A DNA stretch of 64,000 nucleotides from an uncultured virus (IMG/VR IMGVR_UViG_3300031994_003577). Taxonomy: Duplodnaviria; Heunggongvirae; Uroviricota; Caudoviricetes. Made by a program: the position numbers and the translations under genes. Numbering within the stretch: position 1 is the stretch's first letter; each line of letters starts with the position of its first letter. Shown piece after piece: positions 1-64,000 of this stretch. The stretch covers positions 1 through 64,000 of IMG/VR virus record IMGVR_UViG_3300031994_003577; one strand, written 5' to 3'. The notes under the pieces were generated by a model. The model searched no databases. It was not told where the DNA came from and saw nothing but the letters and a program-made list of their open reading frames with translations.

Positions 1-690
1 TGCATAACCAAACGGGCTGATATGTTCACCGGCTGCGACCAATCCAGCAATATGCGCCATATCTACCATAAAATATACTTCATGAGGAATATAATCTACT
101 CTAGAAACTTCATCAATATAGAATTTAATTCGTTTAAAATCTATCTCTCTAGGATATGCACTCGCGCCAGCTAAGACTAAATTTGGATGATAACGAGAAA
201 TTTTACTTGCCAAATCCTCATAATCAATATAACCGTTTTCATCTACTCCGTAAAAAACTACGTTATATAATTTGCCGCTAAAATTTGCAGGCGCGCCGTG
301 TGATAAATGACCGCCATGATTCAAATCAAGAGAAAGAATTGTATCACCAGGCTTTAAAACAGCTGCATATGCTGCTTCATTTGCTTGACTTCCGCTATGT
401 GGTTGTACATTTACGGCATAATTAGTAGTAAAAACTTTTTGCCAAGTTTCTTTACAATATTCTTCTATCTTATCAATATATTGGCATCCACCATAAAATC
501 TTTTACCACTGTAGCCTTCAGCGTACTTATTTGTTAAACAAGAAGCCATTGCCGCACGAACAGCATCAGAAGCATAATTTTCGCTAGCAATAAGTTCAAC
601 ATTATTATCTTGCCGATGTTGTTCCTATTTTAACAACTCATTTAAATATCCGTGTTCTTTTTCAAGTATGGTATTAATATATTCATTCAT
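1..690 (-). CDS. glyA: Serine hydroxymethyltransferase (runs off the window edge)
   Basis: Hand translation [21 protein letters not shown](TAG)[17 protein letters not shown]...[16 protein letters not shown]...[12 protein letters not shown]...GGHLSHG...[12 protein letters not shown]. One in-frame TAG at 625-627; missing from the ORF track. Confidence 0.95.
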
Positions 691-1202
691 ATTTTATTAA
701 ACTCCAAAGCATACTAATTATCACTAGCTAATTTTACTCCCAATACTCTATCAAAATGGGTACCTTGATTCGGTAAATATCTACCAAATTTGATAATTAT
801 ATTATGATAATTAGTAATTAAAAATTTAAAGTTATGCGCGCCGACTTCAGTGTCTGACTTTACATAATCTCCATAAAAAAGTTCACTTTCTGTATATCCA
901 GTATAAATAACAATATCGTCTTTAATATTATATTTATTTCTAATACAATCTACTAAACTAATTAATTCAGAAAACTAATCAAATGGCTCTAATCCACCAA
1001 AAACGAAAGCTTCTGTTATAGGATTTTTGATGTATTTTTCACAAATTTCTTCTTTAGAAATTTCAATATCTTTAGATAGTGCAAGCGCGCTATTCTGACA
1101 ATCGGCGCGCCCGCACTTCCAAGTACAACTATTAAAAGCAATAAACATAGAAGGCTTTTTGTAATTTACAAAATCGCATTCATCTAAGCCTTTAATTTTC
1201 AT
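687..1202 (-). CDS. nrdG: Anaerobic ribonucleotide reductase activase (radical SAM)
   Basis: CTWKC..C cluster, GGLEP, YTGY and C-terminal ASDN(TAG) matching the NrdG SxNQ motif. Joined through TAG at 975-977 and 714-716; ends TGA. Confidence 0.9.
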
Positions 1203-3111
1203 TTACATTCTCCCATTCTCTCATAGACCATTCAGCTTTTCTTTCTTTTGAATAAGTTCTAACCGGAGTATAAAAACCAACGATTCGACTATATTCTGTA
1301 GCAACTGGTTCACCACAAATTGGGCAAACCTTACCAAAAAAGGCATGATTATGTTTGCAAGCTTGAATTTTAGTAGTAAAAGCAAAGTATGTTACACCAG
1401 CATCAGTAATATAATTCAACATTTTCCAAGCTTGGTCAAAATTATTAAAAGGCGCTTCAATATTAACATGAAGTATAGAACCACCATTACAATAATTATC
1501 AAACGCGCTCGCAATATTTACTCTTTCTTGCAAGGTTGTTTTAATACCGAGCGGAATAAATTGATTTCCATAGAGCGGTAGATCAGTAATAACTGAATCT
1601 GGATAAAGCATTTCATCTGCTTTTTGCATTTTTACAGCAGCCTATTCGGCCGGAACTGCTTCACAATTTATTTTATAGTCTTTATCAATGCCAAATAAGT
1701 CCTTGGTATTATGAATAACTTTGAAAATCTTTTCACCAAATTTATATGCTTCCTCGGTATAAAAAGTATTGCCAAAGTCATCTTGCTTTGTATATCCAAA
1801 GGCGCGCATTGTCTCATAGACGCCAAGCACTCCAATTGTATTATATTGCGTATTAATATCAATTAATCCATCACAGTAATTTGGTAATAGACCTTTTTGA
1901 ATATCTCTTTCAATAATATGTCTAACGCAATCCAAAGCTTTAAGATCTAATTCAGTAATTTCTTGTAGAGCTTTAAGATATTCTTTTTCTGTCTTATTTT
2001 CATAAGCAATACGCGCGAGGTTAATTGTTGAAACTTTGACACTACCAACGCGCAAAGCTGCGCCGCCGATTGAATTAAAATAACCCAAATCTTCAATATT
2101 ACTTTTTAAACGGCAGCAATTTGATAGTGAATTTACACTACTATCTGCAAAAATATTGCTGTCATTCCATTTCATATTATGCTTACATGCCCAGCGCGCG
2201 AATTCTTCATCTTTAAATTCTCCATCTACTTTTAAAAGAGAAATTGTATTAACTGGGAAAGTAAACATATTATGTTCACGAATCTCACTCATAACTTCCA
2301 TAAAAAGTTTTTGGAAGTCCATAATACCTTCAATTTCATCCACCATAAAGGTTCCATCAGGGAAAATAGAACCGCCAAAAAGAGCCATTAAATACTCATG
2401 GTCAAAAATGGACGTATTTGTAAATGCACTTTGCATACCATCGCGCACACATGGCTGATTTACGGCATAGATGAATCTTTGAATATGTTGCTTAGCATAG
2501 CTTTCTGGATCACGAGTATAATACCCATTTGCCACATCACGGCTCCAAAAATAATACATATAAGGAATTAAATTAGGAAGCCCGCAGGCGCCAGAAGTTC
2601 TGTTTGCATTATAACTAATAAATTCTTTTACAAAATCAATAAAAGTACCCAAATGCTTTGGTGGTTCCGCATTAAATCCTTCAAGAAAGAATAAACCGCG
2701 CTCAGCTAAATCATGAAGATCATAAGCATAACAATAAGGTTTAAAAGTAGAAGTATCAGCATCGTGCATATAAAGCGCGCGTGACCATTCTTTTTCAAGC
2801 CAGTCATTAGCTGTTTTAAACCCATAAGCTTTATTCATTTCGTAATAAATTTTACGGAGTGCAAGTAATTTACGATGAGGCTTTGGCATTTCATTAAGAA
2901 GTGTTACGATGTCTTTATGTCCAACATTCGCATTACTATCCACAGATGCATCTGCCACAGTTTCAGCCTCAATAAAGTTAGAAATAAAATCGGTGTAACT
3001 AAGTTGATCATCGCTTAAACCATTAAGTTTTGCAAATTCTTCGCCATATTTTTCTTGCAATTTATTAAACTATGTAGTAAAATTCTTATCAAGTTTTATA
3101 TTAATATTCAT
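1192..3111 (-). CDS. nrdD: Anaerobic (class III) ribonucleoside-triphosphate reductase
   Basis: NCCRL, FTFPV, AVPAE, C-terminal CPICG Zn site and SRIVGF glycyl-radical loop. Two track ORFs plus an N-terminal extension join in frame via TAG at 1642-1644 and 3070-3072. Confidence 0.95.
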
Positions 3112-3112
3112 G

Positions 3113-3310
3113 TTACTGCTCCTTAACCCAATTCAAAGCCGCACTAAAGTCTAACAATGTTCCATTTACACTAAGCATCGGCGCGCTCTTAAAGCCCAAA
3201 GCTTTCATTACTTCTACATCATCAATTTCAGTAAAATCAATATTTTTTGCTTGTAATTTCATTGTAAGAACTTTACATTTCGGGCAATGTGTGCTATATA
3301 ATTTAATCAT
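3113..3310 (-). CDS. NrdH-like glutaredoxin
   Basis: MIKLYSTHCPKC...GFKSAPML: CxxC plus cis-Pro motif, next to nrdD. Confidence 0.8.
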   Translation of the reverse strand: MIKLYSTHCPKCKVLTMKLQAKNIDFTEIDDVEVMKALGFKSAPMLSVNGTLLDFSAALNWVKEQ

Positions 3311-3500
3311 TTTTTTCCTCCTTATAACAATATTCACAATAGCCATCAACAAAACTATGTGTACATTGTTTTTGGAGATCTTCATTCTCCTTTAATAGAT
3401 CTTTAATTACATTATTAAGAATGAATTGGTTAGGACTGAAGGCATCTTGTATTATTTTATTATTCGCATCAATCCTTTGCTTGATTTCTAAATTAGTCAT
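3303..3500 (-). CDS. Hypothetical protein with C-terminal CxH...CxxC
   Basis: ORF with GGAG RBS, in operon with its neighbours. Confidence 0.6.
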   Translation of the reverse strand: MTNLEIKQRIDANNKIIQDAFSPNQFILNNVIKDLLKENEDLQKQCTHSFVDGYCEYCYKEEKND

Positions 3501-4560
3501 ATTTTTCTCCTATCTATTCATAAAACATTTTAAAGACTTCGTAATTTTTTTCTCTAACAAATTGAAAAAGTTCTCTAATTTCTTCAACTTCAAATTCATA
3601 TTTTGCATGACGTTTCAATAAAAATAAATCTTTTGTAAACTTATAAAGAGTTTTTTTTCTACCTTTAGTTTTTCTTGCTCTCATGTAAAAATTAAAGAAA
3701 TCAAGGATTCTTTCCCATCTTTTGTCTTTGAAAAAATCTTCTTCATACTTAAGTACAATTAATGCTTCGTTCATCTAAAAATTTAAGACCTAATTAAAAA
3801 TTATTGGTAGTCGTTCTTTGACGAAATGATCCTCATCGGAACATGAATAGGTAACGTAATATTCTATATTTTTCTACATTGATATTTTAGTTTTTATAAT
3901 TTCTCTAAAAGTGTTATCATCTAATAAACCAAAATATCTAATCCAAAAAAAGTTCTTTAAAGGATTTAAGGTAAGCCATTTATCTAACTCGGCAGAATTA
4001 TAAATTTCTATAGGAAACTTAGTACCAATAAAAACTTTATCTTTTCTATCAATATATTTTATTAAATCTTGAATTGCATCAAAACCCTAATTTATTTTTC
4101 CTATATCGTAATCATGTAAAATAATACTACAAGTTCTTTGTTTTTCTATTGGTTCTAAAAAATCTTCCCAAACAGTTTTTCCATCTAGAGTAAGTCTTGC
4201 ATGTGCACATGATAACATAGTAATATAGGCACTTTCGTCTTTAAAATTTTTTCTTTTAAATCTTTCATATATATAGCTGTCTGGTTTAGTTTTTTCTATT
4301 TTTAAATCCATTGGCTAATATAAATAATTAAATGCTTTTCCACCATAAACTACATTTGGTAAAAAAAATTCTTTTGGATAAATACCATCATCGTAATCTT
4401 TTCTAACAAAAAATTTAGTGTATCTTTCTGGTTCTAAAACTGTTGTTAATTTAACTAATTCGTTTTGCTGCTTATAATAAGCAGCCATTTTCATTATTTC
4501 TAAATTGAAAAATGGCTGCTTATATGTCATAAAGTCAGCATCCCATAAGCCTATGCTCAA
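3493..4560 (-). CDS. Hypothetical protein (~355 aa) assembled through several TAG codons
   Basis: Track ORFs 4315-4560, 4087-4311 and 3514-3774 share one frame. The gaps contain only TAG and no TAA/TGA; ends TAA at 3493. Confidence 0.75.
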
Positions 4561-7500
4561 TGCTCCGTCGCCTCCGCTCTTTCACCTTTCGTAGTAATTT
4601 CACCATTTTCTGCAACATTGGTAATTACTTCTACTAAATGATAAGGAGTTGATTTATATTTTTTAGCAAGAAAACTATCTTCTTGTTTAATCCCAGTTAC
4701 AATTATTTTATTACCACGACTAAATACTGATTTTTCAATAACATGCTTTTTTCCATCAAGCCCGCGCTCTGAAATTTGCTTATCGTAATAAGTAAAAGCA
4801 TCTCCATATATTTTAACGGTTACTACACCAGTTGTGGTTAAGAGAGTAACCATTTTTTTATTCTTATCCCTATCTAAAACAGTCCCAGCTATTCTACTTA
4901 ACCTAAAAATTGGAATTTCTTTTCCTTTTATAGGAATAATTCTTTCAATATCTGGTGAAGAAGGCAGCTCAAAGAAATCTTCAAAATCATATACTCGCGC
5001 GAGTTCATGTTCATGAAAGTAGCAAGAAACACTATCCATTTCCCATTTAGAGATATTACCACTACAATATTTATTCCAAGTTTCGTCCATTAAATATCCA
5101 TTAAGTTCTTTTAATAGTTTGTCTGCGTTTTCTTTTACCCATGGACGAATAATATTCATTTGATCTTTATAAATTTTATCCCATGTCATTTGCTTAATTG
5201 AAAATAAATATCCATCTTCTGAAGGTAACAGGTTATCCATATCAAACTGTTCAGAATAAAATCTAAAAGCATTTTCATCTAAGTTATAATATTTTCCATC
5301 TGTACTTTTAAATTTCTTTAAATATTTATTAAAATTAAATACTTTTTGTTGCAAAATATACTTATTTGGAATCATATTGTAGTTTATCATCATTTGCATA
5401 TTTTGCATTGTAATTCGCTGTTTCGCGCCACAAATTTCTGCAACGTATTCTTTTAAAATTCTTTCTCTGTCTCCAAATTGATCAAAAGCACCAGATTTAA
5501 TTAAATTAATAACTTGTGGTTTTTTTAATTTAACTTTATTGATACAATCATTTAACGACATATAAGGACGAGAAGCTATAATCTCTTTAATCTTATCATC
5601 TCCTAATCCAGTTATGCCACTTAAACCATACAAAATTGTATTATGTTCAATATTTGGAGAAAAGGTATAAGTTGAGCTATTGATGTTTGGCGGTGCAATT
5701 TCTATTCCTGCCATTTTCATTTTTCCAATAGCTGAAGCTATTTTACCATAATTAACTTTTTTTTGTTTTTTCTTTTTTGTTTCTTTTACAGTTTCTTCTT
5801 CATCTTCATCCTCGTCTTCTTCGTCATCTTCTTCTAAAGAAAAAATTTCAATATTATTTTCCCAAGTTGTCTCATTTAAAATGTCTTCATTTTCTTCATT
5901 TTCCTCTAATTCTTCTCCACCTGCATCATTAATAAGACAAGCACAATTCCAAAAAATAATCGGATATTTAAATGCAAGATTCATTTCTTGAAGAGCAATA
6001 AGACTATAAGCAAGAGTATGAGATTTATTAAAACCATATCCACGACTATATGCAACCAATACTTTCCAAACATAGTTACAAAGATTATAACTAAGTTTTT
6101 TGTCTTCAATATTTTTATAATATTCTTCAGTAAGCTGGTCAAATTCTTTAGGATTCTTTTTAGCAATACTTTTTCTTAAACGATCTGCCCAAGTTAGATT
6201 AAAACCACCACATTGTGATAATTGTACTAATTGCATAAAACCTTCTTGAGATTCGCAAATACCATAAGAAGTATCAAGTTCTTTATGAAGAATATTGCGT
6301 TCTTCTTCTGATAAACCCCATTTTTCCATTTCCGCATCCCAAAGTTTTGGATTTTGCTTAAAACGCGCTAATTTATTAGTTGGCATTTCACCGCCACGCT
6401 CTTGCGCCATTAGACGAATAACAGAATTCAATGTAGCTAAGTCGTCTACAGAAGTCGGCTTAAGAAGAGCGATTCCTTGAATACCCGATTGTTTTTCCAT
6501 TTGAAATAACGATTGAATTTCATGATTCCAAACCATTTTCCACATTTTAGGATCATTTCGTTCAATTTTATAAATGCCAATTATATCTTCATACGTTTCT
6601 TTTAATGTATTCTTTCTTTCTGCATAACCGTAATCACATAAAAGATTAATACAGTTATGAATTTTATCCATCGCTTCAACTGATAATGCATCATATTTAA
6701 TAAGACTAACTGCTTCTGCATCGTGTAATTCAAACTGTGTACAAATCGTACCATCCGGCGCGCGCATTAATGCGGTAGATTCCGTAAAAGGTTCATCTAC
6801 AAAAATAACACCGCCAGCATGAATACCACTACCACAAATTAATCCTTCAATACCATGAGCAACATTCCAAAGTTCTGGATAATTTTCAGTCATTTCATGT
6901 ACAAATTGCTTTATTGGATTCCAGTCATTTTCTGCGTCACCATACATACATTGGTCAAGTGAACGCAATAATCCACGATCTGCGGGAATTAATGAAGCTA
7001 TATATTGAGCTATATCTACGTCAATACCAAGGCCGCGGGCGGCAGTAAGAATCGCAGATTTAGATTTTTCAGTTCTAAAAGTTGCAACGTTTGCAACTCT
7101 ATCTTCTCCATATACTTCTCTAAACTTTGACAATACTTGCGCGCGCTTTGAACCCTCAATATCAAAGTCAACATCAAGAACAGATACACGCGCAGGATTC
7201 AAAAACCTCCATCGGAAACATTTAGTTGTTTCACGCAACGGATTAATTTGAGTTATACCCAATACATACAATAAGATAAAACCTACACCCGAACCACGAC
7301 CTGGACCTACAATACTATCTGCTTCCCAACATACATCAATAATATTTTGAAGATTAAGATAATATGCGCTCCATTGTGCTTTGTTAACCTCAGATGAAAC
7401 CCATGTATCTTCAAGACAAAGATTTATTTCTTTATATGCCTCTTCATTTTGTACATCTGGATGTGATTTAATACCGCTAATAATTGCTGCGACTAATTGT

Positions 7501-8519
7501 CTATCTGCTGGGTATTGTGATTTATTAAACTTTTCCAAAGCTGGAATGAGTTCAAACCATTTTGGATATTCATCTTTATACGAAAGAAAACCATGCCATT
7601 TTAAATTAGGAATACGCAACGGTTTTTCAAGTGAATACTCTTGACACATATTCATAATATTTTCAATATTACTATATGCTGTATCAAGTTGTTCACGCGT
7701 TAAATATTTAAAATAACTTTCGAGTTCTTCGGTTCCCATCATATAAGTAGTAGCATAAAACTCATCTACTTCTCTATCACCATTTTGAGCATTAAGATAA
7801 GCCTTATGAATAGTTCTATCTTCTTTTTTAAGATAATGAGAGTCGGTTGTAATAATATAAGGAATTTTTGTATTTTCTGAAATATTTAAAATTCTTTTAT
7901 TTACATATATTTGATCTTTATTTTTACTTGGCTGCATTTCTAAAAAGAAATTGCCAACACCAAAAAGATCGTTCATTTGACCAAGCCAAATAGCGATCTT
8001 TTCTTTTAATCTTTCATCTTCTGAATCTCTATACCTAAGTAATTGAGTCGGCAGCGCGCCGCCTAAACAAGCTGTACTTCCTATTACGTGCCCTGGATTT
8101 TTACCAATTATATCAATTAAATCTTGATAATATGTTGGTACTCTGCGCATGCCGCGCGCCATATAAGACCGCTTCCACGCACGAGTTGAAATTTCCATTA
8201 TTTGACGCGCGCCCTCACGATCTTTAGCCAAAAGAATAAAATGATAATATCTATCATATTCTCTATTATAGTTCTGCGCATTTAAACCGTTACGACAAAG
8301 ATAAATTTCATTACCAAGAATTACTTTTATATTAGGATGCTTTTTAGCAATTCTTTTGGCTTTTATCCACGAACCAGTAAATTCATGATCTGTTATTGCA
8401 ATTACTTTATGTCCAAGTTGTTCTGCATATGAAATTCCATCTTCTAATTTTATAATACAATCGCGGAGGCGAATATTACTATAATCAGTATGCGTATGTA
8501 AGCTTCCTGTATATTCCAT
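4557..8519 (-). CDS. dnaE: DNA polymerase III alpha subunit (family C)
   Basis: PHP domain (HTHTDYS, ITDH), GPGRGS, DVDFD catalytic motif, GIHAGG, YGFNKSH; 1320 aa. Confidence 0.97.
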   Translation of the reverse strand: MEYTGSLHTHTDYSNIRLRDCIIKLEDGISYAEQLGHKVIAITDHEFTGSWIKAKRIAKKHPNIKVILGNEIYLCRNGLNAQNYNREYDRYYHFILLAKDREGARQIMEISTRAWKRSYMARGMRRVPTYYQDLIDIIGKNPGHVIGSTACLGGALPTQLLRYRDSEDERLKEKIAIWLGQMNDLFGVGNFFLEMQPSKNKDQIYVNKRILNISENTKIPYIITTDSHYLKKEDRTIHKAYLNAQNGDREVDEFYATTYMMGTEELESYFKYLTREQLDTAYSNIENIMNMCQEYSLEKPLRIPNLKWHGFLSYKDEYPKWFELIPALEKFNKSQYPADRQLVAAIISGIKSHPDVQNEEAYKEINLCLEDTWVSSEVNKAQWSAYYLNLQNIIDVCWEADSIVGPGRGSGVGFILLYVLGITQINPLRETTKCFRWRFLNPARVSVLDVDFDIEGSKRAQVLSKFREVYGEDRVANVATFRTEKSKSAILTAARGLGIDVDIAQYIASLIPADRGLLRSLDQCMYGDAENDWNPIKQFVHEMTENYPELWNVAHGIEGLICGSGIHAGGVIFVDEPFTESTALMRAPDGTICTQFELHDAEAVSLIKYDALSVEAMDKIHNCINLLCDYGYAERKNTLKETYEDIIGIYKIERNDPKMWKMVWNHEIQSLFQMEKQSGIQGIALLKPTSVDDLATLNSVIRLMAQERGGEMPTNKLARFKQNPKLWDAEMEKWGLSEEERNILHKELDTSYGICESQEGFMQLVQLSQCGGFNLTWADRLRKSIAKKNPKEFDQLTEEYYKNIEDKKLSYNLCNYVWKVLVAYSRGYGFNKSHTLAYSLIALQEMNLAFKYPIIFWNCACLINDAGGEELEENEENEDILNETTWENNIEIFSLEEDDEEDEDEDEEETVKETKKKKQKKVNYGKIASAIGKMKMAGIEIAPPNINSSTYTFSPNIEHNTILYGLSGITGLGDDKIKEIIASRPYMSLNDCINKVKLKKPQVINLIKSGAFDQFGDRERILKEYVAEICGAKQRITMQNMQMMINYNMIPNKYILQQKVFNFNKYLKKFKSTDGKYYNLDENAFRFYSEQFDMDNLLPSEDGYLFSIKQMTWDKIYKDQMNIIRPWVKENADKLLKELNGYLMDETWNKYCSGNISKWEMDSVSCYFHEHELARVYDFEDFFELPSSPDIERIIPIKGKEIPIFRLSRIAGTVLDRDKNKKMVTLLTTTGVVTVKIYGDAFTYYDKQISERGLDGKKHVIEKSVFSRGNKIIVTGIKQEDSFLAKKYKSTPYHLVEVITNVAENGEITTKGERAEATEH

Positions 8520-8589
8520 ATCTACCTTCCTTTACTATTCTTATATATTTATTATATCATAAATTTAAAATTTTTTCAAATTATTTATT

Positions 8590-10329
8590 TTAGAAGGTTA
8601 AATTACTAACCTATTTGACCTCCATATCTTTAATAAATAATTGTGGAGTAACTTTACCCATCCATTCATTTAAATTTGGTGTTCCGATAATAGTTAATTC
8701 CATTTCTTCAAATTGTTTTAATTCTTTTATAAGGTCTTTTGCAAAAAATTTTATAAAGACAATTCCATTTTTTTCTATTTTTAAAGTATCTGAATTTCTT
8801 CCAATTATTTGAATATCATTAGAACGAATTATAATATTTTTTACAGCTATTGTACTTTCGGGATTTTGTTGACCCCAGACATTCTCATAATTAGTTAAAT
8901 CACAAATTAAATCATATAAATTATCTGTAATATATCTTTCAAAATCAACAACATATACATTTTCACCAAAATCAATATTATTCAACTCTTGATTTGCGAT
9001 TTTATGAAATTCAGCCAAATAAGAATTTTTAATTGAAATACCAAAAGCATTATCATGCCCCATTGTATATTCAAATAAATTAGTATCATTTAAGAAAGTT
9101 TTAAAAGAGGCTAATTCACTTTGATTAAGTCCTCGCGCGCTACCACGAATATATCCTTCATCATTGAGCCGCGCGACAATAGTTGGACGATTATATTTAG
9201 AAGCTAACTACATAGCCACAAGGCCATTTAATTCGGCGGGAAAATCATCATCATCATCTAAACGAATAAATAATACTTTATTATCTAAAAGATTATTATT
9301 ATGGATCTTAATTTCAAGACGATCTACAATAGCTTGCTTTTCTTTATCTTGATGTACTTTTGCATTTGTACATTCGCGCGCACTTTCAATAGCTACTTTC
9401 TCCATTGTCCCTTTTGCACCGCGTTTATTACTCGGTACTAATTCTTCTCCATTAATAAAGGCACGAAACATACGATCTTTTTCACTCATTGAACCAACTC
9501 TTACCATAGCATTAATAAGTGGAACAATATAGAAAGCAACTGTAGTTGGGTTTATTTTGCTACCCATTGAATAGTCTTGTTTTTCACATAAAACTTTAAA
9601 GAAATAATTATTTATATGGGTGAAACCTTCATGCCAAAAATATTGATTTTCTTCGGACAGCGCGCTCATCATATCAGCACAAATACCAAGCGCGGCAAGA
9701 TCAATATATTTACTTACAAAATTTTTCCCAAGCTTCCAGTCAAGCGCACGACAAAATTGATAAGTAACGCCCGCGCCGGAAAGATCTTTGTTTTTATATT
9801 TCGGAGAATTTTGATTATTTACAATTACACACCAATCACTAATTTTTGTTGTATCTTCTATAATATGATGATCGAGAACCAGCGTAGGAGTGGATAGCTC
9901 TCCTAATCTTTCAATAAATTCACAATCATTACTACCAGCATCGGGCACAAGGCAAAGCGTATAATGAACGTCTTTATCGATAATAGTATCGCATAAATCT
10001 GATAATCCATGCTGTTTGCCGCTATGTAGATAGTAGTCTATTTCAGCTTCTGGCTTTATATCTTTTATATACTAATATAGAATCGCGGCAGACGTGAATC
10101 CATCAACATCACAGTCTACTATTAATGCAAATTTAGGAGTATCACAATCTAACGCAGTTACTAATATTTCTACTGCATCTAATATACCATCTAAATCTCT
10201 CCAATCCTATAGTGAATGTTCTTTTGTAGGATGTAAAAAATGTTCTACATCTTCAATGCCTCGCGCGCGCAATAAGTTATATCCAAAATTCTTATCTATT
10301 TTTGTTGTATCTCTTACTTCATATCTCAC
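8590..10329 (-). CDS. recJ: RecJ-like DHH-family ssDNA exonuclease
   Basis: DCDVDG, LDHH, LSGAGV, RGSAR and GHDNAFG motifs. GTG start at 10329; fragments joined through in-frame TAGs. Confidence 0.88.
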
Positions 10330-11378
10330 CTTACAAAAACTCTCCGTTCTAATAATTTTTTAAAGATTATTTCGCCATTATCTGTTGGGCTTTCCTTTAA
10401 TTTTAATAAATTTTGAGTATCATAAATAAAAGAAAAATTACAATAATTCTTATATTTACTACATAGCTTATATAATTTATCAAAATAGCTAGTTTCATTC
10501 TTTTTTTCTTCTTGGTCAAAGCAAATAACTATTTCTCTTGGGTGGCAATTTTTCATAAGTAAAGCTAATTGATATTTATTAAATTGACTACCACAAACTG
10601 CTACACCGCAATTCGGAAAACTAAAGCTTTCCATTTGTAAAACAAATTTTTCTGCTTCTCCAACATAGCAAATGCCATATTTTTTAATATTATTTTTATT
10701 TTGATTCAATCCATATAGATTTAATCCAAGTGGATGAGTATACCATTTCTTTTCAATTTGTACTGGCATATATTTACCTATATTTTCTACTTCCCACTCA
10801 TTCAGCGCGCGCCCTCTGATTCCAACTAAATTATTATTAATATCATAATGTGGAATAATTATCTTATTTTGACTAATTGAAAAACAGATATTATATTTAT
10901 CCATAGTTTCTTTTGTAATTCCATCCATAAGCCATTCTACTGGATATTTCTTAGTAAAAGTATCTAGAATACCATTGGGATATTTTGGTAATATAACATC
11001 TTGTTTTTGCGGGCGGTATCTATCTTTTAATTTTTCATATTTAGGCTTTTCAAATCCATCTATAAATCTTATATTCGCGCAATCTATTACAACTTGATAA
11101 ATGTCATTATACCAATCATATTCAATGTTTCTTGTTTCATAATATTGTTTAAGAAACTTAAATATTGACATAGAACCGCACTCTGTATAACATATAAAAA
11201 GTTTAGTATCTTTATAAAAATATAATTTCATTGAGGCAGTAGCTGCATCTTCATTATGACAGATAGTTGGAAAAATTATAAAGTTATCTCGTTCTATATA
11301 TCTATCTGCTCCAAGTTTTTGCATTAATTTTATGACTGAATCAAAGCTTAAATTTTCAATAATTTGTTTATAATCCAT
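10326..11378 (-). CDS. DNA primase (Zn-binding plus TOPRIM)
   Basis: ICHN...CYTEC Zn site, IIIPHYD...GIRGR, LYGL; directly downstream of the helicase. Confidence 0.85.
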   Translation of the reverse strand: MDYKQIIENLSFDSVIKLMQKLGADRYIERDNFIIFPTICHNEDAATASMKLYFYKDTKLFICYTECGSMSIFKFLKQYYETRNIEYDWYNDIYQVVIDCANIRFIDGFEKPKYEKLKDRYRPQKQDVILPKYPNGILDTFTKKYPVEWLMDGITKETMDKYNICFSISQNKIIIPHYDINNNLVGIRGRALNEWEVENIGKYMPVQIEKKWYTHPLGLNLYGLNQNKNNIKKYGICYVGEAEKFVLQMESFSFPNCGVAVCGSQFNKYQLALLMKNCHPREIVICFDQEEKKNETSYFDKLYKLCSKYKNYCNFSFIYDTQNLLKLKESPTDNGEIIFKKLLERRVFVR

Positions 11379-12936
11379 TATTATTCAGCTTCTTTACTAA
11401 TTCATTTATTTTTTTATAATTATCATCTTCCCAATTAGTTATATAATTAATTCCGTGGTTATTAAAATCAACTATTTCTAATTGACTATTTGTTAAAAAC
11501 ATATCTTCTTTTCTTAATGTACCTAAATCGACATAAGACCATATCCTTACTTGATTGTAAGCGCCACTTCTAATTTTATATATATCTGTTACAATATTTG
11601 GTTCATTTTGAAAATTAGCAAAAATTGGTTTAAGTACTTCTTTTTCTTCTTTAGTTGGTCTTGACATTATTGCACCAACATCAGCTTTATTAATTGTCGC
11701 TCTACCACCAGCTAGCGCACCTTCATTTTTTATGTTTTGATTATCATCTCCGCGCGCGTTTAACTGTGTAGAAGTCATAACGCATATATTTTGTTCAACT
11801 GCTAAATCTTTTAATGCAGTAGCAAACATAAGCAATACTTCATCATTTCTTAAATTAAATCCCTTAAATTCACTTAATAATGAAGGCCCAATAAAAATAT
11901 AATCATAAAATACATATTCTACTTTATTAATTAAACAATTTTCTCTTATAATATTCTTTACAAGAGCAATAGTTGGATTTGGCATACGAACGATCTGAAA
12001 ATAATCTTTATATTCTGCCATAATCCATAAGGCATTTTTAATTATTTCAGTTTCTCTTTCATTAAAGTGTCCATACTTAAATCTATCTTCATTAATACCA
12101 GTAAGATAAGCCAAGATCATTTTCTGTATTTCTGAAAAATCTTGCTCTGTTGCAATAAACAATACTTTTTCATTATTGCCGACTTGTTCCCATTTACAAG
12201 TTTCTTGATTATATCTTATTGGGTATGCTAAATAACATGCATCACCAACTGCTTGACGAGTTTTTGATACGCCACTACCACCACTACGAATATAAAACGC
12301 ACCTTTGCGCGCGCCGCTTATAATTTCATTATAAATGATTCCTTGAATCGGCATACCAATACCAGAATATCCATCTGAAATATGTGCTACTAACTCATCT
12401 ATTCCATCATATGCACTACGAGTTTCAGTTACATCATTTTTTATGTATGAAGTTTCAAGATTTAATACTTTTCTTTTTATCTCGTCAACAATATCTTGGA
12501 TAGTTAATGTTTCAAATTTACTATTAATTTCAAAAGCTTTCTCGTTTGTTAAATCTTCACAATAAAATTGAGAAATATTAATTCCTTGATGTTGTAGATC
12601 TCTTAATAAATTTATTTTTTTTAATTTATTATAATAATAATCAAAATTATCTTTATCTACAAAATCTTCAATATCTTGTAAATATTCTATTCCATTATTA
12701 GATTCAAAAATTTTCTTTGCAACAGCGTCCGCATTTAAAGAATTTTCTATATCAATAATATTTATACTGCGCGCGCCTTGCTCATATAAACCACTAATTG
12801 CTCTAAATAATAACTTTTCAAAGGTAGAATTAAAATCTGAAATATTCAAATTATACTTTTCAGTTTCAGTTAATATATTTGGATTTTTAATTATACCACC
12901 CAAAACTTGTTGGATACAGCCTTTATCAATTATCAT
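11368..12936 (-). CDS. DnaB-like replicative helicase
   Basis: Degenerate Walker A GGSGVSKT, ATEQ, FYDYI Walker B, STQLN, KAD. Confidence 0.88.
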   Translation of the reverse strand: MIIDKGCIQQVLGGIIKNPNILTETEKYNLNISDFNSTFEKLLFRAISGLYEQGARSINIIDIENSLNADAVAKKIFESNNGIEYLQDIEDFVDKDNFDYYYNKLKKINLLRDLQHQGINISQFYCEDLTNEKAFEINSKFETLTIQDIVDEIKRKVLNLETSYIKNDVTETRSAYDGIDELVAHISDGYSGIGMPIQGIIYNEIISGARKGAFYIRSGGSGVSKTRQAVGDACYLAYPIRYNQETCKWEQVGNNEKVLFIATEQDFSEIQKMILAYLTGINEDRFKYGHFNERETEIIKNALWIMAEYKDYFQIVRMPNPTIALVKNIIRENCLINKVEYVFYDYIFIGPSLLSEFKGFNLRNDEVLLMFATALKDLAVEQNICVMTSTQLNARGDDNQNIKNEGALAGGRATINKADVGAIMSRPTKEEKEVLKPIFANFQNEPNIVTDIYKIRSGAYNQVRIWSYVDLGTLRKEDMFLTNSQLEIVDFNNHGINYITNWEDDNYKKINELVKKLNNNGL

Positions 12937-13459
12937 TTTCGCTTTCTCCTAATATATCATCAAAACTTATTTCTACTTTTTTCTTTTTTGGAGCTACATT
13001 TAATTTTATTTCATTAACTGGTTTTACCTGTAATTGCTGAATTGATTCTATTATTTTCTCACAACTACCTTTACGTTTAATTTCAATATTTACCCAATAA
13101 TCTGTAGCCTCCTTATAACAATAAGGAACTATACCAATTCCGCCGTAACCACGTTCCCAATTTTCTTTACCATATTTATCATAATAATATTTTAAAGTAA
13201 ATAATATCCCTTTACAAGTCATTCCGTCTTTTACAAATTGATTAATTTGTGCCTTAACTTTATAATAATCATAAGAAACTTTTAAGTCGCGCGCAATATA
13301 ATCAAAAATCAATGGAATATAATCTTTATCTGTTTTTATTTCTTTTTCTTCTTTAAAACGACCATAACATGTTTTATGGAAATAATGATTGCGTGACGGC
13401 ATTATCCAATTATCTAAAGACTTATCTATTTCTTGCTTACAAACTCTACAAATCGGCAT
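12926..13459 (-). CDS. Hypothetical protein with N-terminal CxxC...HxxC (possible helicase-loader partner)
   Basis: 177-aa ORF with RBS and promoter, first gene of the helicase-primase operon. Function inferred from position only. Confidence 0.6.
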   Translation of the reverse strand: MPICRVCKQEIDKSLDNWIMPSRNHYFHKTCYGRFKEEKEIKTDKDYIPLIFDYIARDLKVSYDYYKVKAQINQFVKDGMTCKGILFTLKYYYDKYGKENWERGYGGIGIVPYCYKEATDYWVNIEIKRKGSCEKIIESIQQLQVKPVNEIKLNVAPKKKKVEISFDDILGESENDN

Positions 13460-13563
13460 ATTTTTACTCCTATTTTTCTCTAATTATATTATACCATAAA
13501 ATAGAATTTTTGTCAAATTTAAAAGAGCAGACCGACTGATCTGCTCTTCTTCTTTAAGACTAT

Positions 13564-14529
13564 TTACATTTCTCGCATTTCATCAACAACTAGTGCAAGT
13601 AAATCAACTTGATCTTCTGTAAATTCAGAAAGTCTCATTTTATGTCCCATAATAATTTCGACTTTTTTCAAAATTATGTCGGCATTTTCTGGATTGTTCC
13701 CTACGAGTTTTGCCCATAAGTCACTAGCTTCTGCGCGTACTTTAGAAAAGTCTTTCTTTTCTTCAACAGTGTTTTCAATTTTATCAACAACTGTTGCTCC
13801 ATCAAGTTTTTCTGACTTCTCTATAGCATCGGCAATTGCATTTACTAATTCATTATATCCAAACTTAATTTTTGGTGCAAGATATTTAAATCTACTTCCT
13901 GCCATTACAGTAGGAGTCTTTCTTGTGTATAACCAACGTTCAGTCGTTCCATCTTCGTTCCATGTAACATCAATATAACCAATAATGTCAACCAATTGAT
14001 TTACAATTTCATAAGCTCTTTTTGGAATTGCTGGGCCAAGAATTTCAACTTCAGAATCATCAGCTCTTTTTTCAATTCTGCGCTCTACATGAGCGATAAT
14101 TACAAGACCGTAACCAAGTTGAGTAATACGTCTCAGACAATTCTCAAATTCCTTTTTACAGGCGCTATATCCGCCGCCCCAAGGAATATCACCAAGTTTC
14201 TGAACACCATTCTGCGCGCAGGTAAACTACTCACACATTTCCCAAGCAATACCAACGGTATCAATTGTAATAGTATCATATAGTTCTCTAGCTTCTGGCT
14301 TTTCAAGCTAACGTAAAACGGTTTTAAACTCCGCCCATTTCGTTATATCAATTGCCATAGCTCCTGCGATCGCATTCCAGCCATGTTCAAATCCAAGAAG
14401 TAAATTCTTAGGAAATTGACAAGCCAAACTGGTTTTTCCAACCTTAGGTAATGAATAAATACAAACAAATTTACCTTTTAAATCACGACTAATGACTGTT
14501 GGTTTTAAATTTAAAATATCAATAGCCAT
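13564..14529 (-). CDS. Sak4-like P-loop ATPase (phage recombinase family)
   Basis: LPKVGKTS Walker A, IDT Walker B, IAHV, VDIIGY, AGSR. Joined through TAG at 14308-14310; adjacent to the SSB-like gene. Confidence 0.8.
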
Positions 14530-14540
14530 AGGAGGCCTCC

Positions 14541-15470
14541 TTAGAAGCCAAGACCATCAAAGGTTGCCTTTCTTGTATCAGTTATAGGAGCGGGCGCGGT
14601 ACGAGTCTTTGGCTTATTCTTTTCTGCTTCGAGTCTAGCCTGACGTTCTGCGAGAGCTTCCTGAATTTCAGAGTGTTCATAAGCCATTTCACCCTCAAGA
14701 GGAGCCTCTGAACCACCAGTAATTACAAGATCATTAACAATAATAGTACGATTATGATAAATCGGTTCACCAAAGCCCTGTTCAACCTTAGTTGTTTCAG
14801 TTGTTGAACTAAAATTCAAACGACCACTTGCCTTAACAGTTGAACCAACTTCCCAATAATTACGAACTGCATTAACAACATTTTCATTGGAACATACAAA
14901 AGTCATCTTATCAAGGCGACCACCATACTGAGGAACAAGACCAGTAATAACATACTTATCATTACCAAAGAAATCTTTTACAATTTCTCCCTCAGCATTA
15001 TACTGATAATCCTGCTGACCAACTACCATAGTAATCACGAAAGTTGCTTCTGGTCTGCACTCTTCTTTTCTAATCTTAGAAGCAAAAGATGCGTTTACGC
15101 GCGGATAAGATACAAGATTGCCATTAGTATCATAAAACTCATTCATGCGAATATCTGCATTAGTAATTCTAATACGATCAGCATTTTCTTCGCCGCCAGC
15201 TGCCGCGATAGAAACAAATTCATTCTTAATTCTCATAATAGATTCAAACGCAGGATTCGGCTTACCGGCATTTGTATATTTATTAGCGAACATCTAAACT
15301 GGGATCTCATTGTCCACAGGTCTACCATTAATATTTTGCTGAACCAATACTTTAATAGAACCACGAACGGTTTCCATTTGCTTACCGTTCTTCTCATAAG
15401 AACCATTTTCTAGATTAATTTCTGATAAAATACCTTCAATTTTTACTTTATTTTCTGCTTGTCTCAACAT
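14541..15470 (-). CDS. Putative single-stranded DNA-binding protein
   Basis: MLRQAENKVKIEGILSE N-terminus, acidic/aromatic C-terminal tip (FDGLGF), next to the Sak4-like gene; one TAG at 15294-15296. Confidence 0.6.
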
Positions 15471-15550
15471 TTTATTTTCTCCTTTTTATTTGGTTCTTTA
15501 AAAAAGGAATGGGAGAAATCTCCCATTCCAAGATTTCTTTATATTAGTAA

Positions 15551-15811
15551 TTAGTCCTCAGAAGGAACAAATGTCTTGCCAGCTTCAGTAAGGAAAACAT
15601 ACTTAACAGGCTTATCTGCGCCTTCAACATCAACCTTCTCGTAATCCACAAGACCCTTTGCACGCTCACCCTTAACACCAAGAGTAGTAACAACCGGATT
15701 TAGATGCTTCGCATCAGAACCGAGAGCTGCGCAAAGCTCGTCCATAGAAACGCGACCACCATTCGCCTTAATGTAATTGTAAACTTCGTTCTGTCTTTCT
15801 GTCAACTTCAT
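15551..15811 (-). CDS. Winged-helix DNA-binding protein
   Basis: LTERQNEVYNYIK...SMDELCAAL...LTEAGK pattern; own promoter. Confidence 0.6.
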   Translation of the reverse strand: MKLTERQNEVYNYIKANGGRVSMDELCAALGSDAKHLNPVVTTLGVKGERAKGLVDYEKVDVEGADKPVKYVFLTEAGKTFVPSED

Positions 15812-15950
15812 AATTTTTTTCTCCTAAATATTTTTTTATTATATTTGCCATTTATTTTTGGAATGGCGACCATTTAAGTGATCTTTCTTTCACTTTCTAT
15901 ATATATTATAGCAAAATTTTTAAATATTTTCAAATTTTCGTTTATACTTT

Positions 15951-18305
15951 TCAAATTTTTTCGATCGTTACCACTTGTTCCAGAGGTTTTAATTTAATTG
16001 TTTTTACGCCTTGAGTCACGCGTGATAACAATGGTATGTCATTGATAGACAATTTAATTTGAGAAACATTTGATGTAACTATAATTTCATCACCATCACA
16101 CAGCGGTTGGAATGAAATCACTTGGTCATCCTCTGTAAGACTTTGAATTTTATTACCTTTAGTTCCTTTATTAGTAAAACTAAATTCACTAAACTTCGTG
16201 CGCTTTGCTAAACCTTTTTTGGTTACTGAAATGATTGATTGAGTATTTTTCGGAATCGCTCGCGCGCACTGTACGTAAGCAGAATCATTAAGTTTTACGC
16301 ATTTAATACCGCGCGCGATGCGTCCTATCGCACGAATATCATCTGTCTTAAACATAACATAATTTCCATCGGAAGTAAGAATACCACAATCAGTATCATC
16401 ATCACCAAAGAAGATAGATACGATAGTATCATTATCATCAAGTGCAATAGCTCTCGCGCTATTACCACGTTTGAGATAATATTCAGAAAGAAGAGTTTTC
16501 TTCATTAAACCATTCTTTGTAATAAAGTATATATTCTTCTTTTCGTTTTTTGAATAAATAGCCGCATTACAAATATTTTCGGTTGCAGTTGTTGTGACGA
16601 ATTGTGTGATATAAGTTTTCTCTCCAATCGGTAAGTCGCTCATTTTAACTTGGAAGAAGTTGCCCTTATCAGAGAAGAACAACATCACATCGGTATTATC
16701 ACCAGTTTCTGTACCAACAATATACTCACCCTTTTCAAGTTTAAGTTTAGTGCCGACTGCACCACGTCTTGAAGTATAAAGACTTGAGCTTTCTGATACG
16801 AACAAGCCACCTTTGTTAGTAAAGTTAATAATAAGATTCTTTACTTCCGTTGGTTCATCTTCATCATTAACACTAATATTTAAGATTTTTGTTCTGCGCG
16901 CGTCGCCAAATTTCTTTGCTACTTCGCGCCAACCTTTAATAAGCTCGTTGTTGAACAATTCTTCATTATTTAAAATTTGTTCGATCGCACCAATTTTCGT
17001 AAGCAAGTCATTTTTTTCGCCGTTCAGCTTAGTTACTTCAAGATGCGCCAACCTGCTTAATTTAAGGTCAAGTACAGCCTTTGCTTGGTCAGCATCAAGA
17101 AGATATTCTTTTTGCAGTTTGATACTTGCTTCAGAAGTAGAAGAAGAAGTTTTAATTGTCTGGATAACTTCTTCAATGCGCGCGATACAAATAAGCAAAC
17201 CATCGATGATATGAACACGGAATTTCATCTTATTTAGATCGTGTTCAAAGCCACGACGATATATAATTTTTTCATGGTCAATATGCGCCTGAAGAGCTTC
17301 GCGCCATGTAAATACTTTAGGATATTTACCGCCATCAAGCATAGTAAGATTAATACCATAGTAGTACTGAAGTGATGTATTTTTGTACAAATATTTCAAT
17401 ACCTTATCTGGATTTGCTTTCTTTGTAAGATAAATCTTAATTAAAGGAGTTGCGCCAGTTAAGTCATTAAAGCGTTCAATTCCAGGATTCTCTTCTGATT
17501 CTACAAGTTCTTCGAGCTGCTTACAAATAGTATTCGTATAAACAGAATAAGGAATTTCTTTTACTACAAAGCAACGCTCGCCACTATCAAATTCGACAAC
17601 ACTCCTCAATTTGCATGCCGGCCCATTACCTGTACGCAGGCTTTCTTTTACTTCATCTGCATTAAGTAGAATCGCGCCAGTTGCAAAGTCGGGCGCGCAG
17701 TAAATATCATCAAAATCACAATCCGGATTTTGAATAAGATTAATGAGCGCATTATTGAGTTCATTTAAATTAAACTGTGGAATAGAGCTTGCAAGACCTA
17801 CTGCAATTCCTTGCGAACCATTACAAAGATTATAGAAACCTTTCGATGGAAGAACCGCAGGATATTGTTTAGTATTATCATAACTATCACGCCATTCTGT
17901 TACAGTATCTTTATCAATATCTGTAAAAAGAACATTAGAAAGCGCAGATAAACGACTTTCTGTATAACGCATAGCAGCCCAGTTACCGCTTTCAATAAGA
18001 GAACCAGAGTTACCTTTTACGTCCACAAGTGGATAGCGCATAGCAAAATTCTGACCGGCGCGCATAATAATTCCTTCACAGCTTGAATCACCATGAATAT
18101 AGAAGTCTGCCATAGCCATGCCAACAGCATTAGCGGTTTTCTTATAAGGATTATTATGGGTGAGTTTATGAAGAAGCATTGAATAGAAGATTTGGCGCGC
18201 TGAAGGCTTAAGTCCATCGCGCGCGTCAACAAGCGCGCGGGATTGAATTACCATGCCCGCGTACTGCGCGAAAGATTGTTCGATTATTGGTTTTAATTCA
18301 CTCAT
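15951..18305 (-). CDS. gyrA: Type IIA topoisomerase subunit A (GyrA/ParC-like)
   Basis: DARDGLKP, HGDSS, AAMRYTE active-site Tyr, C-terminal beta-pinwheel repeats. Confidence 0.93.
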   Translation of the reverse strand: MSELKPIIEQSFAQYAGMVIQSRALVDARDGLKPSARQIFYSMLLHKLTHNNPYKKTANAVGMAMADFYIHGDSSCEGIIMRAGQNFAMRYPLVDVKGNSGSLIESGNWAAMRYTESRLSALSNVLFTDIDKDTVTEWRDSYDNTKQYPAVLPSKGFYNLCNGSQGIAVGLASSIPQFNLNELNNALINLIQNPDCDFDDIYCAPDFATGAILLNADEVKESLRTGNGPACKLRSVVEFDSGERCFVVKEIPYSVYTNTICKQLEELVESEENPGIERFNDLTGATPLIKIYLTKKANPDKVLKYLYKNTSLQYYYGINLTMLDGGKYPKVFTWREALQAHIDHEKIIYRRGFEHDLNKMKFRVHIIDGLLICIARIEEVIQTIKTSSSTSEASIKLQKEYLLDADQAKAVLDLKLSRLAHLEVTKLNGEKNDLLTKIGAIEQILNNEELFNNELIKGWREVAKKFGDARRTKILNISVNDEDEPTEVKNLIINFTNKGGLFVSESSSLYTSRRGAVGTKLKLEKGEYIVGTETGDNTDVMLFFSDKGNFFQVKMSDLPIGEKTYITQFVTTTATENICNAAIYSKNEKKNIYFITKNGLMKKTLLSEYYLKRGNSARAIALDDNDTIVSIFFGDDDTDCGILTSDGNYVMFKTDDIRAIGRIARGIKCVKLNDSAYVQCARAIPKNTQSIISVTKKGLAKRTKFSEFSFTNKGTKGNKIQSLTEDDQVISFQPLCDGDEIIVTSNVSQIKLSINDIPLLSRVTQGVKTIKLKPLEQVVTIEKI

Positions 18306-18480
18306 TTTTTAATTCCTCTATTGTTTCTACCAATTTTCTTATTAAAAAAGTTCTACATTCAGCTGCATTACATTTCTTTTTAGTGAAAACGTCAATTAAT
18401 TCGCAATCTCTGCAATCCCATTGGTCTCCTTCAGTACAATAAGCGGTTTTTGCTATTTTATAATAATCTCTATCTAACAT
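18298..18480 (-). CDS. Small Cys-rich hypothetical protein
   Basis: 60-aa ORF translationally coupled between the two topoisomerase subunits. Confidence 0.55.
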   Translation of the reverse strand: MLDRDYYKIAKTAYCTEGDQWDCRDCELIDVFTKKKCNAAECRTFLIRKLVETIEELKNE

Positions 18481-18481
18481 T

Positions 18482-20338
18482 TTATTCTGTTATCTCCGAA
18501 AAATCAATATTATTAAAAATAAATTCTTTTCTTGGTTTTACGTCTTCGCCCATCAAATCGTATAAAATACCAAGTGCATCGTCACTATATTCCATAGCTT
18601 CCATGCGTTGGTACTGTTCAGTAAACATAGATGCTCGCGCAGTTTCAGCTGGTAATTCACCAAGACCTTTTGCGCGCGTTACTTCACCCTTAATCTTACC
18701 GCGTACAGCGTTAAACTCTGCGTCATCAAAATAATAGCTTTCCTGCTTGCCATTATTAACAATATAAAGTGGCGAGCGCAACCAGCACAAACGACCTTCT
18801 TTAATAAACTGCGGTGCAAGATAAGTAAGCGCTGCCATAATAAGCAAACCAATATGGTATCCATCGCTATCAGCATCGGTACAGATTGCAAGGCGGCCGT
18901 AACGAAGTTTTGAACTATTATATTTTCCCGGCACAATATTCATCGCACTCAAAAGAAGTTTAATTTCTTCATTTTCAAAAATCTTTTCTTCTGGGTTAGA
19001 TAAACAATTAATTATTTTACCACGAATAGCAAGAATACCATACTTCTTATAATCGCGTGCCTGTGCCATACCACCCATAGCACTATTACCTTCAACAATC
19101 AGAAGAGTTGAATTTTGTCCAAGAAATTCTGCATCTTTCAATTTATCAGAAGCAAAAACCTTTTTCTTTTGGTTCTTTTCAATTTCTTTTGAAGCATTGA
19201 GAACTTGCTGACGTGCTTTTTCTGCCGCAGCTTCTGCCTTTGCGATTTTTTTCAATAATTCTACGATTGTATCAAACTCTTGTGGAAGTTTAATTTTCAT
19301 TGACTTCAACGCATCACTAAAAGCATTAGAAGCAAGTGTACGCAAATTAGCATTATTGATTTTTGATTTTGTCTGATTTGCAAATGATGGATGCGCAACA
19401 GAGCAATTAATTACATAGAATAAATTTCCACGAATTGCATCACCATCAAAATCTTGCTTTGAAAGTGAATTGAACGTGCGCGTAATAGCTGTTTTCGCGC
19501 CAGTAATAGGTGAACCACCCTCTGGACAAAGCAGACCATTTACAAATACGTAAGAAGTTTCGCGCTTCGCACCCCATTGAAAAGCAATTTCAATTTTATC
19601 TTCACCATCAGTAGCAGTAGCATATTGAATTGTTTTATGAAGCGGCGCGCTTAAATTATCTTTGATAAAGTCTTTAATACCATTGCGCGCGGAATATGTT
19701 TTCTTTACGCCGGTTTTAAGATTATAAACATTAAATGTAATCCCGCTATAAAGATAGCAAATATTCTTTATATCATTACAAATTCTTTCGTAATCATATT
19801 GAATTTTTTCATCTTTAAAAACTTCGGGATCTGGTGTAAATTTAACAAGAGTGCCATTAGCGTGTTTAGTATCAAATTCATTATAACTAACAAGTTCACC
19901 CTTAAAGAACATGGCGCGCGCCATCTTACCATCGCGGCAGCTTTCTACCATAAAGTCAAGAGAACTTAGACATACACATTTAGCGCCAATACCGTTGAGG
20001 CCCGACACGTTTTTATACGCGCCATCTTCAAATTTACCACCAGTATGTGATTTAGAATAGATGGAAACAAGTACATTTTCTCCATCATCGCGTACACCAA
20101 AAGGAACACCGCGACCATAATCTTGAACTTCAATAGTATTATTCTCTTCATCTACTGAAATATCAATCTGATTACCAAAGCCGCAAAGTGCCTCGTCTGT
20201 ACTATTATTAATTATTTCTTTAAGTGCTTGGTAAGTGCCTTCATTATCGGCAGTACCAAGATACATTTGGATTCTCGCGCGAACTGCTTCCTTAAAACTT
20301 AAAGATTTAATTTCGTCGATTCCATAATTCTCACTCAT
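18482..20338 (-). CDS. gyrB: Type IIA topoisomerase subunit B (GyrB/ParE-like)
   Basis: EIINNSTDE, DYGRGVP, HTGGKF, GLNGIG, VEGNSA, DADSDG, KGLGE. Start chosen at MSENYG after GGAG. Confidence 0.93.
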   Translation of the reverse strand: MSENYGIDEIKSLSFKEAVRARIQMYLGTADNEGTYQALKEIINNSTDEALCGFGNQIDISVDEENNTIEVQDYGRGVPFGVRDDGENVLVSIYSKSHTGGKFEDGAYKNVSGLNGIGAKCVCLSSLDFMVESCRDGKMARAMFFKGELVSYNEFDTKHANGTLVKFTPDPEVFKDEKIQYDYERICNDIKNICYLYSGITFNVYNLKTGVKKTYSARNGIKDFIKDNLSAPLHKTIQYATATDGEDKIEIAFQWGAKRETSYVFVNGLLCPEGGSPITGAKTAITRTFNSLSKQDFDGDAIRGNLFYVINCSVAHPSFANQTKSKINNANLRTLASNAFSDALKSMKIKLPQEFDTIVELLKKIAKAEAAAEKARQQVLNASKEIEKNQKKKVFASDKLKDAEFLGQNSTLLIVEGNSAMGGMAQARDYKKYGILAIRGKIINCLSNPEEKIFENEEIKLLLSAMNIVPGKYNSSKLRYGRLAICTDADSDGYHIGLLIMAALTYLAPQFIKEGRLCWLRSPLYIVNNGKQESYYFDDAEFNAVRGKIKGEVTRAKGLGELPAETARASMFTEQYQRMEAMEYSDDALGILYDLMGEDVKPRKEFIFNNIDFSEITE

Positions 20339-20394
20339 GCGATATACTCCATTTTTATTTTCTATATATATTATATCATAAATTAAAAAAGAAG

Positions 20395-20571
20395 TCAAAT
20401 CTTTGACTTCTCTTCATAATTCCAATTTGGTGGAACAAAGTTTTTTGCGTTATACCATCGCCAGCCACCATTATTCCAAATTAAAAAATGAGTTATACCA
20501 AATTTTGGGTCTACAGTAGTATCTAAAACTTGAAAAATTTCTCCAGTAGGTATATATCTTGCATTAAACAT
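20395..20571 (-). CDS. Hypothetical protein
   Basis: 58-aa ORF coupled to the stop of the UvrD-like gene. Confidence 0.55.
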   Translation of the reverse strand: MFNARYIPTGEIFQVLDTTVDPKFGITHFLIWNNGGWRWYNAKNFVPPNWNYEEKSKI

Positions 20572-21638
20572 TATTCCCAATTATTCACTTTCTTATTTAC
20601 TTTTTTATTTTTCATCCAAAAAAGTTTATTGCGCGCACGAGTAGCGGCGACATATGATAATCTAATTTCTTCGTCACGCCACATATTAGTACCAATAACA
20701 ATAACATTATCTGCTTCAAGACCTTTTGCTGTATGAACCGTAAGAATTTTTACTTTATCAGTATGGATTAACTCATTCATTTCATCGAAGCTTTTTCCAC
20801 CACGTTTAAAGGTAATATTTGGTATATTAAATTTATCTAAAACGTATTGCACTTGTTCTATTTGGTCATTAGTTCTTGTTAGAACAAACCAATCACCATA
20901 TGGCACTTTTTCATTTTCAATAATAGAAGGAATTAGATTTATATTAAATTCAATCCATTCTACAGAACCACTACGAGATCTCATCGGTATAGAATCATCT
21001 TCTATACCCTTTTTTTGTCTTAAAATAATAGATTTGGCAAAGTTAAGAATATTTCGTCCATTACGATAGTTTTCATTTAAAGAATACACCATTACGTCCT
21101 TTTGATACATTATGTACTGGAACATTTCTGGTTTAGCATCACGCCATGTGTAAATTGATTGACGAGGATCGCCGCAATAAAAAAATCCAGTTGGTTTTAA
21201 CAATTCAAAAAATCTCCATTGATTTTCTGAACAATCTTGCGCTTCGTCCACAATAAGATAATCAATTTGCTTTAAACATTGTGGATGTAACAATACTAAT
21301 TGAAAAAGATTATCAAATTTTTCTTCGTCAGCGTATTTTTTTGCTAAATCAAAATATCCACCAGCACAAAGTAAATGATAGGCATAAGAATGAATTGTAC
21401 CAATAAAAAGACCTTCTACTTTTCCTATACGTTGGCTCATTTCGTCTGCGGCTGCGTTTGTAAAAGTAATAACAACCATTCGTTCCGGACGCACACCGCG
21501 CGCGAGCATCGTTTTTGTTCTTTCAGTTATACAGGCAGTTTTTCCTGAAGCCGCCGCCGCGCAAACTACTATTTTTGAATATTCGGAATTAACAATTTCT
21601 TTTTGCTTTTTACTTAAATTCATATTTTTTATTTCCAT
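20571..21638 (-). CDS. Compact UvrD/Rep-like SF1 helicase
   Basis: AAAASGKT, TFTNAAA, VDEAQD, GDPRQSIY, NYR, TVHTAKGLE, YVAATRA. Confidence 0.9.
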   Translation of the reverse strand: MEIKNMNLSKKQKEIVNSEYSKIVVCAAAASGKTACITERTKTMLARGVRPERMVVITFTNAAADEMSQRIGKVEGLFIGTIHSYAYHLLCAGGYFDLAKKYADEEKFDNLFQLVLLHPQCLKQIDYLIVDEAQDCSENQWRFFELLKPTGFFYCGDPRQSIYTWRDAKPEMFQYIMYQKDVMVYSLNENYRNGRNILNFAKSIILRQKKGIEDDSIPMRSRSGSVEWIEFNINLIPSIIENEKVPYGDWFVLTRTNDQIEQVQYVLDKFNIPNITFKRGGKSFDEMNELIHTDKVKILTVHTAKGLEADNVIVIGTNMWRDEEIRLSYVAATRARNKLFWMKNKKVNKKVNNWE

Positions 21639-21777
21639 ATTCTTTATTATATTTTTTTAAAACTTTACAACCACCGCAGCCATTTCTTTTTGCACCAGTA
21701 CAAAACCAACAACAATCTGTATCAAGCCAAAATATTTTAGGTGGTTCAGGACGTTGTTTTCTTCTCTTTTCTTTCAT
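21610..21777 (-). CDS. Small Cys-rich hypothetical protein
   Basis: MKEKRRKQRPEPPKIFWLDTDCCWFC...CGGC, 55 aa, coupled to the upstream stop. Confidence 0.5.
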   Translation of the reverse strand: MKEKRRKQRPEPPKIFWLDTDCCWFCTGAKRNGCGGCKVLKKYNKEYGNKKYEFK

Positions 21778-22835
21778 TAGCCACCAGCTTTTTGATTAAG
21801 AAGCGTCTGCGCGCCATATACATCAATCCAATATTTTTCTCTTTCATTTAATTTATCTTTTGGTACTTCTTCTAATACCTAAAACGTGAAATTCCAAATA
21901 CCATCACGCGCCATTTTAGTATGTAAAGAGCTATGAGCTATTGTGCCAACTCCGTAAGCGGATTTACAATGCTCTTGCCATCTATTACTTATATCGGTTG
22001 AGCGGCCTATATAAATTTCTCCAGTTGGAATATAAGTAATACAATAAATTCCACTTGGCTTTTTACCATTAAGAACTCTTTTTTCCATTTCCTATAATGG
22101 CCGCTTTATATAACAATCATAGGCCGCGCGATGTAAGACTTCTTTATTATTAAATTTATGTTCTATATCTTTAATAATCTATAAATCTTCAATTTCATTA
22201 TCTGTTAAACAAATTCTATAAAAATCTGTTTCTTCCTATAAAGCTTTTTCTCGTAAAATCTATGAATTAACTACCTCACGGCGAGCACGAAAGTCTTCAA
22301 GCAATTCTAATATATCTACATATTCAAAAGCAGCTTCATTAGTTTCTTTTTCATATTCTTCTTTCGACTTCTACAAATCTTCTATTTGTTTTTGTGTCCA
22401 TTCCTGCGCCGTTTTTAATTCATCATTTATTTTTTTCTCTTCAGTTTTCTTAAATTCATTTAATTGAGTTCTAATTTTTTCTTCTTCTAATTTTTTAGTT
22501 ATTTCTAAATTCTATTTTATTTGATTAGATATAATTTCTTTATTAGATTCAGATTGCTCATGATATTGAGAAATTTCAAAATTTATTTTTTCAATATTAT
22601 TTGAAAGTTCTTCTTCTAATTCTTTGTTTAATTTTTGATATTTTTGTTTTAATTTTTCTTCTGTCTTATTATACTATTCTTCTAAATTATCCTTTCTTTC
22701 TTTAAAATTTTTATCTATTTCTTCGTATTTTAATTGTTTTATTCTTCTATTCTTTTTATTCTATATTATAAATAAAGTGATAAATATAAGAAGTAGTATA
22801 ATAAGTCCAATTATAATATACTATAATGACTCCAT
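21777..22835 (-). CDS. Membrane-anchored coiled-coil protein with C-terminal GIY-YIG nuclease domain
   Basis: N-terminal hydrophobic helix, long Glu/Lys-rich segment, then SGIYCIT...YIGRS...RWQEH...EKYWI. Continuous only if TAG is sense. Confidence 0.75.
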
Positions 22836-22912
22836 ACTATTCTCCTTTTTCTTTATAAATTTATTATAACATAAAATAAAAAGAAAGTCAAATTATGACT
22901 TTCTTTTTTTCT

Positions 22913-23395
22913 TTACCAATGTAAATCTTCTTCTCTTAAAACTACTTCCCAATCTTTTAATTCGTTATACACATCTGTTATGTAAGTATTACCACCTTGC
23001 GCCGCGTAGTCATGATATAATTTAAGAAAACTTTCTTTATCATACTATAAAATTTTTCTATATGGCAAATACTTATAATATATATCAGTCATGTCTTTTC
23101 TTAATAAATCATTAGAAGATTGAGTTAATTTATCTAATTTTTCTAATAACTTTTCATCTTGTTCTGTGAACTACTTAATTAATGGTGGAACAAATGACTC
23201 TACAAAATCATTTGTAAATCTTTTATATTGTTCATGAGCTTGTTTTTCTTTCTCTTTATCTTTTTCCTGTTTGCGCTCTTTACCCCATTTAGTATGATTA
23301 ATAGTTTTTTCAATTACCTAAATAAGGAAATATATAAATATAAAAAGACCTCCAATAATTTCGGCCCACTATGAAGGAGTTATTTTTTCAAACAT
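22913..23395 (-). CDS. Single-pass membrane protein (holin/lysis-associated-like)
   Basis: Hand translation (160 aa, 4 TAG): N-terminal TM helix and C-terminal YHDYAAQGGNTY. Missing from the ORF track. Confidence 0.55.
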
Positions 23396-23439
23396 ATGGC
23401 CATCACCTCAAATAAAAGTAGAAGTATTTTACTACAACT

Positions 23440-23817
23440 TTATTTTTTTGGAATAGTCAATTTATCATTATGCCATTTTGAATTAACAAGATGGTTATTT
23501 GTAAAAATATCATATGTAGTATTTATTAAATTATTATCTATTTCCCAATATGGTATACGATATAATTTAATTTTGTGCGCGAGTGCGTAAGCATTTTTCT
23601 ATCGATCATGCTCTTGTTGTTTTTTAAACGCCGCGCGCCCTCTAATTTCAAAAAAATGATATTGGCCGTCTACTTCAATTAAAGTATTCGAAGATGGAAT
23701 ATAAAAATCATATCTATATTTTCCATTTCGTAAATCAGAATATATTTTTTCTCTTTGAAAATTTATATGTGCTTTTTGAAGAATTTTGATAATTTTTTCT
23801 TCGTATGAACTACTCAT
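23440..23817 (-). CDS. DUF559/Vsr-like PD-(D/E)xK endonuclease
   Basis: YDFYIP...IEVDGQYHF...HDR(TAG)KNAYA...LYRIPYW. Confidence 0.75.
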
Positions 23818-24896
23818 TCGCCAAAAACTTTCTCCCAAGTACAATCTTTAATATTTAGATCCGGACGTAAGCGAATCATTTTTGCATGACGAAGCGCGCC
23901 GTCATCTGTGAATTGCATGGCTCCAACTTCAAGACACTTACCTTCATAGTCTTTATAGTTCGTTTTAATTTCATCACTTAATCCACTTAACCATCCAAGC
24001 GAAACAACTTTATTATTACGAAGTACTCCAATTTCTAAACTACCAGCCATACCAAAATAATAAGGTTTTGTTACTGGTTCGATCGGTTCTCCATCCATAT
24101 ATTGAGTATATAGTTGCCCTTGTAATTTTTCTCCAGTTTTTACATTCTCCCAATATTGCCAACTTGGAAGAGTAATTCCACTATAAAGACGAGTTGGCGA
24201 AGCGATATGTCCAGTAAAAAAGCAATCAAGAGTTTCTGATAATTCTCGTTTAACTTTAACCGTTTGGCGCGCTGGGCGTTTACCAGGCTGGTAACAAGTA
24301 CCTTTCTTTGTAATTACAACTCCTTCTCCGCCAGAAGCGAGAATCTTTTGAAGCTCATCCCAAAGTTCTTTGCCTTCGTAATATTGAGCAATTTCAACGT
24401 ATTCATTTTTAACATAAGAAACATCATCTAAATAATTTAGTCTATCTTCAATATTTAATTGATAGGTAGATTTTCCACTCCATGCGAGTACGTCAAATAC
24501 ATAATAATGAAGTTTTTCTCCAGCTTCTTGGCGAGTAATTGCTTTATCTTTAAGACATCCCATAATAGAGGTCACTTTATTACTTCCTTCATTTTTAGGA
24601 AAATAAATTTCTCCAATTAAGCAAGTACCATTCGGAATTGCTTGGAAAAATGATTGAAGTTGTGGAACCCAATCGATCTTATTAAGATAATCTCCATTAA
24701 CTCCCTTAGAACGGCCAAGGAGTTCCATATTCCCATTTTCATCTTTCCAAAATTTATAAAATGCGCCATCCATTTTTCGTGATCCAATATAATCGCCGCT
24801 AAAAATCATATTTTTAATTTCTGCTTTTGGATCTACTTTTGCGTTCGCGCTAAACGACCAGTATTTTTGAGCCTCTAAGTCATGAAAATTATACAT
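23814..24896 (-). CDS. ATP-dependent DNA ligase
   Basis: Motif I KMDG, GEI, YVFDVL, EGVVI, VKVK, LRHA..IRLRPD. Confidence 0.9.
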   Translation of the reverse strand: MYNFHDLEAQKYWSFSANAKVDPKAEIKNMIFSGDYIGSRKMDGAFYKFWKDENGNMELLGRSKGVNGDYLNKIDWVPQLQSFFQAIPNGTCLIGEIYFPKNEGSNKVTSIMGCLKDKAITRQEAGEKLHYYVFDVLAWSGKSTYQLNIEDRLNYLDDVSYVKNEYVEIAQYYEGKELWDELQKILASGGEGVVITKKGTCYQPGKRPARQTVKVKRELSETLDCFFTGHIASPTRLYSGITLPSWQYWENVKTGEKLQGQLYTQYMDGEPIEPVTKPYYFGMAGSLEIGVLRNNKVVSLGWLSGLSDEIKTNYKDYEGKCLEVGAMQFTDDGALRHAKMIRLRPDLNIKDCTWEKVFGE

Positions 24897-25080
24897 TATA
24901 TTACTCCTTTATTTATAATTTTAATGTATATTATTATATTACACTTTTTTCTTTACTCTTTTATTATAGCAGATTTTCCGAAACTTTTCAAATTTTTTAT
25001 ATTGCAGTAAAAAAATAGAGCATACGAAAAAATTTCCTACTTTTATAATAGAGTATTATAGCAAAAAGGGAGAGAATAAA

Positions 25081-25413
25081 ATGATTTATAGAGGAACAAC
25101 ACCAATACATATTTTTTCTTTTCCGTTTACAGAAGATAAAGTTGAAGTTTTATATATAACTTATTTTCAAAAAGGAAAAGTTATTTTTGAAAAAACTTTA
25201 GATGATGTTACTTTTGATGAAATTAATAGTACTATAGAAGTACAAATTACCCAAGAAGAAACTTTAGCTTTTGAAAAATATACCTTTTTAGATAAAACTA
25301 GAGATAGTTTAGTTTTAATTCAAATTCGCACTAAGTTAGTAGATGGTGAATGTTGGGTTTCTGAGGTTATGAAAGAACGAGTAGGAGATGTATTAAAAGA
25401 TGGCATTATCTAA
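25081..25413 (+). CDS. Putative baseplate/tail-associated protein
   Basis: MIYRGTTP...ITQEET pattern; first gene of the tail-fibre cluster. Confidence 0.5.
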   Translation: MIYRGTTPIHIFSFPFTEDKVEVLYITYFQKGKVIFEKTLDDVTFDEINSTIEVQITQEETLAFEKYTFLDKTRDSLVLIQIRTKLVDGECWVSEVMKERVGDVLKDGII

Positions 25414-25585
25414 AAAGATATATACAAAAGAAAATAGCTTTAATCCTAAATATTATGGAGAAAAGTCGGAAAATACTTTTAATACACAATTTCATCAAAT
25501 AAATAATCGTGGGGATGATATTGAACTTGATGAAATAATAATTTATGATGGTGGTGACGTATATGGTTACGAGAAAGAGAATTAA
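25400..25585 (+). CDS. Hypothetical tail-cluster protein
   Basis: Coupled 61-aa ORF containing IIYDGG. Confidence 0.45.
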   Translation: MALSKKIYTKENSFNPKYYGEKSENTFNTQFHQINNRGDDIELDEIIIYDGGDVYGYEKEN

Positions 25586-25892
25586 AACCATATTTTAGAT
25601 ACGCCGCGCTACAGAAGCTGAATGGATAGAACACAATCCACTTTTAGCATTAGGAGAACCCGCTTATTCTTATGATATTTAGAGACTAAAAATTGGTAAT
25701 GGCAAAGATCGTTGGTCTAATTTAAAATATCTAGATTCAAATCAAGAAATAGAAGAAATTATTGAAAGATTAGATAATTTGCATGTTAGTGATTTAGTAG
25801 ACGGCGCAGATTATGCAACGATAGAATATGTTGATGGTAAATTTGAAGAATAGTTATTGATTGATTGTGGTACAAGTACTACAGTCTTATAA
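25563..25892 (+). CDS. Tail-fibre protein with Mtd-N/hyaluronidase-like N-terminal domain
   Basis: F(TAG)IRRATEAEWIEHNPLLALGEPAYSYDI(TAG)RLKIGNGKDRWSNLKY matches the QxRRxT..W...NP.L..GE....D....KIGDG...W..L.Y pattern. Confidence 0.75.
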
Positions 25893-25903
25893 GAGGTGAT
25901 GGT

Positions 25904-26263
25904 ATGAGTGCTACTGCTAGAATAAAATTTAAGCGCGATACGACTCAAAATTGGGATTCCGCGCGCGGCATGATTCCATTAGAAGGAGAAGTAATTGTAT
26001 ATAATGACTATACAACTACTAAAAAAATAATTAATGGAGAAGAAAAAATTATAAAAGTACCAGCTATTAAAATTGGAGATGGTAGGGCTTATGTACAAGA
26101 TTTACCGTTTGTAAATGATGATTTAAGAGATCAATTATTAAATCATATAAGTAATCCAGAAATTCATGTAACGATGGCTGAGAAATTATTTTGGAATAAT
26201 AAATTAAATGTAAACGATGCTTCTGAAGTAGTTAATGAAGCATTAATTTTTAATAGAAATTAA
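25904..26263 (+). CDS. Tail-fibre-associated protein (Mtd-N-like)
   Basis: IKFKRDTTQNW...LEGE...KIGDG...DLPF. Confidence 0.7.
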   Translation: MSATARIKFKRDTTQNWDSARGMIPLEGEVIVYNDYTTTKKIINGEEKIIKVPAIKIGDGRAYVQDLPFVNDDLRDQLLNHISNPEIHVTMAEKLFWNNKLNVNDASEVVNEALIFNRN

Positions 26264-26275
26264 GGAGATAAAATT

Positions 26276-27829
26276 ATGGCATACGTTGATGTAAATATCC
26301 CCGTAATTGATAGAATAACTCTACCATCCGGTAATACTTATTATATCGCGGATAGAGAAATTAGAGATGTTGTTGAAACATTAAGTGAAGCTATTGCTGG
26401 TGGTGTGTCTTATGTCATTGCATGGGATGGAACTGCAGCTCCCGTAGTGGCTAATATTCCTGCTGGTGTAGTAATTATTTATGATGGTACAGAATATACT
26501 GGTACATTATCGGCTAATTCAGCAACACCTGGTGCTTTTTATTTAGTTAGATCTGCAACGCAAGCAGGCGGCACACTTGATAAATATGATGAGTATGTTC
26601 CTGTTGGTGATTCAGGTAGTAAAACTTGGGAAAAAATTGGCGATACTCAAATTGATTTAACAAATGTTGTAACTGGTGTTAGTCTTACAAAATAGACAGA
26701 TACAGTTATTGGTACTGATGCGACATTTACCATTACACAACCTACAATTACATTAGCCACTGATACAACAAGTGGAACTGGAAAAGTACAGGTTATTACT
26801 GGTATTACGAGTGCAAGCGCGAGTGGTGATAGTGTTACTGCTGTTACAGGTCTTGGCACACCTAGTACTGATACATTCTTAAAAGGTGTTAAAGTTACCG
26901 CTTAGCCAACAGTTAGTTTAACTGCTAATACAACTACTTCAACTGGTAGAATTACTTACGTTCAAGCTCAAGGTGCTGCTCAAACGACTAAAGTTTCAGC
27001 AAGCGCGAGTGGTGGTGCAGTTAGTGCAAGTGGTGATAATGTTACCGCTATTACTGCACTCGGTACACCAAGTACAGAAGCAGCTGTAAAGTCTGTAACA
27101 CCAACTACTAAGAAGTTAGTTACGACTACTATTATGGGTATTAAGGGGAGTTCTACGCCATCTGTTGTACAAGGACGCACAGATTAGACAACAGCAACCG
27201 GTAGTGGCACTGCCAGTACAACAAATACTGATTGGCTAAAGGGTGTTAGTGTAAGTAATGGTGTATTAACTATTGGTGCGGCGACTCTCGAAACTTAGAC
27301 AACTTATTCTGCTAACGCACCTACCACTATAACAGTACCCGTAGCTTCTACATCTGCGACAACAGTCGCCACTGGTGCTGTAGGTGTAAGTGGTAGTGGC
27401 GCGAATGTAGTTACAGATGTAGCTGTTGGTGATACTTTTAATGCTGTTACTGGATATGCAAGTCCAACTACTGATACAGTATTGGGTACAGCATCTACAT
27501 TTAATGTCACCGATCCAACAATCACATTAGCTAGTGGTACTACGGGCGATATTACAGTAGCGACCGGTATTGGGGCTGCTACAACAAGATATTTAAGTGC
27601 TTCAGCTAGTGGCACAGCAGTTGGAGCTGATGGAACTGGTGATGCGGTTACTGCTATGGGCACTCCAACTACTGATACAGTTCTTGGTACTGGTAGTACT
27701 ATTACAGTTACACCGACTACTACTTATGTTAAGGCGACTGCTAGTGGAGCAAATACTGCTTGGAATAATAAGGATAGTGTTACAGTTCTTAAGGATACTA
27801 CTGATGTTAGTGTTACTAAAGGTTCTTAA
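26276..27829 (+). CDS. Thr/Gly/Ser-rich tail fibre-like protein (~517 aa)
   Basis: Track ORFs 26276 and 27482 in frame, separated only by TAGs; WEKIGDT motif; internal repeats. Confidence 0.75.
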
Positions 27830-27849
27830 TAAGATATAAATTTTGTTTA

Positions 27850-27889
27850 TACGGCGCGAATTTAATAAAAAATATACAATTCGCGCCGT
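27850..27889 (+). terminator. Hairpin, probable terminator
   Basis: ACGGCGCGAATT...AATTCGCGCCGT inverted repeat between tail genes. Confidence 0.45.
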
Positions 27890-27914
27890 GTAATTTAAAA
27901 TAGAGGTGAAAATT

Positions 27915-28076
27915 ATGCCAGAAACAGGTACAATTTCAAAAATTTCTTTACCAAATGGAGATACTTATTCTTTTCAAGATGAAAATGTTGGTATAACTTC
28001 TACCTATAATAGTAATACAAAAACTGTTATATTAACTGTTGGCTCATTAGGAGACGCAGATAGTACGGAGTATTAA
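27915..28076 (+). CDS. Small tail-cluster protein
   Basis: GAGGTG RBS; MPETGTISKISLPNGDTY resembles the N-terminus of the 26276 gene. Confidence 0.6.
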   Translation: MPETGTISKISLPNGDTYSFQDENVGITSTYNSNTKTVILTVGSLGDADSTEY

Positions 28077-28078
28077 TT

Positions 28079-30451
28079 ATGGCAAAAGTAGCAATTACAG
28101 AGCAATATTTAGAAGATATAGCAGACGCTATTAGAGAAAAAACTGGATTAAGTTCAGCTACTTTTTTACCTTCCTAGATGGCGCCTGCTATCTTAACAAT
28201 TAGTGGTGGCGGTGGAATTATTCCTACCGGTACTTTGAATATTACAAGTAATAATACTTATGATGTAACGCAATACGCAACTGCTGTGGTTGATGTTCCA
28301 ACTGGTTCTACTATTAATAATTAGGATAAGTCAGTTACTCCTACAGAGAGTGGGCAAATAGTAACTTATGATAGCGGGTATACAGGGCTTGGTACTGTAT
28401 CTATTAATGCGATTTCTTCTAGCTATGTGGGTACAGGAATCGCGCGGAAAGATTCATCTGATTTAGTAGTTAGTGGAAATAGTATTACTGCGCCGGCGGG
28501 TTATTATAGTGCTGATGCAAGTAGTGCAGTTAGTTCTATGACTTTGCCTACATCTGCGGTGGCTAGTGCGACTTCAGGTTTCACTTCAAAAGCAACTATC
28601 TCTCGTTCTACTAGTGATTAGTATATAAATATTCCGATTGGATATAATAGTACAGGAGTTTATTATAAAATAAGCGCGGTTCCAAATGGTACGGCTGGAA
28701 CTCCAACTGCGACCAAAGGAACAGTTAGCAATCATAGTATTACTGTAACGCCAAGCGTTACAAATACAACTGGTTATATAACTGGTGGTACTAAAAATGG
28801 TACTGCAGTTAGCGTATCAGCTTCTGAACTTGTAAGTGGAACGAAGTCAATTACTTCTAATGGAACTAGTATAGATGTAACTAATTATGCGGCAGTTAAT
28901 GTCGCGGTTCCTACTGGTTCAACAATAAATAATTAGGATAAATCAGTTACCCCAACGACTTCTAAATAGGAAATAACTTTTGATGCAGAGCAAGGATATA
29001 CAGGCCTCGGTATTGTTACAGTTGAAGAGATATAGACAGAAGCAAAGACAAATATTAGTCCGACTACTTCTTCTCAAACTATTACTCCGACTTCGGGGAA
29101 ATATTTAACTAGCGTATAGATAAATGCGATGCCATCTGGTACTGCCGGTACACCGACTGCTTCAAAGGGAACGGTATCAAATCACTCTATATCTATAACG
29201 CCATCTGTTACCAATACTACTGGTTATATTACTGGGAGTACAAAAACTGGTACTGCTGTAACAGTTAGTGCTTCTGAATTAGTTAGTGGAACCAAATCCA
29301 TTACAACAAACGGTACTGGGATTGATGTAACTAATTATGCTAGTGTAGATGTTAGTGTAAGTGGCGGAGCGCCGGTTATAAATAGTTTAAGTGTTACCCC
29401 CTCTGAAAGTGAGTAGACCTTTAATAGTTCTAGTGTAGATGGTTATAAACCAGTTACAGTAAGTGCGATTAGTTCTACTTATGTTGGCAGCGGGATTACA
29501 AGAAATGATTCTACTGATTTAACTGCCTCTGGAGCAACGGTTTCTGTACCTGCTGGTTATTATGAAGAAGCTGCGAGTAAATCAGTTAGTACAATGACAT
29601 TGCCAACCAGCGCGGCAGCGTCTGCTACATCGGGATATACTTCTAAGGCGACTATTTCTCGTTCTACTTCTGACCAATATATAAATATTCCAACAGGTTA
29701 TAATACAGCAGGTGGATATTATAAAATAAGCGCAGTAGCTAATGGAAGTGCGACTGGGCCTTCCTCATTATCTGGTTCAAGCGCAACAATAAGTACAGGC
29801 ACAAATACCATTACCTTAACAAAAACGGGAATTACTACGACTCCTACAGTGAGTGCGGGCTATGTGTCTAGTGCGACTTCTTCAACTGCGACAGTAGCAC
29901 TTACTGCATCAGTTGCAGTCAATCCAACCCCTACGGCCAGTGGAAAAACTGTTACTATTCCAGTTGGATATTATACAACGTAGACCACTAAAGATGTTGC
30001 AACTGGTAGCACAACTGCGCCGGTAAGTATAAGCGGAAGTTCTGCTACTGTTACTACGGGAACAAATACACTTACTCTTTCTAAAACGATTAGTGTTACG
30101 CCAACAGTATCTGCTGGTTATATAAGTTCTGGTACAGCAGGAAATAGCTCAGTAAGCTTAACTGCTTCTGTTGTCACAAAAGCCGCCACAACTTATCATC
30201 CATCCACAACCGCGCAATCTATATCTAGTGGCACCTATTTAACTGGCGCGCAAACGATTGCGGCAGTAACTACTTCAAATCTAAGCGCAAGTAATATAGT
30301 TTCTGGCGTAACGATAAAAGTTGGAGATAGTTCTGATGATGATTGTGTTGCAAGTGTAACTGGTAATGTAGTTTTACAAAATTACTATACTGGTAGTTCC
30401 GCGCCGACTGCCTCATTAGGTTAGAATGGAGATTTATATCTTTAGTAGTAA
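28079..30451 (+). CDS. Ser/Thr-rich repetitive tail fibre/adhesin-like protein (~790 aa)
   Basis: LEDIADAIREKTG N-terminus, duplicated blocks, PAGYY repeats, C-terminal G(TAG)NGDLYL(TAG)(TAG)TAA. Confidence 0.8.
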
Positions 30452-30463
30452 GGGGTGGTTTAA

Positions 30464-32851
30464 TTGTCAAGAATTATAGATATATCTGATACTTTAACCA
30501 CTCATCCTAGTGGTTACGATAGTTCAAATTCATCTTATTCAAGTGTAAGTGGTTCTTATCCAATTTCAAATGGATATACCGATGCGTCAAGTACTTCTTA
30601 TGCGTATATTACTTGTCATACGGGTTCTCAGGCGGAATCACATATTTCATATACTTTTAATGTTTCAGAAATTCCAGAAGAAGCCACGATTGATTCGGTT
30701 GCTTGTTCAGTTAAATCAAGGGTTAGTTCAACCAATTATTTAACCGCTTCTACTATTTAGTTATATAGCGGCTCTACTGCAAAAGGTTCTTCTACTTCTG
30801 CGGACTCTACTTCAGCAACCGCGCGCAGCATAAGTAATACCGGTTCCTGGACTCGCGCGGAAATTAGTAATATACAAGTGCGTTTAACTGGTAAAAGAGG
30901 CACATCACAAACTTCTCGTGCGGCGTATTTATATTTCTATGGCGCGACTCTTACTATAAATTATTCTGTAAATGGAATAGCTTATACAATTGGCGCGACA
31001 AGTAATGTAAGCGGTACAACCGTAGAGCCTTCCACCCAAGAAGTTATGGGAGGTGAAGATGCAACCATTACTATTTACACAGACGCAATAGATAATATAG
31101 CTGTTACTGATAATGATGTTGATGTTACTAATCAGTTGGAACAACATGCGGTACCTACAGGAGGCACAATTTCTTAGACCCCTGCTTCGTATACAACTAG
31201 TGGTAGCGTTAGTGGTACTCGTTATTAGTCTGCAATAGGCTATAGTGCAGAAAATCCATCAAGCTAGACGGGTAATGATTATTGTGGTAGTAGTGGTAGT
31301 ACGGCCACAATTTATTATCATTTTAATTTTGATGATATACCAGAAAATGCAACTATTGATTCTATGAGCGTGCGCGCCTGCGGCCACTTAGAAAGTACTT
31401 CTAATTCAAGTGAAGTTGCAGAACTCAATACCTACTATGGGACAACCGCTAAAGGAACTACAGTATCATACACCTCAACAAGTAATACGATTAAAGAAAT
31501 TTCTCCAGGTACTTGGACGGTTGCTCAACTTAAAGATGACGCGCGAGTAGGTTTTACAATTGGTTATTATGGTGGCCTCGTTGTTGGTATTACTTGGGAA
31601 GTTACTTATAGCGTTCCTTCATCCGGAGGAGACTATTATTATACATATACGTTAACTAATATAAGTGTTGACCATATAATTGTAATTAATGAGGCCGGTG
31701 CGTTTATACCACCTGAAGAAGACCCGCAATATACGTATTACCCAATTACAATTTCTTCTATTAATGCGACCACATCTCCCGCAAATGGGACAACACGAGT
31801 ACAAGAAGGAACGAATCAAGTAATTACGATTAGTCCTATCGACCCATAGTTAACGCTCGCGCTAGATAATGGAGTTGATATTACAAGTCAACTCGTTGGC
31901 AGCGCACCAGAAAATACATATACAGTTACTACTCAAGTAAGTGGCGCGTCTTATGGATTTAATTTAAATAGTTCTACAGGATATTATGTATCTACTAATA
32001 ATGGAGTTAATAAATCAGCTTCAGTCGCACGATTAAATTTAGATTTTGAAAGTGATTGTCTTGTAACTATTACGTATATAAATTATGCGGAAGAAGATTA
32101 TGACTATGGAATGTTTGGTAAATTAGACACTGAGGTTGCTACGGACGGATTAACTGCTGGAAGTGGTGGTTCAACGCCGTCAGATTCAACAAGTAATTAT
32201 CAAATTGCTAAGTGTAATAATAGTTCAAGTACATAGACTGTAACTTATTCAGTTCCCGCGGGAGAGCATTTTATTGATATTAAATACGGTAAAGATGATG
32301 CATCTAATAGTAATAATGATTCGCTTTAGTGGAAAGTTACTTCAGTTGAAGCGACAAGCGCGGGTGGAGATTATACTTATACTTTAAATAATATAAATTA
32401 GAAACATAGTTTAGTTTTTATTTTTGGTAATGTTAATTATTATTTTATTACTTCAAATGGAAATAGTTCAAAATTATATCCTGATGGGTAGGTTGTAAAA
32501 CTTGAGGGAGATTCATATCTTTTAAGAATAGTACCTAATGATGCTAATGCAACTGTGACACTAAAAGATAATAATGTTGATAGAACTTCGTTACTTGAAT
32601 ATGAAAGTGGAACAGATAAATATGGAAATACTGTTGTAAATTACATATATAAGTTAACAAATATTACTGCGGCGCACACGTTAGTTGTTGCAGTTGGCGG
32701 GAGTTAGCCGAAAATTTATATAAAAGAAAGTAATAGCTGGACTCAATATTCAAAAGTTTATAAAAAAATTAATGGTTCTTGGGTTGAATAGGATTCTTCT
32801 ACTTGGAGTGAATTATTTGATACAAGAATAAATTATAGAAAAATGGAGTAA
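30464..32851 (+). CDS. Putative virion/receptor-binding protein (~795 aa)
   Basis: Three track ORFs in one frame joined via TAG; repeated IPE(E/N)ATIDS module; KIYIKE..SW..YSKVYKKINGSW C-terminus. Confidence 0.72.
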
Positions 32852-32863
32852 GGAGAAAGAAAA

Positions 32864-34042
32864 ATGGCTTTAATTGGTGAAATGAAATATTTAACAATAG
32901 GCGGAAATACGTATTCTATTCCAGAATTTGATTTGCCTATTGCCTCTTCTTCTACTCTTGGTGGAATAAAAGTCGGAACTAATTTAGAGATAAATAGTAG
33001 TACGGGAGTTTTAAGTGTTACAGGGATTCCTACTATTTCAATAACTCAAAATTTAACAAGTGGCACAGAAATTGGGACTATTTCTATTAATGGTTCCTCA
33101 ACAAAATTATACGCACCAACTCCACAAGGTGTTATAATAGATGACGCGCTTTCTACAACTTCCGAGAATCCTGTATAGAATAAAGTTATAAATACTGCGC
33201 TTAACGCAAAATATACGAAGCCAAATACTGGTATTCCTGCGAGCGACTTAGCAAGTGGCGTAATTCCAACTGTTCCATCCGCATATACCTCAACTCCAGC
33301 GATGAACGGGACTGGTTCAGCTGGTTCTTCTGGTGCTTGGTCACGTGGAGATCACGTTCACCCAAGTGATACGAGTCGAGTTCCAACAACTCGCAAAGTT
33401 AATGGAAAAGCTTTATCGGCAGATATTGTACTTGGTGGAGATGATATAAGTGTTGAAGGTGGAACTCTATCTGGAACATTAAATTCATGTTTAGATACCA
33501 TAGATGGTGATATTGAATATGTTACTGGGGCAATAGATGGATTAGCAACAGTTGCAACATCGGGCAGCTATAATGATTTAAATGATAAACCTACTATTCC
33601 CGCGGCAATTACAGTAGATAATAAATTATCAACGACTTCAGAAAATCCCGTTCAAAATAAAGTAATAACAACCGCTTTAAACACTAAATATACAAAACCT
33701 AGTACTGGTATACCGGCTTCAGATTTAGCTTCTGGAGTTATTCCTACCGTGCCCAGTGCCGCCACTACTAGTCCAAAAATGGATGGCACTGCCGCTGTTG
33801 GTTCTTCTTCTAAATATGCAAAAGAAGACCATATTCATCCAACAGATACAAGCCGACAAGCGACACTCGTTTCAGGTACTAATATAAAGACAATAAATAG
33901 TACCTCTCTTCTCGGAAGTGGTAACATTGCGATAACTGGTTTACCAAGTGTAACTACTTCTGATAATGGAAAATTTTTAAGAGTCGTAAGTGGCGCGTGG
34001 GCCGCGCAAACAGTAGAAACTTTAGATGGTGGAACTTGGTAA
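32864..34042 (+). CDS. Tail fibre-like protein (392 aa)
   Basis: LGGIKVG, TSENPVQNKVI repeats, VATSGSYNDL, DHVHP, NGKFLRVVSGAW; one TAG at 33176-33178. Confidence 0.8.
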
Positions 34043-34045
34043 AAA

Positions 34046-34073
34046 AATAAGACGCTATTAAGCGTCTTTTTTT
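34046..34073. terminator. Bidirectional intrinsic terminator
   Basis: AAGACGCT/AGCGTCTT hairpin flanked by A and T runs between convergent genes. Confidence 0.7.
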
Positions 34074-34603
34074 GTACCTAAAATTAATCCATTTGTATCC
34101 ATAAATTCATAAGCAGCCCTTTTTAAATCTTCTAAATTACCGCTATTTTCTATAATGTAATCATACTGATAATTTAAAATATCTTCGGTATTATCTCCTT
34201 TGCTAAGACTTTCCTTATTGTTACCTCTTTTTAACAATATTGTCTACGCTTTATGCGCGCGGCGCAATTTTTCTATTTCTTCAGGTTCGCGCACATCTAT
34301 AAAAAAGATCAATTTATCAAAATCTAAATCTCTATTTGCAGCCCACTATATCTATCTTACGATATAGTTATTTACATCTTTAAAAGGAAGATCGTTATAT
34401 TCAATTAGAAGCTACTTTAAATCTCCTAAAAACTTTCTATCTTTGTCACCTTTTGTTCCATCCCATCCAATTCCGCGCGCGATCTATTTTATAAAATCAA
34501 TAGAAGAATAACTACGTACATATATTGGATTTAAAGCAAAACAAAACTATTCAAAAGTAGTCTTTCCAGACTCTCTTTGCCCATTAACACAAAAAACTCT
34601 CAT
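34058..34603 (-). CDS. Deoxynucleoside-monophosphate kinase-like P-loop protein
   Basis: Hand translation MRVFCVNGQRESGKTT...GWDGTKGDKDRKFL...IDVREPEE...DYIIENSG, 181 aa with 6 TAGs. Absent from the ORF track. Confidence 0.75.
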
Positions 34604-35094
34604 ATTAATACATCTGCTCCTTGACACGCGAGTTTATCTACATATTCATTGTAAGTATTCCCTGCATGCCCTTTTACTTTATAAAAACTTATTTCTGTTT
34701 TATTAAAATAAGGAATTATTTGTTCCCATAAATCTCTATTAGCAACTGGTTGTCTACTGCTATTTACCCAACCATTTTGAAGCCATTTTTCGTACCATTT
34801 TTGAGTATAACAATTAATAAAATATGCGCTATCACTATATAAGTCAATATAACAATTATCTATATCATCTAACTCATAGGCCGCGCGCAGTCCTTCTAAA
34901 ACGGCAGTTAGTTCCATTCTATTATTTGTAGTGTTCTTTTTGCCACCATTTCCTTTTTGTATAATAGTGTCATATTCATTAACAATACACCAGCCCCAAC
35001 CACCGCGCGCCTTAGAGGTTCCATTTGCGCGTGTAGCACCATCAGTATAAATGGAAATTTTATTTTTCATTAGTTTCGGTATTATTTGATTCAT
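34600..35094 (-). CDS. rnhA: Ribonuclease HI
   Basis: IYTDGA, TTNNRMELTA, SDSAY, PVANRDLW, VKGHAG..YNEYVDKLA. Confidence 0.93.
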   Translation of the reverse strand: MNQIIPKLMKNKISIYTDGATRANGTSKARGGWGWCIVNEYDTIIQKGNGGKKNTTNNRMELTAVLEGLRAAYELDDIDNCYIDLYSDSAYFINCYTQKWYEKWLQNGWVNSSRQPVANRDLWEQIIPYFNKTEISFYKVKGHAGNTYNEYVDKLACQGADVLI

Positions 35095-35482
35095 TAATTC
35101 CGTCCTCTTTTAAATAGTTATAGACTTCACTCCAAAAATTTTTATCTTGCCCGCAGGCTTCACTTACATCATAAAGCCATTTATGTGGAAGGTATCCTTT
35201 CTTAAATGGACTCCAAATATAGGTTTTATTAAATAATTTAATTTTGTTCTCTTTAAGATATTTTAAATATTGAAACAAATTCATATTTACTTTAATTTTA
35301 CATCCATATAACGAACTTGCCATATTTGCAATAGTTAAACAAATAAAATCATCATTTTTATTTAAATCTAATTCTCTAATTTCAATAATTCCATTATTTC
35401 TATTTGCATAACCCCACATATTTATAAAAACGTTACCAATAATTTGGTCAATTAATTTTTCATTCATAAATAATTCCTCCAT
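35060..35482 (-). CDS. Hypothetical protein
   Basis: 140-aa ORF downstream of a phage consensus promoter. Confidence 0.55.
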   Translation of the reverse strand: MEELFMNEKLIDQIIGNVFINMWGYANRNNGIIEIRELDLNKNDDFICLTIANMASSLYGCKIKVNMNLFQYLKYLKENKIKLFNKTYIWSPFKKGYLPHKWLYDVSEACGQDKNFWSEVYNYLKEDGINESNNTETNEK

Positions 35483-35584
35483 CTTTATATTTATATTATA
35501 TCATATTTTTCAAATAAACGCAAATTATGAGATTTTTCAAACAAAAACGTAACTTATAATATAGGAATATATGGAGGAATTAAT

Positions 35585-36520
35585 ATGGAATTTAAACGTA
35601 CTATAATTAAAGGTATGTCTGGTAATGATGTTCTATATATTAAAAATAAATTATTTGCTCTCGGAATGTATTCTGATAGAATTAAAAAAATTACCAATAA
35701 TAAATTTCGACAAGATAGTGTTGAAGCAACGAAAAAATTTCAAAAAGAATATAAAATTAATATAACTGGTACAGTATATAAAGAATGCTGGGATATGATA
35801 GTTGCCGCAGCGGATGGCCAGCCAATTCCAATCCCAACTCCAATCCCAACGCCTGTACCAACTCCAACAAAAGGTCTCCTTGATTCATGTACTTGGATTA
35901 GTCCAAAGAAACGTAAGTTAATTGAAGCGGATCTTTCTAAAGTAAGTGAGCTTCGTCGCAATATAGTATTGGATTTACTTAATTGGGCGTATGATCCTGA
36001 ATACCGTGAAGGAGATGTTCGCGCGCTTTATATGTGGGCAGAAAATTTATATAATAAAAAGTTAGAACCAAATTATGCAACTGCTGCGATGATACGGCGC
36101 GGCGCCGAAAAATATCCTACAAACTATGATGGTGGTAGAAAGGAATGGATGCTTGAACAAGTAGCAAAAAACTCCAAGCTTCCTGGCTCTGATTGCTCTG
36201 GATGTGAAGTAGGCTGGTTAAGAAAATTTAAGTTAACATCTAATACGTTTGATGCTAATTCTACAGCGCTTGCTAGTAAAAAGTACTCTGTACAAACAAC
36301 AAAAGAAGAAGCCCTTCCTGGCACTTTTATTCATCGTCCTGGCCATATTGGTACTTACGTTGGTGGTGGATATGTTGTTGAATTTGTAGGTGGCGCGTAT
36401 GGTTGCTAGTTAACTGCACGAGATAAGCGAAGAGTTTGGAATTTTATTGAACGAAAAATGCACACTTTTTCACCTTGGGAAGATTATTGGAATTTTAAGG
36501 AGCTATTAAAATATGACTGA
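35585..36520 (+). CDS. Endolysin-like: peptidoglycan-binding domain, Pro/Thr linker, NlpC/P60-type domain
   Basis: KGMSGNDV...KKFQ...ITG PG-binding pattern, PTPIPTP linker, DCSG and GHIG motifs. Extended through TAG at 36407-36409 to TGA. Confidence 0.75.
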
Positions 36521-36836
36521 AGTAAAAGATGATTTTATAAAAAAAGTATTAATTTTAATGTTTACTTTTCTTTTTATTTTTACTATTGGAATGATTGTCG
36601 TATTTTGTTTTTATGGGCAGACTCCAGATATACTTATTACTGCGGTATTTGCTGCTTGTGTTGGTGAATATTCAGTATGCGGTATGATAAAAAATCGAAA
36701 AGAAAAAGAAAAAACACTTCGTTTAGCAGCTAATACTGAAAACGAAGAAATAATACCAGAAGATGAAAATAAAGAACTTTATTATGAAGTCGCTAGCTTA
36801 CGTCTTGGCGATATAGAGGAGGAACCTGTTGATTAA
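36513..36836 (+). CDS. Two-TM membrane protein (holin-like)
   Basis: Two hydrophobic helices and an acidic tail, directly after the lysin. Confidence 0.55.
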   Translation: MTEVKDDFIKKVLILMFTFLFIFTIGMIVVFCFYGQTPDILITAVFAACVGEYSVCGMIKNRKEKEKTLRLAANTENEEIIPEDENKELYYEVASLRLGDIEEEPVD

Positions 36837-37249
36837 TGGATAGTAGTTTTTGGATGAAGATTTTAGCGCAATTATTAGAAGGATTAGTGCCAGTAGCTAT
36901 TATTGTAATTGGTATAGCAATTAGACAAGTTTTGGTTAAGAATAATGCTTCTAAAGAACAAATTGCACTCGTTGATGGGGCTTATGAGATTCTTGCAAGA
37001 GCCGCGCGCACCACAAATCAGATTTGGGTCGAAGCCATAAAATTAGCAAATGGTAGTTTAACTGAAGAGCAAGCTGCGAAAGCTCGTCGTGATACGACAG
37101 AAGTATTTAAGCAAATGATAACTGAAGCAACAAAATATGCTATAGAAGCAGCTTATGGCTCTATTGAAAATTATGTTAACATTTATCTTGAAAGTGCAGT
37201 TAATTCTGTAAAGGATATTTATGTACCAATTTCCGAAGAAAAAGAATAA
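36836..37249 (+). CDS. Holin-like protein (LL-H type)
   Basis: N-terminal TM, AARTTNQ and C-terminal LESAV pattern. Confidence 0.6.
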   Translation: MDSSFWMKILAQLLEGLVPVAIIVIGIAIRQVLVKNNASKEQIALVDGAYEILARAARTTNQIWVEAIKLANGSLTEEQAAKARRDTTEVFKQMITEATKYAIEAAYGSIENYVNIYLESAVNSVKDIYVPISEEKE

Positions 37250-37312
37250 AATTTGACTTTTTTAAAAAAATAATATATTTACGCGCACGCGAGCGCGTAT
37301 AAATAATATGAA

Positions 37313-37346
37313 GAGAAAGATCTAAAATTTAGGTCTTTCTTTTTTT
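37313..37346 (+). terminator. Intrinsic terminator after lysis genes
   Basis: GAAAGATCTAAA/TTTAGGTCTTTC hairpin plus T run. Confidence 0.6.
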
Positions 37347-37373
37347 GATTTTTTTTGAAAATTTTGCTATACT
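37345..37373 (+). promoter_or_regulatory. Sigma70/sigmaA-type promoter
   Basis: TTGATT-N17-TATACT with extended TG, followed by the phage ATATATAGAAA element. Confidence 0.7.
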
Positions 37374-37385
37374 ATATATAGAAAA

Positions 37386-37430
37386 AAGATGTGAGCAGCA
37401 AATATAAAAGGCGCAATTAAAAACATCTTG
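37386..37430 (+). promoter_or_regulatory. CAGCAA stem motif in the 5' leader of the TROVE-like gene
   Basis: AAGATGT-GAG-CAGCAA...ACATCTT-G, immediately before the AAAGGAG RBS. Confidence 0.6.
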
Positions 37431-37442
37431 AAAGGAGTTAAT

Positions 37443-38936
37443 ATGAATAAATTTATTGAATCAGCTAATGAATTGTCCTCCCGTAAGTTAACTGAAAATG
37501 GCGCGCTTGCTTATAATACTACTAATGGTGGAGCTTTGCTTGACCTTTTTGGTATTGTAGGTGCTATGCGTACCAGAACCGAAAAAGAAATTAGTGACGC
37601 TTTTGCAGAAGCTTTTAATGAAGATCGCGCATTGGCAATGCGACTTATGTTTTATACACGTAATGCGCGCGGTGGCCTTGGTGAACGTAGAACTTTTCGC
37701 ATTATGCTTAATTGGCTTTGCAATAATAATCCTACTCTTGCTATTGCTAATATTCCTAATGTAGTGGAATTTGGCAGATTTGATGATCTTTATGAGTATC
37801 TTGATACTCCGGCAGAAGCAGAAATGTGGAGTTGGATGTTTGCGCGACTTAATGACGATTATGAGAAGATGCTTGCTCATAAGCCGATTTCTCTTCTTGC
37901 AAAATGGATGAAGTCCATTAATACTGCTAGTGAAGAATCTCGTAAGCTCGCGCGCAGAACCATGAAGGGGCTTGGTTTTAAGTCTGAAAAGCAGTATCGT
38001 AAAGTGCTCGCGCGCATGCGTGAGTATCTTAATGTTACTGAACATCAGATGAGCGCGCAGGAATGGAATAAGATTAATTATTCTCAAGTTCCGGCTTATG
38101 CGATTAAGAACTATGGTTCTGCATTTGCAAAGCATGATTTTGATCGTTGGAATCAGTATCTTAATGCTCTTAAGAATAACGAAAAGGGTGTTAAGGTTAA
38201 TGCGAGTACATTGTATCCTTATGATCTTGTAGAAAAGATTTCTACAAATTCTGCCTGGAGCATAAGCTTTAAGTACGATGAATTGACTGAACAGCAGTGG
38301 AAGGCTTTGCCTAATTACATTGAAGACGGCGCGAATGTGCTTGTTATGGCAGACGTTAGTGGCTCTATGGCTGGGCGGCCAATGGCTACTTCGATTGGAC
38401 TTGCAAATTATTTTGCACAGCGTAATCATGGTGAGTTTGCGGGATTGTATCTTACTTTCACGCATAATCCGAAATATATTAAGGTAAAACCGTATGAAAC
38501 TCTTCAGTCCATGTGCGAGAAGGCTTTTACTGATGTTGGGTACAATACTAATCTTGATAAAGCTTTTGAGCTGGTATATAATACTGCGGTTCGTAATAAC
38601 GTTCCGGCAGAAGATATGCCCCGCGCGCTTGTTGTAATTTCAGATATGGAGATTGACTGTTATATGCGAGCCAATTCTAATCTTGATTTTGTAACTAAGT
38701 GGAAGCGCAAATTCCAAGAAGCTGGATATGAAATTCCGCAGCTCGTTTTTTGGAACGTGGAAGCACGTGCGAATACTTATATTGGTACTGCGCGCGAAGG
38801 AGTTAAATATCTTAGTGGTTCTTCTGCTTCAGTATTTCGTGATCTTATCAGTACATTGAATTGTAAGTCTGCATATGATGCTATGCTTACGGTGCTTATG
38901 AATCCGATGTATGATAAGGTTATTACTAAGGTGTAA
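37443..38936 (+). CDS. TROVE/Ro60-like helical plus vWA protein (DUF2828-like)
   Basis: TENGA, RNARGGLGER, GRFDDL, LAKWM, LYPYD, MIDAS DVSGSM, ISDME, FWN. Start set at the ATG after AAAGGAG. Confidence 0.75.
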   Translation: MNKFIESANELSSRKLTENGALAYNTTNGGALLDLFGIVGAMRTRTEKEISDAFAEAFNEDRALAMRLMFYTRNARGGLGERRTFRIMLNWLCNNNPTLAIANIPNVVEFGRFDDLYEYLDTPAEAEMWSWMFARLNDDYEKMLAHKPISLLAKWMKSINTASEESRKLARRTMKGLGFKSEKQYRKVLARMREYLNVTEHQMSAQEWNKINYSQVPAYAIKNYGSAFAKHDFDRWNQYLNALKNNEKGVKVNASTLYPYDLVEKISTNSAWSISFKYDELTEQQWKALPNYIEDGANVLVMADVSGSMAGRPMATSIGLANYFAQRNHGEFAGLYLTFTHNPKYIKVKPYETLQSMCEKAFTDVGYNTNLDKAFELVYNTAVRNNVPAEDMPRALVVISDMEIDCYMRANSNLDFVTKWKRKFQEAGYEIPQLVFWNVEARANTYIGTAREGVKYLSGSSASVFRDLISTLNCKSAYDAMLTVLMNPMYDKVITKV

Positions 38937-38937
38937 T

Positions 38938-39129
38938 ATGGAAGATTTTATTATACTTCATCAAAGATTTGGAGGAGGGAAGCCAATTTATGTGCGTCCC
39001 TCTCATATTTGTGCAATATGGAAATCCAGTACATTTGATATGGATACTATTATTTTAGTAAATAATACTACATATGAAGTAGAAGAATCTCCAGAAGAAG
39101 TGCGTGCATTAGCTTCGCGCAGTTATTAA
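38938..39129 (+). CDS. Small FlbD-like protein
   Basis: IYVRPSHI...TIILVN..YEVEESPEEV pattern. Confidence 0.45.
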   Translation: MEDFIILHQRFGGGKPIYVRPSHICAIWKSSTFDMDTIILVNNTTYEVEESPEEVRALASRSY

Positions 39130-39199
39130 CAGAGTAAATTTGCAATTTTTCAAATTTTATGATATAATATATATAGAAAATGAAAAGGAGATTAGTTAA

Positions 39200-39487
39200 A
39201 TGGCGAAGCAGGCAACTTATAAGGTGGAATTTGGATTTGATGAATTGAGTTTGGCAGAACAAGATAGATTTTATCAAAAGTTTATTTCAGTCCTCGACCA
39301 AAATTTAAAGGATGCTTTGCATATTAAAATTACCGATCTTGTTGGTGGTCAGCACGATCCTTTTTTGAATAAAGGTATTCGACCTGATGGTATTGAATGC
39401 GCGAAATGCTATAATGTAGACTGCGCGCGGTGTAAATATTGGAATAAAATTAAAGAAATGAAAGAAATGGAGAACGAAAATGAGTAA
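39200..39487 (+). CDS. Hypothetical protein with C-terminal Cys cluster
   Basis: Promoter plus AAGGAG RBS. Confidence 0.6.
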   Translation: MAKQATYKVEFGFDELSLAEQDRFYQKFISVLDQNLKDALHIKITDLVGGQHDPFLNKGIRPDGIECAKCYNVDCARCKYWNKIKEMKEMENENE

Positions 39488-39935
39488 GTATGAAATTTAT
39501 GTAAATGAGCCGCTTGGCGTGGTTGTAGCGAAGATGTCGCGGAAGGCCTTTTATGATGAGGTCTTTAATGTTGCGATGCGAAAACTTTTGAACAAATACC
39601 AGAATACAATGCTTGGAGGCGTAACCTGGTTCAACTTTTTTGAAGATTGGGTTAGAAGCTTCTTTGAAAGATGGACTAAAAGTCGTTCAGCCGAAAAAAG
39701 TATTGTAACAGTGGCTAAATGCAATTACGAAGATGGCGATAATTTTGATGAAACTCTTGGTAGATATATCGCCACAGATCGTATGGATGCAAAGATTGCA
39801 AATACTGCCTTTATTTTTCTTTCTGATTTTGATTATGAAATGCGAGAGTTTCTAGGTGATGTAAATAAGACTCTTGACAAGTTGGGAGTTTTTATTGACA
39901 AAACTTTCGATCATATTGAAGAATTGGCAAAGTAA
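39480..39935 (+). CDS. Hypothetical phage protein
   Basis: Coupled ORF containing VAKC...DNFDETLG. Confidence 0.6.
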   Translation: MSKYEIYVNEPLGVVVAKMSRKAFYDEVFNVAMRKLLNKYQNTMLGGVTWFNFFEDWVRSFFERWTKSRSAEKSIVTVAKCNYEDGDNFDETLGRYIATDRMDAKIANTAFIFLSDFDYEMREFLGDVNKTLDKLGVFIDKTFDHIEELAK

Positions 39936-39939
39936 AATT

Positions 39940-39968
39940 TTGATTTTCTTTTAAAATTTTGATATAAT
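39940..39968 (+). promoter_or_regulatory. Promoter upstream of the amber suppressor tRNA
   Basis: TTGATT-N17-TATAAT with extended TG. Confidence 0.75.
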
Positions 39969-40010
39969 ATTTACATAAGATTTGAGAGAATAAAATATTC
40001 TCTCTTCTAT

Positions 40011-40087
40011 TGGGGAGTAGCCAAATTGGGAAGGCGCCGGTCTCTAAAATCGGTCATGTCTGGGTTCGAACCCCAGCTCCCCCGCCA
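40011..40087 (+). tRNA. tRNA-Sup(CTA), Gln-type amber-decoding tRNA
   Basis: Cloverleaf with anticodon arm CCGGT-CT CTA AA-ATCGG; TGGGG 5' end, GCCAA D-arm, G73 and encoded CCA resemble tRNA-Gln. Confidence 0.92.
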
Positions 40088-40091
40088 CTAT

Positions 40092-40174
40092 GCGCGAGTG
40101 GTGGAACGGCATACACAACAGACTTAAAATCTGTCGGCGAAAGCTTGCGGGTTCAAATCCCGCCTCGCGCACCA
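40092..40174 (+). tRNA. tRNA-Leu(TAA)
   Basis: ACAGA-CTTAAAA-TCTGT, long variable arm, CCA. Confidence 0.92.
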
Positions 40175-40197
40175 ACACCTTATTAAAGGAGTAATAT

Positions 40198-40425
40198 ATG
40201 AAAGTTATATTTACTTATGCTATTCAATATGATATAGATATACCCGAAGAGGATTTATCTAACTTAAAAGAACAAGGTCATGGTGATTTACATCGTATAA
40301 GTGGCCTTTTTACAGACTATGCTGAAAAGCATGATAGTAGACTCGCACATTGCATTGAGTGGTGCGATGACGCAGAAGTAATCGATATTATTACTGAAGA
40401 TAACGAAGAAATCTATATTGGTTAA
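40198..40425 (+). CDS. Hypothetical protein
   Basis: AAGGAG RBS, 75 aa. Confidence 0.55.
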   Translation: MKVIFTYAIQYDIDIPEEDLSNLKEQGHGDLHRISGLFTDYAEKHDSRLAHCIEWCDDAEVIDIITEDNEEIYIG

Positions 40426-40436
40426 GAGGATTTTTT

Positions 40437-40883
40437 ATGCCGAAAATTTATCTTGCTGGTTCTTGTAGTTCTGAAAAGCGTACAATGATGCAGAAGATTG
40501 CAGCACGTTTGCGTGAATGTAGTTATGAAGTGTATTGTCCTTTTGAATTAAAGATTCCTAATGCGTGGGACATGCCTCAGGAAGATTGGGCGCAAAAAGT
40601 TTTTGAAGCAGATCTAAAACACTTAGATGAATGTGATATTTTTCTAATGATTACCTCTGGGCGCAACAGTACTGCTGGAACTAATTGGGAGCAAGGCTAC
40701 GTTTATGCTAAACATAAACGTATTATTGTGGTGCAATATACCGAAGAAGAAACAAGTCTTATGACTTATTGTGGTTGCGATGATTTTGTAAATACAAAAA
40801 CAAAATATATTGCAGAAGATATAGTCTTAGCACTTCATGGTGGGTATGGCGTTGCAAAAAAGTGTAAAACTATTCTAACGTAA
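40437..40883 (+). CDS. Nucleoside 2-deoxyribosyltransferase-like protein
   Basis: KIYLAG, VYCP, VFEADL..LDECD, GTNWEQGY. Confidence 0.8.
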   Translation: MPKIYLAGSCSSEKRTMMQKIAARLRECSYEVYCPFELKIPNAWDMPQEDWAQKVFEADLKHLDECDIFLMITSGRNSTAGTNWEQGYVYAKHKRIIVVQYTEEETSLMTYCGCDDFVNTKTKYIAEDIVLALHGGYGVAKKCKTILT

Positions 40884-40884
40884 T

Positions 40885-40959
40885 GCGCTTGTAGCTCAGC
40901 GGAAGAGCACGAGCCTTCTAAGCTCGGTGCCGTGTGTCCGAATCACGCCAGGCGCGCCA
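40885..40959 (+). tRNA. tRNA-Arg(TCT)
   Basis: CGAGC-CTTCTAA-GCTCG, CCA. Confidence 0.88.
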
Positions 40960-41095
40960 ACCCTTGGTTTATGGGGATAGTCCGGAATGTCGATAAACCA
41001 CGGAGCCTTCACCGTTTTTTTCATTGAAGGGTAGCAGTACTCGCTATGAGAAGAGGGCCTTGCGGCGGGTCCGAAAGAAGTACAGCCGCTTACAT

Positions 41096-41184
41096 GGGAG
41101 AGTAGCGCGCTAAAGTAGACGCTCCGGTCTGTAAAACCGGAATCCTTTGGGTCCGAGTGGGTGCGATTCCCTCCTCTCCCACCA
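41096..41184 (+). tRNA. tRNA-Tyr(GTA)
   Basis: CCGGT-CTGTAAA-ACCGG, long variable arm, CCA; atypical D-loop. Confidence 0.82.
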
Positions 41185-41187
41185 CTT

Positions 41188-41264
41188 ACTCTTGTAGCCC
41201 AACTGGCAGAGGCATATAGCTAAGGACCATAGTAGTGTGAGTTCGATTCCTGCACCGCGTGCCA
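41188..41264 (+). pseudogene. Degenerate tRNA-like sequence (apparent AAG loop)
   Basis: D-arm TAGCCCAACTGGCAGAGGC, GTTCGATTC and CCA present, but the acceptor and T stems pair poorly. Confidence 0.45.
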
Positions 41265-41265
41265 A

Positions 41266-41340
41266 GGCCTGAACCCTCGTCGGCCGGGGATAGGTCTGCA
41301 AAACCTTTGTTAGTGGGTTCAACTCCCACTCAGGCCTCCA
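41266..41340 (+). tRNA. tRNA-Cys(GCA)
   Basis: AGGT-CTGCAAA-ACCT, GGCCTGA/TCAGGCC acceptor, U73, CCA. Confidence 0.82.
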
Positions 41341-41344
41341 ATAT

Positions 41345-41420
41345 GCGCGCTTAACTCAGTTGGAAGAGTACTTCGTTTACACCGAAGATGTCGGCGGTTC
41401 AAGCCCGTCAGTGCGCACCA
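41345..41420 (+). tRNA. tRNA-Val(TAC)
   Basis: CTTCG-TTTACAC-CGAAG, CCA. Confidence 0.9.
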
Positions 41421-41515
41421 TTGGAAAGTAACAGATTCACCCATAGTATCGCGCGAAACGTATGGGAATGGTAGGAAATATTTATAACTTTGAGGCTGTT
41501 ACTATAAGTTATTAT

Positions 41516-41590
41516 AAGGACCTGGTGCAATGGCTAGCATTACTGTCTCCAAAACAGTCGATCTCCGTTCGAGTCGGAGGGTTCTTGCCA
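41516..41590 (+). tRNA. tRNA-Trp(CCA)
   Basis: ACTGT-CTCCAAA-ACAGT, CCA. Confidence 0.85.
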
Positions 41591-41605
41591 TTTTAAAGGA
41601 GAAAA

Positions 41606-42121
41606 ATGAATCGTTGGATAATTGCTGATACACATTTTGGACATAAAAACGTAATTAAATATTGTAATCGTCCGTATTCTTCAGTAGAAGAAATGGATAA
41701 AATTTTAATTACGAATTGGAATAAAGAAGTCGCGCCGGATGATATAGTATATCATCTTGGCGATTTTGCTTTATCTGCTGATAAGGAGTATATTTCTTCT
41801 ATTGTCGCGTAGCTAAATGGAAGAATTGTACTTATTATGGGCAATCATGATTAGAAAACACATAAATGGTATTTAGATTGCGGTTTTGAAAATTCAACAC
41901 GAAAACCTATGATTGTAGACGATAATATTATACTTATGCACGAGCCGCCAAAAGAACATTATATTGTTCCAGAATTTTTCTATGTATTTGGTCATGTGCA
42001 TGAAAAAAAGTGTATCGCAGATGAATATAGTAATTGTAAATGTGTAAGTGTTGAAAGAATAGATTATAAACCGCTTAATTTCAAAAAGATACTTTTTGAA
42101 AGAAATGCACATTGTGAATAA
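41606..42121 (+). CDS. Calcineurin-like metallophosphoesterase
   Basis: DTHFGH, HLGD, GNHD, HEP, GHVH; joined via two TAGs. Confidence 0.88.
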
Positions 42122-42139
42122 ATAAGTAGGAGAATTACT

Positions 42140-43321
42140 ATGAGTGGGACAATTTCTAGAGGTATTCGCGCCCCGATTATAAAAGCTGGTGACAATATTG
42201 TAAAGACAGTTGTAAACGCTGTTTTAGATGCCTAGTATAATGATGGATTTTAGTTAAAAAATCGTGATATTATTGCAGTAACTGAATCTGTTGTTGCGCG
42301 CGCCGATAATAACTATTGTAGTGTAGATGATATTGCGTATGATATACATAAGAAATTTGGTGATGAAGTTGGAGTCGTTTTTCCAATTTTAAGTCGAAAT
42401 CGTTTTGCTATTTGTTTACGTGGTATCGCGCGCGGAGTAAAAAAAGTTGTTATTTAGCTATCTTTTCCATCTGATGAAGAAGGAAATCGTCTTATTACCG
42501 AAAATTAGCTTCTATATTCTGGAGTAAATCCATATACAGAAGTTTTAAGTGAAAGGCAATTTCATGCGCTTTTTGGTGAAACAAAGCATCCTTTTACTGG
42601 AATAGATTATATTTAGTATTATCGAGAAATAGTGGAAGAAGAAGGCGCTGAAGTAAAAATTATTTTTAGTAATGATCCAACCGCTATTCTTTCTGAAACA
42701 GATCAAATTTTATGTGCTAATATTCATGATCGTTGGCTAACAAAGCAGCAAATTTATGATATTGGTGAAGCAAAGGCTATATATACTTTGGAAGATATTA
42801 TGCGCGAACCGCATAACGGAAGTGGTTATAATAAGCAATATGGATTGCTAGGATCAAACAAGGCTACAGAAACAACTATAAAACTTTTCCCTAAAAATGC
42901 CTTCGAAGTAGCTTACGGTATTCAAGAAGAATATTACAATAGAACTGGTATAAAAATTGAAGCTATGGTATATGGTGACGGCGCATTTAAAGATCCGTAG
43001 TGTAAAATTTGGGAACTTGCCGATCCTGTTGTGGCGCCAGGCTTTACGAACGGTTTGGTTGGGCATCCAAATGAATTGAAGCTAAAATATCTTGCTGATA
43101 ATGAATATAGTGATATTAGTGGGGAAGAATTAGAAGAAGCAATTCGTGAGCGCATCAGAGCAAAAGATGAAGATCTTGTTGGACAAATGGTTTCACAAGG
43201 TACTACACCGCGCGATTATAGAGATTTAATCGGTTCTCTTTGTGATTTAACAAGCGGTAGTGGTGATAAAGGTACGCCAATCGTTGTTGTACAAAACTAC
43301 TTTGATAATTTCACTAGTTGA
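42140..43321 (+). CDS. CofE-like (F420-0:gamma-glutamyl ligase family) protein
   Basis: PIIKAGD, AVTESVVARA, YGDGAFKDP(TAG)CKIWELADP, DLIGSLCDLTSGSGDKGTP; several TAGs read through. Confidence 0.78.
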
Positions 43322-43386
43322 AATTTTGCTTTTTTCTTAAAACTTTAGTATAATATATATAGAAAGTTGAGAAAGGAAGCGAAAAC

Positions 43387-43590
43387 ATGGACGAGTACGA
43401 ACAGAAACTTCAATGGTATCATAAGTATATTGAAGATCATGAAAATGATACCGCGCGCCGTGTGCGTGAGTATTGCAGCTATCTGAAGCGCTGGTTTAGT
43501 AATGGAAGATGCGATGGTGCGCCGGATTATGCGACTCGATACTTATGGAAACGTACTCCTATGTCGTATAATCAATACTTTATTGAGTAA
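43387..43590 (+). CDS. Hypothetical protein
   Basis: Own promoter and AAAGGA RBS. Confidence 0.55.
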   Translation: MDEYEQKLQWYHKYIEDHENDTARRVREYCSYLKRWFSNGRCDGAPDYATRYLWKRTPMSYNQYFIE

Positions 43591-43609
43591 AATATATTAA
43601 TCTTAAATT

Positions 43610-43638
43610 TTGATTTTGAATAAAATTTTTGATATAAT
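43610..43638 (+). promoter_or_regulatory. Promoter upstream of a long non-coding region
   Basis: TTGATT-N17-TATAAT. Confidence 0.75.
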
Positions 43639-43649
43639 ATATATAGAAA

Positions 43650-44375
43650 GTTTGAGAGAACTTCAAAAACTCACGTCCTTTTGTGAGTTGGGACGTTAAA
43701 TATTAACTACAGCGTTAACACGGATTTAGCACTTAAACTACCACTGGCCAAGGCATTTAAGAAACGATAATCAGAGATGGTTATCCTCTTTCCAAACTTG
43801 TAAGTCCTGGATATGTGGCATGAATGAGCGGAAAACGCTATACCAAAAGAAGCGAAGTAAAGTGCATTTTTCTTGGTTCCAGTAGTGCCAGTTTAACTGG
43901 GTATCCTGAAGTTAAAGCGAGCCTGAAGTCGAGGGTCTCCGCCAAGAACCGCCGTTCCGGACAGCGGGATATAAATACTTAAAGGCCGGCGTGAAGCAAT
44001 CCTTCGACATGGGAAAGATTTAATATCGCTCTCTATTAGTTATGCGCGAGAGACTTGGACAGCCATAAAGGTATTCCACATAAGACAAGTTGTGGTTGGT
44101 ATCGACATAGGACGCGCAACTGCGCTAATAGACCGCAAGTTCGTAATAGTCTATTATGTGCTGAAAAACGAGATGGGAGGGAATTTCTATTGCGCCCTCG
44201 CTTAGATGGATTAGCTATCCTAACACTAAGAATCGTGGAATAAATGTTACCACACTCGTCATACAGCGTAGGCATAATGAGCAGCAATGCGGTAATACCG
44301 TGCGCACGGTAGCAAAGTTACCCTGGCTCCCCAGTAAGATCTGACACGAGGTCTGGGTTATCAAAATCTCAAGTA
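43650..44375 (+). ncRNA. Candidate large structured ncRNA (~720 nt)
   Basis: Promoter-driven, GC-richer than flanking intergenic DNA, many complementary segments, no RBS-supported ORF, ends at tRNA-Asp. Confidence 0.5.
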
Positions 44376-44376
44376 T

Positions 44377-44451
44377 GGTTCTATCGTATAGTGGAAATTA
44401 TGTCGGACTGTCGATCCGAAGACCAGAGTTCAATTCTCTGTGGAACCGCCA
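44377..44451 (+). tRNA. tRNA-Asp(GTC)
   Basis: TCGGA-CTGTCGA-TCCGA, CCA. Confidence 0.87.
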
Positions 44452-44452
44452 T

Positions 44453-44579
44453 AAGATACGTACAGCAAATGTATTTCTTTGATTTAGGGAATCCGTTGTC
44501 GTTGGTTCGAGTCCGACTCTCCCCGTCATGGGGAGATAGCTCAGTTGGTAGAGCGCGAATAGAAAAAAAACGTATCTTG
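44453..44579 (+). ncRNA. YrlA/Y-RNA-like circularly permuted tRNA mimic
   Basis: Terminal stem AAGATACG/CGTATCTT encloses, in order, a T-arm (GTTGG-TTCGAGT-CCGAC), a loop-closed acceptor stem (TCTCCCC-GTCAT-GGGGAGA) and a D-arm (GCTC-AGTTGGTA-GAGC). Confidence 0.75.
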
Positions 44580-44586
44580 TAATTAT

Positions 44587-44664
44587 CGGGGTGTAGGGTA
44601 AGAGGCAACCCGCCTGTTTTGGGGACAGGAGATTTTGCTACTTCGAGTGTAGTCGCCCCGACCA
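44587..44664 (+). tRNA. tRNA-Pro(TGG)
   Basis: CGGGGTG start, CCTGT-TTTGGGG-ACAGG, CCA. Confidence 0.85.
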
Positions 44665-44729
44665 GGGTTCCGAGTGTGCGAAGTCGAAAGATTGGGGTTA
44701 AGCACAGCCCCGCTCGGGGAGACCCGCCT

Positions 44730-44803
44730 CCGCTATTCGTATAACAGTAGTACTCCAGCCTTCCAAGCTGGCGGCACGAGGGCGGCACTCGTATGGCGGT
44801 CCA
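44730..44803 (+). tRNA. tRNA-Gly(TCC), atypical D/T loops
   Basis: CCAGC-CTTCCAA-GCTGG, U73, CCA; T-loop GGCGGCA and no D-loop GG. Confidence 0.72.
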
Positions 44804-44930
44804 GTTTCGGACAATGCAGTTTCATTGCTGTCGGTGTTTTAAGATTTGACCGAAACTCAAATCTTAATTTTGACTTTTCTCAAAATTTGTGGTATAATAT
44901 ATATACAGAATGAGAAAGGAACGAAATTCA

Positions 44931-45503
44931 ATGTATAAACATCTGTACGATTGCTTTAAACATTGGTATCATGGTGGCGGAATTTTTTTCTACAGTGATC
45001 CGCATTTCGGTGATGAAGAAATGAAGCAAATTCGCAAGAATTATGTTAGTGATGAAGAGCAAGTTGCGCGCATCCGCAGTTTGATCGGTAAAAACGATAC
45101 GCTTGTAATTCTTGGCGATGTTGGTGATAAGGAATGGCTTAAAAAGCTTCGTGGTTATAAAGTTCTCATTCTCGGTAATCATGATGCGGGCGCCACGACG
45201 TATGAAGGGTACGTTGATGAAATCTATGAGGGCGCGCTGATGATTAGTGATAAACTAATTCTTTCGCACGAACCGATTGATTTTCCTTACGCACTCAATA
45301 TTCATGGTCATTGCCATGCGTTGCCTTGTCAGTATGATGAAAAGCACTTCAATATGTGCGCTGAAGCAATTGATTATTTGCCTATTTCATTAAAAGAAAT
45401 CGTTGAAGCGGGTTGGCTTAAAACGGTTCAATCCATTCATCGTGAAACGATTGACGAAGCAACAGAACGCAAGAAAAAGCGTTTGAAAAAGTTTTCTCAT
45501 TAA
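44931..45503 (+). CDS. Calcineurin-like metallophosphoesterase
   Basis: SDPHFG, LGD, GNHD, SHEP, HGHCH; own promoter at 44870-44898. Confidence 0.88.
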   Translation: MYKHLYDCFKHWYHGGGIFFYSDPHFGDEEMKQIRKNYVSDEEQVARIRSLIGKNDTLVILGDVGDKEWLKKLRGYKVLILGNHDAGATTYEGYVDEIYEGALMISDKLILSHEPIDFPYALNIHGHCHALPCQYDEKHFNMCAEAIDYLPISLKEIVEAGWLKTVQSIHRETIDEATERKKKRLKKFSH

Positions 45504-45574
45504 TGTAGTAGTGAAATCCAAGCCGGTTTATTCATGGGTTTGTCCGCACGTGAAAGCCGTGGCCTCCTTTCTTT

Positions 45575-45664
45575 GACTTTGTGGCAGAGTGGTTGATTGC
45601 GGCGTCCTGCTAAGGCGTTGAGGGTGCAAACCCTCCGGTGGTTCGAATCCACCCGAAGTCGCCA
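45575..45664 (+). tRNA. tRNA-Ser(GCT)
   Basis: GCGTC-CTGCTAA-GGCGT, long variable arm, G73, CCA. Confidence 0.88.
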
Positions 45665-45667
45665 TAT

Positions 45668-45742
45668 GGTCCCTTCGTCTAATGGCAAGGACGCAAGATT
45701 TTCATTCTTGCAATATGGGTTCAACTCCCGTAGGGGCTACCA
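45668..45742 (+). tRNA. tRNA-Glu(TTC)
   Basis: CAAGA-TTTTCAT-TCTTG, CCA. Confidence 0.88.
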
Positions 45743-45779
45743 GCCAATATGGCAAAGTAATGTATAAATGATTTAATTT

Positions 45780-45868
45780 AAGACGCATACAGCAATTTTA
45801 TTTGAAGATGGATACATAATAATTCTGTAAAAATTATTCTTTGGGTTCAATTCCCACAATGCGTCTTG
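45780..45868 (+). ncRNA. CAGCAA-stem RNA carrying a GTA anticodon-like arm and a T-arm
   Basis: AAGACGCAT/ATGCGTCTT stem; AATAATT-CTGTAAA-AATTATT; TGGG-TTCAATT-CCCA. Confidence 0.6.
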
Positions 45869-45874
45869 AAATTT

Positions 45875-46036
45875 GCCGGAATGGCTCAACGGTAGAGCAG
45901 GCGCCTTCTCAAATTAGTGTAATGATCGCACACTGGGACCGATGGTTCGTTCACAGCCTCGGAAGAGTTGGTTTGATTCCAACATTTGGGTCCAGTAAGC
46001 GTCAGGTTGGGGGTCCGATTCCCTCTTCCGGCACCA
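45875..46036 (+). tRNA. tRNA-Thr(TGT) split by an 87-nt insert (exons 45875-45907 and 45995-46036)
   Basis: Removing 45908-45994 gives a 75-nt canonical cloverleaf: GCCGGAA/TTCCGGC acceptor, GGCGC-CTTGTAA-GCGTC anticodon arm, A73-CCA. Confidence 0.85.
45908..45994 (+). ncRNA. tRNA-like element nested inside tRNA-Thr
   Basis: Acceptor CTCAAAT/ATTTGGG, D-arm GTGT/GCAC, T-arm GTTGG-TTTGATT-CCAAC, U73-CCA; enlarged non-canonical anticodon arm. Confidence 0.75.
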
Positions 46037-46037
46037 G

Positions 46038-46515
46038 TTTCATACATTCCATATCGACGGTCGATTGTGTAAGTAAAAAGGAAGTTCGATTCTTCTTCCG
46101 TCTAAGTTCGACTCAAGGACGGGCGCGGTGCAGGGTTTACACAATGTATGAATTACCTGTACGGGCAGTAATCCGTTACCAGTATTACCCCATTGGTAAG
46201 TTGGTAGTTCTTTGGTATAAGATAATAAGCCAAAGCGTGCCGGCGCGAAAGTTCGGTAATCATAGCTAAGATTATATTAATTATGGTGGTAAATTATTAA
46301 TGAATAAGATTACTTGCACACTGCGTATGCTATGAAGCGCAGAACCTAAAGCAGTCCTAAAGAGAAGAGTAATCTTACATTTATTCGTAGAGAGATTTTA
46401 TCGTATCTGCGCGAGGTGTGGAAGGGCCGATTAAAGGCGTTTAGGAGTGGCTGATAGACCAACTTAAAGTGTCGAAGTATTCAGAAGTAGCAACGATTGA
46501 TAATTTCTCTTTGCG
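46038..46515 (+). ncRNA. Candidate structured ncRNA region
   Basis: Multiple long stems (TTCATACATT/AATGTATGAA, AAGATTACT/AGTAATCTT, TCCTAAA/TTTAGGA) and two TTCGA T-loop hairpins. Confidence 0.4.
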
Positions 46516-46528
46516 GAAAGGTGTTATT

Positions 46529-47023
46529 ATGATAAATAATCAAGTTTCTTTAAATGATCTTAAAGGTTCTTGTGGTAAATTTGGTTCAATACAATGTGAT
46601 GGTAGTGGTGCTATCGCTATTTATAATGTATTAAAAATGATGGGTAAGGAGAATGTAGATTTAGATGCGATTATTTCATATCTACAAACTACTCATCGAT
46701 TTATTTTTGGTGGAATGGGTGATTTAAATCCATTTTGTCTGCGCGGCGCGCTTAAAAATTATGGTATCAAATCTAAATATTATGGGACTTTTCGTTCTAT
46801 AAAGCAATTAGCAAATACCAGTCATAAATTTATTGTATATTATTATAAAAATTTTGATACATATTTTCAAGCAGGCCATTTAGTTAAAGATAAGACTGGA
46901 AAAGTTTGGATTGAAATGTTTAATCCATTTCATAGGTATTCTAATCTTGCTCAATTTAAAGAATTTGAGGGCGCGCGCAATATAAAATTATTTATAATAG
47001 AAAAAGACGATAGGACGTCTTAA
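46529..47023 (+). CDS. Hypothetical protein (weak resemblance to a C39/papain-like fold)
   Basis: GGAAAGG RBS; GSGAIAIYNVL helix and MFNP; catalytic residues unclear. Confidence 0.5.
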   Translation: MINNQVSLNDLKGSCGKFGSIQCDGSGAIAIYNVLKMMGKENVDLDAIISYLQTTHRFIFGGMGDLNPFCLRGALKNYGIKSKYYGTFRSIKQLANTSHKFIVYYYKNFDTYFQAGHLVKDKTGKVWIEMFNPFHRYSNLAQFKEFEGARNIKLFIIEKDDRTS

Positions 47024-47050
47024 ATAAAAAAAATGGAGGATAGGAACTCT

Positions 47051-47374
47051 ATGAAAACTAAGTATTGGAATGAATACACAAACGAGGTATTTGATACCGA
47101 AGAAGAAGCTATTGCTTCTGAAAAGAAGTATTTGGAACTTCAGGCAGCACGTAAGAAAGCTGAAGCAGAGCGAGAGGCCGCGCGTAAGAAAAAGGATTCT
47201 GAACGTGCAGAGCGCGCGAAGCAAGTGAACGAAGCTGCGAAAAAGCTTATGGAAGCTAAGAAGAACTACCATAAAGTACTTGCAGATTTTTGCAAAGATT
47301 ATGGTGCTTATCATTGTTCTTCTAATGAACCTGATTTGCTTGAAGCTTTGCTAGATGAATTTGAAATTTTCTAA
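47051..47374 (+). CDS. Hypothetical coiled-coil phage protein
   Basis: FDTEEEAIASE...FCKDYGAYH. Confidence 0.6.
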   Translation: MKTKYWNEYTNEVFDTEEEAIASEKKYLELQAARKKAEAEREAARKKKDSERAERAKQVNEAAKKLMEAKKNYHKVLADFCKDYGAYHCSSNEPDLLEALLDEFEIF

Positions 47375-47384
47375 TTATTATATT

Positions 47385-47413
47385 TTGATTTTTACTTAAA
47401 ATTCTGATATAAT
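47385..47413 (+). promoter_or_regulatory. Promoter (no downstream ORF)
   Basis: TTGATT-N17-TATAAT. Confidence 0.72.
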
Positions 47414-47545
47414 ATATATAGAAAGTGAAAAGAAGATAAGACACAGTCACCTCCTTTCTTTTCAACAAGTTATCTTCATGCTTTCTAACGGCTTAACGGG
47501 ATGCCGACTAAAATCCCGAAATTGGAAATCTCTTAATCATAGATT

Positions 47546-47574
47546 TTGATTTTTTCTTAAATCTTTGATATAAT
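47546..47574 (+). promoter_or_regulatory. Promoter upstream of a long non-coding region
   Basis: TTGATT-N17-TATAAT. Confidence 0.72.
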
Positions 47575-47584
47575 ATATATAGAG

Positions 47585-48170
47585 AGTGAGAGAGAAAGAA
47601 AACATTTATTCCTTTCTATTTCTTTCTCTCTCGGAATCCAGTTCTAATGCAGGCATTAGGCAGATAGGTAATTTGCTAATGCGGGGTCACAACTCCCAAA
47701 TGATGGCGCGCCATCTACGTAAAGTGTACAATTTACGTCAAGTCAGAGTGGAACGATATTCACCAGTAGAAACTGGTTGGTGAGAAAAGATAGCGTCTTT
47801 TTCAATAGGTCCTATAAAAGAACTCAGCCGTTTAGAGGTAGCTTCTCTAAGGAATATACGGGGTATAATAATAGCAGGCGGTTCCCGTGAAAGAATATCG
47901 AAGGCTTTAAAATGAGTTTTTATACTTTTTTTCTCGGCCATTAAGAAAAATAAAAGTGCGCGCGGTGGGCAGCGCGTAATAAACGGAGCCGCCGTTTTCA
48001 ATGAAGTTTGAACGTATCAACTCATTTGACTTTGAGATTGGAAAAGAAAATCTTCCTATCACTTGATGGTAAAGAGTGGTAAAATCTAGTGAAACTTAAA
48101 ACTAGACGTCGCGTTAGGCGGTCTAACGAAGCATGCGCCGTTAGGAGGTCATCGGTTAAAACCTCCCATT
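47585..48170 (+). ncRNA. Candidate large structured ncRNA (~580 nt)
   Basis: Promoter-driven, hairpin-dense, no credible ORF, ends just before tRNA-Ile. Confidence 0.5.
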
Positions 48171-48175
48171 TTCGT

Positions 48176-48252
48176 TGGGAAATAACTCAGTAGGTTAGAG
48201 TTCTGTTCTTATAAAGCAGCGGTCGTGGGTTCGAGTCCCACTTTCCCTACCA
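48176..48252 (+). tRNA. tRNA-Ile(TAT)
   Basis: CTGTT-CTTATAA-AGCAG, A73, CCA. Confidence 0.85.
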
Positions 48253-48328
48253 AAGTCGAAGTTTTGCGGAGTTCGGCGCGACTTTAACCCTAAACCGTGT
48301 GTTTCCTTTCTTTTTGTACTTTAATTTT

Positions 48329-48388
48329 AAGACACACACAGCAAATATGTAATAATTGACTAGCAATTTGTCGTACTAAAGTGTCTTG
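48329..48388 (+). ncRNA. CAGCAA-stem small RNA
   Basis: AAGACAC-ACA-CAGCAA...GTGTCTT-G. Confidence 0.55.
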
Positions 48389-48392
48389 TTAT

Positions 48393-48478
48393 GCTGCTTT
48401 GGGCGAGTGGTTGATGCCAATAGTCCTGAAAACTATAGGGCGGAAGCCCCGCAGGTTCGAATCCTGCAGGCAGTGCCA
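48393..48478 (+). tRNA. tRNA-Ser(TGA)
   Basis: ATAGT-CCTGAAA-ACTAT, long variable arm, G73, CCA. Confidence 0.82.
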
Positions 48479-48556
48479 GTATAAGGGTCGAGGATAGAAA
48501 TGGCGTCTATTGACTATATGTGCGATGTGGGATAGCCGACCCACCGACCCTTACTT

Positions 48557-48641
48557 GCGGTTGTGGCGAAATTAGCAGCCGCGCGAGATTTAGGATCTCG
48601 TGTCGAAAGACGTGCAGGTGCAACTCCTGTCAACCGTACCA
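48557..48641 (+). tRNA. tRNA-Leu(TAG)
   Basis: CGAGA-TTTAGGA-TCTCG, long variable arm, CCA. Confidence 0.85.
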
Positions 48642-48654
48642 TTTATTATTACGT

Positions 48655-48730
48655 GTCTCCGTAGCTCAGTAGGTAGAGCACGGCACTTTTAATGCTGTGG
48701 TCATGCGTTCAAGCCGCATCGGGGACACCA
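48655..48730 (+). tRNA. tRNA-Lys(TTT)
   Basis: CGGCA-CTTTTAA-TGCTG, CCA. Confidence 0.9.
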
Positions 48731-48747
48731 GTGGAGGAGTATTATTT

Positions 48748-48882
48748 ATGACTATTGAAATTCAACGACAAGCAATCCAATCTCGTTATAATCGTCTTGC
48801 AGCCAATGGACGTAATGTTAAGTCCACTGGCGTCCTACGAAAACTTGCGCGGCAAATCCGCAAGTTAAATAAAGTGGATTAA
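48748..48882 (+). CDS. Small basic protein (44 aa)
   Basis: GGAGGAG RBS; MTIEIQRQAIQSRYNRL...RKLARQIRKL; stop overlaps tRNA-Gln. Confidence 0.55.
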   Translation: MTIEIQRQAIQSRYNRLAANGRNVKSTGVLRKLARQIRKLNKVD

Positions 48883-48946
48883 TATAATGGTAGTATAGGA
48901 GACTCTGACTCTCTTTGTGGTGGTTCGAATCCATTATCCACTGCCA
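48873..48946 (+). tRNA. tRNA-Gln(CTG)
   Basis: GGAGA-CTCTGAC-TCTCT, AGTGGAT/ATCCACT acceptor, G73, CCA. Confidence 0.8.
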
Positions 48947-48949
48947 TAT

Positions 48950-49024
48950 TGAGGCGTCATCTAACGGTTAGGATTGCGGACTTTGAATCCGCGCGTGTAG
49001 GTTCGAGTCCTACCGCCTCAGCCA
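48950..49024 (+). tRNA. tRNA-Gln(TTG)
   Basis: GCGGA-CTTTGAA-TCCGC, U1-A72, G73, CCA. Confidence 0.9.
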
Positions 49025-49029
49025 TTAAT

Positions 49030-49329
49030 ATGAAAGAATTTATAGATAAAGTAGAAGATTTTATTACGCGACGTTTTCCCAAAGATTGTAACTGGACACA
49101 AGGAAATTGCTATTGGTTTGCCTTTATTTTAAGTACACAATTCAAATCATTGCAAATTTTTTATGATCCAATTAATGGACATTTTTTAGCGGGCAATTCT
49201 TCTTATGGTGTTTATTTTGATTGGGAATTTACATATATAAATTATAAGGATAAACTGCTTCTTTTTGAAGAATTAAAAAAAGAAGACCCTATATGGGCAG
49301 CGCGCATTGAACGTGATTGCATAAATTAA
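49030..49329 (+). CDS. Hypothetical protein with GNCYWFA...GHF...FD (possible Cys-His-Asp triad)
   Basis: 99-aa ORF. Confidence 0.55.
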   Translation: MKEFIDKVEDFITRRFPKDCNWTQGNCYWFAFILSTQFKSLQIFYDPINGHFLAGNSSYGVYFDWEFTYINYKDKLLLFEELKKEDPIWAARIERDCIN

Positions 49330-49341
49330 AATTTTTGAAAT

Positions 49342-49415
49342 GAGATCCCGACAGCAAATATTTTTATATTTAAAATTTCTGACTTGAATTCTGAAAACTT
49401 AAACAATGGATCTCG
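49342..49415 (+). ncRNA. CAGCAA-stem small RNA with a TGA anticodon-like loop
   Basis: GAGATCC-CGA-CAGCAA...GGATCTC-G; internal TTTCTGA-CTTGAAT-TCTGAAA. Confidence 0.55.
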
Positions 49416-49420
49416 TGATG

Positions 49421-49448
49421 AAGAAACCTTATATGGTTTCTTTTTTTT
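49421..49448 (+). terminator. Intrinsic terminator ending the tRNA island
   Basis: AAGAAACC-TTATAT-GGTTTCTT plus T run. Confidence 0.7.
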
Positions 49449-49597
49449 GTACCATTTTTTTTGAAGCGCGCGCAATTCTAAGTCACTTATAATTAGTAAA
49501 AATTAAATTCCAAGCACTGGTTATTACCTCTTGCTTGTTTATTATATACCAAGGGGTGGTCTATATAGGCTGCCCTTATTTTTTTTGAGGTGATATT

Positions 49598-51328
49598 ATG
49601 GCAGTTAGTTTAGATGAATTAGCCTCTATCGGTGGATATAGTAAAGTTTTAAAAGAAGGAAAAGCTGCTTATTTAAATTTAACTGGGATTTCTTATAAAA
49701 AAGAAGAAAATTTAGATAAAACTTTAAGTCTACTTAAACATTATTGTAATAGAGCTAAATAGACTGAAAAAGATATATTACGTTGTTTTGAAGTAAATAA
49801 CGAAATTGAATTAAAAGCCAAATTTAAAAAATTTTTTGTTGATTCTGGCTTGGCTAGTTTTATTGGTCCAAAATTTTATAATGAAGTTGTATATAAATAT
49901 AAAAATAATTATGAAGCTGGCGAAAGCGAATTTATGGATTATATTGAAAATGATTTTATTGCTGAAGTAGTAGATGGATTAGAAAAGCCCCTTACTGAAC
50001 CACTTTTAACTAATAAAGCATTAGAATTATTATAGAGTACAATAAAAAATAGTGATATAAAAATCACTCAATAGGTTAAAAAAGAGCTTTTTAAGGTAGA
50101 GGGTGATTCTATAGTAATATTATTAGATAATTTTAGTAAAAATAGAAAAAAAGCCTTACAAGAAAAATTTAAAGAAGCAAAAATAGCTGTTACTACAAAT
50201 GGTTCTGAAACTAAAGCAAAAAGTACAATTAAATTAAATTATTTTTCTGCAACTCAAGGAAAAAAGAAATCAGAAATTTCTGATGAAGATCGTGAAAGGT
50301 TAAGAAAAATTTTAAAAGAAGAAATACCAAATTATTTTGGTGAGAAATACGGATATACTTCTTATAAAATATTAGAAGACATGCTTATGCAAAATCCAGA
50401 TGCTTTCTTTGTAGGCAAAAATAGTAATGACATTATAGGCGTTTTGGGAGAATATACCGCCGCAGCCGCGCTAAATGCATTAATACCTACTACATCAATA
50501 GAACAGTGTATTCGTTGGACAGCAAAAGATACGTATAATGGTGGACAAATTTCTTCTGACTTTATAGTTAATTTTAGTAAAGAAGTTAACTTTGGTATCT
50601 AGGTAAAAAATACTACCAAAGATTTTGAAAACGAATTTTCTCATAAAATTTCTTTTATAGATAATGTAGCTATTGAAACAATTTTTAATAGATTAACTTA
50701 GGTAACAGGTATTAATTTTAAAGATTTTATTGATGCTTATTCTTCTTTAATGGTTAGTAAAGATTTTAATGTGCCTTATATTTATTATACCGACAAAGAT
50801 GGAAAGACTATCTATAAATAGAGTTCTTTAAATCCAAACCCTTATAAAACTCATTCAAAAAAAGATGAAGAAAAACAGAAGATAACTTCATTAAAAAACG
50901 CAAGTTTTGGAAATTATTTAACTTTAAGGAAAACCCACCTTAAATTATTAGACCAAATCAATATTTTCTTAGCTTCTTTTGCTCCTTATTTATTGTATAT
51001 GGGAATTGATGCAAGTTTCGAAGGTGGCTTAGCGAATCTTGAAGAAGCTACTGCAAAATTAATCGGTGGCGGTAATAATTTATATTTAGTTGCTGGGGAA
51101 CCTTTTTTTGTAAGTTCCATGTTAGAAAATATAATTAAAGAGTTAGAAGAATACAAAGCAAAAAATGAATATAGTATGAATAGTTTAAATATTAGTACCT
51201 TATTTTTAAGTGAAAATAAAGATCAACCTTTCTCTGGAAATATCGTTGATTATAAAAATAGTAATGCAAAAGAAATTTCGGTAAATGTAAGAATGACTAG
51301 TTCTTATAATTTTAAATATGGATATTAA
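49598..51328 (+). CDS. Hypothetical protein (~576 aa) with a D...GIQVK nuclease-like motif
   Basis: GAGGTG RBS; three track ORFs share its frame, separated by TAGs. Confidence 0.7.
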
Positions 51329-51395
51329 AAATTTGAAATCTAATTCCATTTATGTTATAATAATAATAGAAAAATAAAAGGAGATAAAATAATAA

Positions 51396-51638
51396 ATGTC
51401 AAAAAATGACCTATACTATGATGGCCCGACTTAGGTAAAATACTTCAAAAATGGTGCATATTATGGCGCGATTGCTTATCACGATTTTCTAATTAACGGC
51501 GAAGATGGAAATATAATTCCTATTGATAAAATCTTAAAGAGCGCCGCGCGCAATGAAATGAGTGCTGATCTAGCTATTGTAGAATTTGATTGGGTAAGTT
51601 TAAACGATATTATTCTTTACGGTAAAGCAAGTGATTAA
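51396..51638 (+). CDS. Hypothetical protein, paralogue of 59917-60153
   Basis: PT(TAG)VKY...AIAY...W.SL.D.I aligns with PTQVSY...GIAY...WLDLEDAI. Confidence 0.65.
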
Positions 51639-51810
51639 AGTAGTCCGATGTGAACATTGCAATACTAATATCAAATTTGATACAGAATTAGTAAAGTTAT
51701 TTGAATTTGAAAATAATGTTGTTACTGGATTAATTATTTGTCCAGCTTGTAAAAAATTAGTTCCTGTTTCAAAAGTTGATAGAAATAAGACTGACGAAGA
51801 GTAGAGTTAA
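51631..51810 (+). CDS. Zn-ribbon small protein
   Basis: GTG start, CEHC...CPAC. Confidence 0.45.
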
Positions 51811-51890
51811 AATCTCTACTCTTTTTAATTTGCAAAATTTTAAAAATTATGATATAATATTTATAGAGAATGAAAGTAGGAGTGATATAT

Positions 51891-52694
51891 ATGTTAAAAG
51901 AGAAAACAGTCAAGAGTATGCTGGAACATTTTGCTGAAGCGCGCCAATATTTTGAAAGCAATCAAATTGTTGGTTTGTTTCTTTAGGGTTCACAGAACTA
52001 TGGTCTTGACAATGAAAATTCTGATGTAGATACTAAACTTATTGTTGTTCCTTCTTTCAGAGACATCGCGCTTAATCGTAAGCCAGTAAGCACTACTCAC
52101 GTGCGCGCAAATAACGAGCATATTGACTGGAAAGATGTTCGGTTGTACATGGAGACTTTTAGAAAGCAGAATCTGAACTTTCTCGAAATCTTATTTACTG
52201 ATTATTGTATCGTAAATCCTCTTTATAAAGCGCAGTGGTCGCGTTTAGTTGAAGCGCGCGAGCAAATTGCTCGTATGAATGAATGGCGCGCGGTTAAGTC
52301 TATGAAAGGTGTAGCGATGGAAAAGTATCATGCGATGGAGCATGAGTATCCAAGTAAAGTAGAAGTACTTGCTAAGTTTGGATACGATCCGAAGCAGCTT
52401 CATCATTTACTTAGAGTAGAAGAGTATTTGGAGCGCTATATTAATGGCGAACCTTATAAAGATTGTTTAAAGCCACGAGATCCTGGATATCTATTAGATA
52501 TTAAAATTGGTGTTATGGGACTCGAAGAAGCGCGAAGAGTTGCTGATGCTTCAATGGAGCATGTAATCAAACTCGCCGATGACTTTTGTGCAATAAGAAC
52601 TGATGACGAAAATATGGAAGGGCGCGCTTTACTTGAAAGTGTGCAATATGAAATCATGAAAATTGCTGTGAAAATGGAGTTAAACAATGACTAA
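51891..52694 (+). CDS. Pol-beta superfamily nucleotidyltransferase
   Basis: GLFL(TAG)GSQNYGLD..NSDVD, KQNLNFLEILF, YDPKQLHHLLR. Confidence 0.85.
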
Positions 52695-53457
52695 ATATTT
52701 TTGCGTAGCAGATGTACATAGCTTCTATGATGAAATGATTTATGCACTTAATGAAGCAGGGTACGATAAAAATAATCCTGACCATATCTTTGTGAGTTGT
52801 GGTGATATGTTCGATCGTGGCTCACAATCGCGCGAAGTGCTTGAATTTCTTAACTCTATTCCTAATGAGAAAAAGATTCTTATTTGTGGAAACCACGAAA
52901 TTCTTATGCACCAAATGATCTATGGTAGCGATTATCCTCGGACAATAGATATAAAAAATGGCACTTGGAAGACTGCTTGTGATATTACGCAGGCTGATAG
53001 AGCGGAAGTAATAGAAAAAATGCGGAAAAATAAAGAGTGGCAGGAGTATTATAGTAATACTAAATATTATGCCACCATTGGAAATTATATTATTACTCAT
53101 GCTTGGATTCCTTGTGAAATCGCTTATCATCGGGATGTTTATGGAAAAGTGTATACTTCCTATTCGATTATTCCTATTGAAGATTGGGATAAATATGAGT
53201 ATGAATATGACTGGGAGAAAACTTTTACTTGGGCAAATGGTATGGAACTTTGGTCAAAAGGCATATGCATCGAAGGAAAAACAATAATTTGCGGTCATTG
53301 GAACGTGAGTTGGGGACATAAGAATATACACAAGACTTGTAAGACAGAATTTAAAGAAGATGCTATTCATGAACCATTTATTGATGAAGGTATTGTCGCG
53401 CTTGATGCTTGCACTGTTGTGAGTCATAAAGTAAATTGTTTTGTTTTTGAGGTGTAA
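52687..53457 (+). CDS. Calcineurin-like metallophosphoesterase
   Basis: DVH, GDMFDRG, GNHE, THA, CGH. Confidence 0.88.
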   Translation: MTKYFCVADVHSFYDEMIYALNEAGYDKNNPDHIFVSCGDMFDRGSQSREVLEFLNSIPNEKKILICGNHEILMHQMIYGSDYPRTIDIKNGTWKTACDITQADRAEVIEKMRKNKEWQEYYSNTKYYATIGNYIITHAWIPCEIAYHRDVYGKVYTSYSIIPIEDWDKYEYEYDWEKTFTWANGMELWSKGICIEGKTIICGHWNVSWGHKNIHKTCKTEFKEDAIHEPFIDEGIVALDACTVVSHKVNCFVFEV

Positions 53458-53458
53458 G

Positions 53459-53797
53459 ATGGATGGAGTAATTATTCTTGATAAAACAACTGCTATGATT
53501 GTGCCAGATTGGGGTGAAATTATAGCTGGCGCTGGTATGGGAATTTTTCTTATTTTTGCATGGGTTGGCATTATTTGCTTAATTGAAGGTGTAAATAAGA
53601 AAAGCACTATAATAATTTTTGGAATATGTGTATTAGGTTTTTTAATGGGAATTTCTTACTTTTTTCTTCCAAAAGTACCAGATATTACATATAAAGTTAT
53701 TGTAGAAGATAATGTAAATATGAATGATTTTTTTAATAAATATGAATTAATTAAACAAGAAGGTTTGATTTATACCGTTAAGTTGAAAGGAGATTAA
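53459..53797 (+). CDS. Two-TM membrane protein
   Basis: Two hydrophobic segments. Confidence 0.55.
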   Translation: MDGVIILDKTTAMIVPDWGEIIAGAGMGIFLIFAWVGIICLIEGVNKKSTIIIFGICVLGFLMGISYFFLPKVPDITYKVIVEDNVNMNDFFNKYELIKQEGLIYTVKLKGD

Positions 53798-53799
53798 TT

Positions 53800-55053
53800 A
53801 TGCTTAATAAGAATGGACAGCGTGAACTTGTGTATGTAGTTCTTATTGATGAAATCATGCCTATTGAGGGTTATGATCGTGTAGAACTCGCGCGCGTTGG
53901 TGGATGGCATGTAATCGTTCAGAAGGAACAGTTTAAGGTTGGTGATCCGGCGATTTACTTTGAGGTTGATAGCCGTGTTCCGTCCGATCGTGAATGCTTT
54001 GCTTTCCTCGCAAAGCGCAAGTATAAGATTAAGACTATTAAGATGTGCGGCGTAGTGTCGCAGGGTTTGCTTATGCACGCTGAAGATTTCGGTTGGACTA
54101 ATGAAATTGATGCGGATGGACATTGCTTTATTTGGGAAGGAACTGACCATTATGCACAACACTGGCCTGATAATGAATCTCGCTTCCTTACTGAAAAGCT
54201 TGGCGTAACCCATATTGAAGATGAAGATAACAAGTCTTCTGCACCGGTTGATAAGTACAAGGCAATGGCGCAACGTCGTCCGAATATTTTCAAGAAGAAG
54301 TGGGCGCGCTGGTTCATGCGGCGTGAATGGGGACGTAAGTTGATGTTTGCACTCTTTGGGCGCAAGAAGAAGAAGTCTGAAACTTCGTTCCCGACTAAGT
54401 TCCCGTTCGTTAAACGAACTGACGAAGAAAGAGTCGAGAATATGCCTTGGGTTCTTAAGGATAAGACCCCCTATATTGTAACTCAAAAGTGCGACGGTTC
54501 TTCTGCTACCTATATTCTCGCGCGCACTCATAATCCGTTCAAGCCGTTTGAATTTTATGTGTGCTCGCGCAATGTGCGTATGCTTGACGAGAAGCAGCAA
54601 TGCTTTTATGATGAAAATGTGTACTGGGAAATGGCAAAGAAGTATGACATTGAAGCTAAGCTTAAGAGCTATTTAAAGGATAACCGCCATCTTACTTATG
54701 TATGCTGGCAGGGCGAGATTTGCGGTCCGAATATTCAGAAGAACCCGCATCATCTTAAGGAAAATCATCTTTTCTGCTTTCATATGATTGATAGCTCTAA
54801 GGGCAAGTATGATATGCGTGAAGCAGAATTAATTTGGCATAGTTATGGTATGGAAATTGTGCCCATCGTAGATACTTCTTATCGTATGCCGGACGATTTT
54901 GACGAGTTCAAGAAGAGCGCGGATGGTTTCTATAGCACAGAAGTAACCGAAGGAACTCATAATTGTCCGCGTGAGGGATATGTATATTATAAGACTACTG
55001 ACCCGAACTTTAGCTTTAAGAACGTAAGTACTTCATATCTTTTGTCGCGTTAA
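53800..55053 (+). CDS. ATP-dependent RNA ligase (Rnl2-like/DRB0094-type, N-terminal OB domain)
   Basis: IMPIEGYDRVELA..GGW N-domain, KRTDEERVEN, motif I TQKCDGSS, QGEI.GP.IQKN, REGYVY, FSFKNVS. Confidence 0.88.
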   Translation: MLNKNGQRELVYVVLIDEIMPIEGYDRVELARVGGWHVIVQKEQFKVGDPAIYFEVDSRVPSDRECFAFLAKRKYKIKTIKMCGVVSQGLLMHAEDFGWTNEIDADGHCFIWEGTDHYAQHWPDNESRFLTEKLGVTHIEDEDNKSSAPVDKYKAMAQRRPNIFKKKWARWFMRREWGRKLMFALFGRKKKKSETSFPTKFPFVKRTDEERVENMPWVLKDKTPYIVTQKCDGSSATYILARTHNPFKPFEFYVCSRNVRMLDEKQQCFYDENVYWEMAKKYDIEAKLKSYLKDNRHLTYVCWQGEICGPNIQKNPHHLKENHLFCFHMIDSSKGKYDMREAELIWHSYGMEIVPIVDTSYRMPDDFDEFKKSADGFYSTEVTEGTHNCPREGYVYYKTTDPNFSFKNVSTSYLLSR

Positions 55054-55123
55054 GCACGAATAAGTTGTATTTAATATCTAATATTTTTACTTTTATTTGA
55101 CTAAGTTATAGGAGGAAAAGTAA

Positions 55124-55300
55124 ATGGCAGATGAGACCACTCTTAATAATGAAACTACAGAAGAAGAAGTAACTCCAAGAGACATTCTCGTTCAATATAT
55201 CAACGACGTTTCTTCTGGTAAAAAGGTATTAAATCCAACTATTTTATTGCAATTAATTGATGATTTAAGCGATGATGATTCAAGTGAAAGTGATACTTAA
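55124..55300 (+). CDS. Small acidic protein
   Basis: AGGAGG RBS, 58 aa, followed by a terminator. Confidence 0.55.
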   Translation: MADETTLNNETTEEEVTPRDILVQYINDVSSGKKVLNPTILLQLIDDLSDDDSSESDT

Positions 55301-55305
55301 GAATT

Positions 55306-55330
55306 AAAGCCCTTAGGGGCTTTATTTTTT
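55306..55330 (+). terminator. Intrinsic terminator
   Basis: TAAAGCCC-TTAG-GGGCTTTA plus T run. Confidence 0.7.
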
Positions 55331-55390
55331 GACTTTTTTTAAATTTTATGATATAATTATTATATAAAATAATAGGAGAAAATGATGTAA

Positions 55391-55690
55391 ATGTATACTG
55401 CGCGCGACGTAAAAAAATTAACTGATGAATGTAAAAAGTTATGGATTAAATTGGCCGTAGAAAAAGATAGCAAGTTAATAGATAAATATATCGATAAGTG
55501 TGCGAAAAATGGTGATTACAGTTTAACAGTAGAATATCCTGCTTTATATACAACTGCTGAAAAGGGCCGTAAAGAATTAATTGATAAATATCGAGAAAAT
55601 GGTTTTGAAGTAGAAGAAGATCATTATATTAGATATGACAATGGTTATATTCATGGTTTAATTATAAGTTGGGGTAAAGAAAATGAGTAA
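55391..55690 (+). CDS. Hypothetical protein
   Basis: Promoter and AGGAG RBS; ends IISW. Confidence 0.6.
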   Translation: MYTARDVKKLTDECKKLWIKLAVEKDSKLIDKYIDKCAKNGDYSLTVEYPALYTTAEKGRKELIDKYRENGFEVEEDHYIRYDNGYIHGLIISWGKENE

Positions 55691-55871
55691 AAAATATTGG
55701 TTTTGTAAGAAGTGCGGGCATTTTGAAGAAATTGGTAAAGAACGTGCGGATGTAATTGTTGGACTTTGTCCTAAATGTTTTTATTATATGAGCGCGCAAG
55801 ATTGGGATGATGAAGATGTTAAGAAAGCTGAAAAGGCTCGCGCGCTTCGTATCATTAAAAGAACTAAATAA
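55683..55871 (+). CDS. Zn-ribbon small protein
   Basis: CKKC...CPKC. Confidence 0.55.
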   Translation: MSKKYWFCKKCGHFEEIGKERADVIVGLCPKCFYYMSAQDWDDEDVKKAEKARALRIIKRTK

Positions 55872-55932
55872 ATTTGAAATTTTTCTAAATTTATGATATA
55901 ATAATTATAGAAAATAAAGGAGATCAAAAGTA

Positions 55933-56136
55933 ATGTATCATTATAAAGTTACTTTTTATGATGAACTTTCTGAAAATAAAAAAATTATCACCGATACTGG
56001 GATTACTAGTGGTGGTAATGCTGGAGAAGCAATTAATAAGTTAATTGAATTTTATGGAAAAAAGCAGATAATTTCAATTGACGAATTTTATGAACTAGAA
56101 GAAATTTTAACGAAAACCGACTTGTCAGAAATTTAA
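55933..56136 (+). CDS. Hypothetical protein
   Basis: Promoter and AAGGAG RBS. Confidence 0.55.
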   Translation: MYHYKVTFYDELSENKKIITDTGITSGGNAGEAINKLIEFYGKKQIISIDEFYELEEILTKTDLSEI

Positions 56137-56150
56137 GAAAGGAACGTTTT

Positions 56151-56645
56151 ATGGTCGCAAAAAGCTTTCAAGGTCTTAAACAGTTGACCGATCCTTATAA
56201 AGAAAATGGTAAAGAATATGTTACCGTTGAGACAAAAACTGGAAAAACTCGTAAGGTTCGTTGGTATAGTACCGATGAATATTGTCGAATGTATCCAGAT
56301 GCTGATAAAAATGCTATTGCACGTGAATATGATTCTTATTGGCATTCTCTTGAATATGTTCTTATGGGTTCTTCAGGTTTTGTTTGGGTCTTTGAAGGCG
56401 ACCCTACGCCCTACTTGGAAGAGCTGTACATGAGTAGGCATATCTGGTATAATACCACTTTCGGATGGTTCATTAAGGGCGAAGAAGATGAATCTATCGT
56501 TGAAGCCGCGCGCGAATGGTTCGTTGTACATAAGTTGGAATGGAAAGAAATTAGTATTGATGATAATTCGTTGCGCGCGGATGCTAAAAAAATCATAGAC
56601 GATAAATGTAATGGAAAGGTAGCCAGAAAATATGTTGCTGATTGA
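56151..56645 (+). CDS. Hypothetical protein
   Basis: AAAGGA RBS, 164 aa. Confidence 0.6.
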   Translation: MVAKSFQGLKQLTDPYKENGKEYVTVETKTGKTRKVRWYSTDEYCRMYPDADKNAIAREYDSYWHSLEYVLMGSSGFVWVFEGDPTPYLEELYMSRHIWYNTTFGWFIKGEEDESIVEAAREWFVVHKLEWKEISIDDNSLRADAKKIIDDKCNGKVARKYVAD

Positions 56646-57543
56646 TGAAAAAACGCCCATCTTTGAAATGCTTGTTGGCGTAGCCGGTTCTGGAAAGTCT
56701 ACTTATGCTCTTGCGAGAAAAGCAGAACTTGAAGATATTACTGGTTTGAAATGTGAAATTGTTTCTTCTGATGCCATTCGTGGAGAGCTTTGGGGCGATG
56801 AAAGCGATCAACGAGATCCTTCAAAAGTTTTTGACGTGATGCTCGCGCGCACTCGTAAGTATCTTTCTGAAGGGTATCACGTAATTTATGATGCTTGTAA
56901 TGTTGGTGAAAAGTATCGTAAGCATACTCTTCATAATATTTCTAGTTTTGACTGCTTCAAGCGCTGTACTATTTTTATTGTTTCACCGGAAGAGTGCATT
57001 AAAAGGCAGGAGTACAGAGAAAGAAAAGTGCCAGACCATGTAATTTATCGGCAGATTTCTCAGTTTCAGGTTCCTTTTTGGTCTGAAGGTTGGGATGATA
57101 TTATTATTTATGGAGAACCTTATTCTGATGGTCAAATTGCAGAAAAGTTAAGCACTTTACGAAACTTTGACCAGAAAAATCCCCATCATACGCTGCCGCT
57201 TGATGAACATTTAATCAAAGCAAGAAATTATGCTGTTGAAAAAAAGTACTCTGAAATTGTGATGTGCGCGGCACTGTGCCACGATATTGGAAAGATCTTT
57301 ACTCAGACTATTGATGATGATGGTATTGCTCATTATTATGGTCATGAAAATGTTAGTGCTTATTATTATTTTCTTCTGACTGGCGATCTTTTTAATGGTC
57401 TAGAAATTATTTGGTTAATTAATCATCATATGGACTTTTTTAAAGGAGAACGGTATCTTGAAAAAGTTCATAGGAGTATTGAAAACGAAGAACTTTGGGA
57501 AATGCTTAATCAGCTGCATGAATGTGATTTGCAAGCCCATTAA
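56632..57543 (+). CDS. Polynucleotide kinase (AAA_33 P-loop) fused to an HD phosphohydrolase
   Basis: GVAGSGKST, SSDAIR, IYDACN; H..L.EH, CHDIGK, YYGHENVSA, D.QAH. Confidence 0.85.
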   Translation: MLLIDEKTPIFEMLVGVAGSGKSTYALARKAELEDITGLKCEIVSSDAIRGELWGDESDQRDPSKVFDVMLARTRKYLSEGYHVIYDACNVGEKYRKHTLHNISSFDCFKRCTIFIVSPEECIKRQEYRERKVPDHVIYRQISQFQVPFWSEGWDDIIIYGEPYSDGQIAEKLSTLRNFDQKNPHHTLPLDEHLIKARNYAVEKKYSEIVMCAALCHDIGKIFTQTIDDDGIAHYYGHENVSAYYYFLLTGDLFNGLEIIWLINHHMDFFKGERYLEKVHRSIENEELWEMLNQLHECDLQAH

Positions 57544-57565
57544 ATAAACCTCATAGGAGAATAAA

Positions 57566-58858
57566 ATGAATCTTATTTATAATGTTGAAGATAAACCTCG
57601 TTTTTCTCAGACACTTGTGTTTGCTTTTCAGCAGTTGCTCGCTATTGTTGCGGCAACTATTGCTGTACCGGCTATTGTAGGAAATGGTATGACCGCTAGC
57701 GCCGCGCTATTTGGCGCAGGTGTTGGTACATTAGTATACCAGTTGTTCACTAAGTTCAGAAGTCCTGTTTTTCTTGGTAGCTCTTTTGCCTTTCTTGGTT
57801 CAATGTTTGCCGCATTTGGTGGTGCAGTATCGCTAAGCGTTGGATACCTTGGACTAATTATTGGCGCGGTCTTTGCTGGATTAGTTTATGTAATTCTTGC
57901 ACTAATTGTTAAGTTTGCGGGAGTAGAATGGATTAACAAGCTGATGCCGCCAGTAATCATTGGACCGATTGTGGCTATTATTGGACTTTCACTTGCAGGC
58001 AATGCTGTAAGTGATATGATGAGCGCGGGTTACCTTGGATTGGTGTGCGCGCTTGTAACACTCTTTGCCGTAATAATTAGTAGTGTTTACGGAACTAAAG
58101 GAATGAAGTTAGTACCCTTCATTATAGGCATTGGCGCAGGGTATGCGTTAGCGCTAATTCTAAGTATTACTGGCGCGGCGCCTCTAATTGAGATGTCTAA
58201 GTTTAAAGAAATTGATGGTGTATTTGCCCTTCCACAATTTAGTTTTCTTAATGCGTGGGATGGTTTACGTCAAATTGATTTAACTTATATTCTCACAATT
58301 TTCTTTGCGTATGCGCCGGTCGCATTTGTAGTATTTGCAGAGCATTTAGCGGATCATAAGAATTTATCTTCTATTATTAATCGTGATTTGACTAAGGACC
58401 CAGGTCTTCATCGTACTCTTCTTGGTGATGGTATTGGTTCAATGGCTGGTGCTTTCTTTGGCGGCTGTCCAAATACAACTTATGGTGAATCCATTGGTTG
58501 TGTTGCAATTACAGGAAACGCTTCTGTAATTACAATTACAGCGGCGGCGCTTCTTGCGATTATTGTATCATTCATTAAGCCATTAATGGTCGTACTTGAC
58601 AGTATTCCAGCCTGCGTAATGGGTGGCGTGTGTATGACACTTTATGGATTTATTGCGGTTAGTGGATTAAAGATGTTGCAACCAGTTGATTTGAATAAGA
58701 ATTCTAATCTATTTACTGCTTCTGTAATTCTTATTGCTGGTGTTGGCGGATTAAGTATTAGTTTTAGTACCGGCATGGGTGAAATTGCAATTACTACAGT
58801 AGCGTGCGCGCTGATACTTGGTATTATAACGAATTTAATCACAAGAAACGAAAAGTAA
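57566..58858 (+). CDS. NCS2-family uracil/xanthine permease (UraA/PyrP-like)
   Basis: About 12 TM helices, FLGSSFAF, EHLADH, GDG, PNTTYGES signature. Confidence 0.92.
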   Translation: MNLIYNVEDKPRFSQTLVFAFQQLLAIVAATIAVPAIVGNGMTASAALFGAGVGTLVYQLFTKFRSPVFLGSSFAFLGSMFAAFGGAVSLSVGYLGLIIGAVFAGLVYVILALIVKFAGVEWINKLMPPVIIGPIVAIIGLSLAGNAVSDMMSAGYLGLVCALVTLFAVIISSVYGTKGMKLVPFIIGIGAGYALALILSITGAAPLIEMSKFKEIDGVFALPQFSFLNAWDGLRQIDLTYILTIFFAYAPVAFVVFAEHLADHKNLSSIINRDLTKDPGLHRTLLGDGIGSMAGAFFGGCPNTTYGESIGCVAITGNASVITITAAALLAIIVSFIKPLMVVLDSIPACVMGGVCMTLYGFIAVSGLKMLQPVDLNKNSNLFTASVILIAGVGGLSISFSTGMGEIAITTVACALILGIITNLITRNEK

Positions 58859-58873
58859 AAAGTACTTAAAAAT

Positions 58874-58902
58874 AAAAAGTCAACGTAAAAGTTGACTTTT
58901 TT
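58874..58902 (+). terminator. Intrinsic terminator overlapping the next promoter
   Basis: AAAAAGTCAAC-GTAAAA-GTTGACTTTTT. Confidence 0.65.
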
Positions 58903-58952
58903 TAATTTTTATGATATAATATATATAGAAAGAATAGGAAAGGAATATTACT

Positions 58953-59156
58953 ATGGAAGGTTACATCGCACGCAGAGTAGTTAAAGAAAGTAAAAAAGCT
59001 TATCTTGTAGAAGTCCATTATAATAATCGGCGTGACGGTTGTGGAATTAAATATAAGTGGATTGCAAAAAGTCTTTGTAAGCCAGTCATGGAAAATGAGT
59101 ATTCTAGTAAGTGGATTTATACCCCTGAGAACATTATTGGTAGTGGTGTATGGTAA
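58953..59156 (+). CDS. Hypothetical protein
   Basis: Promoter and RBS; ESKKAYLV...WIAKS. Confidence 0.55.
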   Translation: MEGYIARRVVKESKKAYLVEVHYNNRRDGCGIKYKWIAKSLCKPVMENEYSSKWIYTPENIIGSGVW

Positions 59157-59359
59157 GAACTTTTGTTAAGGGATTTATATTTAAAAAAGAAATAAATATT
59201 TTACCATTTCCTTTTGGTATGGTAAAACCAGATGACATGACTATAGAAGATTTTTTTACTACTACGGAGGAAATTCTTAAAGATAAAATTGAAGCTAACG
59301 AGTTTTGTGGTTATTTAATAGTTTTGGAGAATGAAAATGAAAGAGAAGAAAAAAAGTAA
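59150..59359 (+). CDS. Hypothetical protein
   Basis: Coupled ORF. Confidence 0.45.
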   Translation: MVRTFVKGFIFKKEINILPFPFGMVKPDDMTIEDFFTTTEEILKDKIEANEFCGYLIVLENENEREEKK

Positions 59360-59915
59360 GCTGCGCGCCGAATACGAAAAAATTAATAGTTTTAAACTAT
59401 TTTCTCCATATTGTCCTTGGACATATCCTTCTAATTGGTGGAAGAATATAAAGTGGTTTTTTAGATCTTTTAAGTACGCCGCGCAAAGAGTACGTCAAGG
59501 ATATTGCGATCTTGATTTAATGGATCTTGATAGTTATTTTGTTGGTCTTATGGCTTGCGCGCTTGAAGAATTTGCAGAAAAATCCGAAGGATACCCTTGT
59601 AGATATATTAGTCGTTATTATTCTGAAGATCAAGATAGCGCGGCATGGAAGGCAGAAGTGCGCGGAGTAAGTTTACATTTGTTCCAATCTTTAGACTGCC
59701 TTGAAGATTTTAATTATAATAAAATGAAGTTTCCTGGGAAGCTTGTATTTAAAAAAGATGAAAAAGAACAAACTTATGCAACTGTAGAGTGCTCTGATAT
59801 AGAAAAATTAAATAAGCTCCATGAAGAAGAAAAACTTATTTATGAAGATCGACAGTATTGCTACAGAAAAGCTATGGAATGGCTTACGGAATATGGTTGG
59901 GATCTTTGGTGGTAA
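59331..59915 (+). CDS. Hypothetical phage protein
   Basis: QRVRQGYCDLDLMDLD...GYP...WDLWW. Confidence 0.6.
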   Translation: MKMKEKKKSKLRAEYEKINSFKLFSPYCPWTYPSNWWKNIKWFFRSFKYAAQRVRQGYCDLDLMDLDSYFVGLMACALEEFAEKSEGYPCRYISRYYSEDQDSAAWKAEVRGVSLHLFQSLDCLEDFNYNKMKFPGKLVFKKDEKEQTYATVECSDIEKLNKLHEEEKLIYEDRQYCYRKAMEWLTEYGWDLWW

Positions 59916-59916
59916 T

Positions 59917-60153
59917 ATGGAAGAATATATTGGCAAAGATAAGTGCGCGCGGCTTTATTTTTATAAACCTACTCAAGTATCATATGCGACAAAATGGAAT
60001 AGTGAAACTTATTTAGTTGGTATAGCCTATTGCGAAGAAATTATCCAAGCAGATGGAAGTTTGGTTTCAGTGTGGGATTTAAACTATTTGAAAACTTTGG
60101 AGTGGTTAGATCTTGAAGATGCTATTCGCGGAGATTTAAGAGAGGAAGAATGA
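59917..60153 (+). CDS. Hypothetical protein, paralogue of 51396-51638
   Basis: Shared PTQV...IAY...W..L.D.I pattern. Confidence 0.6.
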   Translation: MEEYIGKDKCARLYFYKPTQVSYATKWNSETYLVGIAYCEEIIQADGSLVSVWDLNYLKTLEWLDLEDAIRGDLREEE

Positions 60154-60156
60154 GAT

Positions 60157-60621
60157 ATGAGTACGTATATTAACTTTTTTATGCGGCGCGCAGATGAATT
60201 TATTCCAATTGTTAGTTTTAGTCGTTCTTCTTATATTTATAAAGTAGCTGCTAATTATGCACCATATGCGAAGATTGCACCTTTTAGCACAGAAATTCTT
60301 AAGAATTGTTGTAATGCTATTAAAGAAGAAAAGAATCGTATAAAAGAAAAAATTAATATTGAAAAATCTCATGTTGAATATATTAAAAATTTTAATAATT
60401 CTGTTTCAGATAAACTTGAAGCTATTGCTGAATGTGAAAGTTCAATAAAAGACTGGGAAGAAGAACTTGAAGACGCGAGACGCGCGCAATATTTCTTTAC
60501 TTTTCTTGAAGACATGACTGATGAAATTCTTTATGTAGATTACAATAAAGCCGAAACTAATAAATATATATATGCTGGTATTGAGGTCAATATTCCAACT
60601 GTTGAGGATGTCGTAAAATGA
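60157..60621 (+). CDS. Hypothetical protein
   Basis: GAGG RBS, 154 aa. Confidence 0.6.
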   Translation: MSTYINFFMRRADEFIPIVSFSRSSYIYKVAANYAPYAKIAPFSTEILKNCCNAIKEEKNRIKEKINIEKSHVEYIKNFNNSVSDKLEAIAECESSIKDWEEELEDARRAQYFFTFLEDMTDEILYVDYNKAETNKYIYAGIEVNIPTVEDVVK

Positions 60622-61061
60622 ATGAATATATATCAAAAGAATTAGCAATTAGCGCAGCTTTAAACTTTATTCGTATGGGTGAAAAAGTAACTGAATCTCA
60701 AGTGCGTCAATATTTTAATGATTTTATTGAGCCTGTCACGATTTATTTTGTTTCTACTTGTACTAAAGTTGAAGGTTTTAACTGGGTAGATCTTGGAAAT
60801 AGTAATTTTATTGGTTGGTTTTCTTCCTTGGAGGACGCGCGCAAGTGTGTAGAAGAAAATAATTGCGATATTTGGGAAACAGTATATGATTATGCTTTTA
60901 TTGAACCATATGTAGAAGGATTTTATGGACAAGATTTTTCTAAAGATACCCTGTGGTTTAAGTATAATAAAGAGAATGATCGATATGAAGAGATTCCAAT
61001 GCCTAAAATTACTAAAAATTTTTGCGGTTTGAGTAGAATACATAATAATGAAAAAATTTGA
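60618..61061 (+). CDS. Hypothetical protein
   Basis: ATGA overlap; GWF...A...VEENNCDIWE. Confidence 0.6.
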   Translation: MNEYISKELAISAALNFIRMGEKVTESQVRQYFNDFIEPVTIYFVSTCTKVEGFNWVDLGNSNFIGWFSSLEDARKCVEENNCDIWETVYDYAFIEPYVEGFYGQDFSKDTLWFKYNKENDRYEEIPMPKITKNFCGLSRIHNNEKI

Positions 61062-61226
61062 TATAATAATTACTTGCCAAGGTCAAAGTACCCATCATTA
61101 TGTTACAACACTTTTAGGAGCGTTAATAGTTTATAGTTTTCATTATTTAACAAAAAAGCATTATGGCACTATGAATTTTATGTTGCGCGAAGTAGAACCT
61201 TGGAATTGAAATAAAGGTGAATACGA

Positions 61227-61526
61227 ATGACTAATGAGGAACTAATTTATAATCTACGCTATTGTTTTGAAAAACGCAAAACGGTTGTTGGCGTACCGTG
61301 GTATGTGTGGTGTGATAGAGCCGCCGACGCGCTTGAAGCAGATGAAAAGCGGATTACGGAACTGGAAGCACAGTTGCCAAAAGAGGGCGTGTGGATAATT
61401 ATAGGAATTTCGGTTACTGGTAGTTCAACTGCAAAATGTTCAAAGTGTGACGCGATTGTGCATAATAGTTTCACAAACACGCCGAACTATTGTCCGAACT
61501 GTGGCGCGAGGATGAAGGAAAAATAA
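61227..61526 (+). CDS. Hypothetical protein with C-terminal CxxC...YCPNCGARM Zn ribbon
   Basis: Typical Firmicutes-phage accessory ORF pattern. Confidence 0.6.
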   Translation: MTNEELIYNLRYCFEKRKTVVGVPWYVWCDRAADALEADEKRITELEAQLPKEGVWIIIGISVTGSSTAKCSKCDAIVHNSFTNTPNYCPNCGARMKEK

Positions 61527-61527
61527 A

Positions 61528-61725
61528 ATGAAAAGAATGTTATTTGAATTGCCTGATGAATCGATTATTATGGCGTTTACAATCGTTATGCAAGACAGAC
61601 TGTACACTAATGTATTTACTGAGTGTCATCCTGTTGTAGACGGTCAGATATTTACACTTGTTGATGATGGCAAGAACGGAAAGACACATTACGTGTGCAG
61701 AAAAAGCATGGAAGATAAAGCATGA
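61528..61725 (+). CDS. Hypothetical protein
   Basis: Coupled ORF. Confidence 0.5.
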   Translation: MKRMLFELPDESIIMAFTIVMQDRLYTNVFTECHPVVDGQIFTLVDDGKNGKTHYVCRKSMEDKA

Positions 61726-61738
61726 AAGGAGAACGGGA

Positions 61739-61954
61739 ATGACAGATAGAGAAAAAGCAATCGTCTCAGCATATACTGGTTATGCAATGCTCTGCGGAGA
61801 TAAGCTCTCAATCTTCTATGAATATATCGAGGAGATTCTCGGAAGACCTATTATGACGCATGAACTTGCGCTCGAAAGCGTTTGGGATGAGATTCATGAG
61901 AAAAGTAAGCCAGATTTTATCTCGCTATGTGCAAAAGAAAAGGTATATCGATGA
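61739..61954 (+). CDS. Hypothetical phage protein
   Basis: AAAGGAG RBS; IVSAYTG...LGRPIMTHEL. Confidence 0.6.
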   Translation: MTDREKAIVSAYTGYAMLCGDKLSIFYEYIEEILGRPIMTHELALESVWDEIHEKSKPDFISLCAKEKVYR

Positions 61955-62099
61955 ATGACCTATTTACTTGCCTTGGAATCAGTACTGCTATTCTTGGTGT
62001 GTGCATTGTCGGAAGTGCGTTTATGATTTGCGATAAAATAAGTAGTTTGACGCATGAAATATGGGAACTGCGAATAGATTTAAAAGGGAGAAATAAAAA

Positions 62100-62363
62100 A
62101 TGATTGTAAATTGTCGTAAAAAACCAGTAGTTGTCCAAGCTTGCCAATGGACTGGTGAAAATCTACATGAGTGTTTGGAATTTTGTCACGGCGCGCTGAC
62201 TGCGATTTATCCTACGTTAGATGATAGCGTTGTAATTCTTGAGATTTCTACACTTGAAGGAGATATGTGTGTAAGTTTGAATGACTATATTATCAAAGGT
62301 GTGGATGGAGAATTTTATCCATGTAAAGAATCTATTTTTCTAAAAACATATGATTTTGTATAA
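62100..62363 (+). CDS. Hypothetical phage protein
   Basis: RKKPVVVQACQWTGEN...TLEG...DYIIKGVDGEFYPCK..IF.KTY pattern. Confidence 0.7.
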   Translation: MIVNCRKKPVVVQACQWTGENLHECLEFCHGALTAIYPTLDDSVVILEISTLEGDMCVSLNDYIIKGVDGEFYPCKESIFLKTYDFV

Positions 62364-62536
62364 GGAGAGATATATATGACTTTAGCTTGGATTCTAGCTT
62401 GTATTGGTTTTTTTTCTGCGGGCGTAGCTTTGGGAATTTTTGTTACAGCTAATTATGTTTAACGTATTGAAAATTTGAAATTTTCTGAAAATTCTGATAT
62501 AATATATATAGAAAGAATGAGAAAGGGAAAAGAATA

Positions 62537-63187
62537 ATGGAAGATTACATGAAAGTTATCTGCGCGATGGTGAGATCTAGCGAAGCGTTTTCTGCTTTTA
62601 TGCACACGCCGTCGAAAGAAAAGTTCTATGATTTCTGTGAAGAGCTTGATGAATTTGATGACTTTAATGTAGTTGTTGAAAATTCTGAAATCTCTGTTAG
62701 AGTTTTTCATGGAGCTACTAAGGCTTGCTTTTATGTTGATGGTTGGTCTACTCTTATTAAAATTGGTTTTTCTGATTTTAAAGTAAACCATGCTGCGCGC
62801 GAGGCGGATATGTATTCGGAAGCGTGCAAATATGGAGTTGCACAGTTCTTAGTCCCGTGTAAAAAAATCGGAAAATTTTTTGGAACGCCCGTTTTTGAAA
62901 CGGATTTTATTGAAGTTGATGAAGCTTTGGTCACTTCTGATATGTGGAATCGTTGTTCTGGTTCAATGAGTAATGATGAAATTTCTAGCTTATTGGATGA
63001 TGACGATCAATATATTTCGGTTCTGTTCCCGTTTTATTATTATGAAGATGAAGTAACTAAATTCTGTGATTTTCTTTCTGAATTTGGTATTAACGATATT
63101 CATAGTGGTAATATTGGCTATGATAGCGACGGGCGCATTAAGGTAATTGACTATAGTGGATATTATCCCTATGGTTATGCAGCTTAA
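62537..63187 (+). CDS. Protein-kinase-like (PKL fold) protein
   Basis: GATKAC, IKI, E helix, DIHSGNIG catalytic loop, IDY; own promoter. Confidence 0.65.
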   Translation: MEDYMKVICAMVRSSEAFSAFMHTPSKEKFYDFCEELDEFDDFNVVVENSEISVRVFHGATKACFYVDGWSTLIKIGFSDFKVNHAAREADMYSEACKYGVAQFLVPCKKIGKFFGTPVFETDFIEVDEALVTSDMWNRCSGSMSNDEISSLLDDDDQYISVLFPFYYYEDEVTKFCDFLSEFGINDIHSGNIGYDSDGRIKVIDYSGYYPYGYAA

Positions 63188-63196
63188 AAATTTTCC

Positions 63197-63308
63197 AAAA
63201 AATCCCATAAATTGAATACTCTTGTGGTCTAGGCGCATTAGACGCGGGCACTGTCCTCTCTTGTCATTAAATCCGCCCGTAAAGAGTATTCAGTTTATGG
63301 GATTTTTT
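63197..63308. repeat. 27-bp inverted repeat enclosing a GC-rich two-hairpin core
   Basis: AAAAAATCCCATAAATTGAATACTCTT ... AAGAGTATTCAGTTTATGGGATTTTTT. Confidence 0.75.
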
Positions 63309-63339
63309 TATGCTCCGCGCGCAGTTTACGTTTTAAGTT

Positions 63340-63800
63340 ATAGGGAATTTTCTAGAAATTTTTCCAAAAACCTCATACTATATTCGGAAAATTTTCCAAA
63401 AACGTATTATATGCGCGTGTAATTTTCGGAAAAAATTCCAAAAAATTTTCGGAAAACGCATATAAAATTCTAAAATTTTCCGAAAAATGCGCGTGAAATT
63501 TTCCGAAAAACGTACATAAAAAATTCCGAAAATTTCGTGTACGAAAAAATTATAGTTTTGAATTGAAAAAATTACATTTAAAATGTAAATTAAGGGGTGT
63601 TATAGAAATAAAAAGTAACAGAAAAAGGTTAGGGAATGTCCGGAGATGAGAACGTTACACCAAACGTTCAACCCCACCAAGTGCACGAAGAACGTATACG
63701 TTTAAACGTATAATTAAAACGGGCGAAAGGCCGCCCCAGTCCCAGCTGCCACGAAGAACGTATAAGTATAACGTATACGTTTAAACGTATACGTTAGGGT
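63340..63800. repeat. Cluster of short AAATTTTCC(G/A)AAAA repeats and AACGTATACGTT palindromes
   Basis: Many direct and inverted copies in non-coding DNA; CACGAAGAACGTATA occurs twice. Confidence 0.65.
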
Positions 63801-64000
63801 ATACAGTCGATGCGGGAGTGGAAGTGGCGAGACGGGGTAGTGCGTGAGAATGGAGTGAGATGGAATGAGTCTTGTAAAGTTTAGTTAGGTCTTGTTAGGG
63901 TAGGATAGGTCTCTGCGCCAAATTTAACACCAAAGCAAATTTTAAAATAAAATATATAATATAATATATAATATATAATACGTTAAACGTACAATAAAAT

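What the first reader, a model, noticed from the sequence alone, without database searches (positions are those of the whole stretch)
45875..46036. tRNA nested in a tRNA: tRNA-Thr(TGT) split in the anticodon by a CCA-ending tRNA-like intron
Seen in sequence: 45875-45907 plus 45995-46036 join into a canonical 75-nt tRNA-Thr (G1-C72, C2-G71, loop CT-TGT-AA, A73-CCA). The 87-nt insert between anticodon positions 34 and 35 starts exactly at its own acceptor stem (CTCAAAT/ATTTGGG), has D- and T-arms and ends exactly in TCCA; only its anticodon arm is aberrant. It is too short for a group I/II intron and I see no bulge-helix-bulge motif. Inference: host tRNA-maturation nucleases (RNase P at the 5' side, a 3' endonuclease after CCA) could excise the insert. 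That would leave a 3'-OH exon and a 5'-P exon, the substrate type of the ATP-dependent RNA ligase at 53800-55053, giving a splicing route built from a tRNA mimic. No other Thr tRNA was found in the window. From memory, something similar may have been noted in Lak megaphages; this is unverified.
Basis: partly seen in the sequence, partly recalled or inferred. Interest (0 to 1): 0.92.

Follow-up and report, generated by a model that had tools for sequence, protein, structure and literature searches.

The report
tRNA-shaped intron inside phage tRNA-Thr
A rumen phage's only threonine tRNA(UGU) gene is split in its anticodon by an insert shaped like a small tRNA that starts at its own first base and ends in CCA, which suggests, without yet proving, that ordinary tRNA-trimming enzymes plus an RNA ligase splice it.

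Summary
45875-45907 and 45995-46036 form a canonical tRNA-Thr(UGU). The 87 nt between them (45908-45994) score as a tRNA on their own (Rfam 30.6 bits, cut-off 29), begin at acceptor base +1 and end in U-CCA.

The same layout occurs in four sequence variants from one phage lineage (DnaE 55% identical between its two branches). In all four:
- the insert lies between U34 and G35 and ends in UCCA;
- its acceptor and T stems pair in 48 of 48 cells, with compensatory changes;
- its middle part is free to vary (72 to 117 nt in total).

The outer tRNA is also kept: 10 of 21 pairs show two-sided changes and one cell is unpaired. It is the only UGU isoacceptor found in each record.

No group I core, ribozyme, bulge-helix-bulge motif, EndA, RNase Z or RtcB gene was found.

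Splicing itself is not shown. Metatranscriptome contigs hold only the unspliced form. The RNA ligase link has no statistical support (2 of 2 against 6 of 13 comparison phages).

Best reading (0.4): a protein-spliced intron whose ends are set by tRNA end-processing, RNase P at the 5' side.

Lak megaphage tRNA introns (Devoto 2019) are the closest known. This scan has already noted Lak-type and CPR nested tRNAs on other DNA, but not this leaderless, CCA-ended form.

The parts
45875..45907 (+). 5' exon of tRNA-Thr(UGU): acceptor 5' strand, D arm, anticodon stem 5' strand, C32 U33 U34
   Evidence: Rfam tRNA alignment. Matches uninterrupted tRNA-Thr(TGT) genes up to ...CCTT.
45908..45994 (+). 87-nt tRNA-shaped intron. 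Acceptor 5' strand 45908-45914; D arm 45917-45931; non-conserved middle 45933-45966; T arm 45967-45983; acceptor 3' strand 45984-45990; U73 at 45991; CCA 45992-45994
   Evidence: RF00005 30.6 bits on 45908-45991 when scanned alone. ARAGORN cloverleaf. Stems kept with compensatory changes in four variants.
45995..46036 (+). 3' exon of tRNA-Thr(UGU): G35 U36 A37 A38, anticodon stem 3' strand, variable loop, T arm, acceptor 3' strand, A73, CCA
   Evidence: Rfam alignment. Identical continuation GTAAGCGTCAGGT in intron-less homologues.
53800..55053 (+). ATP-dependent RNA ligase, N-terminal OB domain plus nucleotidyltransferase (NgrRnl/DraRnl type). Candidate sealing enzyme (inferred)
   Evidence: Pfam PF21189 and PF09414; PDB 5cot Naegleria RNA ligase E 5.8e-23; phrog_968; TIGR02306 below cut-off. 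Present in G001, G002, G003 and G004.
56632..57543 (+). P-loop polynucleotide-kinase-like domain fused to an HD phosphohydrolase domain. Candidate end-healing enzyme (inferred)
   Evidence: Pfam AAA_33 and HD; phrog_505 polynucleotide kinase; bacterial Pnkp kinase region. The G004 homologue lies about 730 nt downstream of that phage's nested tRNA.
52687..53457 (+). Calcineurin-like metallophosphoesterase of the repair cassette (inferred role in end healing)
   Evidence: Pfam Metallophos; phrog_246 and phrog_8238; weak match to the Pnkp phosphatase region.
51870..52694 (+). Nucleotidyltransferase of the repair cassette (read with one TAG as a sense codon)
   Evidence: phrog_388 nucleotidyltransferase, E 3.7e-21. 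No Pfam hit.
44910..45503 (+). Small metallophosphoesterase just upstream of the Ser-Glu-Thr tRNA block, syntenic in the relative L035/L036. Role unknown
   Evidence: Pfam Metallophos; phrog_547. 74% identical homologue in the same position in L035/L036.

Best explanation
This is a working tRNA-Thr(UGU) gene interrupted between U34 and G35 by a non-self-splicing intron that mimics the 'top half' of a tRNA: a 7-bp acceptor stem, a 5-bp T stem with a 7-nt loop, a D arm, U73 and CCA.

Proposed route:
1. The primary transcript folds as two nested cloverleaves.
2. Host RNase P cuts 5' of the intron's base +1, leaving U34 with a 3'-OH.
3. A second endonuclease cuts just after the intron's CCA, freeing G35. 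It could be an RNase Z/BN-type enzyme of the kind that cuts after CCA, or an unidentified phage nuclease.
4. The two halves, still held together by the outer acceptor and anticodon stems, are sealed by the phage's ATP-dependent RNA ligase. The neighbouring kinase and phosphoesterases would heal the ends first if needed.

Products would be mature tRNA-Thr(UGU) and a free CCA-ended tRNA-like RNA.

Shown: the anatomy, its conservation, and selection on both the outer and the inner fold.
Inferred: every enzymatic step, and that splicing happens at all.

My odds: the insert is removed at the RNA level, about 0.65. RNase P sets the 5' boundary if it is spliced, about 0.8. The whole route as stated, about 0.4.
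For: 1. The boundary rule is conserved in 4 of 4 variants. These are W (this window), L035/L036, L042 (a complete 166.7-kb genome with terminal repeats) and L107. The insert starts at the first base of a 7-bp acceptor stem, is preceded by U34 and ends in U-CCA followed by G35. U34|G35 is the only placement common to all four. Empty-site homologues such as L076 and L151 fix the junction.

2. Only the part recognised by tRNA end-processing enzymes is kept. Acceptor plus T stems pair in 48 of 48 cells. Five of 7 acceptor pairs and 4 of 5 T-stem pairs show two-sided changes. The middle differs in length and sequence, giving inserts of 72, 87, 116 and 117 nt.

3. CCA is kept in the insert even where it is optional. 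Only 15 of 27 (G004) and 8 of 21 (G005) ordinary tRNA genes encode CCA, and the outer tRNA of L107 lacks it.

4. The outer tRNA is under selection. Across its 21 pairs and four variants, 11 pairs vary, 10 with two-sided changes, and one cell is A.C. W against L035 alone gives 13 unchanged, 8 compensatory and 0 broken.

5. It is the only tRNA-Thr(UGU) found. G001 (95% complete) has no second Thr gene: its 19 RF00005 hits mirror the window's 19. G004 (complete) has Thr GGU, CGU and this UGU. ACA makes up 276 of 888 Thr codons in 22 long ORFs.

6. U at -1 is the usual leader base in this phage's array (15 of 17 tRNAs).

7. The nested double cloverleaf lies within 2.2 to 3.4 kcal/mol of the minimum free energy fold, and for L035 the minimum fold has that topology.

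8. Self-splicing and archaeal routes are excluded.

9. A ligase with healing enzymes is present in G001, G002, G003 and G004.

10. Precedent for a cut after CCA: T. maritima tRNase Z (passage read in PMC3161902).
Against: - No spliced molecule was seen. In 2 of 2 metatranscriptome runs laid, the contigs cross the locus unspliced and no joint at 45907/45995 was reported. These are contigs, which drop rare forms, and mature tRNAs are poorly captured, so this is weak.
- No enzyme is known here for the cut after CCA. The four phage records have no metallo-beta-lactamase (RNase Z-type) gene (0 of 4).
- The nearest deposited phages by DnaE are SPbeta-like Bacillus phages at 37%. If the host is a Bacillota, its RNase Z may be blocked by CCA (recalled from B. 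subtilis work, not checked here).
- The ligase link is not specific. PF09414 occurs in 6 of 13 comparison phages that are at least 90% complete and carry related but uninterrupted or differently interrupted tRNA-Thr genes.
- The closest solved ligase (NgrRnl) is known, from recall, for sealing nicks in duplexes rather than in loops.
- The kinase and phosphoesterases next to the nested tRNA in G004 fit a cyclic-phosphate route just as well.
- The relative G004 also has ARAGORN-called 47- to 49-nt inserts without a tRNA shape in other tRNAs (not verified). If these are real, tRNA mimicry is not the only way such inserts are handled.
- Only four sequence variants from one phage lineage are known.
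Confidence: 0.4

Rival explanations
1. The insert is spliced, but by a different enzyme set. A dedicated, so far unrecognised phage or host endoribonuclease cuts both junctions of the nearly invariant internal loop (YUU on one side, UCCAGUAA on the other), leaving 2',3'-cyclic phosphate and 5'-OH. The phage kinase-HD protein and metallophosphoesterases heal the ends and the ligase seals them, as in T4 Pnkp/Rnl1 anticodon-loop repair or fungal and plant tRNA splicing. The tRNA shape would serve as a handle or have another use.
For: A complete heal-and-seal cassette is present: kinase plus HD, two to three metallophosphoesterases, a nucleotidyltransferase and the ligase. In G004 the kinase and a phosphoesterase homologue lie directly downstream of the nested tRNA. 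The 8-nt 3' junction UCCAGUAA is identical in 4 of 4 variants. No enzyme for a cut after CCA is evident.
Against: It does not explain why the insert must start exactly at acceptor +1 and end exactly at CCA, nor why only the acceptor/T/D top half is conserved. No candidate nuclease family was found by Pfam, PHROGs or NCBIfam among the ORFs scanned. EndA is absent.
Confidence: 0.22
2. The insert is not spliced. The useful product is the inner CCA-ended tRNA-like RNA (a decoy, a Y-RNA-like partner or another non-coding RNA), released by RNase P and 3' trimming. The outer tRNA-Thr is a disrupted shell, or yields only tRNA halves. Alternatively the insert is a small mobile DNA cassette that targets the anticodon loop.
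For: Only the unspliced form is seen in RNA-run contigs. The phage makes other tRNA mimics: a YrlA-like RNA at 44462-44586 and a Ro-like 'RNA-binding protein'. In Lak phages such introns are present or absent between near-identical genomes (text of PMC6784885). The scan's earlier notes on CPR bacteria describe nested tRNAs read as cassettes and not as introns (unchecked).
Against: The outer cloverleaf has stayed intact across a lineage whose DnaE is only 55% identical: 10 of 21 pairs have two-sided changes and one cell is non-standard. Thr identity features G1-C72, C2-G71, G35 and U36 are kept in all four (the identity set is recalled). No other UGU isoacceptor is present. Unlike the CPR cases, the inner RNA cannot replace the outer, since its anticodon arm is not conserved and lacks U33. 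No empty allele at the same genomic site was found.
Confidence: 0.2
3. Both are ordinary decoding tRNAs in a nested operon, so the inner one is a real tRNA with its own anticodon.
For: The inner sequence passes the Rfam tRNA cut-off (30.6 against 29 bits). ARAGORN at default settings calls the L035 insert tRNA-Leu(aag).
Against: The anticodon region is a 20-nt loop or an 8-bp bulged stem in W, a 4-bp hairpin with a 5-nt loop in L035, and two unrelated hairpins in L042 and L107. There is no U33 and no shared anticodon: ARAGORN gives Pro, Leu, Val and Lys for the four.
Confidence: 0.03
4. Assembly chimera or chance resemblance.
For: None found.
Against: Six independent records hold subfamily A and two more hold subfamily B. 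Single contigs in DNA and RNA runs cover the whole locus. Shuffle and slide controls are clean.
Confidence: 0.01

Closest known systems
'Enigmatic' tRNA introns of Lak megaphages (Devoto et al. 2019, Nat Microbiol, PMC6784885; I read main-text passages and Table S6; Fig. 4 not visible)
   Same: A phage tRNA gene, including tRNA-Thr(TGT), is split in the anticodon loop by a short non-group-I insert. The 3' part of the insert is a tRNA-like module (acceptor stem plus T arm), and Rfam calls a tRNA inside the Lak Thr intron. A Lak-type example from a record estimated at 18% of its genome (99 kb) is in my own loci (L061). No mechanism is published in the library searched.
   Different: Lak introns carry a 5' leader of about 25-30 nt (small hairpin plus A-rich linker) before the tRNA-like part. 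They sit one to three bases further 3' in the loop, do not end in CCA (Table S6 sequences end ..agca or ..agcta), and vary in presence between near-identical genomes. Here there is no leader: the insert starts at acceptor +1, sits at 34/35 and ends in UCCA. The phage is a 120- to 170-kb lineage at about 34% GC, not a 540-kb, 26% GC megaphage.
Group I introns in bacterial and phage tRNA anticodon loops, e.g. tRNA-Leu(UAA)
   Same: The insertion site is in the anticodon loop. The relative G004 has a real one (Rfam Intron_gpI, 58.3 bits) in its tRNA-Leu(UAA).
   Different: The insert is 72-117 nt and has no group I core. There is no Rfam intron or ribozyme hit at E up to 10. It cannot self-splice by that chemistry.
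Archaeal and eukaryal tRNA introns cut by the splicing endonuclease at a bulge-helix-bulge motif and joined by RtcB or Trl1
   Same: A protein-spliced tRNA intron in or near the anticodon loop. The exon halves stay paired and are then ligated.
   Different: The two junctions face each other across one 3 x 8-nt internal loop, not two 3-nt bulges set 4 bp apart (fold). There is no EndA (0 of 4 records) and no RtcB (0 of 4). The proposed ends are 3'-OH and 5'-P, not cyclic phosphate and 5'-OH.
tRNA-like processing signals: mitochondrial 'tRNA punctuation' and MALAT1 mascRNA, cut by RNase P and RNase Z (recalled, not read here)
   Same: A tRNA-shaped element inside a longer transcript defines both cut sites through the universal tRNA end-processing enzymes.
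   Different: In those cases the flanks are not rejoined. Here the flanks are the two halves of another tRNA and would have to be ligated.
Phage T4 Pnkp/Rnl1 repair of tRNA nicked in the anticodon loop (recalled)
   Same: A phage-encoded kinase/phosphatase and an ATP-dependent ligase act on a tRNA broken in the anticodon loop. The same kinds of genes are present here.
   Different: T4 repairs damage done by a host nuclease to a normal tRNA. Here the break would be a programmed step in maturation. The ligase is of the NgrRnl/DraRnl type, not Rnl1.
Nested 'Russian-doll' tRNA genes of CPR/Patescibacteria noted earlier in this scan (e1-4439378, e1-2054736 and others; AI notes, unchecked)
   Same: One tRNA-shaped gene lies inside the anticodon loop of another.
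   Different: There the inner gene is a complete working tRNA with the same anticodon, carried on a stalk, and is read as a replacement cassette. Here there is no stalk, the inner RNA cannot decode, and the outer gene is the one kept by selection.

Membership tests
Lak-type phage tRNA introns (Devoto 2019) | Short non-self-splicing insert in the anticodon loop of a phage tRNA gene | tested here: met
   87-nt insert in the loop. No intron or ribozyme family hit.
Lak-type phage tRNA introns (Devoto 2019) | Insert holds a tRNA-like module with acceptor stem and T arm at its 3' end | tested here: met
   RF00005 30.6 bits. 48 of 48 stem cells paired in four variants.
Lak-type phage tRNA introns (Devoto 2019) | 5' leader (small hairpin plus A-rich linker) between the 5' exon and the tRNA-like module | tested here: not met
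   The insert begins at acceptor +1 in 4 of 4 variants. Lak sequences in Table S6 and L061 have the leader.
Lak-type phage tRNA introns (Devoto 2019) | Insert ends at or near the discriminator, without CCA | tested here: not met
   It ends in UCCA in 4 of 4 variants. The Table S6 introns end ..agca or ..agcta.
Group I intron | Conserved catalytic core (P3-P9), detectable with Rfam RF00028 | tested here: not met
   No hit in the window at gathering score or at E up to 10 on the locus. The same model finds the tRNA-Leu intron of G004.
Bulge-helix-bulge tRNA intron (archaeal/eukaryal) | Two 3-nt bulges separated by a 4-bp helix at the splice sites | tested here: not met
   In the nested fold the junctions lie in one 3 x 8-nt internal loop. 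I judged this by inspection, not with a dedicated motif search.
Bulge-helix-bulge tRNA intron (archaeal/eukaryal) | Splicing endonuclease (PF01974) and RtcB-type ligase available | tested here: not met
   0 of 4 phage records have PF01974 and 0 of 4 have PF01139. The host was not examined.
Genuine decoding tRNA (inner element) | 5-bp anticodon stem, 7-nt loop with U33, conserved anticodon | tested here: not met
   20-nt loop in W. Different, non-homologous middles and four different ARAGORN 'anticodons'.
tRNA-Thr(UGU) (outer gene) | Canonical cloverleaf after removal of the insert, with anticodon UGU, G1-C72 and C2-G71 (identity set recalled) | tested here: met
   47.2 bits over the full model. 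Exons match intron-less Thr(TGT) genes. Features are present in 4 of 4 variants.
RNase P substrate (inner element) | 12-bp acceptor/T-stem stack, D/T elbow, 3' NCCA, single-stranded leader with U at -1 (recalled determinants) | tested here: met
   The sequence features are present in 4 of 4 variants. Cleavage itself cannot be tested with these tools.
NgrRnl/DraRnl-type (Rnl5) ATP-dependent RNA ligase | N-terminal OB domain followed by the nucleotidyltransferase domain | tested here: met
   PF21189 on residues 11-92 and PF09414 on residues 224-407. 5cot E 5.8e-23. TIGR02306 at 96 bits, below its equivalog cut-off of 151.

The most novel reading that the evidence does not exclude
This is a third kind of enzymatic tRNA splicing. 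The intron is a tRNA mimic whose two ends are cut by the universal tRNA end-maturation machinery: RNase P at its +1 base and an endonuclease acting right after its CCA. That gives 3'-OH and 5'-phosphate exon ends, which an ATP-dependent RNA ligase joins directly, with no splicing endonuclease and no end healing. The excised intron is released as a ready-made CCA-ended tRNA-like RNA with a function of its own, for example a decoy for tRNA-targeting host defences or a timer that ties tRNA-Thr(UGU) supply to expression of the phage ligase.
Probability: 0.25. Interest if true: 0.92.

Novelty: new variant of a known kind. Interest (0 to 1): 0.78.

Why it matters
Bacteria and their phages are thought to have only self-splicing (group I) tRNA introns. 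The short Lak phage tRNA introns reported in 2019 have remained unexplained in the literature I could search.

This locus is the cleanest form of that puzzle. Both intron ends coincide exactly with the mature ends of a tRNA-like fold, in four diverged variants, while the host tRNA stays under selection. That turns an 'enigmatic' observation into a precise hypothesis that can be tested at the bench: cut at 45907|45908 by RNase P, cut at 45994|45995 after CCA, then ligation.

If true, it would add a new splicing pathway built from housekeeping tRNA enzymes and a phage repair ligase. It would also give a natural role to phage RNA-repair cassettes beyond damage repair.

It has a practical side as well. 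Standard tRNA finders miss or mislabel these genes. ARAGORN misses it by default and calls Arg or Trp with introns allowed, so phage tRNA repertoires in recoded gut and rumen phages are under-counted.

Tried and rejected
- Arg(UCU) reading. ARAGORN's call is rejected because intron-less homologues read TT|GTAA and the body carries G1-C72 and C2-G71. A one-base shift of both cuts would give UCU in W and L035, which explains the miscall.
- Self-cleaving or self-splicing RNA. No Rfam intron or ribozyme hit.
- Phage-encoded RNase P RNA (a lead from an earlier scan note). None in the window.
- Phage-encoded EndA, RNase Z-type or RtcB. 0 of 4 records each.
- Spliced form in public RNA data. One call laid on 2 RNA and 2 DNA runs. 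Only unspliced contigs appeared and no joint at the intron. These are contigs only, so this is not decisive. Raw reads were not available to me.
- More members by pattern scans:
  - Insert 3' part and 3' exon found only the near-identical 121-kb record.
  - The junction pattern found 3 of 3 known loci.
  - The metagenome scan gave 9 loci: 5 of the two known types and 4 chance matches.
  - The T-loop-to-junction pattern gave 7 viral loci (3 known, 4 not nested) and 83 genome-contig loci, of which 80 were examined. Six were flagged by my script, and all six are ordinary tRNAs followed by GTAA.
  - Subfamily B (L042, L107) was missed by these patterns. I found it only by re-reading the D-arm scan.
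- GenBank phage collection. No DNA match to either subfamily.
- Ligase co-occurrence as support. 2 of 2 near-complete intron-bearing genomes against 6 of 13 comparison genomes, so no support.
- Descent of the insert from a particular phage tRNA. No convincing parent in global alignments.
- Listing all tRNAs of 20 related records to spot long ones. The output was cut to the best 150 rows, so it was of no use.
- Minimum free energy z-scores of the insert or the whole precursor are unremarkable (-0.26 and -0.77). Thermodynamic stability alone does not mark the element.
- Earlier findings looked up by sequence: none.
Full report
**What is there**

The window is the first 64 kb of a 73.5-kb IMG/VR virus record at about 33% GC. 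It carries a tRNA array at 40.0-49.0 kb. Default ARAGORN finds 17 tRNAs and no Thr.

The Rfam tRNA model aligns end to end to 45875-46033 at 47.2 bits (cut-off 29), with a single 90-nt insertion in the anticodon loop. The hit survives a whole-window scan at gathering score.

Scanned alone, the insert hits the tRNA model at 30.6 bits (E 3.2e-5). Model positions 1-71 lie on 45908-45991 and CCA follows at 45992-45994. Its anticodon region is a 20-nt loop, or alternatively an 8-bp bulged stem. It cannot decode.

**Which tRNA, and where exactly is it split**

ARAGORN with introns allowed reports Arg(TCT) with an 87-nt intron, shifted by one base. Comparison with uninterrupted genes decides against that.

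- Of 30 viral loci that hold the 17-mer ending the 5' exon, 13 continue directly with GTAAGC(G/A)TCAGGT, i.e. tRNA-Thr(TGT). One is the near-identical copy of this locus, one is an Arg(TCT), one is another tRNA and 14 are not tRNAs.
- Of 118 rows with the same D arm, 105 have an intact anticodon arm and 72 of those read TGT.

The split is therefore U34|G35 and the anticodon is UGU.

**Relatives**

- *Near-identical copies.* A 121-kb record (G001, 95% complete) and a 4.8-kb metagenome contig carry the identical locus.
- *Second variant of subfamily A.* The neighbouring phosphoesterase is 74% identical in two records, L035 and L036. Three records in all (L160, L162, L163) hold a second version: the same outer tRNA-Thr(TGT), and a 72-nt insert running CCAGGGT...ACCCTGG-T-CCA, again between T34 and G35. 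The intron-less genes L076 and L151 read ACTGATTTGTAATCAGT, which fixes that junction without ambiguity.
- *Subfamily B.* Re-reading the D-arm scan gave two further variants: L042, in a complete 166.7-kb genome with terminal repeats (G004), and L107 (G005, a fragment). Both have a 116/117-nt insert with a 7-bp acceptor stem, a D arm, a large unrelated middle of two hairpins, a T arm, then T-CCA followed by GTAA.
- *Same lineage.* G004 is a distant relative of the window's phage: DnaE 55%, GyrB 57% and RNA ligase 48% identical.

U34|G35 is the only placement of the junction that fits all four variants.

**Conservation**

*Inner element.* Acceptor and T stems, placed at fixed distances from the two insert ends, form standard pairs in 48 of 48 cells. 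The count falls to 11-23 of 48 when the 3' partner is slid by 1-3 bases, and no shuffle reaches 12 of 12 pairs (0 of 20,000 per insert). Five of 7 acceptor pairs and 4 of 5 T-stem pairs show two-sided changes. U-1, U8, U73 and CCA are invariant. The middle is not conserved between subfamilies.

*CCA.* The insert keeps CCA although only 15 of 27 (G004) and 8 of 21 (G005) ordinary tRNA genes of subfamily-B phages encode it, and the outer tRNA of L107 lacks it.

*Outer tRNA.* Of 21 pairs, 11 vary, 10 of them with two-sided changes, and one cell (A.C in L042) is non-standard. W against L035 alone gives 13 unchanged, 8 compensatory and 0 broken. The outer gene has therefore stayed under selection for its cloverleaf while carrying the insert.

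*Only UGU isoacceptor.* G001's 19 Rfam tRNA hits are the counterparts of the window's 19 and none lies elsewhere. G002 has 28 ARAGORN tRNAs and no other Thr. G004 has GGU, CGU and this UGU, and so does the fragment G005. ACA is 276 of 888 Thr codons in 22 long ORFs, and the tail-fibre-like ORFs are very rich in Thr.

**What it is not**

- Not a group I intron or known ribozyme. There is no Rfam hit, although the same library finds a group I intron in tRNA-Leu(UAA) of G004.
- Not a bulge-helix-bulge intron. The junctions face each other across one 3 x 8-nt internal loop. The phage records have no EndA or RtcB (0 of 4 each).
- Not a decoding tRNA.
- Not a chimera.
- Not a CPR-type replacement cassette. 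The inner RNA cannot replace the outer, and the outer is the gene that is kept.

**How it most likely works**

*Shown.* The transcript can fold as two nested cloverleaves. That fold is within 2.2-3.4 kcal/mol of the minimum free energy fold, and for L035 the minimum fold has this topology. The conserved part of the insert is the acceptor/T-stem stack, the D/T elbow and NCCA. The base before it is U, as for 15 of 17 tRNAs of this array.

*Inferred.* These are the features that bacterial RNase P recognises (recalled). RNase P should therefore cut at 45907|45908, leaving U34 with a 3'-OH. A second cut at 45994|45995, right after CCA, is needed. T. maritima tRNase Z cuts after CCA (passage read in PMC3161902). 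No such enzyme is identified here, and the phage has no RNase Z-type gene. The halves, held together by the outer stems, would then be sealed.

*Candidate sealing and healing enzymes.* The phage encodes an NgrRnl/DraRnl-type ATP-dependent RNA ligase. Beside it lie a nucleotidyltransferase, a metallophosphoesterase and a kinase-HD protein.

*Limits of this evidence.* That cassette would serve a cyclic-phosphate route equally well. Ligase presence (2 of 2 near-complete intron-bearing genomes) does not differ from the comparison phages (6 of 13 that are at least 90% complete).

**RNA evidence**

Two sheep-gut metatranscriptome runs hold the locus. Their contigs cross it unspliced and no joint at the intron was reported. 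These are contigs, which drop rare forms, and the runs may contain DNA. This neither shows nor excludes splicing.

**Comparison with what is known**

Devoto et al. 2019 reported tRNA introns in Lak megaphages, including a tRNA-Thr(TGT) intron that Rfam reads as a tRNA, and called them enigmatic. Later Lak and recoding papers add nothing on mechanism (passages read). Four full-text searches found no paper on tRNA-like introns or on RNase P-dependent splicing in phages.

The Lak introns differ from this one. They have a 5' hairpin-plus-linker leader, no terminal CCA and a site further 3' in the loop (Table S6; L061). The present form is leaderless and CCA-ended, in a different phage lineage whose nearest deposited relatives by DnaE are SPbeta-like Bacillus phages at 37%. 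I file it as a new variant of that known kind.

Earlier notes of this scan describe Lak-type introns and CPR nested tRNAs on other DNA. None matches this sequence.

**Limits**

- There are only four variants, all from one lineage.
- The host is unknown.
- Enzyme specificities that I cite without a call number are recalled.
- I could not see Fig. 4 of Devoto et al., so the exact Lak boundaries rest on the Table S6 note.

Noticed in passing
window 40011-40087 and ORFs such as 28079-30451, 30464-32851, 21777-22835: TAG appears to be read as a sense codon. There are 50 in-frame TAG in 22 long ORFs, with 10-12 each in tail-fibre-like ORFs. A suppressor tRNA(CUA) heads the tRNA array.
   Followed up: partly
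window 44462-44586 (+) and 37428-38936 (+): A Y-RNA-like (YrlA) hit at 39 bits (cut-off 69, E 1.2e-7 locally), with well-matched tRNA-like T and D arms, lies between tRNA-Asp and tRNA-Pro. A DUF2828/DUF7788/vWA protein (phrog_850, 'RNA-binding protein') lies upstream of the array. G004 has two YrlA-like hits as well. This may be a phage Ro/Y-RNA-like pair.
   Followed up: partly
window 48483-48552 (+): skipping-rope RNA (RF02924), 41.4 bits, above its gathering score of 36.7, lies between tRNA-Ser(UGA) and tRNA-Leu(UAG).
   Followed up: no
window 44730-44804 (+): tRNA-Gly(UCC) with an unusual T loop (GGCGGCA). Infernal finds it at 39 bits, ARAGORN misses it, and a spurious ORF overlaps it.
   Followed up: partly
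window 46037-46170 (+); L035:3986-4112: A structured element directly after the nested tRNA carries a T-arm-like hairpin at 46080 (GGAAG TTCGATT CTTCT). Sequence blocks are conserved in the relative. It has no Rfam family and its function is unknown.
   Followed up: partly
window 45792-45863 (+): A weak, AT-rich tRNA-like sequence (RF00005 at 23 bits, below cut-off) lies between tRNA-Glu and the nested tRNA. A variant copy appears in an RNA-run contig.
   Followed up: no
window 51870-57543 (+): RNA-repair cassette: nucleotidyltransferase, metallophosphoesterase, a 118-aa ORF, an NgrRnl/DraRnl-type RNA ligase, small ORFs and a kinase-HD protein. Two further phrog_547 phosphoesterases (41606-42121, 44910-45503) sit inside the tRNA array.
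   Followed up: partly
G004:C1:46062-46636, 44759-45034, 43553-43675, 47434-47562 (loci L263, L261-L269): The complete relative G004 carries a ROOL RNA (323 bits) and a group I intron (58.3 bits) in tRNA-Leu(UAA). ARAGORN also-nt and 47-nt inserts without a tRNA shape in a second tRNA-Thr(GGU) and a second tRNA-Tyr.
   Followed up: partly
loci L043, L096, L077, L121, L065, L061, L150: tRNA-Thr(UGU) genes of this D-arm family are often interrupted in the anticodon loop by other inserts. These include long ORF-bearing inserts, a Lak-type hairpin plus mini-tRNA (L061) and an unclassified insert (L150). In all, 13 of 118 rows lack an intact anticodon arm.
   Followed up: partly
window 45574-46143: A bovine-gut DNA run holds a related strain in which this whole block (tRNA-Ser, tRNA-Glu, the nested tRNA-Thr and part of the downstream element) is replaced by 101 other letters.
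   Followed up: no
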